Source: an uncultured Pseudomonadales bacterium
Lineage (GTDB): Bacteria > Patescibacteriota > Microgenomatia > UBA1400 > Chazhemtobacteraceae
Reading direction: 5' to 3'
DNA length: 64,000 nt
Assembly (NCBI GenBank): GCA_964422035.1
Contig: CAYQZQ010000001.1
Span: forward strand, 121,013 to 185,012
Shown: in pieces, positions 1 to 64,000 of the stretch
How positions within the stretch are numbered: the first letter of the stretch is position 1
Layout of the letters: each line of letters begins with the position of its first letter
Made by a program: the position numbers and the translations under genes
The notes under the pieces: generated by a model
Seen by the model: only the letters and a program-made list of their open reading frames with translations
Databases searched by the model: none
What the model was told of the DNA's origin: nothing

Positions 1-405
1 AAAAGAAAAACAAGAAGTAGTTGGCTTGTCTGGGTAAGTCTATTGACAGTAGATTTGGCAATAAAGTGGTGGATGAGAAGTAGGGGAGAGTTTGTGGTTA
101 ATCGAGGGGTGGCTTTCGGGGTTGAGTTTTCAAGCTGGTTTGTATGGGTGGGGATTTTAGGATTGATAACTGTTATGTGGATTAAAAGTCACTGTGTTGA
201 GTGGGGGTGGCTTTTTGTGGGCGGGCTGGCGAACTTGATAGACAGATTTTTGTGGGGAACAGTAACAGACTGGATAAAAATGCCAGGGGTAGAGATGTGG
301 TTTAATTTGGCTGATGTGTATATAAATATTGGAATAGCTTGGGTACTGGGCAGAGAAGTGGCTAATTTGTTAGTATTAAAGCATGGAGATAAAGAAGCTG
401 TTTGA
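1..405 (+). CDS. lspA: lipoprotein signal peptidase II, 5' end lies outside the window
   Basis: Frame is open from nt 1. Translation contains NRGVAFG and GGLANLIDR motifs typical of SPase II. Confidence 0.7.
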   Translation, partial: KRKTRSSWLVWVSLLTVDLAIKWWMRSRGEFVVNRGVAFGVEFSSWFVWVGILGLITVMWIKSHCVEWGWLFVGGLANLIDRFLWGTVTDWIKMPGVEMWFNLADVYINIGIAWVLGREVANLLVLKHGDKEAV

Positions 406-1126
406 TGATGAGGCGGTGATGGTTTTGGATAAGCCGGCTGGAGTGGTGGTAAATAAGGCACAGACAGTGCCGGGTGAGACTATTCAAGACTGGTTTGTTG
501 ATAACTATGGTGAGATTTTGGAGATGTATAGGGATGATGATGTTTTTATGAAAAGACTGGGAATGGTGCACAGGTTGGACAAGGAAACCAGTGGATGTTT
601 GCTTTGGGCTCTGGAGCCTAAGGTTTTAAAGGACTTGATGGCTCAGTTTAAAAATCGTGAGATTGAAAAAGAATATATAGCGCTTTTGCATGGCGAGCTG
701 CGACCAGCAAAGGGAACTATGAGGCTGCCGATAACTAGAGACTTGGATAACAGACATAAAAGAACAGTTAGTTTTGAAGGTAAGCAGGCGCAAACTTCCT
801 GGCAAGTAGTTAAAAGATTTGCGGGTGAGGATTATAAATATAGTTTGGTGCGGGTAAGGCCCAAAACAGGTAGAACTCATCAGATTAGAGTCCATATGGC
901 TCATTTGGGTCATCCGGTGGTGGCTGACAGTCTGTATTTGAATGATAAGCGATACAAGAATGATAGTAAAAAGCTTGATAGACAGTTTTTGCATGCATAC
1001 AAAATTGGATTTAGGCATCCGTTGAGTAATGAGCAGATTGTGGTTGAAAGCAAGTTGTCGGAGAAGTTGAAGAGTTTTGTTGATAAACTTGAACTAGTGG
1101 AAGAGGTGGAGGTGGGATATGAGTAG
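383..1126 (+). CDS. rluD: RluA-family 23S rRNA pseudouridine synthase (RluD-like), no S4 domain
   Basis: LDKPAGVVV and HRLDKETSG(C/L)L catalytic-Asp motif. Overlaps lspA, matching the classical lspA-rluD arrangement. Confidence 0.8.
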   Translation: MEIKKLFDDEAVMVLDKPAGVVVNKAQTVPGETIQDWFVDNYGEILEMYRDDDVFMKRLGMVHRLDKETSGCLLWALEPKVLKDLMAQFKNREIEKEYIALLHGELRPAKGTMRLPITRDLDNRHKRTVSFEGKQAQTSWQVVKRFAGEDYKYSLVRVRPKTGRTHQIRVHMAHLGHPVVADSLYLNDKRYKNDSKKLDRQFLHAYKIGFRHPLSNEQIVVESKLSEKLKSFVDKLELVEEVEVGYE

Positions 1127-1979
1127 GAAAAAAAAGAAGAGTAAAGCTTGGGGTGGTTTGGTTTTGGTTATATTGGTTATTATGTCGGTAGTTGTTTGGA
1201 GAATGGTGGTTGGGCTAGGGGAGGGGGGAAGAGTAGTTTTTGTGAATAATGATCAAGTTGAAGTCAGGCAGTTGAGTATAGAGCAGGACAGGGGAGTTAA
1301 GATCAATTTACCGGCTCATTTGATGGTGCCGGTTAAGGGAATGCAGGGTAGATTGAGGCTAAAGTCAATGATTAAGTTTGCAGATGATGAGGGTGAACCC
1401 TTTGATATTGTGCGACGTAGTGTTGAGATTTTACTGGGTTCACAGACTGACGGGGTAATTTATCAAGTTGAGGGGTCCAATATAAGGCAACTGATTTACA
1501 AAAAATCTGATATGGGAGTTATTAAGAGAATTACTTGGTTGTGGCAATGGGGCAGACTGGAGAAGAACAAGGTTCAAGAGATTGACTGGCCGACCAGTTT
1601 GGGTGATGAGGAGCAAAGGCCTGACGGGACAGAGATTATAGTAGTGGAACGAGATGCAGCATGGGATTTCTCTCATGAGTATCTGGGCACAGGTAGGTTG
1701 AGAGATGGAAATGTGGGGGTAAGGGTAGTTAATGCCAGTGGATGGCAGGGGTTGGGGTATCTGGCAACGACGATGTTGGAGATTGAAGGAGCTGTGGTAG
1801 TTGATGTGGAAGCGCAAGAGAGGCAAGAAGGATTGTGCACGGTTACATACAAGCAGAAAAATGAGATTGTGGACTGGATTAAAGACAAATGGAGTTGTAA
1901 GGGTGAGGAATCAGAAGTTGAGGATGTGATAGTGGTTTTAAAGGGGAATTGGGGAGAGAAATATCAGCGGGAGATGTAA
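1119..1979 (+). CDS. membrane-anchored protein with LytR_C-like C-terminal domain
   Basis: N-terminal TM helix after a basic stretch. C-terminal VRVVNASGWQGLGYLATTML...TVTYKQ resembles the LytR/CpsA/Psr C-terminal domain. Confidence 0.45.
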   Translation: MSRKKKKSKAWGGLVLVILVIMSVVVWRMVVGLGEGGRVVFVNNDQVEVRQLSIEQDRGVKINLPAHLMVPVKGMQGRLRLKSMIKFADDEGEPFDIVRRSVEILLGSQTDGVIYQVEGSNIRQLIYKKSDMGVIKRITWLWQWGRLEKNKVQEIDWPTSLGDEEQRPDGTEIIVVERDAAWDFSHEYLGTGRLRDGNVGVRVVNASGWQGLGYLATTMLEIEGAVVVDVEAQERQEGLCTVTYKQKNEIVDWIKDKWSCKGEESEVEDVIVVLKGNWGEKYQREM

Positions 1980-1980
1980 T

Positions 1981-2697
1981 CTATCTTTTAACTTTTTGAA
2001 CATTGTCGGGATCTTCAGCGTCGGGAATTTCTAAAGGTGATTCGTCTAAAGGAGCGGCAGGGAGAGCTGAGAGGTTCTTTGAGCTGTCTCCTGTAAAGGC
2101 TGGGAGACCTTTTAGGCGTTTGGATCTTCTGGTCTCTTTGATGAAAATTTGAACACTTCGATCTTCGATTTTTTTAATTGCTGCTTCAAATTTGCTACCC
2201 AGTCTCATCAGACGAGTTAAGTAAGCTGAGAGATCATCCGGCAAGTAGCCAAGATGTTCATTGTCTTGAGTTAGGACAGTAATGCGGTGTCTGTTAGGTT
2301 CAAGTTGTACTCTTTGAGAATTTTCTAGTTGAGGAAGAAGTTTGGTGACTACTTTGGTAAGCCAAATGGTTTTGGTTTTACCGGGCTCTTCAATAAACGA
2401 GAAGTCGCCGGAAAGTGTTGAGGAGGGGGTGTGTGAGGAGTTGGTGTTTTTGAGTCTTTTTAGGTTGGATTGAGCAATGTTGTTGTATTGATCGTGCTTG
2501 AGAACTTTTTTGTATGTTCGCTTAGCTTGTTGGACTTGGCTGGTTTTTTCATAGGCTTTAGCTAGTCGATTAAGAGCGGGGATGTGACTTGAATTGAGCT
2601 GCAGGATATGCTGATTTAGAGTTACAGCTCGATCCCAGTTTTGTTTTAAAGCTGCTTTGATAGCTTGGTGGTTTAAGCTGGATATGTTTTGGGACAT
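1981..2697 (-). CDS. hypothetical protein with N-terminal TPR-like repeats
   Basis: Helical repeats with AKAYEKTSQVQQAKRTYKKVL-type TPR signature. No other recognisable motif. Confidence 0.4.
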   Translation of the reverse strand: MSQNISSLNHQAIKAALKQNWDRAVTLNQHILQLNSSHIPALNRLAKAYEKTSQVQQAKRTYKKVLKHDQYNNIAQSNLKRLKNTNSSHTPSSTLSGDFSFIEEPGKTKTIWLTKVVTKLLPQLENSQRVQLEPNRHRITVLTQDNEHLGYLPDDLSAYLTRLMRLGSKFEAAIKKIEDRSVQIFIKETRRSKRLKGLPAFTGDSSKNLSALPAAPLDESPLEIPDAEDPDNVQKVKR

Positions 2698-2760
2698 GGC
2701 TGCTGAAACTTTAATAAAAATAGAGTGCTAAGTCAAGTTGTTTTTGATAGAATATAGCTT

Positions 2761-3285
2761 ATGTCAGGACATAGTAAGTGGTCGAAAATAAAAAGACAAA
2801 AAGGAGCAGAGGATAAGAAGCGATCTAAATTGTTCACAAAGATTGTTCATAAGATCGTGGTGGCTGTTAAAGATCACAATGATGGTGACCCAGATACTAA
2901 TGCTGATTTAAGGCAAGCAATAGATGAAGCTAAGGAGGCTAATATGCCCAAAGAAAACATAGAAAGGGCGATAGATCGGGCTTTAGGGCGTGGTGAGGAA
3001 GGTGGATTGCAAGAGGCTGTATATGAAGGTTACGGTCCAGGTGGTGTTGGTGTATTGGTTAAGGTTCTGACAGATAATAGAAATAGAACTTCCTCACAGA
3101 TTAAGACAATATTTGATAAAGCGGGAGGTAGTTTGGGGTCTCCGGGGTCTGTTGCTTATTTGCGTAAGATTGATCCTGTTCCAAAGATTGCTTTAGAGGG
3201 AAGTCAAAAAGAAGCGATGAAGAAGTTGATTAAAATTCTGGAAGATCACGAAGATATCGTTGATGTCTGGAGTAATTTAGAATAA
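2761..3285 (+). CDS. YebC/PmpR-family DNA-binding regulator, short form
   Basis: MSGHSKWSKIKRQKGAEDKKRSKLFTK N-terminus and YEGYGPGGVGVLVKVLTDNRNRT core. 174 aa versus about 240 aa usually. Confidence 0.8.
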   Translation: MSGHSKWSKIKRQKGAEDKKRSKLFTKIVHKIVVAVKDHNDGDPDTNADLRQAIDEAKEANMPKENIERAIDRALGRGEEGGLQEAVYEGYGPGGVGVLVKVLTDNRNRTSSQIKTIFDKAGGSLGSPGSVAYLRKIDPVPKIALEGSQKEAMKKLIKILEDHEDIVDVWSNLE

Positions 3286-3289
3286 ATGT

Positions 3290-4111
3290 ATGAGTAAACG
3301 GGCCAAGTTTATTATCGCTGCACTAATTTTGTCATTGGCTTTATGGGGAACGCGGCTGATTGTACCTGGACAAAGGATGCAAGCTGTGGTGGCCATTGTG
3401 GTGGCTTCATATTTGATATCAGCTTGGGTGTTGTTTGAGGATCTTAAGGGCGTTGAGTGGCTTACTGTGCTGATTCTACCGGTAATGTATACCTTGGGTG
3501 CTGGATTGTTCTCTTTATTTTTGCCCGAGTCGATACCAAGGATTTTCGGACAGAGACTGGAAGCTGATGTGAGTAGATTAATTGCTGGAATCATCAGAGG
3601 GGGTTTTTGGTTGTTGTTTGGTGTTGGTGCATATGGTTTGTATTTAACGGAAAACATTTTTTCGGTGGCGGCGATCCGAACGATTCAACTTTTGCGGGCA
3701 GCAAGATCGGTTGGTTTTTTGATTACTTTGGTAGTGGCGATGTTTTTGTTTCAAGCTTTGTTCTCTTTTAAATTACAGTTTTATTGGTTAGGTCTATTGG
3801 CTGGTATTTTGAGCTTTCCATTATTTTTACAAGGTGATTGGTCGATGCGGCTTAAGAGTGGTTTAGATAGGCGAGTGATTCTTTATAGTTTGGTGGGGGC
3901 AGTGATTGTAGCCCAGTTGGCGATGGTGTTATCTTTCTGGCCTGTGGATAGCCTTGTAGCAGCCTTGATGTTGGTAACTGTGATGTATGTAACTTTAGGT
4001 TTGTCTCAACAGAAGCTTATCGGTAGATTATTTAAAAAACAAATTAATGAATACGTGGCTGTGGCTCTGGCTGTACTGGTGGCTAGTTTTTATATAACTT
4101 CTTGGCGGTAA
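3290..4111 (+). CDS. polytopic integral membrane protein, function unknown
   Basis: Six to eight predicted hydrophobic helices across 273 aa. No catalytic motif recognised. Confidence 0.45.
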   Translation: MSKRAKFIIAALILSLALWGTRLIVPGQRMQAVVAIVVASYLISAWVLFEDLKGVEWLTVLILPVMYTLGAGLFSLFLPESIPRIFGQRLEADVSRLIAGIIRGGFWLLFGVGAYGLYLTENIFSVAAIRTIQLLRAARSVGFLITLVVAMFLFQALFSFKLQFYWLGLLAGILSFPLFLQGDWSMRLKSGLDRRVILYSLVGAVIVAQLAMVLSFWPVDSLVAALMLVTVMYVTLGLSQQKLIGRLFKKQINEYVAVALAVLVASFYITSWR

Positions 4112-5316
4112 AAAGAGTCGGATGATAATAGGGAAGAGGGGAGGCCTATAGTAGTAATAACCTATAATATATCCTATAACTATAGTTTTCACACTACATC
4201 CTATAATTTTCACGGAGTTCTTTCACTTAGCCTTGAAATGAAGTGAAAAGTTGTTCTTTAGAGGAGAGGTTTGGATGGGTGTAAGGTATATATTCGGGTA
4301 GGAGAGGCAGATCTGCCTTCCCTGCGGGAATTTTGCAGGCTGGCAATTGATGATATAGTCTGATGGGGTTTGTGGATAAGTCAAGGTAATAGAGGTTGGT
4401 ATGAAGATAAACCGGTTGAAAGGAATGGTAAATAGAAGAGGGGTGTTAGGATAAATATTTTATTAATTGTTTAGACGTATTTGGGACCGGTGCAGATACT
4501 CTTCCCTATTGTTGATTAATAGAGGAGATTCTAGAATGATTTCTATTAGGTCGTACAATATTACTTTTACGACGTATGTAAAAATTAAATAGTGGAGAAG
4601 AGTCGGTTTTCACTTCTCCTAATGATTTGAATCAAAACCCGAACAACAGTGTTTAAAAGTTGTGTACCTCTCTCCCCGATTAAATATGGCTATCTATGGT
4701 TTTTGTTCTCTAAATTCGGTTTTGAATATAAACCCGAAAAGTTTTTTAAATTTTTGTAGTTTTTTGAAAAAATGTATCTGAAAATAAGATCTATTGTAAA
4801 AACTGCCTTTTAAATGAGATGTCTATATACATGCATACCTTTCAGAAAGCCTTCTAGGGCTATTAGAGCGCTTCTTAAGTTCAAAAAAAAACGCAATTTT
4901 GAGGCTAGAAATACTTCAATAGACTAAAGTTTCGAGAAATTGTCGACAGATGTAAAGATATTTTTTTGCACTGGCCTATTTGTTTTTGTAAATTTACGTT
5001 TGGTGTTTAGTTTAAACAATTTTTATTATTTATTTTTAATTTGTTTATTAGATATTGTTTGTTATTTGTGTGTTAGTTATTTTTTTGCCGTGGATTGTTG
5101 ATGTTAATTTGTGTTTTTTTGTTTACGTGGTTTTAGGTAAAAATAATTTTTTGATCAGAGAATACTATCGGACTTTTGTAAGTAATATAAGCGATTTTTT
5201 AAGTGATGGGTTATATCCCCTCCCTCACTGGATGTATGTCAAAATATGACGTCGCACAATCTTGACTAGCTAATTATTTAATGGTTAAGTGAAAGTAGAG
5301 TAAATTAAATATATAT
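4112..5316. other. 1.2 kb AT-rich non-coding tract with hairpins, iteron-like CCTATAA repeats and one consensus DnaA box
   Basis: No ORF of 60 aa or more with plausible composition on either strand. tgtggataa (TTATCCACA) at 4371-4379. CCTATAA repeated three times between 4155 and 4210. Palindromes ggcagatctgcc and cctgcgggaattttgcagg. Confidence 0.5.
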
Positions 5317-6267
5317 ATGGTAGATAAGAAAAAAGAGGATTTACAGATTAAACGCTTGATAGAAAAGTACCTTGGTCATTTAGAAGTCGAAAAAAACTAT
5401 TCTAAGTACACGATAAGAAATTACAAACTGTATTTAAAGCGGTTTAGAAACTGGTTTGAGGAAAACTATGAGCAGGAATACATAAATAGGCTTAGCAGTG
5501 AGATAGTTCGTAAGTACCGTCTTTATTTATCTAGATTTGAAAATGACCGGGGTCAGAGATTGTCTAAAAAGACTCAGAGCTACTACATCATTGCCTTGAG
5601 GGCTTTTTTGAAATATCTGATTAAACAGGGTGTTAAGACTCTGGCTCCTGAGAAGATTGATTTGCCTAAAATTGAAGGCAGGCAGATTAAGTTTCTTAAT
5701 CGCAAACAGGTTGAGAGGCTTTTAAATCAGCCTAGTGTCTCAACAGAGATGGGACTGAGGGATAAAGCCATACTAGAGACATTGTTTAGTACAGGAATGC
5801 GTGTGTCTGAATTAGCTAAGCTTAGGATAGATGATCTTGATCTAAAAAGCAGAGAGTTTGGTATTCGAGGAAAAGGTAGGAAAGTTAGGGTAGTATTTCT
5901 GTCAGAGAGAGCAGCTAAATGGTTGAGAAGGTACTTGAGAGCAAGAGACGATCATTATAAACCGTTATGGATCAGGTATTCTGGAAAGAAGCCGGATCCT
6001 TCCACCTCTGGTGAGAGTATGAGACTGTCTGTTAGAAGTATTCAGAGAATGGTGGAGAAGTATCGTAAGAAGGCAAATTTGCCGATTAAGGTAAGTCCTC
6101 ATGTAATCAGACATTCATTTGCAACTAATTTACTCCAAAATGGGGCGGATCTAAGAAGTGTGCAGGAGATGTTGGGACATGAAAATGTATCAACGACTCA
6201 GATATATACACATGTAACTAATCCACAACTTAAAAAAGTGCATGACAAGTTTCACTCAAAAGAGTAG
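5317..6267 (+). CDS. tyrosine site-specific recombinase (XerC/XerD/integrase family)
   Basis: C-terminal RHSFATNLLQNGADLRSVQEMLGHENVSTTQIYTHV carries the catalytic R..H..Y signature. Confidence 0.85.
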   Translation: MVDKKKEDLQIKRLIEKYLGHLEVEKNYSKYTIRNYKLYLKRFRNWFEENYEQEYINRLSSEIVRKYRLYLSRFENDRGQRLSKKTQSYYIIALRAFLKYLIKQGVKTLAPEKIDLPKIEGRQIKFLNRKQVERLLNQPSVSTEMGLRDKAILETLFSTGMRVSELAKLRIDDLDLKSREFGIRGKGRKVRVVFLSERAAKWLRRYLRARDDHYKPLWIRYSGKKPDPSTSGESMRLSVRSIQRMVEKYRKKANLPIKVSPHVIRHSFATNLLQNGADLRSVQEMLGHENVSTTQIYTHVTNPQLKKVHDKFHSKE

Positions 6268-6281
6268 TTAGATCCCCTAGC

Positions 6282-8906
6282 CTATTTGTGTTCGTCGATT
6301 CTGGTAACGGCGGTAACTTTATCCGATTTTTTAAGTCTCATCAAGATCACACCTTGAGTTGGCCGTTTTAATTCAGGAATATTTTTTAGAGGTAGCTTGA
6401 TGGCTTGGGCACTCTTAGTGCTTAAAATGATGAATTCTGTATTATGGGATACTTTTTCTGCACCTGCAATCTCGCCTGTTTTTTTGCTAATATTGGCTAC
6501 TTTTACCCCCTGCCCTCCCCTATTCTGGGTTGGGTATTGTTTTAGTGGAGTTCGTTTACCTAAGCCGTTTTCTGTTACAATTAGTAAGTGACGGAAAAAC
6601 TTGCGACGTTTATCATCAGGTTTTGGTGGTTTAGCATTGAAGGTTTCTAGGGCGAGGACGTAGTCGCCTTTTTTGAGATTAATACCTTTGACACCCATGG
6701 TGTCACGACCGGTATCACGAACATCTTTTTCTTCAAAGCGAATTGATTTGCCTTTTTTGGTGACTAGAAGGATATGATCTTTGCCGGAGGTCTTTTTGAC
6801 TTGAATTAATTCGTCGCCTTTTTTGAGGTTGATGGCGATAAGGCCGTTTCGTTTGATGTTTTCATATTCTTTTATCTGGGTTCTTTTGACCATTCCTTGT
6901 TTGGTAGCAAATAAGAAGTAGTCTTCACCAATTTTGTCTAGTGTTTTTGGTACTGCCATGATGGTCTGGACTTTTTCTTCTGGGGTAATCTCTATTAAAT
7001 TAATTATGGCTTGTCCCTTGGCTTTACGAGTCCCTTCTGGTATATCCCAAACTCTGATTTGATAGACCTGGCCTTGGTCTGTGAAGATTAACAGATGGTC
7101 ATGAGTGTTGGCAGAGAGAATGATGTTTAACTCATCTGCCTCTCTTTTGGTCATTCCAGAGACACCTTTTCCTCCTCTGCGCTGGCTTCTGAAAGTACCC
7201 GTTGACATGCGTTTGATGTATCCGGTTTTGGTTAGGGTGACGATACAGTCTTCGCTGGGGATTAAGTCTTCTTGTTGGAATTCTCCGATTGGATTGAGAT
7301 GGACTTTGGTTTTTCTGTCGTCTCCATATTTTTTAACGACTTCTTTAAGTTCTTTTTGAATGACTTTTAGAATCTTTTTGGGGTTGGTAATTATAGAGAG
7401 AAGATCTTCAATCTGACTCATCAATTCGTCATACTCATCTTTGACTTTTTGTCTTTCAAGAGCAGCTAGTCTGCGAAGTTGCATGCTTAGAATAGCCTGG
7501 GCCTGTTTTTCTGAAAATTGATATTTTTTCATTAGATTATCTTGAGCGTCGTTAGAGCTATCGCTTTTTTTGATTAACTCGATGATTTCATCAATGTGGT
7601 CTAGGGCTTTTAGTAGTCCTTCAAGAATGTGGGCTCTGGCGCGAGCTGACTTAAGGTCGTGCTGACTTCTTTTTACGATGACTAGTTGTCTGTGAATTAC
7701 GTATTCATTTAAGATTTGTTTGAGGTTCATGATATGAGGATGAAGGTCTGAAGAGAGCGCAACCATGTTGGCTGGGAATGAGGTTTGTAATTTTGATTGT
7801 TTGAATAAATTATTGAGGACTTTTTTGGGGATAGCGTTTCTTTTTAGTTCGATGGAGATGCTTAACCCTTGCCTGTCTGATTCATCGATGATGTCTGAGA
7901 TACCGTCAAGCTTGTCTTTTTTGACAAGATCGGCAATTTTGGAAATTAATTTAGCTTTATTTACCTGGTATGGTAGTTGTGTGACCTTGATCTCTGCTTT
8001 CCCGTGGCTTATCTCTTTAATGCCAGTGATAGCTCGGATAGTTATCTGGCCTTTTCCTGTGGCATATACTTGTCGGATGTCTTCTTGGTTGTATATTTGA
8101 CCTCCTGTTGGGAAGTCTGGACCTTTGATGTGTTTGAGAAGATCATCTAAACCGGCGGGAGATTCAAAGTTGCCGATTAGTAGTTGTGGATCATCAGTTT
8201 CAGGGTTTTCAAGTTTTTCTTTTTCTTCGTCAGTGATGGGAGATTCTCCTTGGTCAATTAGCTCGTTAATGGCGCCGACTACTTCTACTAGATTGTGAGG
8301 AGGAATCTTGGTTGCCATTCCAACAGCGATGCCGTCGGCACCCATTAAGAGAAGATTTGGAAGTAAGGCTGGAAGAACGTCTGGTTCTTGGAGTGATGCA
8401 TCAAAGTTGTCGGTGAATTTAACGGTTTCTTTGTCGATATCTTTAAGTAGCTCTTGAGAGATGTTCTCCATTCTGGCTTCTGTGTAACGCATTTGAGCAG
8501 CTGGGTCTCCATCGACTGATCCAAAGTTACCTTGACCATCAATTAATGGGTAGCGCATGGAGAAATCTTGAGCAAGTCGAACTAGAGCATCGTATACTGC
8601 TGTATCACCATGTGGGTGGAATTTACCTAGAACATCTCCGACGATACGAGCGGATTTTTTGTAGGGACTACTATGAGTAATGCCAGCTTCATGCATGGCG
8701 TAAAGAATGCGTCTGTGAACTGGTTTAAGCCCATCGCGAACATCTGGCAAAGCACGGGAGACAATAACACTCATGGCATAGTCTACATATGCTTTTTGGA
8801 CTTCTTCGACGATGCTGACTTTTTTAACTAAACCAAAATCAGTCTGTTTAGTTTCGTTAAGCCCGTCTTCTATTTTCTCTGTGGTTAGTTCTGGTTCTTT
8901 AGCCAT
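6282..8906 (-). CDS. gyrA: DNA gyrase subunit A
   Basis: [28 protein letters not shown] active-site region. 874 aa with C-terminal beta-pinwheel repeats. Confidence 0.95.
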
Positions 8907-8946
8907 ACGGTATTATAGGATATTATTATAATGTCAATTGGGATAT

Positions 8947-9459
8947 TTATTTACAGGATTTTTGGATGACTTTTTTTGCCTCCTCTACCCCACTCCAGTC
9001 TTTTACTTTAACCCATTTGTTGGGCTCTAGTGCTTTATAGGTTTCAAAAAAGTGTTTGATCTTGTCTTTTGTGGCTGAGGGAACGTCATCTGCTGATTTA
9101 TATGCACCGTATACTGGATCAATCTTCTCTAGTGGTACAGCAACGATTTTTTCGTCTTTTCCTGATTCATCCTCCATGTCAAGAATTGCAAGTGGTTTAC
9201 ATTTAATAGTGGCCATAGGGACTATAGGATATTGTGATAAAACGATTACATCTAGCGGGTCTCCGTCTTCTGCATGCGAGCTGGGGACAAATCCATAATT
9301 AAATGGGTATGCTGAGGCGGTGTGAAGAAAGCGATCAACAAACAAGGCTCCAGTTTCCTCATCTAGCTCGTATTTGATTTGATCTTGAGCCGGAATTTCG
9401 ATGACAACATTGATTTGATCTGGTAGATTGTCGCCCGCTGGTAAGTTTTTTAAGTTCAT
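8947..9459 (-). CDS. ppa: inorganic pyrophosphatase
   Basis: Family I PPase motifs DGDPLDVIVL and YGFVP. Confidence 0.9.
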   Translation of the reverse strand: MNLKNLPAGDNLPDQINVVIEIPAQDQIKYELDEETGALFVDRFLHTASAYPFNYGFVPSSHAEDGDPLDVIVLSQYPIVPMATIKCKPLAILDMEDESGKDEKIVAVPLEKIDPVYGAYKSADDVPSATKDKIKHFFETYKALEPNKWVKVKDWSGVEEAKKVIQKSCK

Positions 9460-9491
9460 GGTTTTTATTTAGTTAAATAATAAATTAATGA

Positions 9492-11492
<2,001 letters not shown>

Positions 11493-11503
11493 TTAATGAC
11501 TAT

Positions 11504-12142
11504 TCAAACGCTAATTAGGATATGGAGCTTGAAAAGAAGACGCTCGATAACTAAGCGTGAGTTAACATTATTATCTAGGTCTTTAAGGCTTTGGTCAACC
11601 AGTTGAATTGCTCGGCTTCTAGATTTATTGGGTTGTTTTTTTAGGTGAAAACGAAGGGTGTCTAAAGCTTGAATTAAAGACTGGTTGTTTTTTTGTTTTG
11701 ATAGTTTCTCAGCGAGGGATACGAGCTTGCCGGGAGGATTTTTAGCTATGGTCTTAAATAAATCTAATGAATCTGGGTGGGAGGAGTTAGACTTTTTATC
11801 ATTTATATATATTAGCTGACCTCGAGATAAGACGGTGGGAAGTAGTTGGTTGGCAATTGGTGTAGTGAGGATGATTAGGTGATCTTGGGGTGGTTCTTCA
11901 AGAGTTTTAAGAAGGGCTTGTTGGGCAGGAAGAGTTAGATTTTGGGCTTGTTTTATGATAACTGGTTGAGTTTTTCCTCCTGTGGTTAAGGAAATTTGCT
12001 GTTGTAGTTTTCTGATTTGTGAGATCTTAATGCTCTCTTTTTTGCCGTCTAGTATTATTGGTGGCGAACTATCTTTGGGTATTAAAGATTTAATCTGGGA
12101 TTTTATTTGAGTTTGAGGACCAATGAGAATTTTTGTTAGCAT
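11504..12142 (-). CDS. holB: DNA polymerase III delta'-like subunit, minimal form
   Basis: AQQALLKTLEEPP and TVLSRGQ motifs of the clamp-loader delta'/tau family. No Walker A motif. 212 aa. Confidence 0.6.
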   Translation of the reverse strand: MLTKILIGPQTQIKSQIKSLIPKDSSPPIILDGKKESIKISQIRKLQQQISLTTGGKTQPVIIKQAQNLTLPAQQALLKTLEEPPQDHLIILTTPIANQLLPTVLSRGQLIYINDKKSNSSHPDSLDLFKTIAKNPPGKLVSLAEKLSKQKNNQSLIQALDTLRFHLKKQPNKSRSRAIQLVDQSLKDLDNNVNSRLVIERLLFKLHILISV

Positions 12143-12177
12143 AACTTTAGTATATATAATTTGCTACACTGTAGTTA

Positions 12178-13959
12178 ATGCCTGCCAATCAACAAGCAAG
12201 TACCGGTAATGCTGGAGTGGCTGATATTCTATTTGATGAAGGTCAGTTAACTGAAGAACAAAGAGACAAAGTTAAGTTGGAAGCTGTCAATCAGGGGAAA
12301 AGCGAGGTTGAGTTAATTTTGGAGCATAATTATGCTGGCAAGCAGAATGTGGTAAAAGCTAAAGCGCAAAAAATGGGGGTAGGTTTTGTGGATGTGTCAT
12401 CAGTTGGTATTGCGCCTGAGGCGGTGGGAATGATACCTGAATCGGTGGCAAAAAGATATCAGGTTTTGCCATTTGCCATTGATAATCAGGCAGGAGTTTT
12501 GTCTTTGGCAATTGCTAACCCGAATGATTTGGAGACGATTGATTTTATTCAATCAAAGTCAAATATGAAGGTGAAGCCTTATATGGCTGTAAAAGAAGAT
12601 TTAAAGCAAGCTATTGATAGAAGGTATAGTGAAAGTCTTTCAGGTGAGGTCAGCGAAGCTTTGGAAGAAGGCGGAGTTGTTGATCGGGGTGTGAAAACAG
12701 TTGATTCGGAGAGTTTGGGTGATGTAATAAAAGAGGCGCCGATTGCTAAGATTGTTAGCACGATTTTAGAGTTTGCTATTAAGGCTAGAGCTTCAGATGT
12801 ACATATTGAGCCTCATGAAACTAAAACGAGAATTCGATATAGGATCGATGGTATTTTGAGAGAGAAGTTGGTCTTACCCAAGTCAGTACATGAAGCGGTG
12901 ATAAGTAGGATTAAGATTTTGTCTGATATGAAGATTGATGAAAAAAGAGTGCCTCAGGATGGACGTTTTAATTTTGTAATGGGAGAGCATGAGGTTGATT
13001 TGAGGGTGAGTTCGATGCCAACTGTAAATGGTGAGAAAATTGTAATGAGGTTGTTGGAAAAGTCAGGAAGAGCGATGAGTTTGCCTGAGTTGGGGTTAAG
13101 AGGTAAGGCATTGAAAGACTTGAGAAACGCTATTCAGTATCCTCATGGTGTTGTGCTGGTAACTGGTCCTACGGGATCTGGTAAAACGACTACTTTGTAT
13201 TCGGCTTTGTCTATTTTGAATACTTCTAGGGTTAATATTATGACTTTGGAGGACCCGGTTGAGTATCAGATTTCAGGAGTGAACCAGGTACAGGTAAATC
13301 CCCAAGCCGGACTAACTTTTGCTTCCGGGCTGCGTAGCTTTTTGCGTCAAGACCCTAACATCATAATGGTCGGTGAGATTCGAGACGAAGAAACGGCCGG
13401 TTTGGCTATTCAAGCAGCTTTGACTGGTCACTTGGTTTTATCTACTTTGCATACTAATAGTGCTGCTGGTGCGTTGCCGCGTTTGTTGGATATGAAGGCT
13501 GAGCCATATCTTTTGGCTTCTTCTATATTGGCTGTAGTGGCTCAAAGAGTGGTAAGAAAAGTCTGTCCGGTTTGTAAAACTTCGTATGTACCTGATCAAG
13601 AGATAATTAGTGATATGAAAGAGATTCTAGGTCCTTTGTATGAAGCTTGGAGAAAAACACACTCTGAGGAAGTACAAAAAGCGCAAGAACAAAATGGGGA
13701 TATTTTATTGTATAAAGGGGGAACGCAAGACTGCGTTGAGTGTGGTGGGACGGGATATAAAGGAAGGGTGGGTATTTTTGAGGTAATGTTGATATCAGAT
13801 CAGATAAGTAAAATGTTGCTGGAGAGATCTTCATCAGGCGATATACAAAAACAAGCTGTGAAAGAAGGCATGGTGTTGATGGACCAAGATGGTTATCTGA
13901 AGGCTTTAGATGGTATGACGACTTTAGAAGAGGTGTTAAGAGTTGCTAAACAACAGTAA
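12178..13959 (+). CDS. pilB: type IV pilus assembly ATPase PilB (GspE family)
   Basis: N-terminal T2SSE_N-like domain, Walker A LVTGPTGSGKTTTLY, and tetracysteine CPVC...CVECGG motif. Confidence 0.9.
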   Translation: MPANQQASTGNAGVADILFDEGQLTEEQRDKVKLEAVNQGKSEVELILEHNYAGKQNVVKAKAQKMGVGFVDVSSVGIAPEAVGMIPESVAKRYQVLPFAIDNQAGVLSLAIANPNDLETIDFIQSKSNMKVKPYMAVKEDLKQAIDRRYSESLSGEVSEALEEGGVVDRGVKTVDSESLGDVIKEAPIAKIVSTILEFAIKARASDVHIEPHETKTRIRYRIDGILREKLVLPKSVHEAVISRIKILSDMKIDEKRVPQDGRFNFVMGEHEVDLRVSSMPTVNGEKIVMRLLEKSGRAMSLPELGLRGKALKDLRNAIQYPHGVVLVTGPTGSGKTTTLYSALSILNTSRVNIMTLEDPVEYQISGVNQVQVNPQAGLTFASGLRSFLRQDPNIIMVGEIRDEETAGLAIQAALTGHLVLSTLHTNSAAGALPRLLDMKAEPYLLASSILAVVAQRVVRKVCPVCKTSYVPDQEIISDMKEILGPLYEAWRKTHSEEVQKAQEQNGDILLYKGGTQDCVECGGTGYKGRVGIFEVMLISDQISKMLLERSSSGDIQKQAVKEGMVLMDQDGYLKALDGMTTLEEVLRVAKQQ

Positions 13960-13977
13960 TTAACTATATTTAAGATA

Positions 13978-15027
13978 ATGACTATACAAGAATTAATGCA
14001 GACTGCTTTTGAAAAGGGTGCTTCGGATCTGCATATTATTGCTGGTTCTCCGCCTACTTTAAGGATTGATGGGAAATTAGCTCCATTGACTGATCAGGAG
14101 TTGACGGGAGATCAGACTCAAGAGTTGATTTTGCAGCTTATAAATGAACAGCAAAAAAACAAGTTGTGGGAGTCAAGAGAGCTTGATTTTTCAACTGAGC
14201 TTGAAGGTGTGGGAAGATTTAGGGCTAATGCCTATTGGCAAAAGAAAAGCTTAGGAATAGCTTTGCGCACGATAAGTGACAAAATTCCTACTATTGACGA
14301 GTTGAGACTGCCTAAGATTTGCTATCAGTTGTCACAATTAAGGCAAGGGTTTGTTTTGGTAACTGGTCCTACAGGTCATGGTAAAAGTTCTACATTGGCT
14401 GCAATTATTGGAGAGATAAATCGCAATCGTTTTGAGCATATTGTTACTATTGAAGACCCAATTGAGTTTGTATATGAAGCTGATAAGTCAATTATTTCTC
14501 AAAGAGAGATGAGTGAAGATACCTTAAGTTGGCCAGGTGCCCTGAAAAGTACCTTGCGTGAAGATCCTGATGTTGTACTGGTGGGAGAGATGCGAGACCC
14601 TGAGACGATGCAGGCGGCATTGACGGTAGCTGAGACCGGCCACTTGGTTTTTGCCACTTTACATACTAATAGTGCAGCTCAGACGGTTGACCGTATTGTT
14701 GATAGTTTCCCTGAAGAGCAGCAAGGGCAAGTTAAGATTCAGTTGGCTGCAACCCTTGAAGCAGTTGTCTCACAGAGGTTGATTCCGGCTATTGAAGGTG
14801 GTCGAGTACCTGCTGCTGAGATTTTAGTTGGTACTCCAGCGGTAAGAAATAATATCAGAGAAGGTAAAACGCATCAGTTAGATAGTGTGATTCAAACTTC
14901 TGCTGAGATGGGTATGGCCAGCCTTGAGGCATCACTAGCTTATTGGGTAAAGCAAAATGTAGTTAGTCTGGAGACAGCCAGAGGATTTGCTGTAAGACCT
15001 GGAGATTTAGATAGATTAGTAAGGTAA
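13978..15027 (+). CDS. pilT: twitching-motility retraction ATPase PilT
   Basis: ASDLHI N-terminus, Walker A LVTGPTGHGKSSTL, and AIRNNIREGK PilT signature. Confidence 0.9.
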   Translation: MTIQELMQTAFEKGASDLHIIAGSPPTLRIDGKLAPLTDQELTGDQTQELILQLINEQQKNKLWESRELDFSTELEGVGRFRANAYWQKKSLGIALRTISDKIPTIDELRLPKICYQLSQLRQGFVLVTGPTGHGKSSTLAAIIGEINRNRFEHIVTIEDPIEFVYEADKSIISQREMSEDTLSWPGALKSTLREDPDVVLVGEMRDPETMQAALTVAETGHLVFATLHTNSAAQTVDRIVDSFPEEQQGQVKIQLAATLEAVVSQRLIPAIEGGRVPAAEILVGTPAVRNNIREGKTHQLDSVIQTSAEMGMASLEASLAYWVKQNVVSLETARGFAVRPGDLDRLVR

Positions 15028-15028
15028 T

Positions 15029-16249
15029 ATGGCAACACAACAAAAAAAACAGTATGAGTATAAAGCTAGAAAAGAAGATGGGGCGGTGGCAACAGGAAGT
15101 GTTGAGGCTGTTAGTGAAGAGCAAGCGGTGAGGATGATTAGAGCTCGTGGGTGGCTTTTAGTTTCAATTAAAGAAAAGAAGGAGGGTGATCTTTCTCAGT
15201 TATTGCAAAAGTTTGAGAAAGTTAAAAGTGATGATGTGGTGGGTTTTACTCGCCAGTTGTCAACTATGGTTGGTGCAGGCTTGCCTTTAACTGAAGCCTT
15301 AAGCATTTTGGAGGTGCAGAGCAGTCAGGCGATGAGTAGATTGGTGTCTGAGATAAGGCAGGAGGTTGAGGCAGGAAATTCCTTGTCAGATGCTCTTGAA
15401 GAAGCTGGCAGCGATGTTTTTTCCAAGGTGTATATAGCTCTTGTAAGGGCAGGTGAATCAGCTGGTGTTTTAGATGAAATATTGATGAGGTTGGCTAATA
15501 ATATGGAGAAACAGAGAGAGTTTAAACAAAATATTAAAGGAGCAATGATCTATCCGATTATTGTTTTGGTTGGTATGGTTGTTGTTGGTATTATAATGAT
15601 GATTTTTGTGGTTCCTAAAATGACAGCTATGTACAAGGATTTTGGAGCTACACTCCCCTTACCTACTCAGATCTTGATTGGACTGAGTGATTTTCTAGTA
15701 AATTTTTGGTACATACTTTTTATATTGGTTGGAGGGGTTGCTTATTTTGTGTATAAGTGGTCAAAGACAGAAGTGGGGGCTTTATTAATTGAGAAAGCAA
15801 TTTTTGATATTCCAATAATTGGTCCTTTACGTAAAAAGGTCATTTTGGCAGAGTTTGCTAGAACAATGAGTTTATTAATCGGGGCTGGAATTTCTATTTT
15901 GGAGGCATTGCGTATTGTTTCTGATGCTGTTGGTAGCAAGATTATTAAAATGAGACTTGAAGAGGCTGCTAGTGAAGTAGAAAAAGGAAGGCCTTTGGGA
16001 ATTGTGTTGGCGAAATTTGAGGAGTTTCCACCGATTTTTCCTCAAATGTTGTCTGTGGGAGAACAAACTGGTCAGGTGTCGGAGATTCTAACTAGGATTG
16101 CTGATTATTTTGAGCAGGAGAGTGAGGTGGGAGTGAATGCGCTAGCGACTGCAATTGAGCCTATTATTATTGTAATCATGGGAATTGGTGTCTTGTTTTT
16201 AGTAATGGCTGTTATCATGCCTATCTATAACTTGACCAGTCAGTTTTAA
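15029..16249 (+). CDS. pilC: type IV pilus platform protein PilC (GspF family)
   Basis: Two GspF repeats, each with TM segments. 406 aa. Confidence 0.9.
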   Translation: MATQQKKQYEYKARKEDGAVATGSVEAVSEEQAVRMIRARGWLLVSIKEKKEGDLSQLLQKFEKVKSDDVVGFTRQLSTMVGAGLPLTEALSILEVQSSQAMSRLVSEIRQEVEAGNSLSDALEEAGSDVFSKVYIALVRAGESAGVLDEILMRLANNMEKQREFKQNIKGAMIYPIIVLVGMVVVGIIMMIFVVPKMTAMYKDFGATLPLPTQILIGLSDFLVNFWYILFILVGGVAYFVYKWSKTEVGALLIEKAIFDIPIIGPLRKKVILAEFARTMSLLIGAGISILEALRIVSDAVGSKIIKMRLEEAASEVEKGRPLGIVLAKFEEFPPIFPQMLSVGEQTGQVSEILTRIADYFEQESEVGVNALATAIEPIIIVIMGIGVLFLVMAVIMPIYNLTSQF

Positions 16250-16318
16250 GGACTTGACAAGGGCACTTAGGTGCATCATAGTTAAGATATAATAAATATT
16301 TAGTTGTACCTGCCTCAA

Positions 16319-16870
16319 ATGAAAAATAAAAAAGGTTTTACGTTAATTGAGCTTTTAATTGTTATTGGAATTTTAGGAATTTTAGCAACAGGACTTTTAG
16401 CTGCTGTTGATCCATTTGAACAACTTAAGAAGGCTAGAGATACAAATACCAGGAATGCAGCAGTTGAGATGCATAATGGTTTTATTAGGTATTACGCAAC
16501 ACACGGTGCTTTGCCTTGGGATGACAGCGGTGCAGGTACTGATTGTACTGACAATTTGGCTGATATTAGAAGTACGTCCACTGAGACTTCTGTGTCTGAT
16601 ATTTCAGACTGTGTGCAGGAGTTGATAGACGATGGTGAACTCAAAGAAGATTTTATTGGAGCCTTAGGAGACGATGCGGATGATATTATTATTACCTCAA
16701 CAAGTGGTGTTGCTGTCTCTGTTTGTTTTTCACCTGAGAGTAAGGCAATCTTTAGTGATGTAGCTACAAAATATAATGTATATGGAGAAGATGTAAGTGC
16801 AACAACGTGTGAGAGTACTGCTAAGGATTCATTAACTCCAGGAACAACTTGCTATTGGTGTGCTAAGTAA
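16319..16870 (+). CDS. type IV (major?) pilin with class III signal peptide
   Basis: MKNKKGFTLIELLIVIGILGILA prepilin leader with cleavage after G and conserved E5. C-terminal Cys pair. Start moved to the Met internal to the track ORF. Confidence 0.8.
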   Translation: MKNKKGFTLIELLIVIGILGILATGLLAAVDPFEQLKKARDTNTRNAAVEMHNGFIRYYATHGALPWDDSGAGTDCTDNLADIRSTSTETSVSDISDCVQELIDDGELKEDFIGALGDDADDIIITSTSGVAVSVCFSPESKAIFSDVATKYNVYGEDVSATTCESTAKDSLTPGTTCYWCAK

Positions 16871-16946
16871 AGAGATTTAAATTAAAAAGAAGAAACAGTC
16901 AGTATTTAACTGGCTGTTTTTTTATGATTGATGATAAGATGGCTTT

Positions 16947-17747
16947 ATGATGATAGGATTATGGTTGTTTATCATTGGAGTAGTAATAGGAAGTTTTTTA
17001 AACGTTGTAGTTTATAGAACTGTGTATGACAAGTCGCCTCTTGAGGGAAGATCAAAGTGTCCTGAGTGTGAAGAAAAAATATCATGGAAGCACAACATTC
17101 CCCTACTCTCTTATGTATTGCTTAAAGGCAGATGTGCTCACTGTAACTCAAAGATTTCTTTACAGTATCCGGTGGTTGAGTTATTGTCTGGTCTGCTATT
17201 TGTATGGTGGTATGTAGTTGGGTGGAGCTTTTTTCAGTTAGTCGAGACTCCTCTAATTTGGATACAGCCGATTTTTTGGCTAGGTGTAGGGATAGCTTTG
17301 CTTTTGGTGACTGTGTTTGATTTTAAGTATGGGATTATTCCAAACGGCTTAAATGTTGCTTTGTTTGTATGGGTTATGGTGTATCGGTTAGGGTTGGTTG
17401 GTATGGGAAGAATGCAGACAAGAGATTTTCTACTGGCTTTGTTATCCAGCGGTGTATTAGCAGCTTTTTTCTACTTTTTGTATAGGATTACTAAAAGACA
17501 GGGTTTTGGGTTTGGTGATGTTAAGCTGGCTCCTAGTTTGGGATTGATCTTGGGATGGCCCAAGATACTAGTGGGTGTGATGGCGTCTTTTGTAATAGGT
17601 GGAGTTGTGGCTGTTGTTTTAATGATTTTAGGCAAAAAGAAGATGAAGGAGACAATCGTGTTTGGTCCCTTTCTAACTTTGGGAACCTTGATTTCTTTAT
17701 GGTGGGGTGATTATATTTGGAGTTGGTACATGACTATGCTTAAATGA
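16947..17747 (+). CDS. pilD: prepilin peptidase PilD (A24 family)
   Basis: CPECEEKI...CAHCNSKIS zinc motif and FGFGDVKL active-site region. Polytopic. Confidence 0.9.
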   Translation: MMIGLWLFIIGVVIGSFLNVVVYRTVYDKSPLEGRSKCPECEEKISWKHNIPLLSYVLLKGRCAHCNSKISLQYPVVELLSGLLFVWWYVVGWSFFQLVETPLIWIQPIFWLGVGIALLLVTVFDFKYGIIPNGLNVALFVWVMVYRLGLVGMGRMQTRDFLLALLSSGVLAAFFYFLYRITKRQGFGFGDVKLAPSLGLILGWPKILVGVMASFVIGGVVAVVLMILGKKKMKETIVFGPFLTLGTLISLWWGDYIWSWYMTMLK

Positions 17748-18280
17748 TAATAAGAATGAGGGACAAACAAGTTAGAGGTTTTACATTAATGGAGATACTT
17801 ATTGCAATGGCAATTATAGGTATTTTGGCTAGTGTGGGATTTGGTTCATACATTAGAAGCTTAAAAAAAGGTCGAGATGCACAACGAAAATCTGATCTGA
17901 ATCAGGTTCAAAGTGCACTGGAGGCTTATATGAGCGATTTTCAGGTGTATCCGGGTTGTAATTCGGAAGGTAAGATTGTTGGTTGTAGTGATGGAGATGC
18001 TGATTGTGATTGGGGTGATTCATTTGTTAGAAATGTGGGAGATACCACGAAAACATATATGAGTAGGTTGCCTGAGGATCCTGTGTCTGGAGCAGATTAT
18101 GTTTATGTTTCGGATGGAGATAAGTATCAATTGTTTTCTGTTTTGGAAAATGATCAGGATCCTGATTATGTGGATAGCTATACGACTGTATGTGGCGAAG
18201 AGGCTTGTAAGTATGGAGTGCCTAGTCCAAACAATAACATGAGTGCTGAAATGACAATTGCAGACGATTGTTCGTTGTAA
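17744..18280 (+). CDS. pilin-like protein with prepilin leader
   Basis: RGFTLMEILIAMAIIGILA prepilin leader. Confidence 0.75.
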   Translation: MIIRMRDKQVRGFTLMEILIAMAIIGILASVGFGSYIRSLKKGRDAQRKSDLNQVQSALEAYMSDFQVYPGCNSEGKIVGCSDGDADCDWGDSFVRNVGDTTKTYMSRLPEDPVSGADYVYVSDGDKYQLFSVLENDQDPDYVDSYTTVCGEEACKYGVPSPNNNMSAEMTIADDCSL

Positions 18281-18309
18281 TTATCAAATTGATGGGATAG
18301 TATTAAATT

Positions 18310-18753
18310 ATGATTAGTCAGGAAAAGAAGGGGTTTACATTAATTGAGCTTTTAGTGGTAGTGGCGATAATTGGAACATTGACGGGTTTGGCTACTGTTA
18401 ATTTTCAGGATGCAAGAGAGCGAGCAAGAGACGCTCAGAGAAAAGGAGACGTGAAGCAGATTCAGAAGGCTATGGAGCTTTATAAGAATGATCAGTCAGC
18501 TCAACACTACCCGGATGATAATGATCCTGTCGAGACTTGGAGAGAAAAGTTGGAATCAGGAGGATATATGAATAATGTACCCAATGACCCCAAGGCTAGG
18601 GCAGCAGAAAGTAGTTGGCCTGATTACGAATATGATCGCAGTAGTGTTTTGGAGTACACCTTGGTGGCTTGTTTGGAGAATCCTGCAGATCTAGATATAG
18701 ATGAGACAAATACTTGCGATAGTGGCTATAGTTATACATTAACCCAACCTTAA
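18310..18753 (+). CDS. pilin/pseudopilin-like protein
   Basis: KGFTLIELLVVVAIIGTL leader followed by GspG-like QRKGDVKQI. Confidence 0.75.
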   Translation: MISQEKKGFTLIELLVVVAIIGTLTGLATVNFQDARERARDAQRKGDVKQIQKAMELYKNDQSAQHYPDDNDPVETWREKLESGGYMNNVPNDPKARAAESSWPDYEYDRSSVLEYTLVACLENPADLDIDETNTCDSGYSYTLTQP

Positions 18754-18755
18754 AA

Positions 18756-19181
18756 ATGGAAAACAAACAAAGAGGATTTACATTACTTGAGCTTTTAGTA
18801 GTTATTGGAATTATTGGAATATTAGTAGGTATCGGGACTATTTCGTACCAGTCTGCACAAGAAAAAAGTCGTGACTCTAGACGGCGTGGAGATTTAAAGG
18901 CGATTTCAAATGCTTTAGAGCAGTACTATGCTGAAAATACTGGCAGTTATCCTCAAGATATAGCTTGCACCGGATATGTTGATTATTTATCTGGTCCCGA
19001 ACCTACTGATCCAGTGACTGGTGATACTTATCTTGATGATGGCGACTGCGTTGTTGATGGAAGCAGTTATTGTGTGTGCGTAGAACTTGAAGGAACTGGG
19101 ACTGGGAATGCTTATGATGCAAGTTGTACCTGGACGGGCTCGGGAGACAAAGATTATTTTTGTGTTGAAAACCTACAATGA
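18756..19181 (+). CDS. pilin/pseudopilin-like protein
   Basis: RGFTLLELLVVIGIIGIL leader, RRRGDLKAI, and several Cys. Confidence 0.75.
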   Translation: MENKQRGFTLLELLVVIGIIGILVGIGTISYQSAQEKSRDSRRRGDLKAISNALEQYYAENTGSYPQDIACTGYVDYLSGPEPTDPVTGDTYLDDGDCVVDGSSYCVCVELEGTGTGNAYDASCTWTGSGDKDYFCVENLQ

Positions 19182-19579
19182 TAAATAATCGTAAAGGTTT
19201 TACGTTCATCGAGCTTTTGGTGGTGGTAACTATAATTGGGGTGTTGGCGGCTGTGGGTATGGTTAGTTATACGAGTACGAACAAAAGTGCTCGAGACTCA
19301 AAGAGGCTGGCTGATCTGGAACAAATAAGGACAGCATTGGAGATTTGTAGATCTGAGGCCGGTAGTTATCCAGCTGATATTTCAAGCGGAGTAGTTTGTG
19401 GTGGTGACTCTTATTTGTCTCCCCTACCCAGTGATCCCTGGGATAGTAAGACAGAGTATGGTTATAGTTATACTCAAAATTCTGAAACAAGTTATGATAT
19501 TTGTGCAACTTTGGAAAATGATGATAAATGCACAGGAACAATAAATGGAGATGGAGAATGTTGCCTAAGCAATCCTTAA
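19178..19579 (+). CDS. pilin/pseudopilin-like protein
   Basis: KGFTFIELLVVVTIIGVLA leader. Confidence 0.75.
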   Translation: MINNRKGFTFIELLVVVTIIGVLAAVGMVSYTSTNKSARDSKRLADLEQIRTALEICRSEAGSYPADISSGVVCGGDSYLSPLPSDPWDSKTEYGYSYTQNSETSYDICATLENDDKCTGTINGDGECCLSNP

Positions 19580-20037
19580 AGACCAAGGCTTTTACTTTAA
19601 TTGAAATAATGGTGGTTATATCGATAATTGCTCTGTTGAGCGCAGGATCTTTGGTGGCATTTAATAACTTAAGAGAGAAAAGGTTGGTTAGAGGTGATGC
19701 AGATTTGGTAATACAGGAGTTGAAGAAGGCAAGAACAAAGGCAAGATCGGGTGAAAAACCTGAAGCTTGTCTTTCAGATTTAGAAGGATACGAAGTAGAA
19801 GTGTCTGGACCCTCTGTGATTTTAAGAGTAAGTTGCGGAAATACGATAGAGCATAATACAGTACAGATGCAAAACAGTTCAATTGTAGGCACTGAAGAGG
19901 TTGAGTTCGATGCGTTGGGAGGAGCCACTCCAGCAACTATTTATGTATGTGGAAGCAATAGTCTATATGGATATGCAATTGAGGTGACGGGCTCAGGCTT
20001 GATTGAGTCACCTGTAGAATACAGTGGTTGTAGTTAA
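19558..20037 (+). CDS. pilin-like protein
   Basis: KAFTLIEIMVVISIIALLSA leader. Start assigned to the internal Met. Overlaps the previous gene by 22 nt. Confidence 0.65.
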   Translation: MLPKQSLKTKAFTLIEIMVVISIIALLSAGSLVAFNNLREKRLVRGDADLVIQELKKARTKARSGEKPEACLSDLEGYEVEVSGPSVILRVSCGNTIEHNTVQMQNSSIVGTEEVEFDALGGATPATIYVCGSNSLYGYAIEVTGSGLIESPVEYSGCS

Positions 20038-20052
20038 AACTTTTAAGATATT

Positions 20053-20463
20053 ATGAAGTTATTTAAAGACATTAACGGCCAGACTTTGATAGAAGTGATA
20101 GTAGCTGTGGCGGTGATAAGTTTGGTTTTAACAGGGATTGTCATAGCGGTAACTAGTGGATTGAAGACTTCAAGAATATCTAGAGAAAGATTTGAGGCAA
20201 GGAGGATTGTTGATTCTGAGTTGGAAGACATACGAAGTGAAAGAAATAACGATCCTGGTAGTTTTTTTGTAAGTGAAAATGCTGGAGATACCATTGAGGT
20301 AGGTCCTGATGTGGTAGAAGGCAACTCGACTAGTTATGAGAAAACAGTGACTTATGATTATGCTGCTGATGGCAGAGAGGTTGAAGTGACGGTTGCAGTG
20401 GAATGGGGGGGTGAAGAATCATATTCTGTAAGCCAGACAACGATATTAACTCTTTGGCAGTAG
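20053..20463 (+). CDS. minor-pilin-like protein with atypical leader (GQTLIEV)
   Basis: NGQTLIEVIVAVAVISLVL resembles PilV/GspI-type minor pilin leaders. Confidence 0.55.
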   Translation: MKLFKDINGQTLIEVIVAVAVISLVLTGIVIAVTSGLKTSRISRERFEARRIVDSELEDIRSERNNDPGSFFVSENAGDTIEVGPDVVEGNSTSYEKTVTYDYAADGREVEVTVAVEWGGEESYSVSQTTILTLWQ

Positions 20464-20487
20464 GTTAATTATTGATATGATGAGTTT

Positions 20488-20961
20488 ATGAAGGGGTTTA
20501 CATTAATGGAATTGGTAGTGGTGGTTGCAGTTATGGCGGTGGCTTTAGCAGCGACAGCTGGTTTATTTACTCAATCTTTTAGGAGTGGTAGTAAGACTGA
20601 GAAAATAGTTTTGGTAGAAGAGAACATGAGACAATCAATGGATATTATGGAGAGAATGATTAGAAATGCTTCTAAAATAGAAAGTGTTGGTGGAGGTGTG
20701 TGCCCAGGGTCAGGGCAGAGCTTGACGATATTAAATACTGATAATGATACGACTATTTTTTCTTTAAGTGATGGGCAGATTGCTTCTAACGGGGCTGCCT
20801 TAAGTGGAGATAAGGTTGTGGTAGAGAGTTTGCAGTTTCAGTGTATTAGGAATAGCGGGGCGCCTGATAAAGTTGAGATTAATACGCAGGCGAGAGCAGA
20901 TGTGGATGAGGAGGGTGATATAGTAGAATATACTAGAAATGTTGATTTAAGAAACTATTAA
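20488..20961 (+). CDS. pilin-like protein
   Basis: MKGFTLMELVVVVAVMAV leader. Confidence 0.7.
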   Translation: MKGFTLMELVVVVAVMAVALAATAGLFTQSFRSGSKTEKIVLVEENMRQSMDIMERMIRNASKIESVGGGVCPGSGQSLTILNTDNDTTIFSLSDGQIASNGAALSGDKVVVESLQFQCIRNSGAPDKVEINTQARADVDEEGDIVEYTRNVDLRNY

Positions 20962-20970
20962 AGATTAAAT

Positions 20971-21762
20971 GTGTATATGGGTATAAAAAGAGATGAGTCA
21001 GGGCAGGTAGCAGTCATTGTGGCTTTGAGTATGGCAGTTATGGCCACTATTACTCTATCTGTGGTGAGCAGATCAGTAGTAGATTTAAGGTTAACTGATA
21101 TTGAGGAGGAGTCCGCGTCAGCATTGAAAGCAGCTGAGGCTGGTCTTGAAAAAGCTCTGAAAGGTCTTGAGTCTGATGATTTTAGTAGTAGCGATTTTCC
21201 AGGTGCGTCTTATCAGGTTGATGTAGAAGACAAAGGTGAGACAGGTTTTGTTACCGCGTCGGCGATAAGTAGAGGCGAGGTTGTTGAGGTTGAGATGGGA
21301 GGGGCTAATCCGCCATCTAGTATAAGAGTTTATTGGGGAGATAGTAATGATGACAACCAGTCCCCTACTGGCGCAGTTGAGATTTTAAAATACAGCAAGG
21401 TTTCTGATAGTGATTATAGAGTTGAGAGATTTGTTTATGATCCAGATGCTACTAGGAGGTCGTCTAATAATTTTTCTGCTCCACTTTCAATCAATCCGGG
21501 AGGTTTTCAGAGTGTTGATTTTACTGCTAGGTCAGAGATTCTTACAGATGCTGATGATGTTTTGATTAGGATAAGAACTTTTTATAATCTGGCAACTTTG
21601 GGGGTTGAGCCTTTGGGAGGGGTGCTACCTCAGCAGATATATGAAGCGGTGGCAACAGGTGAGGCGGCAGATGATGTGCAAAGGAAAGTCAGGGCGGTAA
21701 GAGGTAGTCCTCAATTGCCGGCAGCTTTTGATGCGGCTTTATATTCAGGAGGTAGTTTGTAG
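20971..21762 (+). CDS. PilX_N-like pilus-associated protein
   Basis: ESGQVAVIVALSMAVMATITLSV hydrophobic N-terminus typical of PilX N-terminal domains. Lies inside the pilus locus. Confidence 0.45.
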   Translation: MYMGIKRDESGQVAVIVALSMAVMATITLSVVSRSVVDLRLTDIEEESASALKAAEAGLEKALKGLESDDFSSSDFPGASYQVDVEDKGETGFVTASAISRGEVVEVEMGGANPPSSIRVYWGDSNDDNQSPTGAVEILKYSKVSDSDYRVERFVYDPDATRRSSNNFSAPLSINPGGFQSVDFTARSEILTDADDVLIRIRTFYNLATLGVEPLGGVLPQQIYEAVATGEAADDVQRKVRAVRGSPQLPAAFDAALYSGGSL

Positions 21763-21785
21763 TTGTTTAATGTTATGATAATGTT

Positions 21786-22778
21786 ATGTCTGCCCAGCTA
21801 GGAATCGATATTGGTACAGCAAATATAAAACTTGTTTCTCTAAGTGGTAACAAGATTAATGGTGCCCAAGTGATTAGTAACCCTTTGGGCAAGATTAAAC
21901 TGGAAACTGAATCTGAAGTTGTAAAGATGGTTGAGGAGATGAAGAAGTCCTTATTTTCTGAGATAAAATTGTCGGGACAAAGCACTGCTGTGGTGGTGCC
22001 TGAAAGTGTTGTGTATAGTCGAGTCATCAGCATGCCTGTGTTGACTGACGCGGAATTATCAAACGCTATAAAGTGGGAAGCGGAACAATATGTACCCCAA
22101 CCGTTGGAGGAAGTTGAGCTGTCATGGCAGGTTGTAGATAAGCCTCAAAAAACAGAAGGCAAGATGAAGGTATATTTAGTGGCGATTGATAAAAAGGTTG
22201 TAGGTGGTTTAATAAATATGTTTTCAAGATTAGGGTTGGAGCCGACTAGTATTAAGCCTGAGTTTGTTGCAGCCTCATCTTTAATTAGAAGTAAGGGAGA
22301 CGTGATGTTGTCTACCATGGGTGCAAGTACAGTTACAAGTGGTGTATTTAGGGATGGTAATTTGCTTTTCATATATCAATTTGGAAGTGGTGGAACAGCA
22401 ATGACAAGGGCAATATCTTCAGGTTTGCAGCTTAATACCTCTCAAGCTGAAGAGTACAAACGTTCATATGGTGTGAGAAAAGATGTTTTGGAGGGAAAGT
22501 TATATCAGGCAATGAGGCCCGTAACTGAGGGAGTTATATCGGAGCTTAAGAAGGTAGTTGGTTATTACAATCAAAATTTTGCAGATAAGGGCCAGTTGGT
22601 TAATCTTTCAATTTGTGGAGGTATGGCGCTAACACCGGGGATAGTGCAGTTGTTGGGCTCTGAGTTAAATGTTGAGACAGAGCTTTTAAGTAGTTTTGGT
22701 GATGTAGAGTTTGAGGTTCAAATAGATAACAGATTACGAGTAGTGTACGCTCCAGCAATTGGTGCTGTAAAAAGTTAA
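21786..22778 (+). CDS. pilM: type IV pilus assembly protein PilM (actin-like ATPase fold)
   Basis: LGIDIGTANIKLV N-terminus and ICGGMA motif. 330 aa. Confidence 0.85.
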   Translation: MSAQLGIDIGTANIKLVSLSGNKINGAQVISNPLGKIKLETESEVVKMVEEMKKSLFSEIKLSGQSTAVVVPESVVYSRVISMPVLTDAELSNAIKWEAEQYVPQPLEEVELSWQVVDKPQKTEGKMKVYLVAIDKKVVGGLINMFSRLGLEPTSIKPEFVAASSLIRSKGDVMLSTMGASTVTSGVFRDGNLLFIYQFGSGGTAMTRAISSGLQLNTSQAEEYKRSYGVRKDVLEGKLYQAMRPVTEGVISELKKVVGYYNQNFADKGQLVNLSICGGMALTPGIVQLLGSELNVETELLSSFGDVEFEVQIDNRLRVVYAPAIGAVKS

Positions 22779-22780
22779 AT

Positions 22781-23329
22781 ATGGCAGATTTAAATGTTGA
22801 TTTATTGTCAGGTAAGGCAAGAGGAATAGCTCGGACGAACAGAATTGTGAAGTGGCAAAAAAAGGCTGTTTGGATAATATTAGGTTTATTTCTAGTTATT
22901 TCGTTCGGTGTTTTTGCTTGGTGGGGGTTTGAAGTTAATAGAAAATCTAAAATTGAAAAGAGGCAGAGAAGGTTGTTGGCAGAGCTTGAAGATAGATCAG
23001 ATCTTCAAGGTCGATATATGTTGACTAAAGAAGTTTTATTTCAAGCGGATCAAATACTGGGGGTAAGAAAAGATTTTGAAGGAGTCTTGTCTGATGCATA
23101 TTCTCTACTTCCCCCTGGATCAGTCGCAAGAGGTATAAATTTTGGTGATAATAATGTTTCTTTGCAGGTAAGTAATGATGGAGTTCAAGAGTATGCAAGC
23201 TTAATAAGAAATTTAGAGGTAGTTGAGGATCACGATCGTTTTCAGTCTGCTACAGTTGTATCTTCAACTAGATTACGAGATGGGAGTTGGACAGCAAATT
23301 TAGTATTTAATTTCAAAAAAGCTTTATGA
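22781..23329 (+). CDS. pilN: PilN-like bitopic pilus assembly protein
   Basis: Single N-terminal TM helix. Position directly after pilM. 182 aa. Confidence 0.55.
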   Translation: MADLNVDLLSGKARGIARTNRIVKWQKKAVWIILGLFLVISFGVFAWWGFEVNRKSKIEKRQRRLLAELEDRSDLQGRYMLTKEVLFQADQILGVRKDFEGVLSDAYSLLPPGSVARGINFGDNNVSLQVSNDGVQEYASLIRNLEVVEDHDRFQSATVVSSTRLRDGSWTANLVFNFKKAL

Positions 23330-24108
23330 GCGAAGATGGAAAGAAAAAATCTAATTTAGGAGGAGAAATATCTAGTTTGGGCGGTGTTGAGCTTGGTTTT
23401 GCGGTTCACAAAAAGGTCCTTGAGTGGTCTGGTTATATCGCTTTGGAAATATTTGTAGTTATGATGATTGGTTTATTGTTTTTGAAGCCTCAAGTAGTCA
23501 AACTGAATAAAATTAGAAAAGAAACGGCTGGACAAGTTGAAAAAATGAACAAGATGGAAGACAAGATAAAAGCTTTAGATGATTTTGCATTAGAGTTTGG
23601 TCAGTATCAAAGCTTGGTGACCAATATTATTCCTCAAGACAATAATTTAGGTGTTATTTTGTCGGGTATTAGAGAATCATCTAATGATGCAGGTATAGAG
23701 TTGGTTAGCTATTCAGTTGAAAATTTTAAAGATAGAGATGATGATGAATTGTCATCTAAGGGGTTGGAAAAATCTGGTTTAGAGGTGCATGTAAGCGGAA
23801 GTAATAGTCAAATTCAGAGCTTTCTTGATGAACTTAATAATTCTCTACCACTTAAAAATGTTGAAGAATTTGGTGTTAGCAGGCAAAATATTAGTGAACA
23901 AGTTTCAAATAATTTGAGGGTTCGTTTGAGGCTGTTAACATATACTCTTACAAAGGATTTTGAAAAGACTAGTATTAATCAAACATTGAGAATATTTGAT
24001 CAGAAAGATCGAGAACTTCTAACAGAACTTGAAACATATGATACCTGGCAAGTTGAGGCTCAACCTGTAGAACAATCTGGTAGGAACGATAACTTATTCG
24101 GTTTGTAA
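23326..24108 (+). CDS. pilO: PilO-like bitopic pilus assembly protein
   Basis: Single TM helix, coiled coil. Translationally coupled to pilN by a 4-nt overlap. Confidence 0.5.
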   Translation: MSEDGKKKSNLGGEISSLGGVELGFAVHKKVLEWSGYIALEIFVVMMIGLLFLKPQVVKLNKIRKETAGQVEKMNKMEDKIKALDDFALEFGQYQSLVTNIIPQDNNLGVILSGIRESSNDAGIELVSYSVENFKDRDDDELSSKGLEKSGLEVHVSGSNSQIQSFLDELNNSLPLKNVEEFGVSRQNISEQVSNNLRVRLRLLTYTLTKDFEKTSINQTLRIFDQKDRELLTELETYDTWQVEAQPVEQSGRNDNLFGL

Positions 24109-24450
24109 GTCCAGCCCTTCTTCAGGGATGATGCTGTCTTCTTCATTTTCGGCTTCAGGAGTCTCGCTTTCAGGTTCATCGGTTACCTCTTCTTGTTGAG
24201 AAGATTCTTGATTTGAGCCTGAGTCAGCGATGTCGATGTTAACTCTGACACCATTTTTAATAGCTATAATACGAGCGATTTGGCGTAGAGAATTAATTAC
24301 CTTACCGTTTTTGCCGATTACTCTTCCAATATCATCAGGATGAGTGCTTATTGTTAGGTAAATAATTCCATCCTGTTCAGTTTTTTTGATTGCTACTTCA
24401 TCAGGATTATTAACGATTTGGGGCACTATGTATTCTAATAGTTCTTTCAT
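24094..24450 (-). CDS. khpA: KH-domain RNA-binding protein (KhpA/YlqC-like) with acidic C-terminal tail
   Basis: GRVIGKNGKVINSLRQIARI KH GXXG loop. Positioned downstream of rpsP as in many bacteria. Confidence 0.7.
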   Translation of the reverse strand: MKELLEYIVPQIVNNPDEVAIKKTEQDGIIYLTISTHPDDIGRVIGKNGKVINSLRQIARIIAIKNGVRVNIDIADSGSNQESSQQEEVTDEPESETPEAENEEDSIIPEEGLDLQTE

Positions 24451-24674
24451 GAGTGTTTTTTAACTAAATTTTTAACAGTTCGGGTGGGTTGAGCGCCTTG
24501 ATCAATCCATTTCCGATATTTTTTAATGTCGATTTTAAATTCATGTTTTGTGGGGGTGTAGTGGCCAATAACTTCTACGTTGTTTCCACCTGGTCTATTT
24601 TGAGCCTCGGTGACAACAATACGAAAATGCGGTTGATTCCGCTTGCCGGTTCTGGAAAGTTTTACTTTAAGCAC
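24447..24674 (-). CDS. rpsP: 30S ribosomal protein S16
   Basis: MLKVKLSRTGKRNQPHFRIVVTE. Confidence 0.9.
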   Translation of the reverse strand: MLKVKLSRTGKRNQPHFRIVVTEAQNRPGGNNVEVIGHYTPTKHEFKIDIKKYRKWIDQGAQPTRTVKNLVKKHS

Positions 24675-24733
24675 GTGTGAGGTTGTGTAAAGAAGTCATT
24701 GGTAAGTTGATAACAAGATGAATTTTAACAGTT

Positions 24734-25435
24734 TTATTGTTTTGGTTCAAGTTTATGAACCTGAAGTAGAGCTTTTTTGGCTGCATTTTGTTCTGCTTGC
24801 TGCTTGCTTTTACCTTTTCCTACAGCCAGCTGAGTATGATTTGCTGAGACAGTGATGGTAAAGGTTTTTTTGTGGTCAGGCCCTGATTGTTTTATGGTGT
24901 CATAGTCTGGTGAAGAATATCCCTTGGCTTGTATTTTCTCTTGGAGCTGGCTCTTGGGGTCTTTAAGAGGCTTAGAGAGGATATCTTCGGCTAACGGGAG
25001 AACGTGTTTTTGCACAAAATCTTTAGATTTGTCTATTCCCCCATCAAGATAGATGGCGCCAATTATTGCTTCGGTGGTGTTGGCAAGTAAATGAATGTTA
25101 TTTCTGCCTCCAGAGGCCTCTTCACCCTTACTTAAGAGTAAATAGTCTCCCAGTTTTATGTTTTTGGCAATTTGGGCTAGTGATTCTGTTCTTACAATGG
25201 CTGATCGAGCGGTAGTAAGAATGCCTTCAGGTTGATCAGGTTTGTTATTAAATAAATGTTTGCTGATTAAGAGCTCAAGTACCGCGTCGCCTAGAAATTC
25301 TAGTCTTTCGTTGGATTTTTTCACTTTTTGGTCTTCGTTGAGATATGATCTATGTGTTAAAGCACGTTTTAGTAAGTTAATATTCTCGAATTCGTAACCA
25401 ATCTGTGATTGTAGTTTGTCTAGGTTATCATTCAT
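24734..25435 (-). CDS. rnc: ribonuclease III
   Basis: [13 protein letters not shown] catalytic signature plus C-terminal dsRBD. Confidence 0.9.
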
Positions 25436-25835
25436 CTTCTTGTGTTAATTCATCTTTCTTTTTAATATCTTCTAGACGATCAGTTTTTTCTAATGCTGCA
25501 CCCAGTACTCCATTGATAAAGCTGCCGGATGAAGATGATCCGAAATGTTTTCCTATTTCTATGGCTTCATCAATAATAACTTTTGGTGGGGTTTGCTTTT
25601 CATAAAGAAGTTCATATATGGCTAGTCTTAAAACAGCCAGATCAATCTTGTTGATTTGATTTAAAGGCCATTCCGGAGCACATTTTGTGATTACAGAATC
25701 AACTTTTTTAATGTCATCTAGAACTTTTTTGCTAAGATTAGACTCAAGATCTTGATCTTTATCAAAAGAGTATGAAAACAGTGATTTAACTGCGTTAACT
25801 CGACGAATGTGGCGAGGGTCTTTTGATGTCTTCAA
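25428..25835 (-). CDS. nusB: transcription antitermination factor NusB
   Basis: [12 protein letters not shown] and downstream [11 protein letters not shown]. Confidence 0.85.
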
Positions 25836-25844
25836 AGCAGGTTT

Positions 25845-25988
25845 TTACTTATTTTTGTTTGATGAGGTAGAACGCAAATGAGGTGGGATAAAGTCTTTTA
25901 AATTAAGACTTTTTTTAAATTGTTTTAACTTAGAGCTGACTCTGTGGTTTTTTCTTTGCTTTGAGTGTCTACGTTTTGGTGTAGGCAT
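25845..25988 (-). CDS. rpmF: 50S ribosomal protein L32 (47 aa, absent from the ORF track)
   Basis: Manual reverse-complement translation gives MPTPKRRHSKQRKNHRVSSKLKQFKKSLNLKDFIPPHLRSTSSNKNK*. The MxxPKRRxSKxR start is the bL32 signature. The stop lies 10 nt upstream of nusB. Confidence 0.8.
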   Translation of the reverse strand: MPTPKRRHSKQRKNHRVSSKLKQFKKSLNLKDFIPPHLRSTSSNKNK

Positions 25989-26018
25989 AATTTAGATTTG
26001 TTTGACAACAGGGTAATT

Positions 26019-28025
26019 TTAATCGCCGGGGAGAAATTTTGCAAGCTGTCTGTTAAGTTGTTTGAGGATGGAGAGGGCTTTTTGTTTTTTGATTAGTGTT
26101 TTTGCGAGGTCTTTTGCATTGTCATTTAAGGATTTATCCCAAAAAGCGTTAAACTGAGTATCTATGTGGCCAGTTTGGGATGTGCCGAACAGTTCTCCAC
26201 TTCCTCTGAGTTTGAGATCAATTTTGGCTAGCTTGAAGCCATCATTTGTTTTGGTAAGGTGATTTAGACGCTCTTTTTGCTCTGTATCGTTTGATATGAG
26301 AATACAATATGCCTGTTTATTGTCTCTACCCACCCTTCCTCTCAATTGGTGTAATTGAGCAAGGCCAAATCGTTCGGCGTTCTCTATCATGATGATAGTG
26401 GTGGATTTGATATCGATTCCCACTTCAATAACAGGGGTGGTAACTAAAATATCTGACTTTTGGTTTTTAAAGTCGACAATTATTTTATTTTTTTCTTTTG
26501 AGTTTAGTTTTCCATGTAAAAGTTCTAACTTTAGATCAGAGAAGTAATTATTTTTGAGTTTTTCATATTGGACGGTAGCTGCTTTAACATTTTTAAAACC
26601 CCTTGCCTTTGAGAGTTTAATTAACGGACAGACGATAAAAGCTTGGTTTCCCGTTTCTTTTATTTCTTCTTTTATCCAGGAGAGAGCGTCTTTTCTTTTT
26701 TCCTGGTCTACAAGCCATGTTTTGATGGGCTTTCTTTCTTTAGGTAGTTGTTTTAATGGAGCTATTTGAACGTGACCATATATTGAAAGAGCTAGAGATC
26801 TAGGGATTGGTGTGGCTGAAATTGTGATTACGTGTGGTATAGGATCTTTTTTAAGATATTGACTTCTTTGAAGAACTCCGAAGCGGTGTTGTTCGTCAAT
26901 TACAATCAGTCCTAGTTTTTTGTGATTGATAGTTTCGGGGCGATGCAGAAGAGCGTGGGTACCTATTAGAAGTGAGTGAGGTTGTTTTATATTGGTATCC
27001 CCTGTAACCAACTTTGGATTAATCCCAAATGGTTTGAGTATTTGGGAAAATGTATGTTGATGTTGCTGGGCTAATACTTGTGTGGGTGCCATGATGATTA
27101 CTTGTTTTTCATTAAGTAGAGTTTGAAGAACAGCTGATAAGGCCACTATTGTTTTACCTGAACCTACGTCACCTTGTAGAAGAGTGCTTGTTGGGTATTT
27201 GTGACTAATACTTTTGAATAGTTGTTTGATGGCGTCTTGTTGAGCTTGAGTAAGCTGAAAAGGTAGTGAGTCTAATAGTTTTTGGTGTTTATCTTTGTCT
27301 ATGGAGACAGATCTTGATGTATGACTTTTCCATTGCTTTTTGGTTAGCTCAGATTTCAGAAAGATAGAGAGCAGATCATTGAAGGCAAGTCGATCTTGTG
27401 ATTTATCTACTGCAGATTTGTCTTTGGGGAAATGGATGTTGTGATACGATTTATTTAATGGTTGGAGGGAGTATTTATCGAGTATATTTTTAGAGAGTGG
27501 GTCAGGCAATTTAATGTTCTTGTTGTTTAAAACAATATGGATTTTATTTCGCAGCCATTTTGAACTTACTCCTTCGGTTTGTGGATATACGGGTACCAAC
27601 CTTTGACTGTGGAGTTGAATCTTTTTTTCTTGTTCAAATTGAGGAGAGTTGATTGTTAGTCGACCCCTGTATGTTTTAGTTTTGCCGGTAAAGTAGTAAA
27701 TCTCTCCTTTTTTTAGAGTGTTGGTTAGGTAAGGTTGATTGAACCAGGTTATTTTGATTGGTCCCGAGGAATCTTTGACTAAGGCTGTTTGAATAGTTAG
27801 TCTCCCCTTAGTTTGACTACTAATTACAGATTCAATTTGAGCTTTAATGCAAACATCTTGATTAGGCTTAATTTTCCCAATAGGTGTTAGATTTTGATAG
27901 TCAATATAGCGACTGGGAAAGTGATTAATTAAATCACTGACTGTTGAAATGTTTAAGTTTTGAAGTTTTTTTTGATAGGCATCCCCTACTCCAGGGATGA
28001 TTGTCACAGGTGATTTGAGTTGCAT
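26019..28025 (-). CDS. recG: ATP-dependent DNA helicase RecG
   Basis: N-terminal wedge domain, LLQGDVGSGKT, DEQHRFGV, and QLHQLRGRVGR. Confidence 0.9.
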   Translation of the reverse strand: MQLKSPVTIIPGVGDAYQKKLQNLNISTVSDLINHFPSRYIDYQNLTPIGKIKPNQDVCIKAQIESVISSQTKGRLTIQTALVKDSSGPIKITWFNQPYLTNTLKKGEIYYFTGKTKTYRGRLTINSPQFEQEKKIQLHSQRLVPVYPQTEGVSSKWLRNKIHIVLNNKNIKLPDPLSKNILDKYSLQPLNKSYHNIHFPKDKSAVDKSQDRLAFNDLLSIFLKSELTKKQWKSHTSRSVSIDKDKHQKLLDSLPFQLTQAQQDAIKQLFKSISHKYPTSTLLQGDVGSGKTIVALSAVLQTLLNEKQVIIMAPTQVLAQQHQHTFSQILKPFGINPKLVTGDTNIKQPHSLLIGTHALLHRPETINHKKLGLIVIDEQHRFGVLQRSQYLKKDPIPHVITISATPIPRSLALSIYGHVQIAPLKQLPKERKPIKTWLVDQEKRKDALSWIKEEIKETGNQAFIVCPLIKLSKARGFKNVKAATVQYEKLKNNYFSDLKLELLHGKLNSKEKNKIIVDFKNQKSDILVTTPVIEVGIDIKSTTIIMIENAERFGLAQLHQLRGRVGRDNKQAYCILISNDTEQKERLNHLTKTNDGFKLAKIDLKLRGSGELFGTSQTGHIDTQFNAFWDKSLNDNAKDLAKTLIKKQKALSILKQLNRQLAKFLPGD

Positions 28026-28216
28026 GATTAAAATAGTGTTAGGAAAAATGGAAGCAGAGTTGAAGTTATCAGTGCTAAGGTGGCTATAGCTATAATGGTT
28101 TTAAATAACTTTCTTCTTTTCTTGTTTAAGCGCATATGAGTATTATATCTAATTCCTATATGGATTATAGGATAATTGGTGTTTTCAAACCTGCATTAGA
28201 CTGGTAAAATTCTTAT

Positions 28217-30850
28217 ATGGCAAGATATTTGAGGTTAAAAAGGCAAAGATTGTGGAGAAAATTCAAAAAATCAGTGAGTTCATTTGTCACAGATAAGATA
28301 GGTTTGGATAATTTAGCCAAGTTTGGTTTTATTGGAGTTGTTGTGGGTACAGTTTTAATGGTTTTTCTTTTCTTTTGGTTTTCTAGAGATTTACCTAATC
28401 CAAATACAATTGTTAGAGACAAGGGGTTTTCAACACAGATTTTAGATAGAGAGGGAGAAAAGGTTTTATATGATGTTTATGAACAGCAAAATCGTCAGTT
28501 TACTCCACTTGACGATATGCCTGACGATTTGAGAAATGCAACTGTTGCTATTGAGGATAAGGATTTTTATAAACATGAGGGTTTTTATCTTCCGGGCATG
28601 ATAAGGGGTATTTCGCGATTTTTTACGAGAGGTAGAGCTCAGGGTGGTTCTACTTTAACTCAGCAGTTAGTCAAAAACGTTCTTTTAACTCAAGAAAGAA
28701 CTATTAGTAGAAAAATTAAAGAATTAGTTTTAGCTGTTCAAATTGAACGTAAGTTTAGCAAGGATCAGATTTTGCAGATGTATTTAAATGAGGCTCCTTA
28801 TGGAGGAACAGCTTGGGGAATTGCTGCAGCATCTGAAAAGTATTTTGAGAAGGAACCTTCAGAGTTGTCGTTGATTGAATCTGTATTTCTGGCTGGAATG
28901 CCACAATCCCCTTCAAGATATTCGCCTTATGGCAGTGATAATGATGCCTACATAGCAAGGGCAAAAAATGTTGCTAGAAGAATGAGAGAGGATGGATACA
29001 TAACAGAGGAAAAAGAAAATGAGATAGTTGAAGACTTGCCTGAAATGGAGTTTGAGGATAGAGACAGTACACTGAAGGCCCCACATTTTGTAATGTATGT
29101 GAGGGAACAATTGGAGGAAATGTTTGGGGAAGCTATGGTTACAGGTGGGGGTTTGAGAGTTACTACTACTCTTGATTGGGAGCTTCATGAGAGAGCTGAG
29201 GAAATTGTAGAGAGTGAGATAGATAAAGTTAGTGAAAGCTTACATATAACTAATGGTGCTAGCGTGATGATAGATCCTCAAACAGGAGAGATATTAAGTA
29301 TGGTGGGATCAAAGGATTTTTTCGATGAAGAAATTGATGGTCAGGTGAATGTGGCTTTAAGGCCTAGACAACCTGGTTCGTCCATTAAGCCAGTTACTTA
29401 TGCAGCTGCTTTTGAAGAAGGGTTTTGGCCGGGTAAAGTATTTGCTGATGTGGTTACAGAGTTTCCTTCTGGAGATTCTGATGATCCATATCGTCCTGAA
29501 AACTATGACGGGACAGAACATGGTTTGGTACACTTGAGAGAGGCGTTGGGAAGCTCCTTAAATGTTGTGGCTGTTAAGTTACTTGCTAAAGTTGGTGTTC
29601 AAGATATGTTGGAGACTGCTTATAGAATGGGAATTGATAGTTTGGAACCTAGTAAAGAGAATTTGAGAAGGCTGGGGTTGTCAGTTACTCTGGGTGGTGG
29701 TGAAGTGAGACTTTTGGATATGTCTGCTGCTTATAGTAGTTTTGCAAATGGTGGTTATAGAGTCGAACCGGTAAGCATATTAAAAGTTGAAGATAGAGAT
29801 GGTGAAGTCTTGTATGAAAGAAAAGAGTTAAGTAGGCCAAGAGTTTTGGATGAAGAGGTTGCCTTTTTAATAAATGACATTTTGTCTGATAACCAGGCCA
29901 GGTTATTGACTTTTGGACCAAACAGTTTGATTAACATCTCAGGCAGAGATGTGGCTGTAAAGACTGGAACTACTAATGATCTGCGCGATAACTGGACTGT
30001 TGGTTGGAGTAAAAATACTTTAGTTGGTGTTTGGGTTGGTAATAATGATAATTCATCGATGAAACAGGTTGCGTCTGGTGTTTCAGGTGCTTCTCCAATT
30101 TGGAGACGGCAGATGTTGGAAGCATTGACAAAGCGTGGGGATGAGCTATTTAGTCCTCCTGGTGGTGTCAGAGAGGTTGAGTTAGATAGTGTTTCAGGTT
30201 ATCCGGCACATGATGGTTTTACCAGTTATAAAGAATGGGTAATCAACGGTACGCTGCCTGTTCAAGAAGATCCTATTCATAAAATGACAAAGGTATGTAA
30301 AGGGCAACCAGATAAGTTGGCTACTGAAGTTCAGGTGGCTAGAGGTGATTATGATACTGCCGAGTATATCTATGTTAGAGAAGATGATCCTTTGACTAGT
30401 GATGATTTGTGGCAGAAAGCAATAAATAATTGGCTTGAGTCAGTTAATGATGATAAATACCATCCACCAACTGAGTATTGTGGAGAAGGTGGGGTGCATG
30501 TAGAAATTTCCAGTCCGTCAGATGATAGCAGAGTTGATAAAAATGATGTAAACATAAAAGCTGTGGTGTATGCCGATAAAGAAATAGAGTGGGTTGATTT
30601 GTATATTGATGGAAATAAAGAGTGGAGATGGGAGGAGAGACCTTATGAGAGGGTATTTACACTGTCAGATGGATATCATGAGATTAGAGTTGTGGCACGA
30701 ATTGAGGGTGGAGCCGAGAGCGAGAGGGTTCATACATTTACTGTTAATGAAAAATATCAAGAACCTACCCCTTCTGCTACTTCAACCCCCACACCGACCT
30801 CTACATTAACCCCTACTCCTACCTCTACCCCTACTCCTACTACTGAATAA
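28217..30850 (+). CDS. class A penicillin-binding protein (glycosyltransferase plus transpeptidase) with C-terminal Ig-like domain and Thr/Pro-rich tail
   Basis: GT51 motifs EDKDFYKHEG and GGSTLTQQ. Transpeptidase motifs SSIKP, SLN and KTGTTND. Ends PTPSATSTPTPTSTLTPTPTSTPTPTTE. Confidence 0.9.
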   Translation: MARYLRLKRQRLWRKFKKSVSSFVTDKIGLDNLAKFGFIGVVVGTVLMVFLFFWFSRDLPNPNTIVRDKGFSTQILDREGEKVLYDVYEQQNRQFTPLDDMPDDLRNATVAIEDKDFYKHEGFYLPGMIRGISRFFTRGRAQGGSTLTQQLVKNVLLTQERTISRKIKELVLAVQIERKFSKDQILQMYLNEAPYGGTAWGIAAASEKYFEKEPSELSLIESVFLAGMPQSPSRYSPYGSDNDAYIARAKNVARRMREDGYITEEKENEIVEDLPEMEFEDRDSTLKAPHFVMYVREQLEEMFGEAMVTGGGLRVTTTLDWELHERAEEIVESEIDKVSESLHITNGASVMIDPQTGEILSMVGSKDFFDEEIDGQVNVALRPRQPGSSIKPVTYAAAFEEGFWPGKVFADVVTEFPSGDSDDPYRPENYDGTEHGLVHLREALGSSLNVVAVKLLAKVGVQDMLETAYRMGIDSLEPSKENLRRLGLSVTLGGGEVRLLDMSAAYSSFANGGYRVEPVSILKVEDRDGEVLYERKELSRPRVLDEEVAFLINDILSDNQARLLTFGPNSLINISGRDVAVKTGTTNDLRDNWTVGWSKNTLVGVWVGNNDNSSMKQVASGVSGASPIWRRQMLEALTKRGDELFSPPGGVREVELDSVSGYPAHDGFTSYKEWVINGTLPVQEDPIHKMTKVCKGQPDKLATEVQVARGDYDTAEYIYVREDDPLTSDDLWQKAINNWLESVNDDKYHPPTEYCGEGGVHVEISSPSDDSRVDKNDVNIKAVVYADKEIEWVDLYIDGNKEWRWEERPYERVFTLSDGYHEIRVVARIEGGAESERVHTFTVNEKYQEPTPSATSTPTPTSTLTPTPTSTPTPTTE
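30766..30847 (+). repeat. low-complexity tandem (acc-cct-act)-type codon repeats encoding the Thr/Pro-rich tail
   Basis: Near-tandem copies of acccctactcctacctct inside the PBP 3' end. Confidence 0.5.
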
Positions 30851-30868
30851 TCTACTGAAAGTTGATTT

Positions 30869-32851
30869 TTATAAACTGTTTTTTATTTTTTCTTTTACCT
30901 TATTAACATCTTTTTGAGTTATGTTTTTTTTGGGGTTATTAAAATATAGCTTGAATGTGTGTTTACCTTTATATTCTGTAACGTATTGTGTTTTAAAAAT
31001 TAAGTCGTAAGACAGCAGTCTATTAAGGATTTGTCCTGTGGGCATGTCAGATTTGATGGTCATGTCTTCAATAACGATAGATGTTTCTGGTATTGGTTTA
31101 AATTTGTGAATTGGGGTGATGTTGTGACTTATGGCTTTAAAATCTAGATGAGCTATTATTACCTTATCCTTTATTTCAAATTTGCTGGTAATCTGAGGAT
31201 TGATTACTCCCAGATAGCCCAGTGCGTGCTCACCTGATTTGATTTGAGCAGTTTGGTTTGTAACAAAGGGTGGTGTTTCTTTTTGGATAGGAAGATAGGT
31301 GAAGTTAATTTTTAGGTAGTTAGATAGTGATTCTAAATAGCTTTTTGCGGAAAAGAAATCAAGTTCTTGAGTGGCTATGACTAAAGTTGGTATTTCGTCA
31401 GCCAGGTCCTTATCCTGTTGGGGAATGTATATGTTAGCGAGTTCGAAAATTCTTGTTGGTTGATTTGTGGTCCCAATATTTTTTGAAAGATTGTCAAGAA
31501 TTGAAGGAATAAGGGATGTCCGCATGTATTGATGTTCTTCAGACAAAGGATTGTTGAGTTTGAATTTTGTTTGAAGTTTTAGATTGCATTTATCAAAAAT
31601 TTCTTTAGATACAAGGGATCTGTTATAGATTTCTGTAAAACCCAAATGAGTTAATATCTGCTTTGCTGTGTGTTCATGTTTTAAAGCGTTGTTGATTGGT
31701 TGAGTATATGGCTTTGTTTTTGGCAGCTTGCTTGGTAGCGAAAAATATCCAGATATTCTGGTTATCTCTTCAGCTAAGTCCTCCTTAATGTTGATGTCGT
31801 GATGTCTCCAAGAAGGAACTTTGCAGTTTAAAGTTTTGTTTCCAGAAACTTTAAAACCTAGATTGGTGAGAATTTTCTTAACTTTTTGTTTTTTCATTTT
31901 TTGACCTACAAATGAATTGAGCCATTCTAGGTCTATCTTAACTACTTTTTCTTCAATAGGGTCAGGGTAGATGTCTAATACAGAAGATGAAATTTTTGCT
32001 CCGGCTCTTTTTTGTAGTAACTTAACGCCTTCAATTAGCACGGGTATAACAAGTTCTGGATCTGGTTGTTTTTCAAATATCTGGGAGGCTAAGGTTCTGT
32101 GTTGTGTGTATAAGGATGTTCTGCGAATGCGTTCAGGGTTGTAGTTTTGGACAAATAGAAGAATGTTAGTTGTATTTTGGTCTACCTTACTTGATTTACC
32201 TCCCATAATTCCACATAGATCAATGAGTTTTTCTTGGCCGTCTTCAATTACAATATCGTCACCTTTTAATTTGATTTCTTTTTTATCTAGAGTGGTTATG
32301 GTTTCACCTTTTTTGCTGGTTCTAATAATCATTGTATTTTTGGAGATTTTATCTAGATCAAAAATATGAACAGGTTGTCCGTATTTTAGAGTCAGTTCGT
32401 TTGAGATGTCGATAATGTTGTTTAAAGGTCTTTGTCCTGAAAGCTCAAGTTGTTTTTTAAGTTTTTCTGGAGACTCTTGCACATTAACATCCTTGAGAGT
32501 TATTGCAGTGAACCTGGGTACTAGAGAGCTATCCATAATTTGTACTTTGACAGGTTTGTTTTTGGGTAGTTCTCCTAGGTCAGACAGAAAGTTCTGGTAG
32601 GGATTGTTGATTAGCTCTGCATCGATATCGAATTGAGGAAGTATAACGCTTGCTTCTCTAGCAATACCCAGTGCACTAGCGGAATCAATCCGATTGGTTA
32701 TTATCTCTATATGATAAATCCAGTCCTTATCAGTTTTTATAACTTGGTCAACAGTGGGACCACAAAGAGAAAGTTTATCAGCAATTGTTTTTGGCCTAGC
32801 TCGTGTTTTCAGAAAATCTTTGAGTAGACTGTGTGGTAATTTAATGTCCAT
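30869..32851 (-). CDS. pheT: phenylalanine--tRNA ligase beta subunit (short form, no N-terminal tRNA-binding domain)
   Basis: B3/B4 and catalytic-like core. 660 aa. Lies directly downstream of pheS. Confidence 0.85.
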   Translation of the reverse strand: MDIKLPHSLLKDFLKTRARPKTIADKLSLCGPTVDQVIKTDKDWIYHIEIITNRIDSASALGIAREASVILPQFDIDAELINNPYQNFLSDLGELPKNKPVKVQIMDSSLVPRFTAITLKDVNVQESPEKLKKQLELSGQRPLNNIIDISNELTLKYGQPVHIFDLDKISKNTMIIRTSKKGETITTLDKKEIKLKGDDIVIEDGQEKLIDLCGIMGGKSSKVDQNTTNILLFVQNYNPERIRRTSLYTQHRTLASQIFEKQPDPELVIPVLIEGVKLLQKRAGAKISSSVLDIYPDPIEEKVVKIDLEWLNSFVGQKMKKQKVKKILTNLGFKVSGNKTLNCKVPSWRHHDINIKEDLAEEITRISGYFSLPSKLPKTKPYTQPINNALKHEHTAKQILTHLGFTEIYNRSLVSKEIFDKCNLKLQTKFKLNNPLSEEHQYMRTSLIPSILDNLSKNIGTTNQPTRIFELANIYIPQQDKDLADEIPTLVIATQELDFFSAKSYLESLSNYLKINFTYLPIQKETPPFVTNQTAQIKSGEHALGYLGVINPQITSKFEIKDKVIIAHLDFKAISHNITPIHKFKPIPETSIVIEDMTIKSDMPTGQILNRLLSYDLIFKTQYVTEYKGKHTFKLYFNNPKKNITQKDVNKVKEKIKNSL

Positions 32852-32852
32852 A

Positions 32853-33869
32853 TTATGTTTGTTGTAAAAATCTTAAATCTGAAGTGTAAAGATCTCTTAG
32901 ATTATCTGAAACTTGATGTTTCATCATGATAATTCTTTCGATACCCCATCCAAATGCAAACCCAGTGAATTTGTCAGGATCAATACCACCGTTTTTTAAT
33001 ACTTTGGGGTGAACCATGCCGGCCCCACCTAGTTCTAACCAGCCAGCTTTGCACACCTGACATTCTTTGTTATCGATTGTGCCTTTACCCTTGCAGATGT
33101 GACAACTAATATCTACCTCAAATGACGGTTCGGTAAATTGAAATTGATGAGGGCGTAATCTAATCTTTTGATTTTTTGCGAAGTAGTTTTTGACAAAATA
33201 ATTAGATACTCCTATTAAGTGAGTCATGTTAATATTTTTGTCAATCATTAACCCTTCGAACTGGTGAAACATTGGAGAGTGAGTATGAGAAGATTGTCTC
33301 CTGTATGTTTTTGAGATATTTATCATTTTAATTGGAGGTTTAGATGACTCCATCTCTCTGAGTTGGCCGTTGGATGTGTGTGCTGTAAGTACAATGTCAT
33401 CAGAGAAGTAGAATGTTTCTTGTTCATCTCTGGCTGGGTGATTTTTGGGAATATTTAAGCCTTCTGCGTAGTACCAGTCTGATTCAATCTCAGGATAGCG
33501 TCGCCTGACGAATCCTAATTTTTTAAAGATGTCTTCGACTTCTTCAATAGCTTCGCTTATAAGGTGCAAGTGTCCTGTTGGAATTTTTTCTTCCGGACTT
33601 AAGGGTCTTGTTACATCAATTGATTGTTTTGTCTTCTTTTTATTGATGATCTTTTTTTGTTGTGTAATAAGCTTTTTGATAGCATTTTTGGTTTTATTTA
33701 TAGTCTTACCTTTAGTTTTAAGTTGCTTTTTGGGAATTGAGTTTAGGTATTGATTAATTTCTCCGTTTCTGCCTAAGTATTGAATCTCTATCTTTTCGAG
33801 TTCAGAAGAATTTTCAGTGCTTTCTATTTTTGATTTGGCTTGGGATTTGATTTTATTTAAGCTGGCCAT
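32853..33869 (-). CDS. pheS: phenylalanine--tRNA ligase alpha subunit
   Basis: Class II aaRS motifs FTEPSFEVD and GWLELGGAGMVHP. Confidence 0.9.
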   Translation of the reverse strand: MASLNKIKSQAKSKIESTENSSELEKIEIQYLGRNGEINQYLNSIPKKQLKTKGKTINKTKNAIKKLITQQKKIINKKKTKQSIDVTRPLSPEEKIPTGHLHLISEAIEEVEDIFKKLGFVRRRYPEIESDWYYAEGLNIPKNHPARDEQETFYFSDDIVLTAHTSNGQLREMESSKPPIKMINISKTYRRQSSHTHSPMFHQFEGLMIDKNINMTHLIGVSNYFVKNYFAKNQKIRLRPHQFQFTEPSFEVDISCHICKGKGTIDNKECQVCKAGWLELGGAGMVHPKVLKNGGIDPDKFTGFAFGWGIERIIMMKHQVSDNLRDLYTSDLRFLQQT

Positions 33870-33887
33870 AGAGTTATTTTAATACAC

Positions 33888-33912
33888 AAAAAAACCTCCC
33901 GCTATGGGGAGG
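33888..33912 (-). terminator. intrinsic terminator-like hairpin (CCUCCC/GGGAGG stem plus U7) after rplT, 18 nt before the pheS start
   Basis: Minus-strand RNA cctccccatagcgggagg followed by ttttttt. Confidence 0.55.
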
Positions 33913-34047
33913 CCCTATATATGCCAAAAGCAACCTCCCTCATGTCAAGATTTTAAACAAACTTGCTGGGTGGTTGCTTCTCGCTATCTGCATGTAATTT
34001 GTCATGCTAGTGGAACATTATAAGGATAATGATAATAAAGTCAAGTT

Positions 34048-34401
34048 TTATTTTTGCGCCCTGTCAACGATCTTTTCAAAAACTTTGGGTTGTTTAAAGG
34101 CAAAGTAAGCTAGTATTTTTCGATTAAGATTTATGTTGTCTTCTTTTAGGGCATGAATGAATCGAGAGTATCTCATTGGAGTTTTTTGACTTGAAAGAGC
34201 GGCATTAATTCTCTGAATCCAAAGGCGTCTCATCTGTCTCTTTCTCTGTTTTCTGCCAATAAATGAGTATTCTCCTGCATGAAGAAGCATTTCGTGAGCT
34301 CTTTTGTAGAGTTTTGAGTAGGTAAGGCGGTAGCCTTTAGTTTGTTTTAAAACTTTTTTATGTTTTCTTCTTCTGATTGGGCCTGTTTTTGATCTTGCCA
34401 T
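34048..34401 (-). CDS. rplT: 50S ribosomal protein L20
   Basis: MARSKTGPIRRRKHKKVLKQTKGYR. Confidence 0.9.
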   Translation of the reverse strand: MARSKTGPIRRRKHKKVLKQTKGYRLTYSKLYKRAHEMLLHAGEYSFIGRKQRKRQMRRLWIQRINAALSSQKTPMRYSRFIHALKEDNINLNRKILAYFAFKQPKVFEKIVDRAQK

Positions 34402-34402
34402 A

Positions 34403-34597
34403 TTAAATTCCTAACATTTTTTTAATTTTTTTAGCTTGTTTACCTTTGATTTCAATCCATTGAGTTTTTTGACTCTTGTTTTTCTTTCTCTTTAGATGTC
34501 GTCGGCCCACTTTTCTTCGAAAAAGTCTGCCTGTGCTTGTTACTTTAATTCTATCTTTTAGAATTTGTCTGGTTTTTATTTTATTTTTTTTGCTCAT
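34403..34597 (-). CDS. rpmI: 50S ribosomal protein L35
   Basis: MSKKNKIKTRQILKDRIKVTSTGRLFRRKVGRRHL. Start set at the internal Met, giving an ATGA overlap with the infC stop. Confidence 0.8.
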   Translation of the reverse strand: MSKKNKIKTRQILKDRIKVTSTGRLFRRKVGRRHLKRKKNKSQKTQWIEIKGKQAKKIKKMLGI

Positions 34598-35106
34598 GAG
34601 TTTGGTTTTAATTGTGCCATGTATAGTTTGCCGCGCCATTTGGGTTCTTGATTTACGTTGGCTATATCAGATAATTTTTTAATTGCTTTGTTCATTAATT
34701 CTTTGCCAAATTCTTTGCGTGTAATTTGGCGACCGACAAATTTTACCACAAGTTTGACCGGATGGCCTTCGTTTAAGAAGTCTCTAGCCTTGTCAAGACG
34801 TGTTTCAAAATCATTATCTGCCATAAAAGGAGTAAATCTGATTTCTTTCACGTCTGTAGCTTTTGATTTGGCCCCACTTGATTTTGTCTTTTTGTCTTCA
34901 AGATATTTGAATTTGTTAAAGTCAATGATCTTGGCGACTGGAGGTTTAGCTTTTTTGGCGACTAGTACTAGATCTAAATGTTTGCTTTTAGCGAGATTTA
35001 GAGCGTCTGATTTAGACATTACTCCTACCTGCTCTCCATCTTCATCGACTATTCTTAGCTTGTCAGCTTTGATGTATTCGTTGGTGGGGTAGTATTTTTT
35101 ACCGAT
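34594..35106 (-). CDS. infC: translation initiation factor IF-3 with a probable non-AUG start
   Basis: The reading frame upstream of the first Met encodes ...NEYIKADKLRIVDEDGEQVGV, which matches the conserved IF3 N-terminal segment. The frame is open up to a stop at 35116-35118, and the candidate start is AUC at 35104-35106. The exact start is uncertain. Confidence 0.8.
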   Translation of the reverse strand: MGKKYYPTNEYIKADKLRIVDEDGEQVGVMSKSDALNLAKSKHLDLVLVAKKAKPPVAKIIDFNKFKYLEDKKTKSSGAKSKATDVKEIRFTPFMADNDFETRLDKARDFLNEGHPVKLVVKFVGRQITRKEFGKELMNKAIKKLSDIANVNQEPKWRGKLYMAQLKPNS

Positions 35107-35156
35107 AAAACGTTTTTATAAATTATTAATTGAACGGACAATAAGGCTGTATTTTA

Positions 35157-36917
35157 TCATTCAATGGCCTTGTCATCAATTTTTTTAGTGATAAGATCGA
35201 TAAATTTAGATAAAGACATCACTCCTAAATCATTTTCACCTCTCTGTCTAACAGAGATTTGATTATTGTCCACTTCTTTTTGGCCAATGATAATCATGTA
35301 AGGAGTTTTCTGTCTTTCTGCATCTCTGATTTTTTTACCTAATGATTGATCAGATTGGTTAAGTTGTGCCCTGAGATTGTTTTCTTTAAATTTCATTAAG
35401 ATATTATTTGCATAAGTGGTTTGATTTTCAGAAATGGTTAGGATTTCTACTTGTAAGGGAGACAGCCAGACAGGGAAATTCCCTCCAAGATGTTCAATTA
35501 AAATAGAAATAAACCTCTCAATTGAGCCCATTATAGCTGCATGAACCATATAAATTCTCTCTTCCTCGCCGTCTTGGTTGATGCAGGTAAGATCAAATCT
35601 TTCAGGAAGATTCATGTCTAGTTGATTGGTCCCTACCTGCCACTCTCTTCCTAGTGAGTCTTTGGCAATAAAATCAATTTTTGGTCCGTAGAAGGCGGCT
35701 TCGCCTACTTTTTCTTTAACGTCTACTCCTCTATCTTTGGCGATTTCTCTAAGAATATCCTCTGCTTGTTGCCATTCTTGCTTGTCACCAAGATATTCTT
35801 CAGGCTTGTCAGGATCGTGTAGTGAAAGATGAATATCTAGATCAAAATTGAATATTGAGTAAAACTCATCAATAATGTCCCAAATAATACCCATTTCTTG
35901 TTTTATCTGTTCTAGCCGGCAAAAAACATGTGAATCGTCTTGTGTTAATGATCTGACTCTTGAGAGACCCGACAGTTCTCCGGTTTGTTCATCTCTGTAA
36001 ACCATTGTGGTGTTGCAGTATCTTTGAGGTAAGTCTCTATAACTGTGAAGTTTTCGTTTATAGATCTGAATGTGGTGAGGACAGTTCATGGGTTTTAAAG
36101 CAAACTGGTGATCTTCTCTGGATTGTATTTTGAAAAGTTCATCCTTAAATTTATCCCAGTGACCACTTTGTTCGTACAGACCTTTTTTGCTGATATGAGG
36201 GATCTCAACTGCTTGATAGTCATGCCTATTTCGTAATTGAGATACATAATTATCAAGTAATTGTCTTAGTTTTGTGCCTTTTGGTGTCCACATTGGTAAA
36301 CCTGGCCCTACTAGCTTTGAAAACATGAATAAGTCTAGCTTCTTGCCTAGTTTTTTATGATCTCTTTTTTCTGCTTGCCTCTTTTGCTCTAAATACTTAT
36401 CAAGGTTTTTTTCTGATTTAAAAGCGGTACCATAAATTCGAGTGAGCATTTGATTTTTTTCATCTCCATGCCAGTATGCACCTGCCACTGAAAGTAATTT
36501 AAAGGTGCTAATTTCTCCTGTTGAATTTAAGTGTGGGCCTTTGCATAGGTCGACAAAAGAATCCTTATTCTCTGGTTTTCCTGTCCAGTATATGCTTAGT
36601 TTCTCTCCCCTACTTTGTGCTTGATCAATCCACTCTTGTTTATATGGGTTGTTTTTGAATAATTGTCTTGCTTCTTCTGGTGAGATTTCTTGTTGGGTTA
36701 TGGGCAAGTCTTTGTCGATAATTTTTTGCATCTCTTTTTCTAGTTTGGGAAAATCTTCTTTTGAAATTGAAAATCCAGGATGACTGTCAAAATCAAAATA
36801 AAAACCATCTTCAATTGCAGGCCCCATTGCTTTGGTGATTTTGTTTCCATAGAGATTCTCCATGGCTTGCATGAGTACGTGCTCAGTTGAGTGGCGGATT
36901 TTTTCAAGTTGTGACAT
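35157..36917 (-). CDS. thrS: threonine--tRNA ligase (no N-terminal TGS domain)
   Basis: HSTEHVLMQAM editing-domain motif and class II core. The anticodon-binding C-terminus matches ThrRS. Confidence 0.9.
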   Translation of the reverse strand: MSQLEKIRHSTEHVLMQAMENLYGNKITKAMGPAIEDGFYFDFDSHPGFSISKEDFPKLEKEMQKIIDKDLPITQQEISPEEARQLFKNNPYKQEWIDQAQSRGEKLSIYWTGKPENKDSFVDLCKGPHLNSTGEISTFKLLSVAGAYWHGDEKNQMLTRIYGTAFKSEKNLDKYLEQKRQAEKRDHKKLGKKLDLFMFSKLVGPGLPMWTPKGTKLRQLLDNYVSQLRNRHDYQAVEIPHISKKGLYEQSGHWDKFKDELFKIQSREDHQFALKPMNCPHHIQIYKRKLHSYRDLPQRYCNTTMVYRDEQTGELSGLSRVRSLTQDDSHVFCRLEQIKQEMGIIWDIIDEFYSIFNFDLDIHLSLHDPDKPEEYLGDKQEWQQAEDILREIAKDRGVDVKEKVGEAAFYGPKIDFIAKDSLGREWQVGTNQLDMNLPERFDLTCINQDGEEERIYMVHAAIMGSIERFISILIEHLGGNFPVWLSPLQVEILTISENQTTYANNILMKFKENNLRAQLNQSDQSLGKKIRDAERQKTPYMIIIGQKEVDNNQISVRQRGENDLGVMSLSKFIDLITKKIDDKAIE

Positions 36918-36949
36918 AGTTTGATTGTAACAGTTTAGATTGTGACAAG

Positions 36950-36971
36950 AAAAAACCTCCCTTTTGGGAGG
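36950..36971 (-). terminator. intrinsic terminator-like hairpin (CCUCCC/GGGAGG stem plus U6) about 33 nt upstream of thrS
   Basis: Minus-strand RNA cctcccaaaagggagg followed by tttttt. Confidence 0.55.
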
Positions 36972-37069
36972 TAAGACTTAGCCATTATCCTAACTCCTGT
37001 TTACATAAATCTTGTAGTAAGTGGATAAAACCTCATAACTATTATTGTACTTTTTGGGATTAGATATTG

Positions 37070-37321
37070 TCAAAGTGTGTTAATAGGTATTGAAGGGTTG
37101 TGTTTTGATAAAGCCTGTTGTGTGACACTGATAATTTTGGCTATCCATCCTCCGATTATGGGTAGTCCGCCTAATGCAGAAATAATACTAGATGTAATAA
37201 GTACTAGTAATGATACCCCTAAAGTCATACCTAACACCCAACCTATTCCTCCAATAAATTTCACAAAGAATATTCTTTTTATTGAATCTCTTGGATTTTT
37301 AGCTTTAAGCTGTTGAGGCAT
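37070..37321 (-). CDS. small two-helix membrane protein, hypothetical
   Basis: Gly-rich hydrophobic helices (IGGIGWVLGMTLGVSLLVL, GGLPIIGGWIAKII). A same-size ORF on the opposite strand exists, so the strand call is uncertain. Confidence 0.3.
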   Translation of the reverse strand: MPQQLKAKNPRDSIKRIFFVKFIGGIGWVLGMTLGVSLLVLITSSIISALGGLPIIGGWIAKIISVTQQALSKHNPSIPINTL

Positions 37322-37348
37322 TTGAATTTTATTTTATCATTAAAAAAG

Positions 37349-37421
37349 TGAGCCCGATTGGATTTGAACCAATGACCTTTGCGATGTCAACGCAACGCTC
37401 TGCCAGCTGAGCTACGGGCTC
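37349..37421 (-). tRNA. tRNA-Val (anticodon GAC)
   Basis: Cloverleaf GAGCCCG/CGGGCTC acceptor stem, GTTCAAATC T-loop, anticodon loop TTGACAT. Confidence 0.9.
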
Positions 37422-37463
37422 AGGCATGAATAATTTTATCACAAACTTTGAAAAGTAGGAGAA

Positions 37464-37997
37464 TTAACCAATTGAAGTTGCAACCTGTCGTTCGCTAGAG
37501 AGCATGTATTTGGTGCCTTGCTTTTTGACTTGACCCCAGTAGTAGCTTTTCTTGATACTTCTTTGGTTATATATGTGTAGCCAGGTACTGGCATTTTCGA
37601 TGTTCTTTTTGGTTAATTCAATTATTTGTCTTAGGTGATCTAAAAAGTTTTTCTGATATTGACCAGCTTCTTTAACAGGGGTTTCGACGGCGCTTTTAAC
37701 TTCTTTGTCCAAGTTTTTGATTGAGCTTGAAAGTTCTTTCAATTGAGCTTGGATCTCGTGAATTCTCTCTTGCTCTTGCTGTTTTTTTTGAGAATATACC
37801 TCATTAAACCTTTTTTTCTGGGATTCAAAGAATTCTTGTTTTCTTTTCTCTTCCAGTTGTTTTTCTTTTTGCAGGCTCTCTAGGTTTGTTTTTCTATTAA
37901 TTTCTGATTGTGAGGTACGACGATTCCTCAAGGCTTCTAGAAAGCTTTGAATTTTAGGATTCGTATTGGGCTTTTGTGATTTGTTGCCTGAGTTCAT
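37464..37997 (-). CDS. hypothetical charged coiled-coil protein
   Basis: K/E/Q-rich heptad-like sequence. No known motif recognised. Confidence 0.4.
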   Translation of the reverse strand: MNSGNKSQKPNTNPKIQSFLEALRNRRTSQSEINRKTNLESLQKEKQLEEKRKQEFFESQKKRFNEVYSQKKQQEQERIHEIQAQLKELSSSIKNLDKEVKSAVETPVKEAGQYQKNFLDHLRQIIELTKKNIENASTWLHIYNQRSIKKSYYWGQVKKQGTKYMLSSERQVATSIG

Positions 37998-38011
37998 TAG
38001 GCCCTATAATA

Positions 38012-38911
38012 TCAAAGGTTAAGTAGGGAGTCAATAGCTTTTCTTTTCTTAAGAATTGACTTTACATATTCTCTTTGATTGGGGTTATCAAGTTGTTTTT
38101 TGGCCTTTTCGTCTCCTGAGGCATTAATCATCTTATCAACTTCTTCTTGATTTACTTGAATATCCATATCTTGGACAATTTTCTCAATGATGAGCTCGAG
38201 TTTTAGATTTTCCTGGGCTGTTTTTGTGTATTGTTCTTTAAGGTCATCTGCTGTTTTACCAATGGATTCGAGATATTCTTCGATTGAGACACCAAGCTGT
38301 TCAGTTTGATCAACAAGTCTAGATAATGATCTTTGAACTTCTGATTCTATAATTGGTTGCGGTACTTTAAGGTCAATTTTTTCTTTAAGTACTTCAAAGA
38401 TTTTAGTTAGTTTCTGCTGTTGTGTTTGAGCTTTTTCTTGAGGTTTTTGTTCTTCTTCACCTTTGTCGGGTGTCCAGATGTCAGAAGCCGCTAAGGCGTC
38501 TTTAATGTTTTTTTTGTAGTCACCAAGATCAATTTCTGGCAATAGTGGTAGCTGTAGACTGATTTTCCAGTCATCGTTATCTGGGTTTACCAGTTTTGTG
38601 AGGCGTGGGTTGCCTATTAAGCTTAGATCATGCTCTTGGAGGGTTTGAGTTATTGTTTGGGGGAGAATTAGATCAAGTAATGTGGAGCTTACTTTTTGGC
38701 TGCCAAAGTGCTCTTCTACTTTCTTTAGGGGGGCATTTCCTTTGCGAAAGCCTTTAATTTCTACTTGTTTTTGTAATTTGCTTAAAGCTTTATCTTTTGT
38801 ATCTTTAATTAATTTTTTAGGAAGATTTATGGTAACGTTTGCAACGTTGTCTTTTGTCTCTCCCAGTTTTGTTTTTATTGGCAATTCTTTCTTTTTGTTG
38901 TCTTTAGTCAT
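38012..38911 (-). CDS. tig: trigger factor, short form probably lacking the PPIase domain
   Basis: EIKGFRKGNAPLKKVEEHFG matches the ribosome-binding GFRxGxxP signature of the TF N-domain. 299 aa versus about 430 aa usually. Confidence 0.7.
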   Translation of the reverse strand: MTKDNKKKELPIKTKLGETKDNVANVTINLPKKLIKDTKDKALSKLQKQVEIKGFRKGNAPLKKVEEHFGSQKVSSTLLDLILPQTITQTLQEHDLSLIGNPRLTKLVNPDNDDWKISLQLPLLPEIDLGDYKKNIKDALAASDIWTPDKGEEEQKPQEKAQTQQQKLTKIFEVLKEKIDLKVPQPIIESEVQRSLSRLVDQTEQLGVSIEEYLESIGKTADDLKEQYTKTAQENLKLELIIEKIVQDMDIQVNQEEVDKMINASGDEKAKKQLDNPNQREYVKSILKKRKAIDSLLNL

Positions 38912-38990
38912 GTGTATTAATAAATTTGTATAATGTTTGATTTACTCGCATCATTATAACATCCATGCTGTTTATTGATAAAATTAATAT

Positions 38991-39398
38991 ATGTTTGTTT
39001 GTAAAAATTGCAATAGAGAAATAAGTGAGGATGCTTTAGGCACAGAGTACAGAAATCATTGTCCTGATTGTTTATATAGTGTTCATCTTGATGAGAAGAG
39101 CCCTGGTGATAGAATGTCTGGCTGTAAAGGGTTAATGAAACCGATTGGATTGCAGTTTAAAAATGAGTCAGGAGGAAAGGGTGAGATCATGATCGTGCAC
39201 AGGTGTAAGGGTTGTGGCAAAATAAGTAAAAATAGAATTGCTGGTGATGATAAGCCAGAAGCTATTTTGGAGGTTTTTAGGAAAAGTCTGAATGAGGAGG
39301 GTGAGGTTAGTCTTTTGGATAAAGAAGATGAGAAGGAAGTATTGACACAATTATTTGGAAAGCCTTGGGTAGAAGAACACTTTAATAAGCCGAAGTAG
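38991..39398 (+). CDS. RNHCP-domain zinc-ribbon protein
   Basis: The literal motif EYRNHCPDC followed by a second CxxC pair (CKGCGK). Confidence 0.65.
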   Translation: MFVCKNCNREISEDALGTEYRNHCPDCLYSVHLDEKSPGDRMSGCKGLMKPIGLQFKNESGGKGEIMIVHRCKGCGKISKNRIAGDDKPEAILEVFRKSLNEEGEVSLLDKEDEKEVLTQLFGKPWVEEHFNKPK

Positions 39399-39461
39399 CT
39401 CAACTGGTAGAGCGGCAGTATCGTAAACTGCAGGTAGTGGGTTCGAGTCCCACCTTCGGCT
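39389..39461 (+). tRNA. tRNA-Thr (anticodon CGT)
   Basis: GCCGAAG/CTTCGGC acceptor stem, anticodon loop ATCGTAA, GGTTCGAGTCC T-arm. The 5' end overlaps the last 10 nt of the upstream CDS. Confidence 0.9.
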
Positions 39462-39467
39462 CCAGTA

Positions 39468-40085
39468 TTATCGAGGAATTGAAAGTATCCAGCCTGGTTC
39501 GATAAGTCCAGGGTTTGGTCCAATAAGTTCTATGTTGGTTTGGTAGATCTGTGTCCATTGGTAGCCGTCGCCGTATGCTCTGACAGAGATTTCCCAAAGA
39601 TTATCACCTTCTTTCACGGTGTACTCGTCTCTTTCTATGCTTGGGCTATCCATTTCATGATCAGTTTTATCCATGGCAACAGTAGGTTGCATGACTTCGG
39701 ATTTAGGAATGATTAACTCTTGTCCTACGGCAAGTTGACTGGGGTTATTTAGGTTGTTTGCTTTGGCAATATCTACCCAGTTGTATCCTGAGTTGTAGTA
39801 ATCTTCAGCAATTTTCCAGAGATGATCACCTTCTTTTACTTCGTAAGTTGTTGGTAGGCCTTGAGGTATTTTTTTGCCTTCTTCTTCAACAATTTTTGGT
39901 TGGCCGGGAACAGGAGTTGTTTTTTCTTGAGCAGCTTGGTCAGTAATTTGTCCCCTATCTATAGACTTAAAATAATTAAATACAAGTAATCCGATAACAA
40001 CGACTACAATTCCTCCTAAAATCGTGCTGATTGTATTCTCGTTTAGTTTGATTTTTTTGAGGAGGTTTTTGATTTTTTGTTGCAT
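39468..40085 (-). CDS. membrane-anchored protein with two LysM peptidoglycan-binding domains
   Basis: N-terminal TM helix. Two repeats of Y.VK.GD.LW.IA...G..W..I...N. Confidence 0.8.
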   Translation of the reverse strand: MQQKIKNLLKKIKLNENTISTILGGIVVVVIGLLVFNYFKSIDRGQITDQAAQEKTTPVPGQPKIVEEEGKKIPQGLPTTYEVKEGDHLWKIAEDYYNSGYNWVDIAKANNLNNPSQLAVGQELIIPKSEVMQPTVAMDKTDHEMDSPSIERDEYTVKEGDNLWEISVRAYGDGYQWTQIYQTNIELIGPNPGLIEPGWILSIPR

Positions 40086-40231
40086 TTTAAGACCTAATTA
40101 ATATTTTTATAGAACTTCTTACACGCATCCTATACATAATGTTATCGCGAGTCAAGTATGAGTTTGTGATAAACAAAAAAAGCGCTCAACGAGGATGATA
40201 ATAATACTTATCGAACGCTTAAATATGGGGT

Positions 40232-40282
40232 GGGGCTGACGGGATTCGAACTCGCGGCCTTCTCCGTGACAGGGAGACACTC
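40232..40282 (-). repeat. 51-bp partial copy (2 mismatches) of the 3' two-thirds of tRNA-Asp; att-like direct repeat
   Basis: ggggctgacggga(t)tcgaac(t)cgcggccttctccgtgacagggagacactc matches 42233-42283 in the same orientation, then diverges. Confidence 0.8.
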
Positions 40283-42231
40283 AATATTTATGTGAGTGTT
40301 TAGCCAGTATTTTTTTTATTCAGTTTTAATTGAATCTTCAATCTTTTTAATCTCTTCTGAAGAAAAACCAAAGTTATCTTTTAACCCCCTTTTTATATTT
40401 TCTATCCACTCCTCTTTACTGCTATCCACTGCTTTTTGAAGTGTTTCTCTAGAGAATCTTTTAATCATCTCTAGCTTTTCATTAGCAGAGACACCGAAAG
40501 AATCAGCTAAGCTGTCAAACTCTCTTCTTATACCCTCATTCGGAGTTGATAGTATTACAGCTTTAATGTAACCATATGTTGGCACATTAATGAACTTAGC
40601 AAGGAGTGAAACAATATCTAGATTTCTAGAAACTTCAGATTGTGGAATCATATGAAATAACTTAACTGCCTTTTCTAGGTTTTCTAGTGCAGTCTCGTGA
40701 TACTTAAGATAAATTTTCTCAGCCTCTTCTGTCTTGTTTCGTTTTTCTATTTCAGACTTGAGTAAAGTCGTTATTTCTTTCATTTTTTCAAATTCTTCAT
40801 TATCTGGGGCAATTAATTCAGCGTCCAGCCTTAGGAAATAAGACTCTAGAGCCTGATCTAAGACGTTTATAATATTCTCATCAGTAATAGACCTTTCTAT
40901 CATTGAAACATCTCCACTATAAAAATATCTTTCACTAAACTCATTTTCATCTGTCCATCTCAATTCTTCTAATTTTAGAACCGAGGACTCTTTAAGTCTT
41001 TGTATAATTTTGTCCGATGTTTTCTTTCTTCCTATTCTTCCACCCCTTCTTTCTTTACCAAGGAAATTAATCAACAAATCAGATCCTGTGACAATATCAT
41101 CAAATTGTCTTTTTCTTTTTGAGGCAAACTCTTTACTATTTTTTTTCTCTAACTCTGACTGTTTTTTGGGATAAGAGAACTCGATAGGAACAGACTTGAC
41201 CTTCTTATCAAGACTTAGGGCAACATATATCGGAAAATAAACAGCATTAGAGTATGCTTCTGGCTTTACTTTACCCCAGAAAGGACTATCTTCAGGTATC
41301 TCAAATGTCTCTCCAAAAAGACTTTTTAATTCAGAAGTATTTTTAATAGCTCTCGTTCCACCAAACAAGTCTAGTACTGAATCTCTTTTTTTTCGTAAAC
41401 CAGCCTCAACAAGCATGCGGTGTATTTTAAGGTTGGCTTTTCTTTCTGAAACCGCTTGGAATTTTGGGTAACCACGAAAGTCATTGTACTGATCTCCCAA
41501 CTCCTTAACTCTAATACCCCTGTCTGGAATAACGATATCAGCTTTGCCTTCACTTATCGGTTGAGTGATATTGAAAATCTCATCCACCAATTGAGTTTTT
41601 TCTATTTCTACCTGAATGAGAGAGCCTTTTTTTCCAATGGATCTGAGATATTCACTACTAGAAATGATGTCCGTGATATTTTTAATAGACTCAATTCTAG
41701 CTTGACTGTAACCTCTCTTTTTTTGATCTAAAAGCCATATTAATCCGGGCATTTTGTCTCTTTTTTCACGACTTTCTTTTCTTGTTTCTAAGAGATTGAC
41801 AGAATCTTCAACTGTGCCCGGTTGTCTTATCGTAATCTCATCAGAAAACCTTCGAGGGTTTATCTCACCGACCATTTGAGTGAAGAGAGGAGAACTACCA
41901 CCATCAACAACGGAAATATTAATTCCCTTCTTATTTAATCTCTCAATAGACTCTAATGCCAAGCTACCCCTAACACTATCAGAAACTTCTTTATTCTTGG
42001 GGTCAAATTCAGGAAAATATGTGGTAGCGATAACCATAACCGACTGTTCAGGTTTAAGTTTTTCGTTTTCTCCATTTTTTTCTGCTTCTTGATCCTCTCG
42101 TATTAAAAGTTCATATCTTTTACTAAGATTTTTGTGATAATTTTCAATATTTTGATTTTGGACTCTTTTCTCTTCCATAACTACACACATTATATATTTT
42201 TATATCAGGAAGCATTTCAGGCAGACATGTG
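40283..42231 (-). mobile_element. candidate integrated islet (about 1.95 kb) in the 3' end of tRNA-Asp, carrying a single cargo gene and no integrase
   Basis: Bounded by the intact tRNA-Asp (42232-42306) and its 51-bp direct-repeat fragment (40232-40282). Confidence 0.45.
40316..42190 (-). CDS. hypothetical 624-aa protein; N-terminal region weakly GT-A glycosyltransferase-like, C-terminal helical region of unknown function
   Basis: VMVIATTYFPEF...INISVVDGGSS resembles the VxVVxPxxNEE...VVDDGSTD pattern of GT2/GT81 enzymes. No canonical DxD is obvious. The rest is K/E-rich helical sequence. Confidence 0.55.
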   Translation of the reverse strand: MCVVMEEKRVQNQNIENYHKNLSKRYELLIREDQEAEKNGENEKLKPEQSVMVIATTYFPEFDPKNKEVSDSVRGSLALESIERLNKKGINISVVDGGSSPLFTQMVGEINPRRFSDEITIRQPGTVEDSVNLLETRKESREKRDKMPGLIWLLDQKKRGYSQARIESIKNITDIISSSEYLRSIGKKGSLIQVEIEKTQLVDEIFNITQPISEGKADIVIPDRGIRVKELGDQYNDFRGYPKFQAVSERKANLKIHRMLVEAGLRKKRDSVLDLFGGTRAIKNTSELKSLFGETFEIPEDSPFWGKVKPEAYSNAVYFPIYVALSLDKKVKSVPIEFSYPKKQSELEKKNSKEFASKRKRQFDDIVTGSDLLINFLGKERRGGRIGRKKTSDKIIQRLKESSVLKLEELRWTDENEFSERYFYSGDVSMIERSITDENIINVLDQALESYFLRLDAELIAPDNEEFEKMKEITTLLKSEIEKRNKTEEAEKIYLKYHETALENLEKAVKLFHMIPQSEVSRNLDIVSLLAKFINVPTYGYIKAVILSTPNEGIRREFDSLADSFGVSANEKLEMIKRFSRETLQKAVDSSKEEWIENIKRGLKDNFGFSSEEIKKIEDSIKTE

Positions 42232-42306
42232 CGGGGCTGACGGGACTCGAACCCGCGGCCTTCTCCGTGACAGGGAGACACTCTAAACCAACTGAGCTAC
42301 AGCCCC
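42232..42306 (-). tRNA. tRNA-Asp (anticodon GTC)
   Basis: GGGGCTG/CAGCCCC acceptor stem, anticodon loop CTGTCAC, GGTTCGAGTCC T-arm. Confidence 0.9.
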
Positions 42307-42372
42307 AAGGTCTTCTAATTTTACCAGATTTTGCCTTGAGCTTGAAGGGGGTGAGTATTATATAGTTAGAGT

Positions 42373-44148
42373 ATGGATACAAATAAACATATGACCAACC
42401 AAGATATAGCTCATTTGTTGAGGTCTATGGCGGCTGTTTATGAGGTTAAAGATGAAGATTTTTTCAGAGCTCGAGCTTATGAGAATGCGGCAGCTAGTAT
42501 AGAAAAAGCTGCTTCTGATCTTAGAGCCATATGGCAAGAAGGTAATTTGCAGGAGTTGTCTGGAATAGGTTCAAGTATTGAGAACCATTTGGATGAGTTG
42601 TTTAAAACTGGGAAGGTTAAACATTTTCAAGATGAGACAAAAGACGTGCCGCAAGGCATGTTTGAGCTATTGAAGATAGATGGAGTGGGCCCAAAGTCTG
42701 CATATAAACTTGCTAGTGAGTTTGGAATTGAAGATGAGGGTAAAGCTGTTGATAAGTTGAAAGAAGCTGCTGAGAATAATCAAGTTGCCAAACTAGAAGG
42801 TTTTGGAGAAGATTCTCAGGAGAAAATTTTGGACTCAATAAAAAAGCAGATTAAGATTAAAGATAGATTGCTTTTGCCTCAGGCAATGAATTTAGCTGAA
42901 GAAGTAATTGAATATATTAAGCAAAGCCATGATGTAGTTGAAGTTGAGGTATTGGGTAGTTTGAGGCGTAGGGCCTCAACCGTGGGAGATATTGATGTTG
43001 CAGTGGCTACAGAAAGAGCTGAGAAAGTTATGGATTATGTGCTTAAGTTTGAGGGTATAAAAAAGGTATTATCTTCAGGTTCTAAAACCACCATGTTTAT
43101 CCACAAATCTGGCAGGCAGATAGATATTAAGACTCAAGAACCGGACAAGTGGGGCTCTATGCTGCAGCACTATACGGGTAGTAAGAATCACAATATTCAT
43201 CTTAGGACGATTGCTAAGGAAAATGGGCTTTCTTTATCTGAGCATGGAATTAAAAGGGGTGAGAAATTGACTAAGTATGATAATGAAAAGGATTTTTATA
43301 AGGCTTTAGGCATGAATTATATTCCTGCTGAGTTACGTGAAGACAGAGGAGAGATTGAAGCAGCTTTGAAAGGAAACCTGCCTAAACTAGTTCAAATTGA
43401 TGATATCAAAGGAGATTTACAAGTTCACTCGAATTATGATTTGAAGAGCAGTCATGATGTAGGCAGTAGTTCTTTAGTTGATCTTTTGAAAAAAGCTGGT
43501 GAGTTGGGATATGAGTATTTGGGGATTACTGATCACAACCCAAAGCAGTCGGGATTGAGCAAAAGTGAGAGAAAAGAGATTTTACAGGCTAGGAATAAGC
43601 ATTTTGATGAAGAATATAGTTCGTATGAAAACTCAGTGAAAAAAACCAGTGTCAAATTGCTTAAAGGACTTGAGGTTGATATTAAGCCTGACGGAGAGTT
43701 AGCTTTAGAAGATGAAAACTTAGAACTTCTGGATTATGTAGTTGCTTCGGTTCACTCCAGTTTTAGGCAGGACAAAAAGGAAGCGACAAAAAGGGTACTA
43801 AATGGGCTATCTCATCCTAAAATTAAGATATTTGCACACCCTACTGGGCGGATGTTGGGTAAGCGAGAAGGGTTAGATTACGACTGGAATGAGATATTTG
43901 AGCATTGTCTGAAAAATAAAATATGGATTGAAGTAAATGCGTCTCCTAAAAGACTTGATTTGGCAGATAGTTTAATTGGAGATGCGATAGAAAAAGGAGT
44001 CAAAATTGTTATTAATACAGATGCCCATGATAGTAGCGGGTTGGAGTTTATGAAGTATGGTGTGTGGACAGCCAGAAGAGGTTGGGCTGAAAGAAAAAAT
44101 GTTATTAATACTATTGGATGGAAAGAATTAAAAAAATTAATATATTAG
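42373..44148 (+). CDS. polX: DNA polymerase X family protein with C-terminal PHP phosphoesterase domain
   Basis: Pol beta-like N-terminus with helix-hairpin-helix. Catalytic GSLRRRASTVGDIDV. PHP motifs HSNYDL and ITDHN. Confidence 0.85.
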   Translation: MDTNKHMTNQDIAHLLRSMAAVYEVKDEDFFRARAYENAAASIEKAASDLRAIWQEGNLQELSGIGSSIENHLDELFKTGKVKHFQDETKDVPQGMFELLKIDGVGPKSAYKLASEFGIEDEGKAVDKLKEAAENNQVAKLEGFGEDSQEKILDSIKKQIKIKDRLLLPQAMNLAEEVIEYIKQSHDVVEVEVLGSLRRRASTVGDIDVAVATERAEKVMDYVLKFEGIKKVLSSGSKTTMFIHKSGRQIDIKTQEPDKWGSMLQHYTGSKNHNIHLRTIAKENGLSLSEHGIKRGEKLTKYDNEKDFYKALGMNYIPAELREDRGEIEAALKGNLPKLVQIDDIKGDLQVHSNYDLKSSHDVGSSSLVDLLKKAGELGYEYLGITDHNPKQSGLSKSERKEILQARNKHFDEEYSSYENSVKKTSVKLLKGLEVDIKPDGELALEDENLELLDYVVASVHSSFRQDKKEATKRVLNGLSHPKIKIFAHPTGRMLGKREGLDYDWNEIFEHCLKNKIWIEVNASPKRLDLADSLIGDAIEKGVKIVINTDAHDSSGLEFMKYGVWTARRGWAERKNVINTIGWKELKKLIY

Positions 44149-44185
44149 TGATACAATAAATATAGTTATAAATTGGATTGTTTAC

Positions 44186-44773
44186 ATGAATATATTTTTA
44201 GTTTTAGGAATTTTTGTTGTACTTGCTGTTGTTTACTTAATTAGTACTTATAACAAATTTGCGACACTAAAAACCCAGATTGAAGCCAGCATTCAAGATA
44301 TTGGCAATCAATTAAAAAGACAGGCGAGTATGATCCCCAATTTGGAGTCAGCAACTAAGGGTTATTTAGATCAAGAGAAAGAGATTTTTAGCAAGCTAAC
44401 TGAAGCAAGAAAGGCCGTTGAAGGTGCTCAAAAAAGTGGAGCTCTTGGAGATATTGACAAAGCAGAAAGTAAGCTAACTGAGCTACTACCAAAGATTCAG
44501 GTGATTATGGAAGATAATCCTGAGATTAAGTCTGACAAAGTCGTGCAGAAGCTTATGTCTGAGTTGAGAGATACGGCTGACAAATTAATGTATGCGCGTA
44601 GAACCTTGATTGATCTTTCTCAAGACTTTAATCAGATGCTGGTTGTCTTTCCTTCCAGTATCGTTGGTAACGTATTTGGTATGAAGAAAAAAGAAGGTCT
44701 TAAAACAGCAAGTGAAGGTTCTCATGTTGAAGTAAGTGAAGAAGAGACTAAGGATGTAAAGATAGATCTGTAA
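44186..44773 (+). CDS. lemA: LemA-family membrane protein
   Basis: N-terminal TM helix followed by YNKFATLKTQIEAS...QRQ.MIPNL LemA signature. Confidence 0.85.
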   Translation: MNIFLVLGIFVVLAVVYLISTYNKFATLKTQIEASIQDIGNQLKRQASMIPNLESATKGYLDQEKEIFSKLTEARKAVEGAQKSGALGDIDKAESKLTELLPKIQVIMEDNPEIKSDKVVQKLMSELRDTADKLMYARRTLIDLSQDFNQMLVVFPSSIVGNVFGMKKKEGLKTASEGSHVEVSEEETKDVKIDL

Positions 44774-44777
44774 ATTA

Positions 44778-45677
44778 ATGAAAAACATTTACGAACAGGA
44801 GTCAGCAAATAAGCGGAAGAGTTTTTTGATTATGAGTTTGTTTGTGCTGTTTGTGGTTGGAGTTGTCTATGTGTTTTCATTTGTTAGCAACTCAGGTTTG
44901 AGCATGGTTGGAGTAGCTTTGGTGTTTTCAGGACTACTTTCACTGGGTAGTTATTATTACTCTGACAAGATCATTTTGAGTTTGTCTAATGCAAGAAAGG
45001 CAGATAAAGATAGAGATTATGATTATTTTACGGTGGCTGAGAATCTGGCTATGGTTGCTAATACTTCTGTCCCTGATCTATATGTGATTGAGGATTGTGC
45101 AATGAATGCTTTTGCGACCGGTAGAGATCCTGAACATGCAGTAGTGGTAGCTACAACAGGTTTGTTATCTAGACTGAACAGAACTGAACTTGAGGGTGTG
45201 GTTGCCCATGAATTAAGCCATGTTGTGAATTATGACACCAGATTGATGAGTATTGTGACAGTTTTAGTAGGACTGATAGCGCTACTTGCTGATTGGTTTT
45301 TGAGGTTTAGCATGTTTGGGGGTAGAAAGTCGGATGAAGATCGAGGGCAGGTGGGGGCGATAATGTTGGTTTTGGGGTTGTTGTTAGCTTTACTGTCTCC
45401 TTTGATTGCAAACTTAATAAAGTTGGCAATTTCCAGAAGAAGAGAGTTTTTGGCTGATGCAGGCGCTGCAAAAATGACCAGGTATCCTGAAGGATTGGCT
45501 TCTGCTCTGGAAAAAATAGCTGAAGATAATGAGCCATTGGAGGTGGCAAATAAAGCTACAGCTCACCTTTATATAAGTAATCCTCTTAAGAATCGCAAAG
45601 GAGCTGTGGGCTGGTTATCTAAGATGTTTAATACTCACCCCCCTGTTGAGGAGCGGATCAAAGCCTTGAGAAGTTAG
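44778..45677 (+). CDS. htpX: M48 zinc metalloprotease HtpX
   Basis: HELSHV HExxH motif between TM helices. C-terminal NTHPP. Confidence 0.85.
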
Positions 45678-45724
45678 TTAGCAGACACTTGACAAGACTG
45701 CTAAGTAACGAGATAATTTTATGC

Positions 45725-48310
45725 ATGGATCCTAATAAATTTACAAAGGCTACACAAAACAGTTTAAACAAAGCAGTAGGCATAGTGGTGGAAAATAAAA
45801 ATGTCAGCTTATCTAGCTTGCATTTGCTGTTGGCTTTACTATTGGACAGCTCTTCTGTGCCGGTTAGGGTGTTGGAAAAGCTTGAGGTTGAGACTTCCCT
45901 ATTGATTGAGCTGGTTGAAAAAAAGATAGATCAACTTGTGACCGGAGATGTCGACTTAGATCAGATCCGCCCTGATTCGGATTTAATTAAAGTTTTTGGC
46001 AAAGCTCGAAAAATTACGGAAGACAAGGGAGATAGATATATCAGTCAGGAAAATGTATTTTTAGCCTTATTTTTGGTTGAAAACGAAGCTTCAGAAATTT
46101 TAAAGGATTATGTGTCTGAAAGTGATCTTAAAGAAGTTATAAAGAGTGTGCGAGGAGGAGAAAAAGTGACTGACAAGAATGCTGAGAACAAGTATCGGGT
46201 GATAGAAAAATTTACACGTAATCTCACTGATGAGGCGAGAAACAACAACCTAGATCCAGTTATTGGTAGAAATAATGAGATCAGGCGCTTAATGCAGGTT
46301 TTGAGTAGAAGAAAGAAAAACAATCCGGTTTTAATTGGTGAGCCTGGTGTTGGTAAGACAGCATTAGTTGAAGGTTTGGCGCAGCGTGTTGCAGATGGAG
46401 ATGTGCCTGACACACTAAATGACAAAGAAGTTATTGGGCTTGATATGGCTACAATACTGGCAGGGGCAAAGTTTAGAGGTGAGTTTGAGGAAAGATTAAA
46501 AGCGATTATTAATGAAGTGGAAAAAGCGGCGGGGAAATACATAATGTTTATTGATGAGTTGCATACTCTGGTGGGGGCAGGAGACGCACAGGGAGCTGTA
46601 GATGCAGCTAATATTTTAAAACCGGCGTTGGCTAAGGGGACTTTGAATATGATTGGGGCAACTACAATTGATGAGTACAGAAAGCATATTGAAAAAGATG
46701 CAGCGCTTGAGAGGAGGTTTCAACCAGTATATGTAGGAGAGCCATCTGTTGAGGATACTGTTGCGATATTGCGAGGGTTGAAGGAAAGATATGAGTTGCA
46801 CCATGGATTGAGGATAAGTGATGATGCCTTGATCGCTGCAGCTAGATTGTCTGTAAGGTACATTACTGAGAGATTTTTGCCTGACAAAGCTATTGATTTA
46901 ATTGATGAGGCAGCTTCAGCTCTTAAGATCGAGATGGAATCAATGCCTGAAGAGCTAGATACTTTGAAACGCAAGATTACACAGCTGGAGATTGAAAAGC
47001 AGGGATTGAAAAAGGAAAAAAGTGAGTCAGCTAAGGCTAAAAAGAAAAAGTTAACCAAAGAGATTGAGGACAAAAAAGAGAAAGCTAAAAAACTGGGGTC
47101 TCAATGGAAAAAACAGAAAGATATATTGAAGGATATTACCAAGCTGCAGAGCAAGATTGAAGAGAAGAGAGCAGAGCTGGAAAAGGCAGAACGCGAAGTA
47201 GATTTAGAAAAAGCGGCTGAGATTAAATATGGTGAGCTGCCCAGATTGGAAGAAGAGCTAAAGAATCAGCAAAAGAAATGGAAGGGTATTGATGTTGAAG
47301 ATAGAGTGTTGCGCCAAAAGGTTAGTGAAGAAGACGTGGCTGAGGTAGTATCGAGGTGGACAGGTATTCCGGTAACAAGACTAGTTAAATCTGAACAAAA
47401 GAGATTGTTGGAACTTGAAGACCAGCTCAGAAGACGAGTTGTAGGACAAGATGAGGCCTTGGAGGCAGTAGCTAATGCTATTCGAAGAAACCGTGCTGGT
47501 ATTGGCGAGAAAGATAGACCAATTGCAAGCTTTTTGTTTATGGGGCCAACCGGTGTGGGAAAGACAGAAACAGCGCGTGCTTTAGCTGAGTTTATGTTTG
47601 ATGATGAAGCTGCAATGGTGAGAATTGACATGAGTGAGTATACAGAGAGACATAGTGTGGCTCGATTGATTGGATCACCTCCCGGATATGTAGGTCACGA
47701 AGAAGGCGGGCAACTGACTGAGGCAGTGAGAAGGCGTCCTTATAGTGTGATATTGTTTGATGAGATTGAGAAGGCCCATGACCAGGTGTTTAACTTGTTT
47801 TTACAGATATTTGAAGATGGTCGACTTACCGACGGGCAAGGAAGAACAGTTGATTTTACTAATACAGTTTTAATTATGACAAGCAATATTGCCGGGAAAG
47901 AGATAATGAATTTGGCAGAAAAAGATAGTGACAAGTTAAATGTTGTTGTTTGGGAAAAAGTTCAGTCTATTTTTAGACCAGAGTTTATCAACAGGATCGA
48001 CAAGATGATTGTATATGAGCCCTTAAGTGAAGATGATTTAACTAAGATTGTAGATATCCAACTAGAAAGACTGAAGGATAGATTAGAGAATCAAGATATA
48101 AAGATAGTGGTTGATAAAAAGGTAAAAGAATATCTGGCTGAAAAAGGCTATGACCCTGCTTTTGGGGCTCGACCATTGAAACGAGTTATTCAAAATGAGA
48201 TTGAAGATAAGCTGGCTTTGGGAATAATTGAAGGTAGATTTAAGCCCAAGTCAAAAGTTAAAGCTTGGCTTAGTGATGAGGAGATCAAACTTAAGGCTGC
48301 TAAGAAGTGA
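45725..48310 (+). CDS. clpB: ATP-dependent chaperone ClpB
   Basis: Two AAA+ modules (GEPGVGKTA and GPTGVGKTE) separated by a long coiled-coil M-domain. Start assigned to the internal Met preceding DPNKFT. Confidence 0.9.
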
Positions 48311-48324
48311 TAAAATAAGCGGTA

Positions 48325-48639
48325 ATGGAAGAAAAACAATTATCAGTGGAGCAAATAAGGCATTTAGCAAAGCTGTCCCAGTTGAAGATCGATACTGATG
48401 AGATATCAATATATGCTAATCAGTTAAGTGAAGTATTAGACTATGTTGCCAGTTTACAAAAACTGGAACTGGATGATGTTGAAGAAACCAGCCAAGTAAC
48501 TGGTCTGGAAAATGTATTTGTTGATGATAAGACTGGTAAATGCTTGAGTAGGTCTAAAGCCTTAAGTCAGACACCTGACATGCATAATGGGTATGTAAAG
48601 GTTAAAGCAATTTTTAAAAAGGAGAATGAAGATGAGTAA
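48325..48639 (+). CDS. gatC: Asp/Glu-tRNA amidotransferase subunit C
   Basis: IRHLAKLSQLKI...YVASLQKLELDDVEETSQV. Confidence 0.85.
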   Translation: MEEKQLSVEQIRHLAKLSQLKIDTDEISIYANQLSEVLDYVASLQKLELDDVEETSQVTGLENVFVDDKTGKCLSRSKALSQTPDMHNGYVKVKAIFKKENEDE

Positions 48640-50020
48640 GATTGATCTGATTCACAATAAGATACGAAAAGGCGCTAGTATTAGATCGATTGTTGAGGAG
48701 TATCTTGCTAAGATAGAAGAGCAAAATGAAAACTTGAATGTATTTTTGACTGTTTCTGATAAAAGAGCTTTGGAACAGGCCGATTTGTGGGATGAGATGT
48801 GGAAAAAAGAAGGTGAGAAGTTATTTGATGAAAAGCCTCTTTTGGGAGTACCGGTTGCCTTGAAGGATTTGTTCTTAAGTGAAGGAATTCAAACTACGGC
48901 TGGTTCAAAAGTGTTGGAGAGTTATATACCTCCCTACTCTGCAACGGTTGTAGATAAACTTGAACAGGCTGGGGCGATCGTTGTCGGTAAAGTTAATATG
49001 GATGCTTGGGCTCATGGTGCAAGTGGTGAAAATTCAGATTTTGGGGCTACCAAAAACCCAGTTAGTTCCAAGTATTCTCCAGGAGGAAGCTCTTCTGGAT
49101 CTGCTGCGGCTGTAGCCGCGGAAATGAGTCCAGTGGTTACTGGGACTGATACAGGAGGATCGGTTAGATTGCCGGCTAATTTTTGTGGTGTAGTAGGGCT
49201 TAAGCCTACTTATGGTCGAGTTAGTAGGTATGGAGTTATTGCTATGGCCAGTTCGCTTGACAGTATTGGGCATTTGACAACAAATGTGAAAGATGCTGCC
49301 AAGATTTTGTCAGTTACTTCTGGGAAAGACAAAAAAGATGCCAATACAGCAAACTCCAAGCCTTTTAGTATGGAAAGCTTGAAGAGTGAGATTGAGGGCA
49401 AAGTTGTAGGAATACCTAAAGAGTATTTTGAACCAATTAAAAACAGTGAAGTCAAAGATAATTTCACAATGGTTAAAGAAAAACTTGAAATGATTGGACT
49501 GAAAACTAAAGAAATCAGTTTACCTCATACAAAGCAGGGAATATCCGTTTACTATATTTTAATGCCGGCAGAGGTAAGTTCTAATTTAGCCAGATTCGAT
49601 GGTATCAGATTCGGGAAAGACAGAAAACACATGGCTCCAGAAGGTAAAAGGAGAATTATGATGGGGGCTTATACATTATCAGCTGGATATTATGATGCAT
49701 ATTACAAAACTGCTTTGAAAGTAAGAACGTTAATCAAAGAGGACTTTGATAAAGTTTTTAAAGATGTTGATTTGATTTTGGCGCCTGTGTCCCCCACTCC
49801 TCCATTTAAATTAGGTGAAAAAACAAAAGATCCTTTAGCAATGTATCTATCTGATGTGTTGACGGTACCTTCCAGTTTGGCGGGACTGCCTGCATTGGCG
49901 ATTCCAAGCGGGAAGACAAAAGATGGCTTGCCTTTAGGTGTTCAGTTGATTGGTAAATCTTATATGGAGGAAGAAATTTTCCCGGTGGCTTATAAATTGG
50001 AAAAAAGTCTTAATGAATAA
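48626..50020 (+). CDS. gatA: Asp/Glu-tRNA amidotransferase subunit A
   Basis: Amidase signature GGSSSGSAAAVAA and Ser-cisSer-Lys triad context. Confidence 0.9.
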   Translation: MKMSKIDLIHNKIRKGASIRSIVEEYLAKIEEQNENLNVFLTVSDKRALEQADLWDEMWKKEGEKLFDEKPLLGVPVALKDLFLSEGIQTTAGSKVLESYIPPYSATVVDKLEQAGAIVVGKVNMDAWAHGASGENSDFGATKNPVSSKYSPGGSSSGSAAAVAAEMSPVVTGTDTGGSVRLPANFCGVVGLKPTYGRVSRYGVIAMASSLDSIGHLTTNVKDAAKILSVTSGKDKKDANTANSKPFSMESLKSEIEGKVVGIPKEYFEPIKNSEVKDNFTMVKEKLEMIGLKTKEISLPHTKQGISVYYILMPAEVSSNLARFDGIRFGKDRKHMAPEGKRRIMMGAYTLSAGYYDAYYKTALKVRTLIKEDFDKVFKDVDLILAPVSPTPPFKLGEKTKDPLAMYLSDVLTVPSSLAGLPALAIPSGKTKDGLPLGVQLIGKSYMEEEIFPVAYKLEKSLNE

Positions 50021-51329
50021 TCAATACACGACAATCATTGGTTTGGAGGTACATATTGAAATTTCAACTAATCGAAAGATGTTCTGTGATTGTCCGGCAG
50101 AGCATTTTAGAATAAAACCAAACACTAATATTTGTCCTGTCTGTATGGGATTACCTGGTGCTTTGCCTGTGCCTAACAGACAGGCTATTGAGGATACCAT
50201 AAAGATTGCTTCTGCTTTGGGTTGTGAGATTAATCATGAAAGTAAGTTTGACCGTAAGCATTATTTTTATCCCGATTTGCCTAAAGGGTATCAAATAAGC
50301 CAGTATGACAAGCCTTTGGCCAGTGGGGGTGGCTATATGTTGTTTGACGGCGGTAGAGTCAGGATTAGAAGAGTTCATTTGGAAGAAGACACAGGTAAGT
50401 TAATACATAAGATGATTGAGGGGAAGGATTCAAGCTTGATAGATTACAATCGCAGTGGGGTGCCTTTAGTCGAGATTGTAACTGAGCCGGATTTTGATTC
50501 TGCTGAAGATGTTAAAGAATTTTTGAAGATGCTGCGCAGGACTGTTAGATACATTGGTGTATCTGATGCAGACATGGAAAAAGGCTCGATGAGACTTGAG
50601 GCAAATATCTCTGTATCTGAAGGTGGAGTCTTGCCTGAATATAAAGTTGAGATAAAAAATGTTAATTCATTTAGATATCTGGCTTCAGCAATCGAGCATG
50701 AGATTGAAAGGCAAAAGAAGGTGTTGATTGAAGGAGGCAAGATTGGTCAGGAAACCAGAGGTTGGTCAGTTGAAGAAGGTCAAACTGTAGTACAAAGAGT
50801 GAAAGAAGAAGCAAAAGATTATAGATATTTCCCTGAGCCTGATATACCACCAATGAATTTTAGTGATGAGGATATTAAGTTAATGATTAAAGATCAACCA
50901 GTTTTGCCTGCCGAGATTAGTGATGAGTTGATTGAGCTTGGAGTCAGAAAAGAATATATACAGGCAGTGTTAGATGATCAGAAAATGGCTAAATATGCAC
51001 TTAAGCTGGCTAAGAAAGCTGTTGACACTAAAATAAAGTCAGATAAAGCGGTGGGTATGATTGTGAATAAGAGAGTAGATTGGACTAAAAAAAGTCCAAA
51101 AAGTTTACTTGACGGGATCTTGGATAAAAAAAGTGAAGGTAAAGCTTCAAGAATCGATACCCAAAAGTGGGCCAAACAAGTGGTTGAGAGTAACCAGGAA
51201 GCTGTGAAAGACTATAAAGCGGGCAAAGAGACAGCTTTAAAGTTTTTGTTGGGCCAAGTGATGACTAGTTCGAAAGGCAAAGCAGACCCTCAAGTTGCAA
51301 GAGATGCTTTAAAGGAGATTTTAGACTAG
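50013..51329 (+). CDS. gatB: Asp/Glu-tRNA amidotransferase subunit B
   Basis: YTTIIGLEVHIEISTNRKMFC and C-terminal YqeY-like tail. Overlaps gatA by 8 nt. Confidence 0.9.
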   Translation: MNNQYTTIIGLEVHIEISTNRKMFCDCPAEHFRIKPNTNICPVCMGLPGALPVPNRQAIEDTIKIASALGCEINHESKFDRKHYFYPDLPKGYQISQYDKPLASGGGYMLFDGGRVRIRRVHLEEDTGKLIHKMIEGKDSSLIDYNRSGVPLVEIVTEPDFDSAEDVKEFLKMLRRTVRYIGVSDADMEKGSMRLEANISVSEGGVLPEYKVEIKNVNSFRYLASAIEHEIERQKKVLIEGGKIGQETRGWSVEEGQTVVQRVKEEAKDYRYFPEPDIPPMNFSDEDIKLMIKDQPVLPAEISDELIELGVRKEYIQAVLDDQKMAKYALKLAKKAVDTKIKSDKAVGMIVNKRVDWTKKSPKSLLDGILDKKSEGKASRIDTQKWAKQVVESNQEAVKDYKAGKETALKFLLGQVMTSSKGKADPQVARDALKEILD

Positions 51330-51385
51330 AATTGGTTTTTGGGTATTGATTAGAGAGAGTTTAATTCTTAGTATGAAGTTGTTAT

Positions 51386-54300
51386 ATGTCAAATGATTTT
51401 GTTCATCTTCATGTTCACAGTGAGTATTCTCTATTGGATGGTCTCTCCAATATTGACAAGATGGTTGATAGAGCCAAGGAGCAGGGCGCAAAAGCGATTG
51501 CACTAACTGATCATGGTTCAATGTACGGAGTAATCGAGTTTTATAAGAAATGCAAGAAGGAAGGTATTAAACCCATTGTTGGATGTGAGATTTACATGTC
51601 TAAGGATGATTATAAAAAGAAAAAGCGAAGAGATGCTTATCACTTGACTGTTTGGGCGAAGAATAAAGCAGGTTATAAAAATTTGATGAAGATTGTATCG
51701 ATAGGTCATCTGGAGGGATTTTATTACAAACCTAGAGTTGATATAGAACTTTTAGGCAAGTATTCTGAGGGGCTTATGGCTAGCTCTGGATGTTCGTCGA
51801 GTTTAATTTCTAAACAACTGCTTAATGAATCTTATGAGAATGCTAAGGAAACTACTGAAAAATTTATAGATATATTTGGTGCAGATGATTTTTATATAGA
51901 ATTGCAGCGTCACCCTTATAAAAAAATGGCCAATGAGCAAGATGTGCCTGAAAAAGTAAAAAAAGACTTGGAAAGAATGGAAGAGGAGCAGGAGATAGTT
52001 GAGAAAGGTTTAGTTAAGCTATCTAGAGAGCTAGGTCTGCCGATTATTGCTACAAACGATGTCCATTATGTAGAGAAAGAAGATGCTGTAGCTCAAGATG
52101 CTGTTGTTTGTATTCAAACAGGAAAAATGATTGATGAGATTGATCGAATGAGGTACGTAGATACGCCGGATTTTTATCTTAAGTCTACAAAAGAGATGAA
52201 GGAGATTTTTGCAGATTTACCAGAGGCTGTAGAAAATACTGTTAAGTTAGCTGAGAAAGTTGATTTGCAGATTAAATTAGGTGAATGGTATTTTCCCAAG
52301 TTTGACTTGCCGGAAGGCAAGACGGCTGGTGAGGCTTTGCGAGATATGGCTTATAAGGGAGCAGAGGAAAGATTTGGTGAAATTAATGAAGAAATAGAAG
52401 AGAGGCTCGATTATGAGTTGAAGATTATTGATGATAGAGGTTACTCTCCGTATTTTTTGATTTATGCTGATATGACCCGTTATGCCAGCGAGAACGGTAT
52501 ATTTGTAAATACTAGAGGGAGTGCTGCAGGATCTTTAGTTTCATATTGTTGTGGAATTACGACTGTTGATCCTCTTCGTTATGATTTACCTTTTGAGCGT
52601 TTCTTAAACCCTTATCGTCCATCGCCTCCTGATATTGATTTAGATATTTCTGATGATCGTCGAGATGACATGATTAATTATTTGAGAGATAAATATGGTG
52701 ATGAAAAGGTAGCTCAAATTTGTACTTTTGGAACAATGAAGGCCAGGGCTGCAGTGAGAGATGTAGGAAGAGTGATGGGTATGCCCTACTCTCAGCCGGA
52801 CAGGGTGGCGAAGATGATTCCTTTGGGTAGTCAGGGATTTAAAATGACTTTAGACAGGGCTCTTAAAGAATCTAAGGAGCTTAAGAGAGCATATAAAAGC
52901 GAAGATGAGACACGGGAGTTGATAGAGATGGCAAAGAAAATTGAGGGGAATGTAAGACACATATCTGTGCACGCAGCTGCGGTGGTTGCTTCGCCGACTG
53001 AGATGACTGATTTTACGCCTTTGCAAACAGAGCCGGGTAGTGGAGACAAGGTAATTACTCAGTATGAGATGCATGCGTGTGAGGATGTTGGTCTTATTAA
53101 GCTTGATATTTTGGGGATAAGAAATTTGTCAATTATGGCTAACGCAATTACCATAATTGAGAAACTACAAGGTATTGAGATTGATATATATAAGATTCCT
53201 TTAGATGATAAGCAAACTTTTGAGATGTTATCAAAGGGGAGAACTTTTGGTGTGTTTCAACTGGCGTCTTCTGGGATGACTAGATATCTAATGGAGCTTG
53301 AGCCGGAGAGAATTGAAGACATTATGCAGATGGTGGCTTTGTATCGACCGGGACCGATGTCATTTATTCCGGAGTATATTAAGCGTAAGCATAATCCTAA
53401 GTTAGTTAAGTATATGGATCCTCGAATGGAGGACATACTAGAAAGTTCTTATGGGGTGATTGTTTATCAAGATGATGTTTTGTATGTAGCTCTTGAGTTG
53501 GCTGGTTATGACTGGGGTGAGGCGGACAAATTTAGAAAAGCTATTGGTAAAAAAATCCCTGAGGAGATGGAGAAACAGAGGGATAAGTTTATCAATGGAT
53601 GTGTAGAGAACGGCATGGATAAAAAGGTGGCTATAGAGTTGTTTTCAAGGATTGAGACGTTTGCTGCATATGGTTTTAATAAAGCTCATGCTGCAAGTTA
53701 CGGAATGGTAAGTTACTGGACAGCTTATCTTAAAGCTAACTATCCGATTGAGTACATGACTGCCCTTTTAACAGCTGAGTCAGGCAATACTGACAAGTTG
53801 GTTGAGGCTATTAATGAGTGTGAAGAGATGGGAATAAAAATATTGCCTCCAGATGTTAATCAATCATTAATTGCTTTTACTGTAGTCAAAGAAGATAACG
53901 GAGAGAGAGCGATAAGATTTGGGTTGAGTGCTATTAAGAATGTGGGTGAAGCAGCTGTTGAGGCGATTCTTGAGGATAGAAAAGCAAATGGAGAGTTTAG
54001 TTCGTTATCGGATTTTTGTATGCGGGTTGATGCCAGGAAGGTGAACAAAAAAGTTTTGGAAAGTTTAATAAAATCAGGAGCGATGGATCGTTTTGGAGAA
54101 AGAGCAGCCTTGATGGCTGGTTTGGGAAATATTAGAAATAAGGCTTCATCTATGCAAAAGAAAAAAGAAGCGGGACAGGAAAGCCTATTTGGAAATGTGA
54201 GTAAGGAGAATAATCCGATGGCTATCAAGGATGTTTTGCCTGATGTTGAACCTTGGGCAAAGAAGGATAAACTACGATTTGAAAAAGAACTTTTAGGCTT

Positions 54301-54865
54301 TTATCTTTCTGATAATCCGATTAAATCAGTTATGGGCAAGATGGAGTCTTTGATTACCCATAGAATAAATCAGTTAGATGTCAAGCATCATGTTGGTCAG
54401 ACTGTAAAGGTAGTGGGAATGATAACTGACATTAGGAAAGTGCAAACAAGGAGAAATAACGATTCGATGGCGTTTGGTGAAATCGAGGATGATAGTGGTT
54501 CGGTTAATATTGTTGTTTTTCCAACAATTTATGATGAAACAAGGAAGTTTTGGGAGGAAGACAAGCTGGTATTTATTGAGGGTAAGGTTGATGATAGGGA
54601 TAACAATCTTAATTTATTGGTAGGTTCGGTTGAATTGATTGAGAATGTCAAAGAACCTGACACGAAGATCAGAAGGATTAAGATTCCCCGTGGTACTGAA
54701 AAATCGGTATTAAGAGAAATTAGCAACCTGCTTAGAGAAAACCCCGGAGATGATAGGGTGAAGATAGTAGTTCCTAATAATGGAGGACCTAAAATTATTG
54801 ATGTTCCTTTCACTGTAGATTATTCCAAAAAGCTTGACAGTAAAATTGATAAGCTGTTAGACTAA
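51386..54865 (+). CDS. dnaE: DNA polymerase III alpha subunit
   Basis: PHP start FVHLHVHSEYSLLDG, palm and fingers regions, OB fold near the C-terminus. 1159 aa. Confidence 0.95.
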   Translation: MSNDFVHLHVHSEYSLLDGLSNIDKMVDRAKEQGAKAIALTDHGSMYGVIEFYKKCKKEGIKPIVGCEIYMSKDDYKKKKRRDAYHLTVWAKNKAGYKNLMKIVSIGHLEGFYYKPRVDIELLGKYSEGLMASSGCSSSLISKQLLNESYENAKETTEKFIDIFGADDFYIELQRHPYKKMANEQDVPEKVKKDLERMEEEQEIVEKGLVKLSRELGLPIIATNDVHYVEKEDAVAQDAVVCIQTGKMIDEIDRMRYVDTPDFYLKSTKEMKEIFADLPEAVENTVKLAEKVDLQIKLGEWYFPKFDLPEGKTAGEALRDMAYKGAEERFGEINEEIEERLDYELKIIDDRGYSPYFLIYADMTRYASENGIFVNTRGSAAGSLVSYCCGITTVDPLRYDLPFERFLNPYRPSPPDIDLDISDDRRDDMINYLRDKYGDEKVAQICTFGTMKARAAVRDVGRVMGMPYSQPDRVAKMIPLGSQGFKMTLDRALKESKELKRAYKSEDETRELIEMAKKIEGNVRHISVHAAAVVASPTEMTDFTPLQTEPGSGDKVITQYEMHACEDVGLIKLDILGIRNLSIMANAITIIEKLQGIEIDIYKIPLDDKQTFEMLSKGRTFGVFQLASSGMTRYLMELEPERIEDIMQMVALYRPGPMSFIPEYIKRKHNPKLVKYMDPRMEDILESSYGVIVYQDDVLYVALELAGYDWGEADKFRKAIGKKIPEEMEKQRDKFINGCVENGMDKKVAIELFSRIETFAAYGFNKAHAASYGMVSYWTAYLKANYPIEYMTALLTAESGNTDKLVEAINECEEMGIKILPPDVNQSLIAFTVVKEDNGERAIRFGLSAIKNVGEAAVEAILEDRKANGEFSSLSDFCMRVDARKVNKKVLESLIKSGAMDRFGERAALMAGLGNIRNKASSMQKKKEAGQESLFGNVSKENNPMAIKDVLPDVEPWAKKDKLRFEKELLGFYLSDNPIKSVMGKMESLITHRINQLDVKHHVGQTVKVVGMITDIRKVQTRRNNDSMAFGEIEDDSGSVNIVVFPTIYDETRKFWEEDKLVFIEGKVDDRDNNLNLLVGSVELIENVKEPDTKIRRIKIPRGTEKSVLREISNLLRENPGDDRVKIVVPNNGGPKIIDVPFTVDYSKKLDSKIDKLLD

Positions 54866-54927
54866 GGATCCAGTTGGTTAATCAATCATGTAGGTTAGCC
54901 GGCTGGTTTTTTGTTATTAAAAGAGTT

Positions 54928-56580
54928 ATGAAAACAAAGTTTATTTTTACAATTGGTGGGGTTTTGTCGGGACTTGGGAAAGGTATTACTACAGCTTCGG
55001 TAGGTCTACTTTTAAAACAAAGAGGATTTAAGGTTACAGCGGTCAAAATAGATCCTTATATAAGTATCGATGCGGGTACTATGAGGCCGGCTGAACATGG
55101 TGAAACTTTTGTTACTGCAGATGGTGGGGAGATCGATCAGGATTTGGGCAACTATGAAAGATTTTTAGGAGTTGAGTTGTCAAAGGACAATAATATTACA
55201 ACAGGTAAAGCTTATAAAGGAGTTATCGACAAGGAAAGATCATTTGCTTATGAAGGGAGAGATGCTCAGATCTTTCCGGATCTTATTAATGAGATTAAGG
55301 AGAGTATTTATAAATCTGGCGAAGGTTATGATTTCTGTTTAGTTGAAGTGGGAGGAACTACTGGTGATATTGAAAACCTTCCCTTTTTGCATGCAGTTAG
55401 AGAGATTGGTAAGGAAAATGATGCGGTGTATCTAATGGTGACTTATTTACCTTTTTTGAAAAATGTGGGAGAGCTAAAGACAAAACCCACCCAGCATGCG
55501 GTAGCTGAGTTACGAAGTGTAGGTATTTTTCCTGATTTGATAATTACCAGAAATGAGATTCCTATTGATCAACCAAGAATCGAGACTATTTCGAAGCGGT
55601 GTTTTATTGACGAGGAAAAGATTATTGATAATCCTGACACTGAGAATATCTATTCCATTCCCCTGCTCTTTGAAAAGGAAGAGGTGGCAGACAAAATTTT
55701 GAGAGAGTTTGAAATAGAGAATGGTAAGTCTGATTTAAAGGAGTGGAAGAGCATTGTAGATAATATTGATAATCCTGATAGGAAATTAAGAGTAGGAATG
55801 GTTGGTAAGTATCATAAGCACGGCGCTGATGTGCATAAGGATGTATATATTTCAGTTTATGAAGCGATTACCCACGCTGCTGCAAAACTAGCTGTTGAGA
55901 TTGAACTGGTTCCGATTGAGTCTGAAAAGCTAGAAGATGGGAAGAATGTCAAGATAATAATGGGTAAGTATAACCTGGATGGATTAATAGGGCCTCAAGG
56001 TTGGGGTACCAGAGGCGTTGAAGGAATTATTAAGGGTATAGAGTATGCCAGGGAGGAGAAATTGCCTTATCTGGGCTTGTGTTTTGGAATGCAGTTGCTT
56101 ACCGTTGAGTATGCACGAAATGTTGCTGGTTTGGATGAAGCTAATTCAGTTGAGGTCGACAAGGAAACAGCTCATCCAGTAGTCCATATTATGCCCGACC
56201 AGAAGAAGTATCTTGAGAAACAACAGTATGGAGGTACAATCCGACTTGGAAACTGGTCGTGCAAAATTAAAGATGGGACGTTGATAGAAAAATGCTATTT
56301 AGAACATGGGTATGAAAAAGAAGATGGTGATTTGATAGTTGATGAGAGACACCGTCATCGATACGAGTTTAACAATAAGTACAAGGATCAGTTGGGAGAA
56401 AAGGGCTTGGTATTCAGTGGCGTGTCGCCAGATGGAAAACTGGTAGAGGCTGTCGAGTTACCTGTTGATATGCATCCATTTTTTGTTGGAACTCAGTTTC
56501 ATCCGGAGTATAAATCGAGGGTAATGGAGCCTCACCCATTGTTTATTGAGTTTATAAAAGCTTGTGTTGAGGCTAATTAG
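54928..56580 (+). CDS. pyrG: CTP synthase
   Basis: MKTKFIFTIGGVLSGLGKG P-loop and C-terminal glutamine amidotransferase domain (GLCFGMQ). Confidence 0.9.
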   Translation: MKTKFIFTIGGVLSGLGKGITTASVGLLLKQRGFKVTAVKIDPYISIDAGTMRPAEHGETFVTADGGEIDQDLGNYERFLGVELSKDNNITTGKAYKGVIDKERSFAYEGRDAQIFPDLINEIKESIYKSGEGYDFCLVEVGGTTGDIENLPFLHAVREIGKENDAVYLMVTYLPFLKNVGELKTKPTQHAVAELRSVGIFPDLIITRNEIPIDQPRIETISKRCFIDEEKIIDNPDTENIYSIPLLFEKEEVADKILREFEIENGKSDLKEWKSIVDNIDNPDRKLRVGMVGKYHKHGADVHKDVYISVYEAITHAAAKLAVEIELVPIESEKLEDGKNVKIIMGKYNLDGLIGPQGWGTRGVEGIIKGIEYAREEKLPYLGLCFGMQLLTVEYARNVAGLDEANSVEVDKETAHPVVHIMPDQKKYLEKQQYGGTIRLGNWSCKIKDGTLIEKCYLEHGYEKEDGDLIVDERHRHRYEFNNKYKDQLGEKGLVFSGVSPDGKLVEAVELPVDMHPFFVGTQFHPEYKSRVMEPHPLFIEFIKACVEAN

Positions 56581-56598
56581 CTGGTAAAATTTACGAAT

Positions 56599-57066
56599 AT
56601 GGCAAATCAACTAAATTGGAGAAATAAAGTTAAGTTTTCTAGCGGAGATACTATTAAAGTACACCAAAAGGTGGAAGAAGGTGATAAAAGCAGAAACCAG
56701 ATATTTGAAGGTGTTGTTATTAGGATTAAGGGTAATCCTGGCTCTAAAAGCTTCACAGTTAGAAAAATGGGTGCTAACAAAGTAGGTGTTGAGAAAATTT
56801 TTCCAGAAGACTCCCCTGGTGTAACGAAAGTAGAGATAGTTAAACAAGGAAGAGTATGTCGTGCTAACCTTTCTTATTTAAGAGACAAAGTAACCAAAAA
56901 GGATTCTAAGATTGAGGATAGATTTGTAAAAGCTAATAAAGAAGAAAAGTCTGAAGAAGCAGAGGATGTAGTTGAGAAGACTAAAGAAAAAACTGAGCCT
57001 AAAAAAGACAAAAAAGATGAGAAAACTAAGGAAAAAGGTGAAAAAAAAGAAGAAGACAAAAAGTAA
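56599..57066 (+). CDS. rplS: 50S ribosomal protein L19 with Lys/Glu-rich C-terminal extension
   Basis: FSSGDTIKVHQKVEEGDKSRNQIFEGVVI L19 core. About 45 aa K/E-rich tail. Confidence 0.9.
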   Translation: MANQLNWRNKVKFSSGDTIKVHQKVEEGDKSRNQIFEGVVIRIKGNPGSKSFTVRKMGANKVGVEKIFPEDSPGVTKVEIVKQGRVCRANLSYLRDKVTKKDSKIEDRFVKANKEEKSEEAEDVVEKTKEKTEPKKDKKDEKTKEKGEKKEEDKK

Positions 57067-57112
57067 TAAGGGAGTTTCAAACTAGCAGTAATGGTAAAAT
57101 AGCTGTTAATTA

Positions 57113-57187
57113 GGGTCCGTAGCTCAGCCTGGTTAGAGCACCTGCCTTTTAAGCAGGGTGTCCTGGGTTCGAATCCCAGCGGACCCA
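57113..57187 (+). tRNA. tRNA-Lys (anticodon TTT)
   Basis: GGGTCCG/CGGACCC acceptor stem, anticodon loop CTTTTAA. Confidence 0.9.
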
Positions 57188-57193
57188 CATCTA

Positions 57194-57268
57194 GGCCCCA
57201 TCGTCTAGTCTGGTCTAGGACGCCAGGTTTTCATCCTGGTAACCCGGGTTCGAATCCCGGTGGGGTCA
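57194..57268 (+). tRNA. tRNA-Glu (anticodon TTC)
   Basis: GGCCCCA/TGGGGTC acceptor stem with one G-U pair. Anticodon loop TTTTCAT. Overall similarity to bacterial tRNA-Glu. Confidence 0.85.
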
Positions 57269-57504
57269 CATTTATAGGCTTATTTGCTTGTTACTAAATT
57301 CACTTTTTGGGTTCCTTTTATACATTTTTGTTGTTGATCTAGGTTTATTAATTGGTGGGTTGAGTTGTTATGTATATAAAGAATAAGGACTATAGGATAG
57401 TATATTCTGTTTAATTGTTTTTTGCTAAAAGAGATTGTTATGCTATCTGAATATATTAAGGCGCTCTTTATGGTTAGTCGGGGTTAAACTGTTATGATTA
57501 GATT

Positions 57505-57990
57505 ATGAAAGTTTTGGGAATTGATCCAGGTACTGGTAGGACTGGTTGGGCAATTGTTGGAAGAGATGGGGGCAGCAATAGATTAATAGAGTGTGGCTGC
57601 TTGGAAACAAAAGCTCATACTCCCCTACCTGACCGATTATATAAAATTTACCAGAAAATTAATGCTTTAATTGAGAAGCATGAACCTTCAGAGGCGGCCA
57701 TAGAGAAAATATTTTTTTCTAAGAATGTCAAAACCGCTATGAGTGTTGGACATGCCAGAGGTGTAGTTTTATTGGCTTGCAAACTGTCCAATATAGATAT
57801 TTTTTCATATGCTCCTTCGCAGATTAAATCCTCTGTGACGGGATATGGTAATGCTCCCAAAAAGCAAGTACAAGAGATGGTAAAAAGCATTTTAAACTTA
57901 GAGGAAGTGCCCAAACCAGATGATGCGGCTGATGCTGTAGCGGTGGCTTTGACTCACTTGGCAATCCCTCCGGCTTTAAGAGAAAATTAG
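57505..57990 (+). CDS. ruvC: Holliday junction resolvase RuvC
   Basis: MKVLGIDPGTGRTGWAIV and downstream acidic catalytic residues. Confidence 0.9.
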   Translation: MKVLGIDPGTGRTGWAIVGRDGGSNRLIECGCLETKAHTPLPDRLYKIYQKINALIEKHEPSEAAIEKIFFSKNVKTAMSVGHARGVVLLACKLSNIDIFSYAPSQIKSSVTGYGNAPKKQVQEMVKSILNLEEVPKPDDAADAVAVALTHLAIPPALREN

Positions 57991-58010
57991 GGAAGTGTAA
58001 AATGAAATAG

Positions 58011-58577
58011 ATGATAGGATATATAGAAGGACAAATCTCTCATATTGATAGAGGTAAAGTTGTTGTAATGACAAACTCTGGAGTGGGTTATTCTGTTGCG
58101 GTATCGAACCAATTTTTATTTAAAAAGGAAGCGGGTCAGGCGATCAAACTATATATTTACACTCATGTAAGAGAGGATGCACTTGATTTGATTGGTTTTG
58201 GTAAGCTAGAAGATTTACAATTGTTTGGACAGTTGATCGATGTTTCTGGTGTTGGCCCTAAGCTCGGGTTGAGCATTATTGAAGCTGATAGTTCTGAAGC
58301 TATTGTTAAGGCGATTCAAGAAGCTGATATTGACTTTTTCACCTCTGTGTCGGGAATTGGAAAAAAAAGTGCTCAGAGACTAATAGTCGAGCTTCAAAGT
58401 AAGGTAGGAGGCGATGGAATTGATCTTAAGGAGTCTCCAGAAAGGAAAGAGGTTGTTGATGCCATTGCCAGTTTAGGATTTGGCAAGAAAGAAGCCAGAG
58501 ATGCTCTTAAGGGGGTTGATCTAGATGCTAAAGTAGAAGAGCAGATTAAAGAAGGATTGAAAAATTTAAAAAAATAA
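58011..58577 (+). CDS. ruvA: Holliday junction branch migration protein RuvA
   Basis: MIGYIEGQI...GVGYSV OB fold, two HhH motifs (GVGPKLGL and GIGKKSAQR). Confidence 0.9.
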   Translation: MIGYIEGQISHIDRGKVVVMTNSGVGYSVAVSNQFLFKKEAGQAIKLYIYTHVREDALDLIGFGKLEDLQLFGQLIDVSGVGPKLGLSIIEADSSEAIVKAIQEADIDFFTSVSGIGKKSAQRLIVELQSKVGGDGIDLKESPERKEVVDAIASLGFGKKEARDALKGVDLDAKVEEQIKEGLKNLKK

Positions 58578-59576
58578 ATGTCAAAAAAAGATAAGGAAGC
58601 AAATCAAGAACTTGAAGAGGTACTAAATTCACTACGTGCTCAAAGTTGGGATGAGTTTATTGGTCAAAGTCGGGTAAAGGAAAGCTTATCTATTGCCATT
58701 AAGGCAGCTCAAGAAAGAGATGAGGCCATGGAACATTCACTGTTTTATGGACCTCCGGGGTTGGGAAAGACGACTTTAGCTCACCTTGTAGCCCAGAGTA
58801 TGGGTGTGAACATTAAAGTTACCTCAGGGCCAGCAATTGAAAGATCAGGTGACTTGGCTGCTATCTTGTCCTCGTTGGAAACGGGTGATGTGTTGTTTAT
58901 TGATGAGATTCACAGGCTTAACAAGACTGTAGAAGAGACTTTATATCCAGCTATGGAAGATTATGCTCTGGATGTTGTTTTAGGCAAGGGGCCTTCTGCC
59001 AGGACTGTAAGGCTTAATTTAGATAAGTTTACCTTAATCGGAGCGACCACCAGAATAGGTTTAATTGCAGCTCCTTTGAGAGATAGGTTTGGTATGACGC
59101 ACAGACTGGATTTTTATAAGGATAATGAGTTAGTTGAAATTTTATTTAATGCGGCAGAAAAACTTAAAATGTCTTTGGATAAAAAATCAGCTAAGGTAAT
59201 TGCTAGAAGGTCAAGGAAGACGGCAAGGATCGCCTTGAAGTTATTACGACGGGTAAGAGATTTTGCTCAGGTTAAATTTGATGATGAGATAAGCCCCGAA
59301 GTGGCTATAGGAGCGCTGTCTATGCTAGGTATAGATGAAAAGGGGTTGATGGATGCAGATCGAAAGCTTATTAAGTCGATAATCAAAAAACATAAAGGTG
59401 GACCAGTGGGTGTGGAAACTCTTTCTGCGCTTATTCATGAAGAGGTTGACACAATCAAAGATGTCTACGAGCCATTTTTGATGCAGATTGGAATGCTTAA
59501 GCGAACTTCAAGGGGCAGAGTGGCAACCAGAAAAGCCTACGAGCATCTAGATTTAAAGAAAAGATCCGATACATAG
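58578..59576 (+). CDS. ruvB: Holliday junction ATP-dependent helicase RuvB
   Basis: FIGQ..VKE.L, Walker A GPPGLGKTTLA, and DEIHRL. Confidence 0.95.
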   Translation: MSKKDKEANQELEEVLNSLRAQSWDEFIGQSRVKESLSIAIKAAQERDEAMEHSLFYGPPGLGKTTLAHLVAQSMGVNIKVTSGPAIERSGDLAAILSSLETGDVLFIDEIHRLNKTVEETLYPAMEDYALDVVLGKGPSARTVRLNLDKFTLIGATTRIGLIAAPLRDRFGMTHRLDFYKDNELVEILFNAAEKLKMSLDKKSAKVIARRSRKTARIALKLLRRVRDFAQVKFDDEISPEVAIGALSMLGIDEKGLMDADRKLIKSIIKKHKGGPVGVETLSALIHEEVDTIKDVYEPFLMQIGMLKRTSRGRVATRKAYEHLDLKKRSDT

Positions 59577-59588
59577 TAAAATAAATAG

Positions 59589-61058
59589 GTGATGAAAAAG
59601 ATTGTAGTAAGCTTAATTGCATTGTTTTTGAGTTTGAGTTTTTCCAAGCCGGCAGTGGCTGTAGTTGATCCCCTGGCGTCTGATAATAACAAGGTTGGAG
59701 TTCACATTCTGCATACAGACGAGTTGGAGCAAGCGGCAAAATTGGTCAACGGTAAAAACGGTAAATGGGGGTACGTTACTGTGCCGATTGAGACTACTGA
59801 CAGAAATAGAGAAAAGTGGAATAAGTTTATGGATAAAGCTGACAAGAAAAAGGTTATTCCTATTATTCGTATTGCTACCTTGGTGAAAGAGGTCCACTGG
59901 GAAGAACCTGAAAGTTTGGACTTGATTGCTTTTGCAAATTTTTTAAATGACTTAAACTGGCCCACAAAAAACAGGTATGTGATTGTGTTTAATGAGGTCA
60001 ACAGAAATGATGAATTTGGAGGCATGGTTAACCCCGGCAGATATGCTGATATTCTGGTAAATACCTCTAGGATATTTAAAAATCGAAATGAGGAATTTTT
60101 TATCCTGCCAGCAGGACTTGACCTAGCATCAGTCAATAGGAATGGGGCTATGGAGTGGAGGAATTTTTGGAAACAAGCGTATAACCACAATCCTAAAGTG
60201 TTTGAGGTGATTGATGGATGGACCAGTCATTCTTATCCAAACCCTGGATTTATAGGAAGTCCGAGAGACAAGGGGGTAATGTCGATTTCTGGCTTTAAGT
60301 ATGAGCTTGATTTTGTTTCAAATTATACAGATAAAAAAATGCCGGTTTTTATTACAGAAACAGGATGGGATCAAGATAGAATTGAGGAAGAAAAAGTAGC
60401 TTCTTACTTTGATTATGCATTTGACAATGTGTGGTCTGATGTTAGGGTGGCTGCAGTTACACCTTTTCTTTTGTCTGCAGGAGATGGCCCTTTTGAAAAG
60501 TTTTCTTTACTAGACAAATCTGCTCAACCTACTGAACCGTATAAAGTAATTAATAATAAGACAAGCAAAGGATCTCCTAAATTAGCCGATGACAATGATG
60601 AAGTATTGGGGGTTAGCACCAGGGATCTTCTAGACAACTCTGAGTCGGATTTGTGGGGTTCGGTCAAAAACTGGTGGTTTTTATTTGTCAGTTGGCTGTC
60701 TGGATCCAAGGACTCTGAGATAAAACACATTAAAGTTGACAATAAAGTGTATAAGGTTAAAGTAGCTGACGAACCTATTGAGCAAGGGAAAGGACTATCA
60801 GGAACTGATAAGATTGCCGATGATGAAGGAATGTGGTTTGTATTTGAAGAGGCGGGCATGCGTTCATTTTGGATGAAGGGAATGAAGTTTGATATTGATA
60901 TTGTCTGGATAAGTAAGGGAGAGGTTATCGGTGTGGACAGAGCCAGTTACGATAGACCTTATAGAACACTTGTTTCCCCTAGTAAAGTTGATAGAGTACT
61001 TGAAGTGAAACAGAACTCGGGCATAATGGTAGGAGACAAGGTAGAAGTTTTAAATTGA
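59589..61058 (+). CDS. secreted fusion protein: clan GH-A-like glycoside hydrolase domain plus C-terminal DUF192 domain
   Basis: Signal peptide MMKKIVVSLIALFLSLSFSKPAVA. FNEVN (acid/base-like NEx) and FITETGW (nucleophile-like TExG) motifs. C-terminal GLSGTD...GMWFVF...FWMKGMKFDIDIVWI is typical of DUF192/COG1430. Confidence 0.55.
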   Translation: MMKKIVVSLIALFLSLSFSKPAVAVVDPLASDNNKVGVHILHTDELEQAAKLVNGKNGKWGYVTVPIETTDRNREKWNKFMDKADKKKVIPIIRIATLVKEVHWEEPESLDLIAFANFLNDLNWPTKNRYVIVFNEVNRNDEFGGMVNPGRYADILVNTSRIFKNRNEEFFILPAGLDLASVNRNGAMEWRNFWKQAYNHNPKVFEVIDGWTSHSYPNPGFIGSPRDKGVMSISGFKYELDFVSNYTDKKMPVFITETGWDQDRIEEEKVASYFDYAFDNVWSDVRVAAVTPFLLSAGDGPFEKFSLLDKSAQPTEPYKVINNKTSKGSPKLADDNDEVLGVSTRDLLDNSESDLWGSVKNWWFLFVSWLSGSKDSEIKHIKVDNKVYKVKVADEPIEQGKGLSGTDKIADDEGMWFVFEEAGMRSFWMKGMKFDIDIVWISKGEVIGVDRASYDRPYRTLVSPSKVDRVLEVKQNSGIMVGDKVEVLN

Positions 61059-61070
61059 TAGAATACTGTT

Positions 61071-61454
61071 ATGGATTTTTATCAGGACAGTGGTTTGAAA
61101 AAAAAGGTTGATGAATTAATTGAGAAGCTTGATTTTAAGCATATTAGAGCAGAGCAGGTCAAGGTATTTAGATCGATTGGTTCTACTTCAAGGGCAAGAG
61201 CGAGAATTTATGCAATGCCTAGAATTTGGCAGAAGGCACTGGAAGTTAAGCCTCACTACTGTATTGAATTTATCAGCGAGAATTTTGATCATTTGAGTGA
61301 GAACGATAAACTTAAAGTGATGATTCATGAGTTAATGCATATCCCAAAAACGTTCTCTGGCGCTTTAACTCCTCATCGGGGCAAGGGCAGAAGAGCTCAA
61401 GTAACTTCGAAAGCAGTTAATCAATTGTTTAAAAAATACAGAAATCGATGCTAA
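61071..61454 (+). CDS. small putative zinc metallohydrolase (HExxH), family uncertain
   Basis: MIHELMHI motif near the C-terminus. 127 aa. No confident family assignment. Confidence 0.4.
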   Translation: MDFYQDSGLKKKVDELIEKLDFKHIRAEQVKVFRSIGSTSRARARIYAMPRIWQKALEVKPHYCIEFISENFDHLSENDKLKVMIHELMHIPKTFSGALTPHRGKGRRAQVTSKAVNQLFKKYRNRC

Positions 61455-62122
61455 TTTTAATGGGCGAAAACCAGGTGAAGTCAAGAAATGTCTTGAATGA
61501 ATTAAAAAAACAGACAAAAGCTAAGGGAAAAGAAATTATTCGCTTAAAAGGAAAAAGTGTAGAACTGGCTGAGCTCAAGCAGGCAATGGAGTCGGAGAGT
61601 TTGTTTGGTGGAGAGAAATTGGTAGTTATTGAAGAGGTATTTTCTTCGAGAGAAAGCAGTAGAAAGCAAGATATAAAAGATTACTTAAAGGAGGGATTTA
61701 ATAATTTAATCGTCTGGGAGGGAAAAAAGATTGATAAGCGCAAACTTAAGGGTTTTGATGCCGAAATTAAAGAATTTGAGGTATCTTCAGTCATATTCAA
61801 GCTGACTGACTCTTTGTCTTCTGATAATACAGATCAAATGATTAAGTTATTAAGCTCATGTTTGGAAAAAGAGTCACCTGAGATGATCTTTTATATGATT
61901 ACCAGACAAGTTAGACTAATGCTGCAAGCAATCGATAATGCTGATGATTTTAAGGGACCCGGATGGTTGAAGGGAAAAATGAAACGACAAGCGAAGGGAT
62001 TGGGGAAAGATAAGTTACTCAAACTTCATGAAAATCTATATATGATTGATAAGGGAATTAAGACTGGAGGTTCTCCTATCGGACTTGATGCTCAGTTGGA
62101 GATGTTATTAATTAGTCTATAG
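61448..62122 (+). CDS. holA: DNA polymerase III delta-like subunit, minimal form
   Basis: ILMGEN...ELKQAMESESLFGGEKLVVIEE resembles the HolA N-terminal region. 224 aa. Overlaps the previous gene. Confidence 0.45.
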   Translation: MLILMGENQVKSRNVLNELKKQTKAKGKEIIRLKGKSVELAELKQAMESESLFGGEKLVVIEEVFSSRESSRKQDIKDYLKEGFNNLIVWEGKKIDKRKLKGFDAEIKEFEVSSVIFKLTDSLSSDNTDQMIKLLSSCLEKESPEMIFYMITRQVRLMLQAIDNADDFKGPGWLKGKMKRQAKGLGKDKLLKLHENLYMIDKGIKTGGSPIGLDAQLEMLLISL

Positions 62123-62129
62123 TGTAGTT

Positions 62130-63209
62130 ATGATCGGTAAAAAAATTCTTGATAAAGAAGGCAGTTATAAAATTGATAAAAGCGGTGTATATGAGTCTGT
62201 TTTGGCTTTGCCAGACCAGATTTTAAGTATTTGGAATCAGGCAGACGATCTAAAAGTAAGCGACGAGCTTAAAAAAATAGATAAGATAATTGTGGCAGGA
62301 ATGGGAGGATCAGCACTTGGAGCACGAGTGATTAAGTCCTTGGCTGGTAGAGATCTTAAAGTTCCTTTGGAGATTGTTAATAGCTATCATTTGCCTGGTT
62401 ATGCGGACGATAATACTTTAGTAATTTTGTCCAGTTATTCGGGAAATACTGAAGAAGTTTTAGCTGCCGCAAAAGAAAGTATAACAATGGGGTGCAAAAA
62501 CTTTGTAATTACAACAGGAGGCGAATTACTTAAAATGGCCAATAAACATGATTGGCCTATTATTAAGATCGAGCCGGCGAAAAACCCAAGCAATCAGCCC
62601 AGAATGGCAATCGGGTATAGTGTTATGGCTCAGATGTCACTATTTAACAAAATTGGAGTATGGAGCTTAAAATCCGAGAAGATCGAGAAGGTTATAGACT
62701 GGCTTAGTCATCAGCAAAAAAACTGGGTTAGAGAAATTGATCAGAGCAAAAATTCTGCCAAAAGATTAAGTTTTCAACTTAAAAATAAGGCTGCTGTTTT
62801 AATTGCTGGTGATTTTTTGCAAGGAGCTGTACATGTTTTAAAGAACCAATTAAACGAAAACGCCAAAACATTTGCCGTTCGATTTGATATTCCTGAGCTC
62901 AATCATCACTTAATGGAAGGATTAGGTAAACCTGAAGAGCTTGATAAAAAATTGCATTTTTTACTGTTTGACTCAAAATTGTATGATGACAAGATCAGAA
63001 AGAGAATCAAGGTAACGGAGGAGGTAATTTTAAAACAAGGATATGAAGTTACCAGATTGGTGGTGGAAGGAAAAAGTAAGTTTGATCAGGTTTGGGAGGT
63101 CATTCAGTTTGGAGAATTTATCAGTCTTTATTTGGCTGTGTTGCATAAGATAAATCCTGCCCCTATTCCCTGGGTTGATTACTTTAAGAAACAAATTAAG
63201 AGCGGATAA
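62130..63209 (+). CDS. bifunctional phosphoglucose/phosphomannose isomerase (SIS family)
   Basis: Two SIS-like halves. VAGMGGSALGARV and ILSSYSGNTEE motifs. Confidence 0.8.
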   Translation: MIGKKILDKEGSYKIDKSGVYESVLALPDQILSIWNQADDLKVSDELKKIDKIIVAGMGGSALGARVIKSLAGRDLKVPLEIVNSYHLPGYADDNTLVILSSYSGNTEEVLAAAKESITMGCKNFVITTGGELLKMANKHDWPIIKIEPAKNPSNQPRMAIGYSVMAQMSLFNKIGVWSLKSEKIEKVIDWLSHQQKNWVREIDQSKNSAKRLSFQLKNKAAVLIAGDFLQGAVHVLKNQLNENAKTFAVRFDIPELNHHLMEGLGKPEELDKKLHFLLFDSKLYDDKIRKRIKVTEEVILKQGYEVTRLVVEGKSKFDQVWEVIQFGEFISLYLAVLHKINPAPIPWVDYFKKQIKSG

Positions 63210-64000
63210 TCTTTAAAACCTGATCTTTTTTTTCTTCCATTGTTTTTTTGTCTACTGCTTCTAGATTAAGTCTGATTTTTGGTTCAGTATTGGAAGCTCT
63301 TACGTTAAACCAGAAGTCGTCATATTCTATGGTTATTCCATCAAGTTTTGATATGTTGTTGGCGTCTGAAAAATCTTGTTCAAGTTGTTTTATTTTGGCT
63401 TGAGGGTCTTTTACTTTTGAATTAATTTCACCTGAGTGATGATATTTTTGCAAAGGCTTTATTATTTCGGACAGGGGCTTGTTTTCTTCTGATACGAAAT
63501 GCAAAAACTTTGTTAGTAGGATTGTGGGCGCTTCAAATGTCCCATATTTAGTTTTGTAAAAGTAGTGACCTGACGACTCACCTCCAAAAGGAGCGTCTTC
63601 CTTAATCATTTGCTCTTTGATCAGAGAGTGACCTACTCTTGTGACTGAAGGCTTGCCTCCCGCATTTTTTATCATGTCTAAGGTAATCTTTCCGGGTCTT
63701 ATGTCGTAACAGATAGTTGAGTTAGGCTTTTTTTCAAGGATAATTTGAGCCATTATACCTCTTAGAATTTCTTGTCTGACTACCTTGCCCTTTTCATCAA
63801 TTATAAAATATCTATCCCCATCACCATCCGGCGCTAAGCCTAGATCTGCTTTGTGCTCAACTACTGCATCTTTTATGGTCTTTAGATTCTCCTCTTCAAG
63901 TGGATCGGCGGGATGAGAGGGAAAGCTACCATCAAGCTTGAAGTTTATTTTTATTAATTCAATTTGAGGAAGCTTTTCAAAAAGAGCTTCTATGTCAAGT
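63196..64000 (-). CDS. phosphomannomutase/phosphoglucomutase; 5' portion lies outside the window
   Basis: GGESSGHYFY phosphosugar-binding loop and RASNTEPKIRL. The upstream frame stays open to the window edge and contains GLAPDGDGDR metal-binding loop. Confidence 0.8.
   Translation of the reverse strand, partial: LDIEALFEKLPQIELIKINFKLDGSFPSHPADPLEEENLKTIKDAVVEHKADLGLAPDGDGDRYFIIDEKGKVVRQEILRGIMAQIILEKKPNSTICYDIRPGKITLDMIKNAGGKPSVTRVGHSLIKEQMIKEDAPFGGESSGHYFYKTKYGTFEAPTILLTKFLHFVSEENKPLSEIIKPLQKYHHSGEINSKVKDPQAKIKQLEQDFSDANNISKLDGITIEYDDFWFNVRASNTEPKIRLNLEAVDKKTMEEKKDQVLKIIRS

Follow-up and report, generated by a model that had tools for sequence, protein, structure and literature searches.

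The locus and its composition

Positions 4112 to 5316 of the 64-kb window (the whole stretch of DNA that we analysed) form a non-coding tract between a gene for a DUF5656 protein and a gene for a Xer-family tyrosine recombinase (xer). In a greedy gene map, with about 93% of the window coding and a median gap of 29 nt, no other gap reaches the 1205 nt of this tract. The second-largest gap, of 645 nt, is an artefact of the overlapping gatA and gatB ORFs, and the remaining apparent gaps are occupied by small genes. A first-pass annotation had described an outsized gap of about 1.2 kb without a credible ORF, and that description holds. There are four ORFs of 41-64 aa within the tract, three of them with a TTG start. 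The check for conservation covered the three on the + strand (41, 53 and 64 aa), none of which is conserved among relatives; the fourth ORF, of 53 aa, is on the - strand (4223-4384). A leader peptide reading across site H (ATG ATT TCT..., with GGAGA upstream) was also considered and rejected, as the residue changes follow the inverted repeat and not the protein.

The GC-richer 5' part and the very AT-rich 3' part that had been pointed out are both present, with 35-48% GC at 4100-4500 and 20-34% at 4700-5200, yet the 3' part is the least conserved of the tract, and in relatives the AT-rich spacer is often replaced by inserted genes. The palindromes quoted at that stage are likewise there, ggcagatctgcc at 4306-4317, cctgc...gcagg at 4320-4340 and ggagaag...cttctcc at 4594-4620, those at 4306-4340 lying within an insertion of about 130 nt that is missing from relatives. 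The features of the locus are as follows.

3290-4111: DUF5656 gene; its stop borders the 5' end of the tract
4112-5316, no strand: whole non-coding tract, between the DUF5656 gene and xer
4127-4144, + strand: G-rich block AATAGGGAAGAGGGGAGG; clade consensus AGGGGAGAG; complementary to 4499-4510
4161-4167, 4173-4179 and 4200-4206, + strand: three CCTATAA boxes; 2-5 copies in relatives, often with a 14-nt period
4186-4192 and 4207-4214, + strand: two TTTTCAC(G) boxes; a direct pair, 19-22 nt apart in relatives
about 4215-4345 (approximate borders), no strand: window-specific insertion of about 130 nt, absent from relatives
4351-4359, + strand: TGATATAGT block; clade consensus TGATAnnGnnTGATATAGTT
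4371-4379, - strand: perfect DnaA box TTATCCACA; most relatives have a perfect box at the equivalent place
4499-4510, + strand: CTCTTCCCTATT block; clade consensus CTTCCCTATTT; inverted copy of the G-rich block
4548-4575, no strand: site H, AGGTCGTACAA-TATTAC-TTTTACGACGT; proposed dif-type Xer core site
4626-4643, + strand: P1 box TTTGAATCAAAACCCGAA
4721-4738, + strand: P2 box TTTGAATATAAACCCGAA; P1 repeated in direct orientation, 95 nt further downstream (relatives: about 99 nt)
4840-4871, + strand: Q block TTTCAGAAAGCCTTCTAGGGCTATTAGAGCGC; clade consensus TTCCAGAAGCCGTTTTAGGGGCATT
4880-5200, no strand: AT-rich spacer, 20-34% GC; poorly conserved, with internal direct repeats of about 120-130 nt
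5249-5267, + strand: H2, ACGTCGCACAAT; copy of the H left arm (5249-5260), then a -35-like TTGACT
5317-6267, + strand: Xer-family tyrosine recombinase of 316 aa; presumed enzyme for H

Conservation of the tract and its flanking motifs

The first-pass annotation had asked for a comparison of orthologous loci, and on that comparison the tract proves to be conserved in Microgenomates relatives. The gap is kept in about 80 species-level Microgenomates (CPR) genomes in the order yebC - DUF5656 - gap - xer - gyrA(-), and in 55 of the 55 relatives for which both flanking genes were found the orthologous gap is 644-4709 nt long. The order of the motifs is fixed and their spacing similar across relatives, while the spacers between them vary freely. 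The motifs comprise repeats of two kinds, CCTATAA and TTTTCACG, one perfect DnaA box and a pair of AAACCCGAA boxes, and near xer the relatives have a recurring CTCCCCTAT, the reverse complement of the G-rich block. The suggestion of a protein-binding platform fits these conserved arrays well. The TTTTCACG repeats are similar by eye to a parS half-site (TGTTTCACG), but are not palindromic, and that assignment was dropped.

In the window the DnaA box precedes H by about 170 nt, and in relatives by about 225 nt. Over 55 loci the density of perfect DnaA boxes is 72-fold higher in the gap than in its flanks (0.80 vs 0.011 per kb), with 1-3 per locus at conserved positions; the tract of the window has a single perfect box and none with one mismatch. 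The association recurs elsewhere, with a box about 230 nt from H in another lineage and 35 nt from it in two loci, and in phage contig L106 two DnaA boxes abut H beside a primase-helicase gene. To our knowledge there is no precedent for DnaA boxes beside a dif site.

Site H, H2 and the recombinase

Site H is 28 bp long and of 11-6-11 form, with two 11-bp inverted arms about a 6-bp centre, which is the architecture of dif (PMC5357621); its 24-nt core is at 4550-4573. It was found in 75 of 81 loci, with the clade consensus ACGTCGCACAA-TAATAC-TTTTGCGACGT. Conservation is at least 90% in the outer arm (GTCG/CGAC) and in the inner CAAT/CTTTT, the central 4 nt hold most of the variation, and conserved arms with a variable centre are the pattern of a recombinase core site. 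At arm position 5/20 the combinations C-G, T-A, C.A and T.G occur 48, 10, 9 and 8 times, and the lack of any strand-specific wobble favours a site in duplex DNA over an RNA hairpin.

In all loci that have both, H is upstream of xer, at a distance of 370-4314 nt (740 nt in the window), and xer is beside H in 24 of 36 metagenome loci of the Microgenomates type. There is one full copy of H and one Xer recombinase gene in the 64-kb window, and among 120 metagenome H loci there are never two matches within one stretch. The Xer protein has Phage_integrase and SAM-like N domains. With the NCBIfam models it scores 258 bits for XerC, 255 for XerD and 227 for XerA, passing the cutoff of XerA only (220), and with the XerS model it scores 127 bits against a cutoff of 267. 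H2 lies 57-67 nt upstream of the xer start, and a comparable half-site is present upstream of xer in 39 of 55 loci as against 2 of 1100 control windows.

Two other assignments for H were considered and rejected. The left half is similar by eye to an NrdR box and the right half is not. The loop CAATATTAC is similar to the nonanucleotide nick site of geminiviruses and CRESS viruses, and in chromosomes it is without a linked HUH Rep.

The H core in other genomes

The 24-nt core of H is present in at least 120 metagenome contigs and in 34 viral contigs of about 21 unrelated groups, where the estimated chance expectation is about 2. In the 23 chromosomal loci that we class as other, H is at terminus-like junctions. 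The genes are convergent at 13 of these loci and divergent at none, the skew is higher to the left than to the right in 19 of the 23 (p = 6e-5), and there is a clear + to - switch in skew at 8 and the reverse at none.

In host contigs of one type, with murG/ftsQ at one flank and a DUF3048 gene at the opposite flank, an element of 5.1-5.9 kb lies between a full H and a hybrid site, which has the left arm and centre of H with a degenerate right arm. The element carries a G2P-type Rep and a Zot-like ATPase and has no integrase. Homology of 93% between hosts ends exactly at GTCGCACAATATATC and restarts at the second site, and the left- and right-flank types are found in many combinations. In other lineages filamentous-phage-like elements at H form tandem and recombined arrays. 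These arrangements are the footprint of Xer-exploiting elements (IMEX). The hosts of these integrase-less elements are possibly Saccharibacteria, in which oral prophages have been reported (PMC7739484).

These footprints all stem from other lineages; the Microgenomates locus gave no recombination footprint and no insertion flanked by duplicated H. In phage contigs L083 and L084 an nhmmer search with a profile of the host tract gave no wider homology past H. With its core at terminus-like junctions, in about 21 phage lineages and at the flanks of prophages, H is best read as a dif-type Xer site.

Tests for a replication origin or a structured RNA

Around the tract the GC skew lies between +0.06 and +0.57 in all 1-kb bins of the interval -9.6 kb to +12.4 kb; further out, to 64 kb, nearly all bins remain positive, the exceptions being small dips at 35-36 and 40-42 kb, well away from the tract. 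Both flanks are also skew-positive in 36 orthologous loci. A tblastn search with a DnaA query gave no hit in the window or in loci L001-L119, which include all the orthologues, and Pfam annotation of the window gave no DnaA. With positive skew on both sides and no dnaA nearby, the tract is thus not a bidirectional origin or a terminus, and H is not at the terminus in Microgenomates: the change of skew sign with converging genes that marks a dif terminus is lacking in the window and present at homologous sites elsewhere. The usual marks of oriC, namely a skew minimum or sign change, a cluster of DnaA boxes with an AT-rich element, and linkage to dnaA or dnaN, which is common without being universal, are not found at the tract.

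A replication origin had been among the first candidates, with a GC-skew analysis named as the check, and it fails that check, as there is no skew inflection and no dnaA nearby. In its wider form, as chromosomal oriC, a second origin, or a unidirectional origin at which origin and terminus coincide, we consider it very unlikely. Several features of the tract are those that one would look for in an origin: a DnaA box, short AT-rich repeats in tandem, an AT-rich stretch, and numerous repeated motifs whose spacing is fixed. The L106 phage contig, with its DnaA boxes abutting H and its primase-helicase gene, points the same way. A unidirectional origin would also account for both the missing skew switch and the co-located dif-like site, and on a view of 74 kb it keeps a small probability. 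Against this there is no inversion of skew from -9.6 kb to +64 kb, nor in the 36 relatives; the genes on the left run into the tract; neither dnaA nor dnaN is within reach at any locus; and the window has a single DnaA box. Further, where H is at convergent + to - junctions in other lineages the DnaA box is still about 230 nt away, so there the box marks no origin. In 7 of 8 large contigs the orientation of the locus also goes with its position in the record, forward in the first half and reversed in the other, which fits ordinary two-replichore genomes if records begin near the origin. It would be still harder to make the 5' 600 nt a large structured ncRNA, closed by a helix of 4124-4138 with 4499-4513 and enclosing a hairpin at H, and we think this the most improbable of the readings. 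There is long-range complementarity of 12-15 bp in the window, and over 38 aligned loci RNAalifold retains the long-range G-block helix and H, with some apparent compensatory changes in both. Arm pairs of H such as GTCGTA/TACGAC and GTCGTG/CACGAC would suit an RNA hairpin as well, and a -35/-10-like pair at 4102-4129 would begin a transcript at the G-rich block. However, RNAalifold gives no further conserved helices beyond a few short weak ones, and Rfam 15 at gathering thresholds matches neither the tract of the window nor any of 14 orthologous loci, and at E<=10 it has no match over 3900-5500 of the window, while ARAGORN found no tmRNA in the tract. The 5' part had been described as full of stable stem-loops, but its folding energies are no better than those of dinucleotide shuffles, with z of +0.71 (+ strand) and -1.61 (- strand) for 4112-4720 and -0.65 for 4120-4520, and three spacers in 30 relatives have mean z of -0.3 to +0.3 on both strands. 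In a noisy test the 5' and 3' blocks of the same locus, with a duplex energy of -26.2 kcal/mol, paired no better than mismatched blocks, with -25.8. The motifs in tandem direct repeat suit DNA-binding proteins, H has both types of wobble, and the homology breakpoints indicate that elsewhere H is a crossover point in DNA. The earlier proposal of an unannotated structured ncRNA thus finds no support in Rfam, folding z-scores or RNAalifold.

Interpretation of the tract

The explanation that we favour, and think probable, is that the tract is a Microgenomates-wide nucleoprotein platform on DNA, of which the core, H, is a dif-type site most likely acted on by Xer. The first-pass annotation had included an att/dif-type region served by the adjacent recombinase among its candidates, and this is supported, through the 28-bp site H and not through the features that it had cited. 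Two Xer monomers, presumably of the neighbouring gene product, would bind H and exchange strands there, and chromosome dimers would in this way be resolved; the same kind of site could be used by mobile elements that have no integrase. H2, at the xer promoter, would be an operator through which Xer probably regulates its own gene. The arrays on either side of H (CCTATAA, TTTTCACG, the DnaA box, the inverted GGGGAG/CTTCCC blocks and AAACCCGAA) may be accessory or regulatory sequences and would bind the corresponding proteins, DnaA among them, and the AT-rich 3' third would be a variable spacer together with the xer promoter.

The evidence for H as such leaves two other ways of reading the locus to be weighed. 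In one, H and H2 are both operators for xer, and possibly for gyrA, bound by Xer or another protein, with the working dif at the terminus elsewhere. Classical dif sites are at the GC-skew switch, and in Microgenomates H is not. At 39 of 55 loci the half-site overlaps the promoter region of xer, and at the Microgenomates locus no insertion between duplicated copies of H was seen, both of which are as expected for operators. In other lineages H is at terminus-like junctions away from xer, which makes a second copy of H conceivable. However, an operator that is a full 11-6-11 site and lies 500-4300 nt away from the promoter would be odd, the identical core serves elsewhere as a crossover point, as the homology breakpoints indicate, and neither the window nor any of the 120 metagenome stretches has a second match. 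We regard this explanation as unlikely. A somewhat lower probability is given to the tract being a DnaA-binding regulatory locus, of the datA/DARS type or a DnaA-box cluster, that titrates or recycles DnaA and has a dif-like site merely as a neighbour. DARS2 of E. coli and the DnaA-box clusters of B. subtilis are mid-replichore, as this locus appears to be, and the 72-fold enrichment of perfect boxes, at conserved positions, would be in keeping with such a role, as would their presence with H in other lineages and in one phage. But the window tract has its one box and not even a near match in addition, and most of the conserved motifs are other than DnaA boxes. Association of the box with H in unrelated contexts suggests that the box serves H and not the reverse.

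Significance

The CPR/Patescibacteria are a large share of bacterial diversity and mostly uncultured, and their machinery for chromosome maintenance is inferred from gene lists alone. Our search of the literature gave no paper with the motif in such a context, on dif/Xer in Patescibacteria, or relevant to a CPR origin. If the favoured reading is correct, the 24-28-bp motif GTCGCACAAT-N4-CTTTTRCGAC is the dif site of CPR/Patescibacteria, and would be a simple marker of termini and of Xer-exploiting prophages in CPR metagenome bins. It would also explain how integrase-less filamentous phages lysogenise tiny genomes. In Microgenomates there would be a dif-type site away from the skew switch and inside a large conserved platform that bears DnaA boxes, and the question would then be whether dimer resolution is under the control of accessory DNA and DnaA and not of FtsK at the terminus.

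We suggest that in annotation of CPR genomes a DnaA box, an AT-rich stretch and repeats should not be taken together as sufficient for naming an oriC.

Comparison with known systems

A site beside its recombinase gene is a hallmark of the single-recombinase systems XerS/difSL and XerH/difH (PMC5357621). As in XerS/difSL of streptococci and lactococci and XerH/difH of Helicobacter and Campylobacter, there is one Xer gene linked to an inverted-repeat site, and mobile elements appear to use the site, for H in other lineages. The inner ends of the arms are A/T-rich in H (CACAA-N6-TTTTG) as they are in difSL and difH (GAAAA...TTTTC, PMC5357621). Unlike those modules, which lie at the terminus, H is not at the skew switch; nor is it immediately adjacent to xer, being about 740 nt away. 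The non-coding platform around it is conserved over at least 0.65 kb and includes one or more DnaA boxes and repeat arrays. The 316-aa Xer also differs from XerS in scoring best with the XerC, XerD and XerA models.

In passing the NCBIfam cutoff for XerA (227 vs 220 bits) the protein resembles archaeal XerA, a single recombinase that acts on a 28-bp site independently of FtsK (PMC5357621). If the Microgenomates enzyme were similarly independent of FtsK, a location at the terminus would no longer be needed. The host is however bacterial, and the arm sequences are apparently unrelated to those of archaeal dif.

The integrase-less elements at H in other lineages, though not at H of the window, are like known integrative mobile elements exploiting Xer (IMEX), namely CTXphi, VGJphi, TLCphi and the gonococcal island, and the CTX/TLC arrays at dif1 have the same pattern of hybrid and full sites (PMC5357621).

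The tract has perfect DnaA box(es) in common with oriC, datA, DARS and the B. subtilis clusters, and likewise its short tandem repeats, its AT-rich stretch and its intergenic position. It is unlike oriC and the chromosomal DnaA-box loci in having no skew switch, no linkage to dnaA and too few boxes.

The plasmid sites cer and psi, for which the accessory proteins are ArgR/PepA and ArcA/PepA respectively, also have an Xer core bordered by conserved DNA of a few hundred bp, and for our tract the binding of accessory proteins is presumed. H differs in being chromosomal, in having conserved motifs on both sides, and in that the candidate accessory protein is DnaA, with other factors. Accessory proteins acting at H in the manner of cer/psi would make resolution independent of chromosomal position. 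This leads to a speculation, to which we give little weight at present, that the dimer-resolution site of Microgenomates has left the terminus and become a self-contained, position-independent dif core with accessory DNA of several hundred bp, for which DnaA and iteron-binding proteins are the architectural cofactors. That DnaA boxes repeatedly accompany the same core supports a link between DnaA and Xer, and a displaced dif module of this kind would be a chromosomal analogue of cer/psi that ties the initiator DnaA to Xer recombination.

The non-coding tract and its neighbours

The non-coding tract at 4112-5316 is conserved and is most likely a platform for recombination and regulation at the DNA level, consisting of a dif-like site together with the adjacent tyrosine recombinase gene, xer, and in this its nature differs from the leading hypothesis of the first-pass annotation. 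The features concerned are:

3290-4111 (+): DUF5656-family membrane protein, 273 aa; its stop codon borders the 5' end of the tract
4548-4575: H, a 28-bp inverted repeat, AGGTCGTACAA-TATTAC-TTTTACGACGT
5251-5260: H2, a copy of the left arm of H, GTCGCACAAT, followed by TTGACT
5317-6267 (+): tyrosine recombinase (xer), 316 aa; its start borders the 3' end of the tract
6282-8906 (-): gyrA

Beyond xer the order is gyrA, inorganic pyrophosphatase, gyrB and holB, all on the minus strand. No other non-coding gap in the window is as long as the tract: it measures 1205 nt, the median gap on a greedy gene map (about 93% coding) being 29 nt, and the other apparent gaps are occupied by small genes. GC content is 35-48% at 4100-4500 and 20-34% at 4700-5200. 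Gap size, coding density and GC profile agree, and the earlier observation of a long gene-free tract in gene-dense surroundings, GC-richer at the 5' end and AT-rich towards the 3' end, is thus real. Four ORFs of 41-64 aa lie within it, three of them with a TTG start, and no counterpart in relatives was found for the three on the plus strand. The AT-rich 3' third most likely comprises a variable spacer and the promoter of xer. Within it, at 4956-5151, three segments of 19-24 nt recur 119-129 nt downstream with 75-84% identity, a pattern that suggests an old tandem duplication of about 125 nt.

Some other genes of the region deserve mention. The YebC/TACO1-family protein at 2761-3285 has just 174 aa, with a complete N domain and a match to the second/third-domain profile confined to its first third (positions 2-52 of 160); the short form is also present in relatives (L085). 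A type IV pilus or competence-like cluster at 12178-24108 includes two T2SSE ATPases, a T2SSF platform protein, a prepilin, an A24 prepilin peptidase, PilM and several small pilin-like ORFs. On the same contig, some 7 kb before the window begins (L082:2687-6754), is a replicative helicase DnaB of 1355 aa with two intein-type insertions (Intein_splicing and LAGLIDADG, each twice), while its orthologue in the closest relatives is intein-less and has 439 aa (L085:2715-4034).

Conservation in relatives

DUF5656, gene content and the closest database relatives all point to the Microgenomates (OP11) branch of the Candidate Phyla Radiation, the relatives including Collier-, Beckwith-, Chisholm-, Woese- and Shapirobacteria MAGs. 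In about 80 species the genes run yebC - DUF5656 - gap - xer - gyrA(-), and the gap is at least 644 nt in every one of the 55 loci in which both flanking genes were found. Short blocks within it keep their order and roughly their spacing; the intervening sequence drifts.

Conserved blocks of the gap, in order
1: G-rich, AGGGGAGAG
2: CCTATAA boxes, 2-5 copies, often with a 14-nt spacing
3: two TTTTCACG boxes, spacing 19-22 nt
4: perfect DnaA box
5: TGATA...TGATATAGTT
6: CTTCCCTATTT, the G block in inverted orientation
7: palindrome H
8: a pair of TGWAKATAAWCCCGAA boxes with a spacing of about 99 nt
9: TTCCAGAAGCCGTTTTAGGGGCATT
10: close to xer, more CTCCCCTAT copies, one further DnaA box (in Beckwithbacteria two) and a copy of one arm of H

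Direct repeats in tandem, with spacers that keep their length but not their sequence, have the appearance of arrays of protein-binding sites and not of a folded RNA. The conserved motifs around H are probably sites for accessory or regulatory proteins.

In the closest relatives with long contigs (L085-L087:10822-13003, DUF5656 71% identical) the gap is 2.18 kb, and its distal 1.2 kb resembles an uncalled or decayed minus-strand membrane-protein gene. In L015, L045, L071 and L046 xer was matched by tblastn as two pieces 0.01-1.2 kb apart, which suggests either a frameshift or an insertion within the gene (an intein, an intron or a mobile element).

Site H and its probable recombinase

The dif architecture is two 11-bp inverted arms about a 6-bp centre (PMC5357621), and H has the same form. 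Its consensus over 75 loci is ACGTCGCACAA-TAATAC-TTTTGCGACGT, with the outer GTCG/CGAC and inner CAAT/CTTTT at least 90% conserved and most of the variation in the central four bases. The recombinase is of the Xer family (NCBIfam bit scores XerC 258, XerD 255 and XerA 227, only the XerA cutoff being passed). Of 55 loci, 39 have a left-arm copy no more than 260 nt upstream of xer; among 1100 control windows 2 contain one. Linkage of site and recombinase gene is given as a hallmark of the single-recombinase systems XerS/difSL and XerH/difH (PMC5357621), and H is likewise linked to xer. The adjacent Xer protein most likely uses H as its dif-type site, and H2 would be an autoregulatory half-site. 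The suggestion of an att/dif region near the recombinase is supported by this dif-like site, and not by the features that the first-pass annotation cited. The two palindromes it quoted at 4306-4340 fall inside an insertion of about 130 nt absent from relatives.

Origin and structured RNA as alternatives

A replication origin had also been proposed. The plus strand of the window is strongly G-rich (mean GC skew about +0.25), and the skew is positive in each 1-kb bin from -9.6 kb, reached by extension with L082, to +12.4 kb, minus-strand gyrA and gyrB included. Beyond this it is positive in almost all bins to 64 kb, apart from slight dips below zero at 35-36 kb and 40-42 kb, far from the tract. 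Among the 36 orthologous loci with sufficient flank the mean skew is +0.26 in the left flank, +0.12 in xer and +0.10 on the gyrA side, and in none is the left flank negative. No DnaA gene was found in the window or in the loci searched, all the orthologous ones included, and the tract has one perfect DnaA box and none with one mismatch. One-sided skew with no inflection at the tract and the lack of a DnaA gene nearby are the kind of outcome that the first-pass annotation had itself named as telling against an origin, and the tract is very probably neither origin nor terminus. The skew is unusually strong, reaching +0.57 in plus-strand genes and staying positive over most minus-strand genes. 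DnaA-box-like 9-mers (at most 1 mismatch) occur in the whole window at twice the shuffle frequency, 36 of 42 on one strand, a bias that is probably a by-product of the skew.

The other proposal was an unannotated ncRNA with unusually stable stem-loops. RNAalifold on 38 aligned loci does retain essentially two helices, a long-range one of the G block and H itself, with a few short, weak ones, and the long-range helix gained no support from a noisy self-versus-cross duplex test. At the varying arm position of H the pairs are C-G in 48 loci, T-A in 10, C.A in 9 and T.G in 8; the two 'wobble' kinds are equally common, which favours H acting as duplex DNA over RNA from either strand. Folding energies of the tract are at the level of dinucleotide shuffles (z = +0.71, -1.61, -0.65), and in 30 relatives neither strand of the variable spacers folds more stably than its shuffled versions. 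Rfam 15 gave five tRNAs and no other match in the window, no hit in the tract when the cutoff was relaxed to E<=10 and none in 14 orthologous loci, and ARAGORN found no tmRNA. Given these results and the direct-repeat layout of the motifs we reject this proposal: the tract holds no recognisable structured RNA.

H in other lineages

The pattern GTCGYRCAAT-N4-CTTTYRCGAC is present in 34 IMG/VR contigs of about 21 unrelated groups, where we estimate that chance would give about 2, and in at least 120 metagenome contigs. Among the metagenome matches listed, 36 are the Microgenomates locus and 84 have neither xer nor DUF5656 nearby. For junction analysis we used the 23 of these 84 with at least 1.5 kb on each side. 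Genes at H are convergent in 13 of these listed loci and divergent in none; skew is lower on the right than on the left in 19 (Wilcoxon p = 6e-5), with a clear plus to minus change in 8 and the reverse in none. Convergent genes together with falling skew mark a replication terminus, the expected place for dif.

In low-GC human-associated contigs, two host flanks, one with murG and an ftsQ-like gene and the opposite one with a DUF3048 gene, enclose a 5.1-5.9-kb element that encodes a rolling-circle Rep of G2P type and a Zot-like ATPase but no integrase. The borders are one full H and one hybrid site, GTCGCACAATATATC followed by an unrelated right arm. In two such contigs 93% identity ends exactly after GTCGCACAATATATC and returns at the second site, the intervening 5.5 kb being 72-77% alike, and three left-flank and five right-flank types are joined at GTCGCACAATATATC in twelve combinations. 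These junctions are evidence that H is a crossover site in other genomes. IMEX such as CTXphi, VGJphi and TLCphi exploit Xer and leave such footprints at dif (PMC5357621), which the H-bounded elements match. Integrase-less inovirus-like prophages lie at H in L107, L109, L113, L115, L117, L119, L204 and L171, and as H-site prophages sit within host flanks, several IMG/VR 'viral' contigs are partly host DNA. In tailed-phage contigs H lies between convergent genes. The hosts of some other H loci may, as a guess, be Saccharibacteria, for which oral prophages are reported (PMC7739484).

DnaA boxes and the position of H

Perfect DnaA boxes reach a density of 0.80 per kb within the gap, compared with 0.011 per kb in the flanking sequence. 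In Microgenomates the box is 225 nt upstream of H, in five loci of a second lineage (L140, L163, L166, L179, L210) 224-264 nt downstream, and in two loci 35 nt upstream. That second lineage (GC 39-51%) has H adjoining ftsQ-murG in a non-coding region of about 1 kb, with a conserved AGATGAWT motif about 20 nt past H. In a phage contig (L106:8500-8620, minus strand) two perfect boxes (TTATCCACA, 20 nt apart) abut H; a CCTATAA box is directly downstream, and this intergenic region, beside a primase-helicase gene, may serve the phage as its origin or as an att region. Since the other chromosomal settings are terminus-like junctions, the DnaA box is no origin marker there, and DnaA may be an architectural cofactor at H. 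The recurrence of DnaA boxes with H in unrelated settings is a second puzzle beside that of position.

The tract is more interesting than an ordinary long spacer, with a dif-like site beside xer set in a putative accessory architecture. The main difficulty for the dif reading is that H is off any skew switch in Microgenomates, whereas in other lineages it is at one. Either dimer resolution in Microgenomates is independent of the terminus, or this H is regulatory and a second copy lies at the terminus. At the plasmid sites cer and psi resolution is independent of the terminus and relies on accessory sequences. XerA, which acts independently of FtsK (PMC5357621), is also reported to resolve dimers without a terminus location, and both systems are precedents for the former possibility.

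What the first reader, a model, noticed from the sequence alone, without database searches (positions are those of the whole stretch)
40232..42306. tRNA-Asp with a 51-bp direct-repeat copy of its 3' two-thirds bounding a roughly 2 kb single-gene insertion
The intact tRNA-Asp(GTC) at 42232-42306 on the minus strand is followed downstream at 40232-40282 by a 51-nt same-orientation copy with 2 substitutions. The copy covers the discriminator-proximal acceptor arm, T-arm, variable loop and anticodon arm. This is the textbook attL/attR footprint of a tyrosine-integrase element inserted into a tRNA 3' end. The roughly 1.95 kb between the repeats holds one large ORF and no integrase, so it is either a decayed islet or cargo mobilised in trans. 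The surrounding genome is otherwise tightly packed housekeeping DNA, which makes this the clearest accessory insertion in the window.
Basis: partly seen in the sequence, partly recalled or inferred. Interest (0 to 1): 0.8.

Follow-up and report, generated by a model that had tools for sequence, protein, structure and literature searches.

The report
Integrase-less gene cassette inserted in tRNA-Asp
A 2-kb piece of foreign DNA carrying one sugar-transferase-like gene has been spliced precisely into the end of a tRNA-Asp gene of a tiny-genome (Patescibacteria/CPR) bacterium; it is an ordinary kind of genomic islet, except that it and several sister islets share conserved ends and none carries a recombinase of its own.

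Summary

**The structure.** tRNA-Asp(GTC) lies at 42231-42306 (-). It is followed by a 1,948-bp insert with one gene. Then comes a same-orientation copy of the tRNA's last 53 nt at 40230-40282, matching at 50 of 53 positions.

**The empty site.** The closest relative found has the same neighbourhood with tRNA-Asp directly followed by the LysM gene. Its flanking proteins are 83-95% identical to those of the window. The DNA after the window's fragment is orthologous to the DNA after that relative's intact tRNA, including the tRNA's terminator hairpin.

**The same target in other lineages.**
- In a more distant lineage, two strains 99.9% identical downstream of the site differ by a 2.2-kb islet bounded by exact 53-nt repeats.
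- The repeat always starts at the same tRNA nucleotide.
- Islets with unrelated cargo share a right-end motif (TATACTGG..ATCAACACATAACATATT) and a left-end motif.

**The cargo.** It is a GT-A-fold glycosyltransferase-like protein, not a recombinase. It is 74% identical between lineages whose flanking proteins are only 44-57% identical, which points to horizontal transfer.

**What is missing.** No islet encodes an integrase. The only tyrosine recombinase in the window is Xer-like and 35 kb away.

**Verdict.** This is a site-specific, trans-mobilised (CIME-like) cassette at a tRNA hotspot. It is a modest variant of a known kind.

The parts
42231..42306 (-). Intact tRNA-Asp(GTC) gene. This is attL: the regenerated target.
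   Evidence: ARAGORN. Rfam RF00005 at 70.6 bits. Orthologous to the tRNA-Asp of the empty-site relative L013, 6944-7021.
42231..42283 (-). 53-nt core repeat inside the tRNA. It runs from the 3' strand of the D stem through the anticodon arm, variable loop, T arm and acceptor 3' strand, plus 2 nt.
   Evidence: The same block (ARAGORN positions 24-76) is repeated in relatives L001-L006, L012, L015 and L018.
42179..42230 (-). Left arm of the islet. It includes the left-end motif AATGTGTGTA (+ strand 42182-42191) just before the start codon.
   Evidence: The motif A[AT]T[AG]TGTGTA occurs in L001, L002 and L022 only at islet left ends. In the window it occurs at 42182, plus one other site at 46213. 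It is absent from the empty-site locus L013. Alignments A4 and A7. There is no hairpin or terminator between the tRNA and the ORF (z -0.28).
40316..42190 (-). Cargo gene, 624 aa (probable start at 42178, giving 620 aa). The N-terminal ~370 aa form a GT-A-fold glycosyltransferase-like domain; the C-terminal part is an alpha-helical domain.
40283..40315 (-). Right arm of the islet (aaaaaaaatactggctaaacactcacataaatatt), directly abutting the displaced fragment.
   Evidence: Aligns with the right ends of islets that carry unrelated cargo, consensus TATACTGGA..ATCAACACATAACATATT. The motif CACATA-N0-3-ATATT occurs only at islet right ends.
40230..40282 (-). Displaced 3' fragment of tRNA-Asp (attR core). 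50 of 53 positions match, with three G>A changes, one of which breaks the T stem.
   Evidence: Rfam tRNA 24.1 bits, below threshold.
40173..40220 (-). Hairpin plus U-run: the native terminator of tRNA-Asp, now displaced to the far side of the islet.
   Evidence: RNA fold -12.8 kcal/mol, z -4.5. The orthologous hairpin directly follows the intact tRNA in L013 (-16.2 kcal/mol, z -4.6) (alignment).
39468..40085 (-). LysM-domain gene: the conserved chromosomal flank on the attR side.
   Evidence: Pfam LysM 7e-24. 87% aa identity to the L013 orthologue.
42373..44148 (+). PolX (family X DNA polymerase with PHP domain): the conserved chromosomal flank on the attL side.
   Evidence: Pfam. 83% aa identity to P0013 in L013, which has the same synteny.

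Best explanation
This is a small integrative element, a single-gene 'islet', inserted by site-specific recombination into the 3' two-thirds of the chromosomal tRNA-Asp(GTC) gene of a Microgenomates-type Patescibacteria (CPR) bacterium.

**How it is built.** The element carried its own copy of the last 53 nt of the tRNA. Recombination within that shared block regenerated an intact tRNA on one side (attL, 42231-42306). It pushed the original 3' part of the tRNA, with the tRNA's terminator, 2 kb downstream (attR, 40230-40282). The cargo is one GT-A-fold glycosyltransferase-like gene. It has the same orientation as the tRNA and no terminator lies between them, so it is probably co-transcribed with the tRNA.

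**A family of such elements.** tRNA-Asp in this group of bacteria collects these cassettes in tandem, newest next to the tRNA. They carry unrelated cargo but share about 30-nt end motifs, and none has a recombinase gene. So they are most likely moved in trans by a tyrosine-type integrase encoded elsewhere. An alternative is that they are cis-mobilised next to a complete element, as CIMEs are.

**Shown:**
- the insertion relative to an empty site;
- reuse of the same tRNA nucleotide boundary in independent events;
- presence/absence polymorphism between near-identical strains;
- conserved ends;
- discordant similarity, which indicates horizontal transfer;
- a non-recombinase cargo.

**Inferred:**
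- the recombinase class, and a crossover centred on the anticodon loop (from the extent of the identity block);
- action in trans;
- read-through expression.
For: 1. **Repeat.** 53 nt, 50 of 53 matches, 0 expected by chance.
2. **Empty site.** The closest relatives L013 and L014 read PolX, tRNA-Asp, LysM without the gene or the fragment. Both flanks are 85-87% identical to the window. The terminator hairpin follows the tRNA there and follows the fragment here.
3. **Occupied/empty pair for a sister islet.** L001 and L002 are 99.9% identical over 7,979 nt downstream of the site. L002 has an extra 2.2-kb islet between the tRNA and an exact 53-nt copy, followed by the same flank as in L001.
4. **Fixed boundary.** Every fragment starts at or within a few nt of the same tRNA position: position 24 in the window, L001-L006, L016 and L017, and 25-27 in the decayed L022 copies. 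This holds across the window, L001-L006, L012 and L015-L018.
5. **Conserved ends.** The end motifs are specific to islet ends, apart from one stray left-motif match in the window at 46213, and are absent from the empty site.
6. **Discordant similarity.** The cargo is 74% identical between the window and L001. The flanking proteins are less similar: LemA 57%, LysM 47%, PolX/PHP 44%. The closer relatives L013 and L020 lack the gene. No protein more than 74% identical to the cargo exists among the 5.8 billion non-redundant proteins searched.
7. **Same module in a third lineage.** In L022-L024 the gene is again bracketed by tRNA-Asp fragments and both motifs.
9. **Fit with known classes.** An identity block running from the anticodon arm to the 3' end is one of the two common attP classes of tRNA-targeting tyrosine integrases (Islander, PMC4383910; bioRxiv 10.1101/2020.11.02.365908).
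Against: - No integrase or other recombinase was found in the islet, in any sister islet, or within 6-10 kb of any related locus. This rests on Pfam, PHROGs and the precomputed Pfam calls, and on phmmer with the window's Xer-like protein against 950 ORF segments, which found only itself.
- The only tyrosine recombinase in the 64-kb window (5317-6267) looks like the housekeeping Xer.
- No free attP or circular form, and no parent element with an integrase, was found in viral, genome or metagenome scans.
- Nothing in the sequences locates the crossover point.
- The left-end motif overlaps a TATAAT-like box 10 nt before the start codon. It could be a promoter rather than a recombinase site.
- Base composition of the islet (GC 0.33-0.37) does not stand out from the flanks.
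Confidence: 0.85

Rival explanations
1. Decayed remnant of a once-complete integrative element (prophage, ICE or IME). That element entered tRNA-Asp with its own integrase and then lost everything except one cargo gene and its att sites. On this view it is a fossil that no longer moves.
For: There is no integrase in the islet. The fragment has accumulated 3 substitutions, one of which breaks the T stem. Tandem arrays with progressively decayed fragments exist in relatives. Decay to a CIME is the standard route described for such elements (PMC5704250).
Against: - At least five islets with unrelated cargo are all small and all lack an integrase, yet all keep the same end motifs.
- The same single-gene module, arms plus gene, is found in three diverged lineages. 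Its similarity (69-74% aa) is higher than that of the host flanks.
- A 2.2-kb integrase-less islet is polymorphic between strains that are 99.9% identical.

Independent decay to the same minimal architecture each time is less economical than mobility of the small units themselves.
Confidence: 0.25
2. Non-autonomous transposon, MITE-like or casposon-like. On this view the element is bounded by terminal inverted repeats, moved by a transposase or casposase in trans, and the tRNA-derived repeat is a target-site duplication.
For: The left and right end motifs are partly inverted copies of each other: AATATG.ATATGTGT against ACACATA.CATATT. The elements are small, lack any mobility gene, and stack at a tRNA 3' end. 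From my own knowledge, not tested here, casposons do the same.
Against: - The duplication is 53 nt and always starts at the same tRNA nucleotide. From my own knowledge, known transposase and casposase duplications are 2-15 bp.
- The left motif lies 25-45 nt away from the repeat and does not abut it.
- The duplicated block runs through the acceptor stem plus 2 nt, as needed to regenerate the gene. That is the signature of reciprocal site-specific recombination (PMC4383910).
- No transposase or Cas1 appears in any locus. The only hit is an rve_3 remnant in the unrelated locus L008.
Confidence: 0.05
3. Local tandem duplication. On this view the 53-nt copy is a degenerate tRNA pseudogene unrelated to any insertion, and the 624-aa gene is an ancestral resident that the closest relative lost.
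For: The islet's GC content is like that of the genome. The PolX-LysM interval is variable in more distant relatives that show no detectable fragments: L019, L020 and L021.
Against: - The flank after the fragment, and not the flank after the tRNA, is orthologous to the flank after the intact tRNA of the empty site, terminator included.
- The same boundary and arms recur around different cargo.
- Cargo similarity is discordant with host divergence.
- Loss in L013 would have to be precise to the nucleotide, which itself implies recombination between the repeats.
Confidence: 0.03

Closest known systems
tRNA-targeted genomic islands of the kind catalogued by Islander (tyrosine-integrase islands with an anticodon-centred attP)
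   Same: There is an intact tDNA plus a same-orientation displaced 3' fragment marking the two ends. The identity block runs from the anticodon arm to the end of the tRNA. An empty site exists in a relative. Tandem arrays have the newest element next to the tRNA.
   Different: There is no integrase gene inside the element, so Islander's own filter would reject it. It is also far smaller (1.95 kb, one gene) than typical islands. The host is a Patescibacteria genome of about 0.7 Mb.
CIMEs (cis-mobilizable elements) and accretion arrays at ICE/IME attachment sites (PMC5704250)
   Same: The element keeps attL and attR but has no integration or transfer genes. It is found in tandem accretion with other elements at the 3' end of a target gene.
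   Different: CIMEs are defined as decay products of ICEs or IMEs and are mobilised together with a neighbouring complete element. No complete element was seen at any of these loci. The units also look like a family of minimal cassettes with shared ends rather than random remnants.
Integron gene cassettes
   Same: These are single-gene or few-gene units without mobility genes. They are stacked in series at one recombination site with the newest nearest that site. Here the cargo is co-oriented with an upstream strong promoter, that of the tRNA gene, and each unit ends in a conserved recombination-site-like sequence.
   Different: There is no IntI gene and no attI or Pc platform next to the array. 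Each insertion duplicates 53 nt of the target, which integron attI x attC recombination does not do. No attC-type structure was tested or shown.
Mannosylglycerate synthase, mannosyl- and glucosyl-3-phosphoglycerate synthases, and other GT-A glycosyltransferases (for the cargo only)
   Different: Sequence identity to these enzymes is only 9-17%. The window protein gives no Pfam hit of its own. It has an extra C-terminal helical domain of about 250 aa that is present in only a handful of clusters. Donor and acceptor are unknown.

Membership tests
tRNA-integrated genomic island (Islander definition) | Intact tDNA plus a cognate tDNA fragment in the same orientation in the same replicon | tested here: met
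   tRNA-Asp at 42231-42306 (-) and a 53-nt fragment at 40230-40282 (-), 50 of 53 matches.
tRNA-integrated genomic island (Islander definition) | An integrase gene inside the interval | tested here: not met
   The single ORF has a GT-A fold and gives no Pfam, PHROG or NCBIfam recombinase hit.
tRNA-integrated genomic island (Islander definition) | An uninterrupted (empty) target in a related genome, with orthologous flanks | tested here: met
   L013 and L014 read PolX, tRNA-Asp, LysM, with flanks 85-87% identical in DNA. The L001/L002 pair shows the same for a sister islet.
tRNA-integrated genomic island (Islander definition) | Crossover at a defined sublocation (anticodon loop or T loop) catalysed by a tyrosine integrase | tested here: inconclusive
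   The identity block starts 5 nt before the anticodon stem and runs to the 3' end. This fits the anticodon-centred class. No sequence difference locates the crossover, and no integrase is known.
CIME (cis-mobilizable element) | Retains attL and attR but lacks integration and transfer genes | tested here: met
   Definition taken from PMC5704250.
CIME (cis-mobilizable element) | Derived by decay from an ICE or IME | tested here: inconclusive
   No ICE, IME or phage gene remnants appear in any islet. No parent element was found.
CIME (cis-mobilizable element) | Excises or transfers together with an adjacent functional element (accretion-mobilisation) | not testable with these tools
   This needs excision assays or read-level data. 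Tandem accretion itself is seen in L002 and L022.
Integron cassette array | An adjacent intI gene with attI and a Pc promoter | tested here: not met
   The neighbours are PolX, LemA, M48 and LysM. The only tyrosine recombinase in the window is Xer-like and lies at 5317-6267.
Integron cassette array | Cassettes end in attC sites, and insertion does not duplicate the target | tested here: not met
   Each unit ends in a 53-nt duplicate of the tRNA target.
TIR/TSD transposon (MITE or casposon type) | Terminal inverted repeats that directly abut a short target-site duplication | tested here: not met
   The duplication is 53 nt. The left motif lies 25-45 nt from it.
GT-A glycosyltransferase (cargo protein) | GT-A Rossmann-like fold | tested here: met
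GT-A glycosyltransferase (cargo protein) | Pfam PF00535 (Glycos_transf_2) at or above the gathering score | tested here: not met
   The window protein gives no hit. Seven of 11 homologues give weak hits, best E 1.9e-4. Some relatives of about 300 aa pass the threshold, with 26.5 and 32.2 bits against a cutoff of 23.3.
GT-A glycosyltransferase (cargo protein) | A metal-binding DXD motif and demonstrated transferase activity | not testable with these tools
   D96-G-G-S-S, E195-x-E197-K and D218 are invariant. Their roles are not established.

The most novel reading that the evidence does not exclude
tRNA-Asp in these Microgenomates acts as an integron-like capture platform. A family of minimal cassettes lacks any recombinase. 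Each cassette is defined only by an attP-like end of about 130 bp: the right arm, the 53-nt tRNA core and the left arm. The cassettes are serially inserted, exchanged between lineages and expressed by read-through from the tRNA promoter. The recombinase would be a single trans-acting enzyme encoded elsewhere, conceivably the genome's only Xer-like tyrosine recombinase. That would be a way for ultra-small genomes to keep a flexible gene pool without paying for a mobility gene in each element.
Probability: 0.15. Interest if true: 0.7.

Novelty: new variant of a known kind. Interest (0 to 1): 0.4.

Why it matters
Mobile elements of Patescibacteria (CPR) are poorly described. Standard island finders require an integrase gene inside the island, so they would skip this element.

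The locus gives a clean, sequence-level demonstration of site-specific gene gain at a tRNA gene in a genome of about 0.7 Mb. There is an empty site, an occupied site, and a presence/absence polymorphism between near-identical strains.

It also defines a small family of integrase-less cassettes with shared ends. These could be used as a search key to find the responsible recombinase.

The cargo is a divergent glycosyltransferase. Sister cassettes carry secreted or membrane proteins and a radical-SAM/SPASM peptide-maturation set. This fits cell-surface and accessory functions, and so this hotspot is one place where strain-level variation is generated in these episymbiotic bacteria.

In kind, however, it is a classical tRNA-targeted islet, and a specialist would not be greatly surprised.

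Tried and rejected
**Is the 624-aa protein a novel recombinase?** It sits next to attL, where integrases often sit. Rejected: it has a GT-A fold, and distant homologues in L007-L009 lie in other contexts with no tRNA-derived repeats.

**Searches for a parent element or a free attP:**
- Three viral-contig scans (full fragment, arm plus fragment, anticodon-arm half) gave 0 hits.
- The genome-contig scan gave only L012, a copy of the L001 type.
- The metagenome scan for arm plus fragment gave four short loci and no integrase.

**Other dead ends:**
- The orphan 333-aa ORF next to the attR of the L018 islet has no homologue other than itself and no Pfam or PHROG hit apart from a sub-threshold Pfam match (HPD, E 0.006).
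- tblastn of the cargo against the phage and plasmid collections found no match.
- Context look-ups for the window's own protein (P0001) and for its 48% paralogue in the same genome (P0005) returned 'not on record'. The paralogue is not in the window.
- phmmer with the window's Xer-like protein against all ORF segments of all loci found only itself.
- I tried to read the crossover position from the divergent fragments in L016 and L017. The differences are G>A and C>T decay and a deletion, so they are not informative.
- The afdb50 fold library was unavailable.
- Williams 2002 (PMC100330) is not held, so the sublocation classes are cited from Islander and a Klebsiella preprint instead.
- The promoter/terminator consensus scan found nothing above the shuffle expectation in the islet.
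Full report
**1. The observation**

ARAGORN finds tRNA-Asp(GTC) at 42231-42306 on the minus strand. Rfam's tRNA model scores it 70.6 bits. The repeat finder reports a 51-nt direct repeat, 40232-40282 against 42233-42283, at 96% identity and a spacing of 2001 bp.

A search that allows three mismatches finds only these two copies in 64 kb, with none in 100 shuffles. Read two bases further, the repeat is 53 nt (42231-42283 and 40230-40282) with 50 of 53 matches. All three differences are G>A, and one of them breaks the T stem.

The copy starts at the 3' strand of the D stem. It runs through the anticodon arm, the variable loop, the T arm and the acceptor 3' strand. On its own it scores 24.1 bits, below Rfam's threshold of 29, so it is a fragment.

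Between the repeats lie 1,948 bp with one long ORF, 40316-42190, of 624 aa.

**2. The surroundings and the organism**

- On the attL side are PolX, LemA and an M48 peptidase.
- On the attR side are a LysM protein, tRNA-Thr, an RNHCP protein, trigger factor, DUF5660, tRNA-Val and ThrRS.
- PolX homologues that carry a source name come from Microgenomates-group Patescibacteria: Woesebacteria, Shapirobacteria and Gottesmanbacteria.
- The window's own proteins are recorded on a 725,544-bp contig.
- GC content of the insert (0.33-0.37) does not stand out from the flanks.

**3. The empty site**

The closest PolX relative, P0013 (83% identity), lies on two contigs from two sequencing runs, L013 and L014. 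Gene order there is the same as in the window: ThrRS, DUF5665, tRNA-Val, DUF5660, trigger factor, RNHCP, tRNA-Thr, LysM, tRNA-Asp, PolX, LemA, M48.

The difference is that tRNA-Asp and LysM are only about 140 nt apart. There is no 624-aa gene and no tRNA fragment.

- Flanking proteins are 83-95% identical to the window's.
- A three-way alignment shows that the L013 sequence equals the window's attL side up to the end of the tRNA. From the core onward it equals the window's attR side.
- The flank after the window's fragment is 87% identical to the flank after L013's intact tRNA. The PolX-tRNA spacer is 85% identical.
- A hairpin followed by a U-run follows the intact tRNA in L013 (-16.2 kcal/mol, z -4.6). 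The orthologous hairpin follows the fragment in the window (-12.8 kcal/mol, z -4.5). No structure lies between the window's tRNA and the ORF (z -0.28).

An assembly collapse at the L013 site is unlikely. The same contig was assembled in two runs, and no protein more than 74% identical to the cargo exists among the 5.8 billion non-redundant proteins searched.

**4. The same target is used repeatedly in relatives**

The 74%-identical orthologue, P0002, lies at a tRNA-Asp locus in a more distant lineage, L001-L006.

- In L001 and L003 the tRNA is followed directly by the gene.
- In L002, L004, L005 and L006 a 2.2-kb islet with four small ORFs sits between the tRNA and an exact 53-nt copy of its 3' part. 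Those ORFs have signal-peptide or membrane-like N termini and give no recombinase hit. After the copy, the sequence continues exactly as it does after the tRNA in L001.
- L001 and L002 are 99.9% identical over 7,979 nt downstream of the site. The 2.2-kb islet is therefore a presence/absence polymorphism between near-identical strains.
- Further downstream a second, more decayed fragment closes another islet. That islet carries NUDIX, a radical-SAM/SPASM enzyme, a PqqD-like protein and a putative peptidase.
- Right after the 623-aa gene of L001 there is a strongly decayed fragment preceded by the same arm as in the window.
- In a third lineage, L022-L024 (P0003, 69% identical), the gene is again bracketed by two decayed tRNA-Asp fragments.
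- Every fragment starts at or within a few nt of the same tRNA position: position 24 in most copies, and 25-27 in the decayed L022 copies.

**5. Conserved ends**

The right ends of islets with unrelated cargo align to a common motif, TATACTGG(A)..ATCAACACATAACATATT. It lies 0-2 nt from the core. The islets concerned are the window, L002 islet 1, L017/L003, L018, L016, and the L001 and L022 GT-A cassettes.

The left ends carry A(A/T)T(A/G)TGTGTA 25-45 nt after the core.

In L001, L002 and L022 these two patterns occur only at islet ends. In the window they mark 40283 and 42182, with one stray match at 46213. The empty-site locus L013 has neither.

The two motifs are partly inverted copies of each other. 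They may be recombinase-binding sites. In the window, though, the left motif also overlaps a TATAAT box 10 nt before the start codon, so a promoter role cannot be excluded.

**6. The cargo**

The 624-aa protein gives no Pfam, PHROG or NCBIfam hit. It has eleven homologues. One of them is a 48% paralogue recorded on a contig of the same 725,544-bp length as the window's own proteins, and so probably in the same genome.

- Seven of the eleven give weak GT2 hits.
- An AlphaFold2 model built on the family alignment has a mean pLDDT of 78.8.
- A profile search of 1.84 billion cluster representatives finds 663 relatives. Most are proteins of about 300 aa, and some of them pass the GT2 threshold. The full-length form with the C-terminal helical domain is rare.
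- Distant family members sit among housekeeping genes without tRNA-derived repeats.

The protein is therefore cargo, not the recombinase.

**7. Horizontal transfer**

Between the window and L001 the cargo is 74% identical. The flanking proteins are much less similar: LemA 57%, LysM 47% and PolX/PHP 44%. The nearer relatives L013 (LemA 95%) and L020 (LemA 66%) lack the gene.

At the DNA level the cassette aligns at 77% over 2 kb. The flanks align at 66% or less, or not at all. The simplest reading is that the cassette moved between lineages and entered the same target in each.

**8. The missing recombinase**

No islet and no flank encodes a recognisable tyrosine or serine recombinase or a transposase.

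In the window I scanned 29 of the 56 ORFs of at least 140 aa with Pfam. These included all 14 of 224-420 aa, the usual size range of tyrosine recombinases. One tyrosine recombinase turned up, at 5317-6267, with the SAM-like plus catalytic architecture. It has Xer-type NCBIfam matches: XerC and XerD score about 255 bits, below their cutoffs, and XerA_Arch scores 227 against a cutoff of 220. It is 35 kb from the locus and is most simply the chromosome-dimer resolvase.

Scans for a parent element or a free attP found nothing. The cargo has no match in the phage or plasmid collections.

**9. Mechanism**

*Shown:*
- an insertion relative to an empty site;
- regeneration of the tRNA and displacement of its original 3' part together with its terminator;
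- reuse of one fixed boundary;
- tandem stacking with the least-decayed repeat next to the tRNA;
- recent polymorphism;
- conserved ends;
- discordant similarity.

*Inferred:*
- **Recombinase class.** The event is reciprocal site-specific recombination of the kind catalysed by tyrosine integrases. In that reaction the element's own copy of the tRNA 3' part restores the gene (Islander, PMC4383910).
- **Crossover position.** The identity block runs from the anticodon arm to the 3' end. This corresponds to the anticodon-centred class of attachment sites.
- **Action in trans.** The enzyme acts in trans, or the units are carried along by a complete neighbour, as described for CIMEs (PMC5704250).
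- **Expression.** The cargo is co-transcribed with the tRNA.

**10. Comparison and verdict**

In kind this is a tRNA-targeted genomic islet. It fails one defining filter of Islander-type islands, the presence of an internal integrase. It meets the descriptive definition of a CIME, but there is no evidence of descent from an ICE or IME.

It resembles integron cassettes in logic: minimal units without a mobility gene, stacked at one site downstream of a strong promoter. It does not resemble them in mechanism, because the target is duplicated and there is no intI.

A transposon-type explanation is disfavoured by the 53-nt duplication and by the spacing of the left motif.

I found no paper describing such cassettes in Patescibacteria in one full-text search. 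That is weak evidence of novelty.

I rate the finding a new variant of a known kind, of moderate interest.

Noticed in passing
window 5317-6267 (+): The only tyrosine recombinase found among the 29 window ORFs scanned with Pfam. It is 316 aa with Phage_int_SAM_1 plus Phage_integrase domains. Its NCBIfam matches are Xer-type: XerC and XerD about 255 bits, below their cutoffs, and XerA_Arch 227 bits against a cutoff of 220. It is probably the dimer resolvase. Whether it acts on the tRNA-Asp cassettes is untested.
   Followed up: partly
window 12178-24108 (+): A type IV pilus / T2SS-like gene cluster: T2SSE ATPase 13978-15027, T2SSF 15029-16249, prepilin peptidase 16947-17747, PilM 21786-22778. 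From my own knowledge this is typical of CPR bacteria.
   Followed up: no
window 1981-2697 (-): A 238-aa protein that combines TPR repeats with a weak HIRAN-domain hit, an unusual pairing.
   Followed up: no
L001 8300-11106: The islet next to the GT-A cassette in the related lineage carries a NUDIX hydrolase, a 52-aa ORF, a radical-SAM/SPASM enzyme, a PqqD-like protein and a DUF5700-like putative peptidase. This looks like a small RiPP-type peptide-maturation set carried as island cargo.
   Followed up: partly
L018 386-2117 (Ga0307992_1038399): Another islet variant has the canonical right arm in front of the second tRNA-Asp fragment. It holds an orphan 333-aa ORF, whose only homologue among the 5.8 billion non-redundant proteins searched is itself, plus a DUF5659 protein. 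The contig is too short to see the rest.
   Followed up: partly
L001 vs L002, around the tRNA-Asp: Identity between the two strains jumps from 95.2% upstream of the tRNA to 99.9% downstream. L001 has a PHP-only 284-aa remnant of PolX between LemA and the tRNA, and L002 lacks it. The tRNA therefore seems to be a recombination boundary between strain backgrounds.
   Followed up: no
L019, L020, L021 (PolX relatives at 53-58% identity): The PolX-LysM interval is variable across the wider family. L019 has a GT2 gene and no tRNA-Asp. L020 has SHMT with the tRNA-Asp inverted. L021 has six genes, including ClpP-like and NosD-like ones. None has a detectable tRNA fragment. These are either older events whose traces have been erased, or a different process.
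   Followed up: partly
L012 (CAZBRK010000015.1): The only GTDB-representative contig with the 53-nt core is labelled 'uncultured Pseudomonadales'. It carries two copies 5,287 bp apart, the same spacing as the two copies in the Patescibacteria locus L001. The contig is probably mis-binned.
   Followed up: no
window 40230-40282; L001 11181-11233; L017 314-365: Every substitution in the displaced tRNA fragments is a G>A or C>T transition: 3, 2 and about 10 respectively. This is a clean read-out of AT-biased mutational decay in these genomes.
   Followed up: no
not in the window (protein P0005): A 48%-identical paralogue of the cargo gene is recorded on a contig of the same 725,544-bp length, so probably in the same genome. 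Its position and context could not be retrieved, so it is unknown whether it also sits in a tRNA-bounded cassette.
   Followed up: partly

What the first reader, a model, noticed from the sequence alone, without database searches (positions are those of the whole stretch)
40316..42190. 624-aa cargo protein of unrecognised function inside the tRNA-bounded islet
It is the only gene between the att-like repeats. The N-terminal roughly 230 aa loosely resemble a GT-A nucleotide-sugar transferase (hydrophobic strand VMVIATTYFPEF, then INISVVDGGSS similar to VVDDGSTD). No canonical DxD motif was found. The C-terminal roughly 350 aa are helical and K/E-rich with no motif I can place. Single large genes delivered by tRNA-targeting elements are frequently defence, surface-modification or host-interaction factors. 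This candidate could be a novel surface glycosylation or anti-phage function.
Basis: inference. Interest (0 to 1): 0.7.

Follow-up and report, generated by a model that had tools for sequence, protein, structure and literature searches.

The report
Mobile divergent glycosyltransferase gene at tRNA-Asp
The 624-aa gene encodes a very divergent sugar-transferring enzyme (GT-A fold) fused to a helical domain with no informative match, and it travels as a single-gene cassette, without its own integrase, inserted into the tRNA-Asp gene of a tiny-genome (CPR/Patescibacteria) bacterium; this is a new variant of known things, not a new kind of system.

Summary
ORF 40316-42190 (-) is real and is the only gene between tRNA-Asp and a 51-nt copy of that tRNA's 3' part (49/51 identical; none expected by chance). 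Its likely true start is the ATG at 42178, which gives 620 aa.

The protein belongs to an unmodelled family of about 660 sequence clusters, mostly ~300-aa proteins. 23 of 52 members tested touch Pfam Glycos_transf_2 weakly, and some sit in sugar-biosynthesis clusters. The C-terminal 240 aa form an alpha-helical repeat domain seen in only seven proteins.

In relatives the gene sits at the same tRNA-Asp, inside tandem arrays of integrase-less islets that share an end motif. Its synonymous divergence (dS ~1.0, dN/dS 0.16) is far below that of the saturated flanking genes, so it was transferred horizontally and is under selection.

The acceptor substrate is unknown, and there is no evidence for a defence role. 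Verdict: a new variant of a known kind, of moderate interest.

The parts
42231..42306 (-). tRNA-Asp(GUC), the intact (regenerated) integration target. Its positions 24-74 (42233-42283) form the proximal copy of the direct repeat.
   Evidence: ARAGORN and Rfam; repeat family D1; BLAST of the tRNA against the window.
40316..42190 (-). ORF of 624 aa (probable true start ATG 42178, 620 aa): a GT-A-fold glycosyltransferase-like protein with a C-terminal alpha-helical repeat domain. It is the single gene of the islet.
   Evidence: Purifying selection, dN/dS 0.16 against the 74%-identical orthologue.
41171..42049 (-). GT-A catalytic domain (residues ~48-340). It is preceded by an N-terminal helix (residues 14-45) and followed by family-conserved helices up to residue ~382 (coordinate 41045).
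41597..41608 (-). E195-I-E197-K198, the family's E-x-E-K motif at the C-terminal end of strand beta4, where GT-A enzymes carry DxD.
   Evidence: Translation EIEK. E195 and E197 are conserved in 52/53 and K198 in 53/53 family members. The profile alignment places ExE on D89-A-D91 of PfDPMS. Strand 190-194 in the model.
40319..41044 (-). C-terminal all-alpha domain (residues 383-624, 13 helices, helical-repeat-like). Its most conserved patch is S-R-N-L-D (residues 521-525). It is found only in the seven long-form homologues.
40283..40315 (-). Right end of the islet: 33 nt between the stop codon and the tRNA fragment. It carries a diverged copy (AAACACTCACATAAATATTGAG) of the end motif TCAACACATAA(A)CATATT that ends related islets.
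   Evidence: Alignment A5; junction listings; pattern search in the loci.
40232..40282 (-). Displaced 3' fragment of tRNA-Asp (positions 24-74), the distal copy of the direct repeat (attR-like). It carries 2 substitutions, one of which breaks a T-stem pair.
   Evidence: ARAGORN and Rfam do not call it as a tRNA.

Best explanation
The gene encodes a soluble enzyme with a GT-A glycosyltransferase fold. It belongs to a divergent GT2-like family that no public model covers and that is found mainly in small-genome (CPR/Patescibacteria-like) organisms.

Inferred mechanism:
- It binds a nucleotide-sugar in the Rossmann-like half of the domain. D96 of the VDGGSS motif would contact the nucleotide.
- E195/E197 stand in for DxD at the metal/diphosphate site, possibly helped by the invariant K198.
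- It transfers the sugar to an acceptor that is probably anionic or phosphorylated. Two things suggest this. The family has a ring of invariant Arg/Lys residues (R74, R165, K198, R224, R280, K358, R359). Its closest structural relatives (DPMS, ArnC, GtrB, MGS, MPGS, GpgS) all glycosylate phosphate- or carboxylate-bearing acceptors.
- The clade-specific C-terminal helical-repeat domain most likely docks the enzyme to a partner or substrate, or mediates oligomerisation.

The gene is not core. It is a single-gene cassette inserted by site-specific recombination into the anticodon-to-3' part of tRNA-Asp. It has no integrase of its own, so it would have to be mobilised in trans or be a remnant. It has been exchanged horizontally between Pacebacteria-like lineages and is kept by purifying selection.

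Shown: the fold, the family, the conserved motifs, the cassette boundaries, the horizontal transfer and the selection. Inferred: the catalytic roles of individual residues, the donor, the acceptor and the role of the C-terminal domain.
For: Fold:
- AF2 model, mean pLDDT 78.8.

Sequence:
- An exhaustive profile search finds 663 cluster representatives at E<=1e-3, most of them 280-350 aa and covering profile positions ~30-370.
- 23 of 52 members hit Pfam Glycos_transf_2 at E<=0.01, best 1.2e-7, and one exceeds the gathering score.
- The weak NCBIfam hits are to the glycosyltransferases AglJ and PpgS.
- The profile aligns VVDggS, gmSasRr, EpEK and aDivipkR onto the corresponding DPMS segments, including its DAD motif.
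- No 19-residue window is hydrophobic enough for a transmembrane helix.

Context of distant members: they sit next to PMT_2 (GT-C), GT2, epimerase, DegT, GDP-mannose dehydratase and NUDIX genes.

Mobility:
- The 51-nt tRNA repeat in the window.
- Orthologues at the same tRNA-Asp with fragments starting at tRNA position 24-25.
- A single-gene unit bounded on both sides by fragments in L030-32.
- A shared end motif.
- pS 0.55 and dS 1.0 for this gene against pS 0.77-0.85 (saturated) for six flanking genes, with dN/dS 0.16.
- 74% amino-acid identity against 34-70% for the flanking genes.

Host: the best named ThrRS relatives are Candidatus Pacebacteria and Patescibacteria, and the source contig is 725 kb.
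Against: - The query itself matches no Pfam or NCBIfam glycosyltransferase model even at E<=1.
- It has no phmmer hit in the PDB by sequence, and the profile-to-DPMS hit is marginal (E 0.014).
- The DxD motif is absent. The likely C-terminal metal-binding His (H in 36 of 53 family members) is Tyr340 here. Activity and metal dependence are therefore not assured.
- The model rests on an 11-sequence alignment.
- I could not inspect model coordinates, so clustering of the invariant residues at the active site is inferred from secondary-structure register, not seen.
- No donor or acceptor can be named. In this window and in the long-form homologues' loci the gene has no glycan-pathway neighbours.
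- No integrase lies in or next to any of the islets, so active mobility is not demonstrated.
- G+C is not atypical.
Confidence: 0.65

Rival explanations
1. It is specifically a polyprenyl-phosphate glycosyltransferase (DPMS/GtrB/ArnC-like). It would make a lipid-linked sugar that a GT-C enzyme then uses to glycosylate envelope proteins or polymers, which is the surface-modification reading.
For: The best PDB sequence match and the second-best fold match are both DPMS. ArnC and GtrB are also in the fold list. Weak NCBIfam hits go to the polyprenyl-phospho-GalNAc synthase PpgS and to AglJ. A distant 295-aa member lies 18 nt downstream of a PMT_2 GT-C gene. Many invariant basic residues would fit a phosphate acceptor. 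From the literature, GT2-DP enzymes need no xED base (PMC7185993).
Against: The protein has no transmembrane or clearly amphipathic membrane segment. There is no GT-C gene among the window ORFs that were scanned or next to any long-form homologue. The PMT_2 cluster of L014 already contains a separate 232-aa GT2 that could do this job. The top fold hit is a soluble small-molecule enzyme (MGS).
Confidence: 0.2
2. It is a small-molecule or protein glycosyltransferase acting in the cytoplasm. Either it is MGS/MPGS/GpgS-like and makes a glycosylated phosphoglycerate-type solute, or it is a protein-modifying enzyme that uses the C-terminal helical repeats to hold its target.
For: Four of the five best fold matches are MGS, MPGS (two entries) and GpgS. 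The protein is predicted to be soluble. MGS also has a helical C-terminal domain (my own knowledge). Helical-repeat domains are typical protein-binding modules (one search shows only generic matches). The gene stands alone in every long-form locus.
Against: There are no sequence hits to the MPGS or GpgS families. No partner phosphatase gene (MpgP or GpgP) lies nearby. No target protein is identifiable.
Confidence: 0.25
3. It is an anti-phage or host-interaction factor, for example one that glycosylates nucleic acid or a phage or host protein, delivered by a mobile islet.
For: It is a horizontally transferred single-gene islet cargo under purifying selection. A second 48%-identical paralogue exists in the same 725-kb genome. 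Long-form homologues lie beside tRNA genes or a transposase fragment in 3 of 3 independent loci. The conserved basic residues could equally bind nucleic acid.
Against: 0 PADLOC families and 0 PHROGs. BFVD gives only weak generic GT-A matches. No relative is found in 2.9 million viral contigs. No defence genes lie nearby. There is no signal peptide or secretion hint.
Confidence: 0.08
4. It is a sugar-phosphate nucleotidyltransferase, or an inactive GT-A-like scaffold, rather than a glycosyltransferase.
Confidence: 0.07

Closest known systems
Dolichol/polyprenyl-phosphate glycosyltransferases of GT2 (PfDPMS 5mlz, ArnC, GtrB; the 'GT2-DP' clade)
   Different: ExEK stands in place of DxD. There are no transmembrane helices. 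The query has no significant sequence hit. Extra family-specific conserved motifs are present (YPxxQxxSE, LDxxFGxR, (H/Y)PxxQxxxE, KRxxQ). A 240-aa C-terminal helical-repeat domain is added.
Mannosylglycerate synthase (GT78, 2bo4), mannosyl-/glucosyl-3-phosphoglycerate synthases (GT55, GT81)
   Different: Only 9-11% identity. There are no profile hits to those families. Those enzymes keep DxD plus a metal-binding His. No compatible-solute pathway genes lie nearby.
tRNA-gene-integrated genomic islands and islets (the Islander definition, PMC4383910)
   Same: An intact tRNA gene plus a displaced 3' fragment in direct orientation mark the ends. The fragment starts near the anticodon stem, which corresponds to the 'anticodon-centred' class. 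Tandem arrays occur at one tRNA gene.
   Different: No integrase gene lies in this islet or in any of the neighbouring islets. The size is only 2 kb with one gene. G+C is not atypical. Unrelated islets share a ~20-nt end motif.
Integron gene cassettes
   Same: Single-gene, recombinase-less units arranged in tandem at one attachment locus, each ending in a related recombination-site-like sequence.
   Different: There is no IntI and no attI or attC structure. The repeated unit is a tRNA 3' fragment. The resemblance is in function and appearance only and has not been tested.

Membership tests
GT-A fold glycosyltransferase superfamily (core features as in Taujale et al. 2020, PMC7185993) | Rossmann-like alpha/beta/alpha GT-A core | tested here: met
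GT-A fold glycosyltransferase superfamily (core features as in Taujale et al. 2020, PMC7185993) | DxD motif at the end of beta4 that binds metal and diphosphate | tested here: not met
   The literal DxD is absent. E195-x-E197(-K198) occupies the position and is conserved in 52/53 members. The paper notes that some GT-A families (GT14, prokaryotic GT6) have lost DxD.
GT-A fold glycosyltransferase superfamily (core features as in Taujale et al. 2020, PMC7185993) | xED catalytic base, G-loop glycine and C-terminal His | tested here: inconclusive
   Candidates are E249 (invariant, early in helix 243-262), G225 or G278, and position 340 (His in 36/53 members, Tyr in the query). I had no structural superposition with residue mapping.
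Pfam Glycos_transf_2 (PF00535) / CAZy GT2 | Score at or above the Pfam gathering threshold (23.3 bits) | tested here: not met
   The query has no hit even at E<=1. 23 of 52 relatives hit at E<=0.01, and of the ten relatives scanned individually only P0018 exceeds the cut-off, at 26.5 bits.
Pfam Glycos_transf_2 (PF00535) / CAZy GT2 | Assignment by CAZy/dbCAN family models | not testable with these tools
   No CAZy or dbCAN library was available.
Polyprenyl-phosphate glycosyltransferases (DPMS/GtrB/ArnC) | Membrane anchoring by transmembrane or interface helices, or a dedicated membrane partner | tested here: not met
   The maximum 19-residue Kyte-Doolittle mean is 1.2, so no transmembrane helix is predicted. 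Existence of a partner is unknown.
Polyprenyl-phosphate glycosyltransferases (DPMS/GtrB/ArnC) | Genomic coupling to a GT-C enzyme that uses the lipid-linked sugar | tested here: not met
   None in the window or beside the long-form homologues. It is seen only for one distant 295-aa member.
MGS/MPGS/GpgS compatible-solute synthases (GT78/GT55/GT81) | Sequence membership in those families and a partner phosphatase gene | tested here: not met
   The resemblance is fold only. No Pfam or NCBIfam hits and no such neighbours.
tDNA-integrated genomic island (Islander criteria, PMC4383910) | Intact tRNA gene plus cognate displaced fragment, correctly oriented, delimiting the insert | tested here: met
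   The same architecture is seen in L001-5 and L030-32.
tDNA-integrated genomic island (Islander criteria, PMC4383910) | Tyrosine integrase gene inside the island | tested here: not met
   The islet holds one gene, and it has a GT-A fold. The only tyrosine recombinase found in the window is Xer-like, at 5317-6267, 35 kb away. tblastn finds none in the related loci.
tDNA-integrated genomic island (Islander criteria, PMC4383910) | Evidence of foreign or horizontal origin | tested here: met
   pS 0.55 for this gene against 0.77-0.85 for six flanking genes. There is presence/absence polymorphism of neighbouring islets between contigs that are 99.9% identical. G+C itself is not atypical.
Known anti-phage defence systems (PADLOC-DB 2.0) | Match to any defence-protein model | tested here: not met
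   0 families at E<=1.

The most novel reading that the evidence does not exclude
tRNA-Asp in these Pacebacteria-like CPR genomes may serve as a gene-capture site. It would hold tandem arrays of small cassettes that lack an integrase. Each cassette ends in a conserved ~20-nt motif plus a tRNA 3' fragment, and the cassettes would be inserted, lost and exchanged between lineages by a recombinase acting in trans, or by recombination between the 53-nt repeats. This would be functionally integron-like. The 624-aa protein would be one such cassette and would found a new glycosyltransferase family that uses an E-x-E-K motif in place of DxD.
Probability: 0.2. Interest if true: 0.65.

Novelty: new variant of a known kind. 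Interest (0 to 1): 0.4.

Why it matters
CPR/Patescibacteria have tiny genomes and live attached to hosts, and their envelope biochemistry and gene flow are poorly known. This is an accessory enzyme of glycosyltransferase type that selection maintains, that has two paralogues in a 725-kb genome, and that has demonstrably moved between lineages. That makes it a concrete candidate for strain-level variation in surface or metabolite glycosylation.

The family has about 660 sequence clusters, no Pfam or NCBIfam model, and ExEK in place of DxD. It would extend the catalogue of GT-A motif variants and deserves a profile.

The integrase-less islet arrays at tRNA-Asp also offer a tractable, sequence-defined case for asking how small-genome bacteria acquire genes.

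None of this overturns current understanding. The fold and the integration logic are both familiar.

Tried and rejected
- Direct family searches of the query against Pfam, NCBIfam, PADLOC, PHROGs and PDB sequences gave nothing usable.
- Idea that the protein is itself the recombinase of a single-gene mobile unit: rejected. The fold is GT-A and shows no serine- or tyrosine-recombinase features.
- Idea that adjacency to tRNA-Asp means a tRNA-modifying (queuosine-glycosylating) enzyme: rejected. The adjacency is explained by the att structure, and homologues lie beside other tRNAs (Gln, Pro) or none.
- Search for the donor element gave nothing. There is no relative of the protein and no exact copy of the att core in viral contigs, and no integrase in any fetched locus.
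- Partial copies of tRNA-Gln or tRNA-Pro next to the homologues in L013 and L012: none found.
- The C-terminal extensions of two other long family members (P0080, P0017) have no PDB sequence match.
- A second profile (A4) against the PDB gave only noise.
- Foldseek against AFDB50 was unavailable.
- The first attempt to scan metagenome contigs with the wide alignment failed because it had no conserved stretch.
- The paralogue P0005 could not be located. It is not on record in the contig index and is not in the window.
- The promoter and terminator scan showed nothing above chance.
- Literature searches for this family, for ExE-type GT-A motifs and for CPR glycosyltransferase islands found nothing specific.
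Full report
**1. The observation**

The ORF at 40316-42190 on the minus strand is real. The database copy (P0001, on a 725,544-bp NCBI contig) starts four codons later. Met5 is the residue that aligns with the N-termini of the homologues, so ATG 42178 (620 aa) is the likelier start.

ARAGORN and Rfam place tRNA-Asp(GUC) at 42231-42306 (-), 40 nt upstream and on the same strand. A 51-nt direct repeat of tRNA positions 24-74 lies at 40232-40282, 33 nt after the stop codon. It is 49/51 identical to the tRNA copy. A 28-nt core occurs exactly twice in the window, against zero in 100 shuffles. None of the other four tRNAs has a partial copy.

The ORF is the only gene between the two copies. The LysM gene (39468-40085) and tRNA-Thr lie outside them. 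G+C (0.33-0.37) is like the flanks.

**2. What the protein is**

The query hits nothing in Pfam, NCBIfam, PADLOC, PHROGs or the PDB by sequence. The word-indexed protein search finds only 11 relatives. One of them, P0005, is a 48%-identical paralogue on the same 725-kb contig and lies outside this window.

Nucleotidyltransferases with the related fold reach at most 12.7. Foldseek against viral models gives only weak generic GT-A hits.

**3. The family**

An exhaustive HMM search of 1.84 billion cluster representatives with the 11-sequence profile finds 663 proteins at E<=1e-3 and 132 at E<=1e-30. Most are 280-350 aa and match profile positions ~30-370, which is the catalytic domain plus a conserved helical extension.

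Across 52 diverse members the invariant residues are R74, K198, R224, E249, D274, G278, Q344, E348 and R359. Nearly invariant are T57, G75, D96, S99, R165, E195, E197, D218, P242, Q245, N253, N284, P320, P341, K358 and Q362.

The family signature at the end of strand beta4 is E-(P)-E-K, which reads EIEK in the query. This is where GT-A enzymes carry DxD. The family profile aligns to PfDPMS with VVDggS on VVDDDS, EpEK on DADL and aDivipkR on SDIAIGSR, although the E-value is only 0.014.

23 of the 52 members hit Pfam Glycos_transf_2 at E<=0.01 (best 1.2e-7), and one exceeds the gathering score. The query does not hit. The weak NCBIfam hits are to the glycosyltransferases AglJ and PpgS. No member examined has a transmembrane-grade hydrophobic segment.

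The GT-A literature lists DxD, the G-loop, xED and a C-terminal His as the conserved catalytic elements. It also notes that some families have lost DxD, and that polyprenyl-phosphate transferases lack the xED base because their acceptor is a phosphate (PMC7185993). In this family the candidate C-terminal His position (residue 340) is His in 36/53 members but Tyr in the query.

**4. The C-terminal domain**

Its best-conserved patch is S-R-N-L-D. Other family members carry different, unrelated N- or C-terminal extensions, and two that I tested have no PDB match. The catalytic core is therefore combined with variable accessory domains. This is what one expects if those domains decide the target or the location.

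**5. Genomic context of relatives**

Distant ~300-aa members are sometimes embedded in glycan or nucleotide-sugar clusters:
- L014-16: directly after a PMT_2 GT-C gene, before a 232-aa GT2, with epimerases, a NUDIX gene and GT1/GT4 genes.
- L022: between a GT2 gene and a GDP-mannose dehydratase gene.
- L024: among DegT, epimerase and GT2 genes.

Other members have unrelated neighbours.

The 520-aa subfamily sits between folD and rpsB with no tRNA nearby.

The long form is always a stand-alone gene at a tRNA or a mobile-element scar:
- tRNA-Asp in the window and its orthologues.
- tRNA-Gln 34 nt from the stop codon in L013.
- tRNA-Pro plus a transposase fragment in L012.

**6. The islet**

*Orthologue P0002 (74% identity; loci L001, L002 and L004).* It lies directly after tRNA-Asp. 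A copy of tRNA positions 24-76 lies 5.2 kb downstream. Between the two are the GT gene, a 71-aa ORF, a NUDIX gene, a 52-aa ORF, a radical-SAM/SPASM gene, an 80-aa ORF and a 156-aa ORF.

*L003 and L005.* A further 2.3-kb islet (four small ORFs, no integrase) sits between the tRNA and the GT gene and has its own fragment. The sequence after that fragment is the one that follows the intact tRNA in L001. This is the signature of serial site-specific insertion.

*Orthologue P0003 (69% identity; L030-32).* The GT gene alone is flanked by two tRNA-Asp fragments.

*Shared end motif.* Right after the GT stop codon, all three lineages carry a related end motif (TCAACACATAAACATATT; diverged to AAACACTCACATAAATATT in the window). 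The tRNA fragment follows it, although in L001 that fragment has decayed. The same motif ends the unrelated 2.3-kb islet and precedes another fragment in L004. The GT gene is therefore a discrete single-gene cassette within tandem arrays of small islets.

*No integrase.* None of the islets holds an integrase. The only tyrosine recombinase found in the window is a Xer-like gene 35 kb away.

*Comparison with the Islander definition.* By that definition an island has a regenerated tRNA gene plus a displaced fragment marking its ends, with an integrase inside (PMC4383910). Here the boundary criterion is met and the integrase criterion is not.

**7. Horizontal transfer and selection**

I compared the window with the L001 lineage.

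| Gene | aa identity | pS |
|---|---|---|
| GT (this gene) | 74% | 0.55 (dS ~1.0, dN/dS 0.16) |
| CTP synthase | 70% | 0.83 |
| LemA | 57% | 0.82 |
| GatB | 56% | 0.85 |
| GatA | 51% | 0.78 |
| LysM | 51% | 0.80 |
| PolX-PHP | 44% | 0.77 |

All figures are. tblastn gave similar identities. All six flanking genes are saturated at synonymous sites.

Nucleotide similarity between the window and L001 begins at the first base of the tRNA gene. It ends 5 nt after the stop codon (77.5% over 2012 nt). It resumes only at the fragment. The cassette therefore diverged much later than the host genomes, which indicates horizontal transfer, and it is under purifying selection.

At population level, L001 and L003 are 99.9% identical over 8.1 kb to the right of the tRNA fragment. 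They differ by the 2.3-kb islet, and they are only 95% identical to the left of the tRNA gene. This locus is an active recombination hot spot.

No relative of the protein and no exact copy of the att core was found in viral contigs.

**8. Host**

The best named ThrRS relatives are Candidatus Pacebacteria and Patescibacteria, at 57-63% identity. The contig is 725 kb. The window otherwise encodes housekeeping functions and a type IV pilus cluster. The organism is a CPR/Patescibacteria bacterium.

**9. Interpretation**

The best-supported reading is a soluble GT-A glycosyltransferase of a divergent GT2-like family that no public model covers. E195/E197 (with K198) would replace DxD at the metal/diphosphate site, and D96 would contact the nucleotide.

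The acceptor is probably anionic. The structural neighbours all glycosylate phosphate- or carboxylate-bearing acceptors, and the family keeps many invariant Arg/Lys residues. These residue roles are inferred from motif register, not seen in coordinates.

The C-terminal helical repeats probably dock a partner or substrate.

The acceptor remains open. My estimates are polyprenyl phosphate about 0.2, a small molecule or protein about 0.25, and a defence or host-interaction role about 0.08. The rest is unassigned. A nucleotidyltransferase or an inactive scaffold is unlikely.

The anti-phage idea has no support from PADLOC, PHROGs, BFVD or the gene's neighbourhood.

**10. Novelty**

The fold and the tRNA-integration logic are both known. 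What is new here:
- a sizeable GT-A family without any public model, with ExEK in place of DxD
- a clade-restricted helical domain
- the family's occurrence as a single-gene, integrase-less, horizontally exchanged cassette in tandem islet arrays at tRNA-Asp of CPR bacteria

I rate it a new variant of a known kind, with interest 0.4. The most novel reading not excluded is an integron-like, trans-mobilised cassette system anchored at tRNA-Asp.

Noticed in passing
L003:3568-11199; L005; L001:7871-13233; L030:802-2832: tRNA-Asp in the related genomes carries tandem arrays of up to three small islets: a 2.3-kb islet with four small ORFs, the GT cassette, and a 3.3-kb islet with NUDIX and radical-SAM/SPASM genes plus small ORFs. 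Each ends in a tRNA-Asp 3' fragment, and none has an integrase.
   Followed up: partly
window 40283-40304; L001:9893-9916; L030:2778-2798; L003:5838-5862; L004:1408-1428: A ~20-nt motif (TCAACACATA[A/G](A)CATATT) directly precedes the tRNA fragments at the ends of unrelated islets. It may be a shared attP arm or recombinase-binding site.
   Followed up: partly
L001 vs L003: The two contigs are 99.9% identical over 8.1 kb to the right of the tRNA-Asp fragment but only 95% identical to the left of the tRNA gene. The PHP gene next to the tRNA is present in L001 and absent in L003. This indicates a recombination breakpoint at the tRNA gene.
   Followed up: partly
not in the window (protein P0005, same 725,544-bp contig): The same small genome holds a second, 48%-identical long-form paralogue. 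Its nearest relative, P0004 (57%), abuts the 3' end of a tRNA-Gln gene in L013. The paralogue's own locus could not be retrieved.
   Followed up: partly
window 5317-6267 (+): A 316-aa tyrosine recombinase with Phage_integrase and SAM_1 domains (XerC/D-like). It is the only recombinase found in the window and the only candidate there for action in trans on the islets.
   Followed up: no
window 38991-39464: The RNHCP-domain ORF (38991-39398, +) overlaps the start of tRNA-Thr(CGU) (39389-39464) by 10 nt. The LysM gene ends 4 nt from the other end of that tRNA. In relatives a CTP synthase gene lies between LysM and tRNA-Thr, whereas in the window it is at 54874-56580. This is a local rearrangement.
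   Followed up: no
window 12178-23329: A type IV pilus gene cluster: two PilB/PilT-like ATPases, PilC, the prepilin peptidase PilD and PilM. This is typical of CPR bacteria. Pilins are a conceivable glycosylation target, but no link was found.
   Followed up: no
L001:10337-10828; L014:10547-10999; L021:6898-7356: NUDIX hydrolase genes recur near members of this glycosyltransferase family in three unrelated contexts. This may point to a nucleotide-sugar link.
   Followed up: no
L001:1-3180: The DnaE (DNA polymerase III alpha) gene of the related lineage carries an intein with a LAGLIDADG endonuclease. The window's 1159-aa ORF at 51386-54865 was not checked.
   Followed up: no
proteins P0008, P0014, P0017, P0021, P0032, P0051-53, P0080, P0151: Other members of the family carry unrelated N- or C-terminal extensions of 150-300 aa, so the architecture is modular. 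The two extensions tested have no PDB sequence match.
   Followed up: partly

Follow-up and report, generated by a model that had tools for sequence, protein, structure and literature searches.

The gene at 59589..61058 on the forward strand, from a small-genome Microgenomates (CPR) bacterium, joins a signal peptide, a divergent clan GH-A glycoside hydrolase (GH) domain and a DUF192 domain in one polypeptide. Our reading of the whole, to which we give a probability of about 0.55, is that the product would be an exported retaining glycosidase for a cell-surface glycan with DUF192 as an optional accessory module. The open reading frame was confirmed in the window (the whole stretch of 64,000 nucleotides that was analysed) and spans 489 aa from a GTG start; the identical deposited protein (P0001, on a contig of 725,544 bp) has 488 aa and begins with an ATG one codon downstream, at 59592. 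Residues are numbered here on the 488-aa ATG form, and the numbering of an earlier sequence-only reading of this DNA equals ours plus one. Table 1 lists its five parts, which run from a Sec-type signal peptide through a (beta/alpha)8 domain of clan GH-A, a disordered linker and an aromatic-rich helix to DUF192. As a modular CAZyme the protein is nothing out of the ordinary, and its architecture can already be seen in UniProt; we found no paper describing it.

Table 1. Features of the GH-DUF192 protein, with residues in the 488-aa form and nucleotide positions in the window
Feature	Position	Strand	Basis
Sec-type signal peptide, residues 1-23 (MKKIVVSLIALFLSLSFSKPAVA)	59592..59660	+	Hydropathy and family-wide n/h/c-region features; alternative GTG start at 59589
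Catalytic (beta/alpha)8 domain of clan GH-A, about residues 28-330; probably divergent Asl1-like / PF11790 (GH128-related)	59673..60581	+	AlphaFold, Foldseek, PF11790 matches of homologs
R93, invariant Arg inside strand beta-3 (residues 89-95)	59868..59870	+	92/92; strand from AlphaFold model
N134-E135, following closely on beta-4 (residues 128-132); predicted acid/base pair in the FNEVN motif	59991..59996	+	92/92; AlphaFold position
H213-S-Y215, H-x-Y motif after beta-6 (residues 210-212)	60228..60236	+	Conservation; correspondence with GH128 CBM6E
FITETGW, residues 253-259; E256, where beta-7 (residues 252-255) ends, is the predicted nucleophile	60348..60368	+	AlphaFold position; E256, G258, W259 in 92/92
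Disordered acidic linker, residues 331-350	60582..60641	+	pLDDT <50
Aromatic-rich helix, residues 351-369 (ESDLWGSVKNWWFLFVSWL)	60642..60698	+	Predicted helix of low confidence (AlphaFold)
DUF192 (PF02643, COG1430/UPF0127), residues 372-488	60705..61055	+	Pfam, PDB profile matches, domain model

Catalytic domain

The sequence-only reading had proposed a GH-A-like N-terminal domain from the motifs FNEVN and FITETGW. Both were located, the former at residues 133-137 (nt 59988-60002). N134, E135, T255, E256, G258 and W259 are invariant in 92 homologs, and because these share only 38-81% identity with the query, the motifs are not chance matches. H213 is also present in 92/92, while Y215 is found in 89/92 and replaced by F in the remaining three. 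The spacing of about 125 aa that had been given needed a small correction, as the two catalytic Glu, E135 and E256, lie 121 residues apart. The barrel expected for this domain is present in the AlphaFold model (mean pLDDT 88.8, GH domain mostly >90), which contains eight alternating beta/alpha units. Judged by this model, the N-terminal domain is a clan GH-A (beta/alpha)8 glycosidase domain, with its predicted catalytic Glu pair at the expected strand ends. A Foldseek search of the PDB returned 133 matches at E<=0.001, and the top 50 listed were all GH-A-type TIM-barrel proteins, save the DUF192 structures 3pjy and 3m7a. The top matches span PslG/GH39, GH30, GH5_18, GH51, GH10 and GH128. These structural neighbours cover many substrate specificities.

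For the window protein itself, the N-terminal domain gave no Pfam or NCBIfam match at E<=1, and neither phmmer nor a profile search of the PDB found a GH match at E<=10. Since this direct assignment failed, the family placement was drawn from homologs and from structure. Nine of 10 homologs tested scored 25-33 bits against PF11790 (Glyco_hydro_cc, 'Asl1-like glycosyl hydrolase catalytic core'; cutoff 21 bits), the Pfam counterpart of the GH128 beta-1,3-glucanases, and their matches cover profile positions 62-229 of 237. PF11790 was matched at E<=0.01 by 27/92 homologs, whereas the window protein had no match at E<=1; UniRef names one fused homolog 'Asl1-like'. On the evidence of homologs and predicted structure, the closest relatives of the GH domain are probably in the Asl1-like / PF11790 (GH128) group.

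The predicted catalytic residues can also be compared with those of GH128. N134, E135, H213, Y215 and E256 correspond, matched by order and spacing rather than by aligning the structures, to N167, E168, H245, Y247 and E272 of GH128 CBM6E, giving the same ordered -1 subsite pattern of N-E (beta-4), H-x-Y (beta-6) and E (beta-7). The E-to-H spacing is near-identical (78 residues here and 77 there), the (beta/alpha)8 barrel is common to CBM6E and PvGH128_II (PDB 6uaw), and CBM6E has the same layout of signal peptide, catalytic domain and C-terminal beta-rich accessory module. However, that module is a CBM6 in CBM6E, whereas it is DUF192, not a known CBM, in our protein. Further differences from GH128 are a longer barrel (about 300 aa against about 240-265 aa) and a longer Y-to-nucleophile spacing (41 against 25 residues). 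The window protein falls below Pfam detection and its homologs score barely over the cutoff; the family is also confined to CPR/Microgenomates, and its membership of this group is predicted from sequence and model.

The best overall Foldseek match was PslG (GH39) of Pseudomonas aeruginosa (PDB 5bx9/4zn2; E=2.6e-11), an extracytoplasmic protein that likewise has a beta domain C-terminal to its GH-A barrel. This likeness is at the level of the fold only: PF01229, the GH39 profile, was absent from the window protein (E<=1) and from the 92 family members (E<=0.01), and a HMMER profile search of the PDB gave no match to solved GH39 enzymes at E<=10. In addition, the two proteins superpose poorly over their full length (rmsd about 24 A), because their second domains differ in kind and placement, and a psl-like operon is absent here. 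As a hydrolase tied to its own surface-polysaccharide machinery, PslG is nevertheless a plausible functional analogue.

In the mechanism that we propose, the GH-A domain would act as a retaining beta-glycosidase by classical double displacement, with E135 as the predicted acid/base and E256 as the predicted nucleophile, and N134, H213, Y215 and R93 would assist catalysis. The substrate is most likely a cell-surface or extracellular glycan. Instead of salvaging nutrients in bulk, the enzyme most likely trims or remodels an envelope polysaccharide, in the manner of PslG and further hydrolases associated with synthases.

Export

The signal peptide of the sequence-only reading was borne out by the whole family. 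The -1/-3 rule holds in 88/88 family presequences, with Ala at -1 in 83/88 and a small or aliphatic residue at -3 in 88/88; a hydrophobic core is present in 85/88 and K/R in the n-region in 82/88. The predicted SPase I site lies after A23, between MKKIVVSLIALFLSLSFSKPAVA and the following VV, and A23 is nearly invariant among homologs. The signal peptide is the sole segment of the protein above the TM-type hydropathy threshold: the hydropathy scan found nothing of TM type in the stretch that joins the GH domain to DUF192, and neither a further membrane anchor nor an LPXTG-type signal was found in the window protein. Judged by these sequence features, the protein would be exported by the Sec route, and cleavage after A23 is probable.

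The N-terminal hydrophobic segment could instead remain uncleaved as a signal anchor, in which case the protein would not be released but would work as an ectoenzyme tethered to the membrane, like PslG. PslG is membrane-anchored, and this top structural match is the kind of synthase-associated hydrolase that our protein would then resemble. Some homologs are labelled 'membrane protein' by JGI, AlphaFold predicts a helix at residues 2-16, and the same segment would need to serve as a TM helix in the triple fusions described below. Against this, the conservation of positions -1 and -3 across the presequences points to selection for an SPase I site, and we regard tethering as a possibility of some weight that is nonetheless rather improbable.

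The linker after the GH domain is Pro/Thr-rich in many homologs (e.g. TPTPTPTP), and the aromatic helix is kept in fused forms and makes up the extreme C-terminus of unfused forms. A TM helix at residues 351-369 would leave the GH domain on one side of the membrane and DUF192 on the other. Such a helix was considered and rejected, as no 19-aa window there exceeds KD 1.0 and the homologous segments are amphipathic with interspersed K/E/Q/N. The family median hydrophobic moment of this helix is 0.57 (z = 1.9 against shuffles); amphipathicity is weak in the window copy.

DUF192 domain

The assignment of the C-terminus to DUF192, made earlier from the letters of the sequence, was confirmed at the level of both profile and fold. 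PF02643 matches residues 389-486 (489-aa form) with E=1.4e-20 and 73.6 bits against a cutoff of 27, over profile positions 2-95 of 96, and profile searches of the PDB found the DUF192 crystal structures 3pjy (1.8e-15) and 3m7a (1.8e-13). The domain model (pLDDT 95.4) superposes on 3pjy and 3m7a with TMq 0.91 and 0.87 and rmsd 1.6 and 2.0 A, respectively (TM range 0.84-0.91). The signature residues are all present (G401-L402, G413-M414-x-F416, F426-W427-M428-K429, D436, L470-E471 and G481-D482) and align with the same residues in both structures; among 74 fused homologs the signature (GL, GMxF, (F/M)WMK, (L/I)D, LE, GD) is 85-100% conserved.

Fold and signature residues are shared with the stand-alone DUF192 proteins Saro_0823 (PDB 3m7a), R01717 (PDB 3pjy) and HVO_0504. 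These are extracytoplasmic, as we propose for the DUF192 of the window, and stand-alone DUF192 proteins have been found experimentally to be periplasmic, secreted or surface-exposed. They are single-domain proteins, 130-180 aa long, and each carries a signal peptide or anchor itself, whereas the DUF192 of the window has lost its own anchor and is predicted to be exported as the C-terminal module of a glycosidase.

In our explanation DUF192, held by the flexible linker and the short aromatic helix, most likely binds the polymer or the envelope and positions the enzyme on it. A known CBM fold for DUF192 was not supported: the best CBM-like PDB matches had E 0.075-0.35, TM about 0.3 and rmsd 8-12 A, which is noise. 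More broadly, the fold had no significant match to any solved CBM, with CBM and CUB matches at E>0.05 and rmsd about 10 A, and it showed no similarity to a known enzyme fold either. K429, D436, E471 and D482 are strongly conserved across the entire family, and to judge from this pattern these polar residues suggest a specific ligand or active site rather than a typical CBM. DUF192 might be a second catalytic or processing domain of a bifunctional enzyme, for instance one with esterase, lyase or transferase activity towards the glycopolymer on which the GH domain acts. The near-invariance of these four residues and W427 across very distant DUF192 proteins, the autonomous and widespread stand-alone form and the missing likeness to known CBMs speak for such an activity. 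However, the domain is small (about 110 aa), does not resemble known enzyme folds, is dispensable in most GH orthologs, and occupies a slot that otherwise holds a module of about 240 aa with, in some members, weak matches to non-catalytic Ig/CARDB-type domains, so that we consider a second catalytic domain unlikely.

Modularity and fusions

The GH family is a syntenic, near-core, single-copy gene of Microgenomates, present in at least 588 species genomes and forming 444 clusters at 50% identity. It is near lineage-wide. No structure of a member has been solved and the Pfam assignment is borderline, and genome papers can miss the family for these reasons. According to one such paper, a related organism lacks secreted glycoside hydrolases, which speaks against our reading; Microgenomates have been reported to be relatively rich in glycoside hydrolases. 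The family is relevant to envelope building and remodelling in CPR bacteria and to their interactions with hosts.

DUF192 is an optional module of this family. It is fused to the GH domain in 13/80 species loci and lies in a separate adjacent gene in two genomes (L032 and L086, both Gottesmanbacteria-like), where the GH and DUF192 genes are 10-15 nt apart and the DUF192 gene encodes its own N-terminal anchor. Apart from these split pairs, no separate DUF192 gene was found within 6 kb of unfused GH orthologs. Among 107 complete family representatives, 40 have the GH domain only, 50 carry another shared tail of about 240 aa in the same C-terminal slot, and nine carry DUF192. The fused form is present in more than 70 clusters at 90% identity, which share 38-52% identity with the query. 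In a neighbour-joining tree of N-terminal domains, which has no support values and a sampling biased towards fused forms, the unfused forms are nested among the fused.

In two loci the fused gene encodes a further domain, each case coming from one contig only. A continuous open reading frame in L094 joins Bac_transf, an N-terminal phosphoglycosyl transferase, to GH and DUF192 and adjoins an ABC-2 permease gene, and another in L095 joins Acyl_transf_3 to GH and DUF192 beside a gene with a faint EpsG match. AT3-SGNH type fusions (OafA/OatA-like) join a membrane acyltransferase to an extracytoplasmic carbohydrate-modifying domain. The relative P0257 likewise has Acyl_transf_3 followed by an extracytoplasmic carbohydrate-active module, but its added module is GH plus DUF192 instead of SGNH, and the arrangement belongs to this relative and not to the window gene. 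The fusions with a phosphoglycosyl transferase and an AT3 acyltransferase would point towards envelope-polysaccharide assembly or remodelling. The PMM and PGI/PMI genes near most loci speak for the same link, as does L089/L090, where only 4 nt separate a Glycos_transf_4 gene from the stand-alone DUF192 gene that follows it. Modularity together with these fusions to membrane enzymes favours cell-surface polysaccharide processing with DUF192 as an accessory module.

The fusion could also be functionally meaningless if, in one lineage, a stop codon was lost and the GH gene simply became one with a neighbouring DUF192 gene. The closely spaced split pairs offer a source for such a merger, and DUF192 is missing from most orthologs and found in varied contexts as a stand-alone gene. 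On the other hand, the fused form has been kept, with all DUF192 signatures, across its many diverged clusters, which argues for long-term purifying selection on the joined protein; since DUF192 has lost its own anchor, its export depends on the GH signal peptide; and the triple fusions retain DUF192. A chance merger is in our view very improbable. The GH-DUF192 fusion is real and common in the lineage, and as a sequence pattern it gives a modest clue that DUF192 may work on cell-surface sugar polymers.

Gene neighbourhood

The sequence-only reading had noted that the gene precedes PGI/PMI and PMM. The order is correct, with PGI/PMI at 62130-63209 and, on the minus strand, a fragment of PMM at 63196-63753 lying downstream; however, a PF18894 metallopeptidase-like gene and holA intervene. 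No second GH or DUF192 copy was found in the window, and promoter and terminator scans found no enrichment over shuffles.

PGI/PMI and PMM are close by in most family loci, and this would suit a released glycanase that scavenges nutrients (e.g. beta-1,3-glucan, as in GH128) and feeds its products to glycolysis through these two enzymes. The nearest Pfam family being PF11790, the predicted cleavable signal peptide with no membrane anchor or LPXTG-type signal, and the reported abundance of glycoside hydrolases in Microgenomates are in agreement with scavenging. In contrast, a single-copy, near-universal gene that is syntenic within a housekeeping block in so many species shows a conservation unusual for niche-specific polysaccharide-utilisation genes, no sugar transporter genes adjoin the GH gene, and the fusions with an initiating phosphoglycosyl transferase and an AT3 acyltransferase speak for biosynthesis or remodelling. 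We therefore think it unlikely that the enzyme serves nutrition. The 'glycan salvage' context that had been drawn from the PGI/PMM neighbourhood is likewise weak, because the conserved block in which these genes lie has a housekeeping character and contains holA as well. This conserved neighbourhood (ruvCAB, holA) may have no functional meaning for the GH gene.

Wider meaning of the GH-DUF192 link

DUF192 (COG1430/UPF0127) is widespread in bacteria and archaea and among the oldest uncharacterised families, with two structural-genomics structures since 2010. Our literature search for DUF192, COG1430, UPF0127 and PF02643 found no functional study; many matches for 'DUF192' are really DUF1929. 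The suggestion that DUF192 is a carbohydrate-binding or -processing accessory held in part. It agrees with the fusion, with the adjacent genes of L032 and L086 and with the C-terminal slot shared with the module of about 240 aa, but most orthologs have no DUF192 within 6 kb, stand-alone DUF192 genes are mostly in unrelated contexts, and the fold of the domain has no significant likeness to solved CBMs.

DUF192 is linked to an exported glycosidase through conserved fusion and gene proximity, and in two relatives also to membrane enzymes that make surface polysaccharide; from this comes the testable hypothesis that it binds or processes envelope glycans. Because GH and DUF192 are fused, adjacent, or joined with a phosphoglycosyl transferase or an AT3 acyltransferase, the link could be a 'Rosetta stone' for the domain. 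On that view DUF192 would be a carbohydrate-active module overlooked until now, which would found a new CBM family or modify glycans in a new way, and its targets across bacteria and archaea would be the polysaccharides of the cell envelope; we put forward this wide generalisation tentatively and consider it more doubtful than probable.

Gene and neighbourhood

The open reading frame proposed to encode a fusion of a glycoside hydrolase (GH) and DUF192 is genuine. An identical protein (P0001, from a 725,544-bp contig) has been deposited, with its start at the ATG one codon downstream of the GTG. Residues are counted here from this ATG at 59592. The gene lies within a tight array of same-strand genes. 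Promoter-like and terminator-like sites showed no excess over shuffled sequence. The stop of the adjacent PF18894 gene, which separates the GH gene from holA, overlaps the holA start (61448). Homologs of the PF18894 gene occupy the same position in about half of 80 Microgenomates loci, which marks it as part of the conserved chromosome and rules out a prophage remnant.

Features in the window and in related loci (positions refer to the window unless a locus is named)
Feature	Position	Strand	Remarks
Minus-strand 'ORF'	56874-57188	-	Rejected as an artefact; tRNA overlap
tRNA-Lys(ttt), tRNA-Glu(ttc)	57113-57269	+	Between rplS (L19) and ruvC
ruvC, ruvA, ruvB	5' of GH-DUF192 gene	+	ruvB stop 15 nt ahead of ATG
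GH-DUF192 ORF	59589-61058	+	489 aa with GTG start
DUF192 model	60702-61055	+	
PF18894 'putative phage metallopeptidase'	61071-61454	+	127 aa; HELMH motif; E=5e-23; 12-nt gap after GH-DUF192 gene
holA, then PGI/PMI	3' of PF18894 gene		
PMM fragment	Near the array	-	
Split GH and DUF192 genes	L032:3456-5060, L086:1267-2853		GH 378-380 aa, DUF192 144-150 aa
P0261	L094:1087-3153		Bac_transf + GH + DUF192
P0257	L095:5001-7271		Acyl_transf_3 + GH + DUF192

Catalytic domain

Although the N-terminal domain had no sequence match in Pfam, NCBIfam or PDB, it was identified by three independent lines, conservation, predicted structure and structural neighbours, as the clan GH-A barrel that the sequence-only reading had claimed. 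In an alignment of 92 sequences, no variation occurs at R93, N134, E135, H213, E256, G258 or W259, and 89 sequences keep Y215. The full-length AlphaFold model (mean pLDDT 88.8) contains eight alternating strand/helix units, with N134-E135 directly after beta-4 (residues 128-132), H213/Y215 directly after beta-6 (210-212) and E256 at the end of beta-7 (252-255), so that the predicted structure shows the 4/7 arrangement of such barrels, whose absence would have counted as a refutation under the sequence-only reading. A Foldseek search of the PDB returned, among the matches listed, GH-A enzymes only: PslG and other GH39 enzymes (E down to 2.6e-11), GH30, GH51, GH10, GH5_18 (rmsd about 5 Å over 359 columns) and GH128 (6uaw; TM 0.67, target-normalised). 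The predicted domain would almost certainly use a retaining double-displacement mechanism.

PF11790 (Glyco_hydro_cc), which corresponds to CAZy GH128, matched 27 of the 92 family members at E<=0.01, and its curated cutoff (21 bits) was passed by nine of ten homologs scanned individually (25-33 bits). In one GH128 enzyme, the -1 subsite (N167, E168, H245, Y247, E272) has the same ordered N-E ... H-x-Y ... E as the barrel here, with nearly equal E-to-H spacing, and one fused homolog is named 'Asl1-like glycosyl hydrolase catalytic domain-containing protein' in UniRef. The domain is thus placed in clan GH-A, as a predicted divergent relative of the Asl1-like/GH128 group.

Export and topology

The N-terminus is the sole segment hydrophobic enough to span a membrane. 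Presequences across the family have a median length of 23 aa, with K/R in the n-region of 82/88 and a hydrophobic core in 85/88. In all 88, position -1 is taken by a small residue (Ala 83 times) and position -3 by a small or aliphatic one; these features fit a predicted SPase I site after A23. The barrel is joined to DUF192 by a disordered linker (Pro/Thr-rich in many homologs) followed by a short aromatic or amphipathic helix, which forms the extreme C-terminus of unfused homologs. Since this helix lacks span-level hydrophobicity, a transmembrane role was ruled out, so that the GH domain and DUF192 are both predicted to lie on the outside. Published proteomics assign extracytoplasmic locations to stand-alone DUF192 proteins: Saro_0823, the protein of structure 3m7a, occurs in the periplasm with its AXA signal cleaved, HVO_0504 is an N-glycoprotein exported via Sec, and BCAL2738 came up in a screen for surface-exposed proteins.

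The DUF192 module

The C-terminal assignment to DUF192 was borne out by PF02643 (E=1.4e-20; 73.6 bits vs a Pfam cutoff of 27) and by superposition on two solved stand-alone DUF192 structures. The family profile matched 3pjy and 3m7a at 1.8e-15 and 1.8e-13, and the AlphaFold model of the domain alone (pLDDT 95.4) superposed on them with TM 0.91 and 0.87 (rmsd 1.6-2.0 Å). The signature GL, GMxF, FWMK, D436, LE and GD is kept, at 85-100% conservation in 74 fused homologs.

Meaningful fold matches were DUF192 structures only, and known CBM or CUB folds matched at noise level in the PDB comparison. A candidate accessory role in binding or positioning was ranked first, with modest confidence. A second catalytic activity is a live rival, since the strong conservation of K429, D436, E471 and D482 in very distant DUF192 members also fits a catalytic or specific ligand-binding site. 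The sequence-only observation of the fusion was confirmed and the structural part of its interpretation supported; the functional part, that DUF192 is a carbohydrate accessory module, is plausible but unproven. The main value of the fusion is as a testable lead on DUF192 function.

The next-best fold matches were a Synechocystis hypothetical protein and a chain (about 400-440 aa) in Trypanosoma brucei mitoribosomal large-subunit assembly intermediates (6yxx_EH, 6yxy_EH, 7aoi_XH); the latter match, which covers part of that chain, is weak but above noise (E about 1e-3, TMq 0.6-0.67).

Distribution and architectures

With 444 clusters at 50% identity (E<=1e-3, among 1.84 billion representatives), the GH family is compact. 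Relatives occur in at least 588 species-level genomes and are widespread among Microgenomates, with record titles including Collierbacteria, Levybacteria, Woesebacteria and Gottesmanbacteria. Synteny is strong: GH, often the PF18894 gene, holA and PMM/PGI stand together in nearly all of the 80 loci, with ruvCAB upstream in a Collierbacteria-like subset. Many contigs with this Microgenomates-type block (L006, L008-L011, L017-L019 and others) carry the title 'uncultured Pseudomonadales' or 'uncultured Gammaproteobacteria', and look like mislabelled MAG records.

DUF192 is optional in the family, being fused to GH in 13/80 loci, while most loci have no DUF192 gene within 6 kb of GH. Loci L032 and L086, from two related genomes, encode it separately: a GH gene that terminates in the conserved helix is followed after 10-15 nt by a DUF192 gene with an N-terminal hydrophobic anchor of its own. 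Of the 107 representatives whose GH domain is complete, 40 have GH only, nine GH + DUF192, eight an N-terminal extension and 50 a different C-terminal tail (about 240 aa), the commonest architecture at 50% clustering (e.g. P0252, P0264, P0274, P0283; about 545-590 aa). Mutual homology links 44 of the 50 tails, and four of five scanned gave weak, sub-cutoff matches to the Ig-like domains CARDB / N_BRCA1_IG. Given these alternative modules, DUF192 sits in a C-terminal accessory slot whose content is interchangeable. A solved enzyme made up of signal peptide, GH128 and CBM6 has a parallel layout.

The protein is a modular CAZyme whose clan is known and whose accessory module is unusual. UniProt already shows this architecture, which is common among Microgenomates; our literature search found no publication on it. 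For Ch65, a related UBA1400 genome, only five glycoside hydrolases were listed, none with a signal peptide, one being a 'GH39 family hydrolase' (PMC7143001). If the latter is an ortholog of the family described here, the conclusion of 'no secreted glycoside hydrolases' may need revisiting.

Biological role

Bac_transf is an initiating phosphoglycosyl transferase. P0261 and P0257 are continuous ORFs in the syntenic position, adjoining an ABC-2 permease gene and a gene with a faint EpsG match, respectively, and their N-terminal additions are membrane enzymes of surface-polysaccharide synthesis. A third multi-domain relative, P0247, combines LGT and GH; each of the three comes from a single contig. 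A Glycos_transf_4 gene is followed after 4 nt by one stand-alone DUF192 gene, and other stand-alone copies have unrelated contexts. PMM and PGI/PMI (sugar-phosphate supply) are close by in most loci, to which we gave little weight because the block also holds holA. These membrane-enzyme fusions and neighbours favour, by analogy, a role in trimming or remodelling envelope or extracellular polysaccharide, in which the protein would be a functional analogue of PslG-type hydrolases; the main rival is that the enzyme serves nutrient scavenging.

Strand asymmetry

The + strand of the window (1-64000) has 24.2% G vs 14.2% C (overall GC skew +0.26). Skew is positive in all 2-kb bins but one, so the cumulative skew climbs almost continuously. 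Published work describes the same one-strand disparity in the order UBA1400 (Collier-, Beckwith- and Chazhemtobacteria) and reads it as a sign of largely unidirectional replication. The genome here (38.4% GC, 725,544-bp contig) and the published Ch65 (44.8% GC, 801,504 bp) are different genomes.
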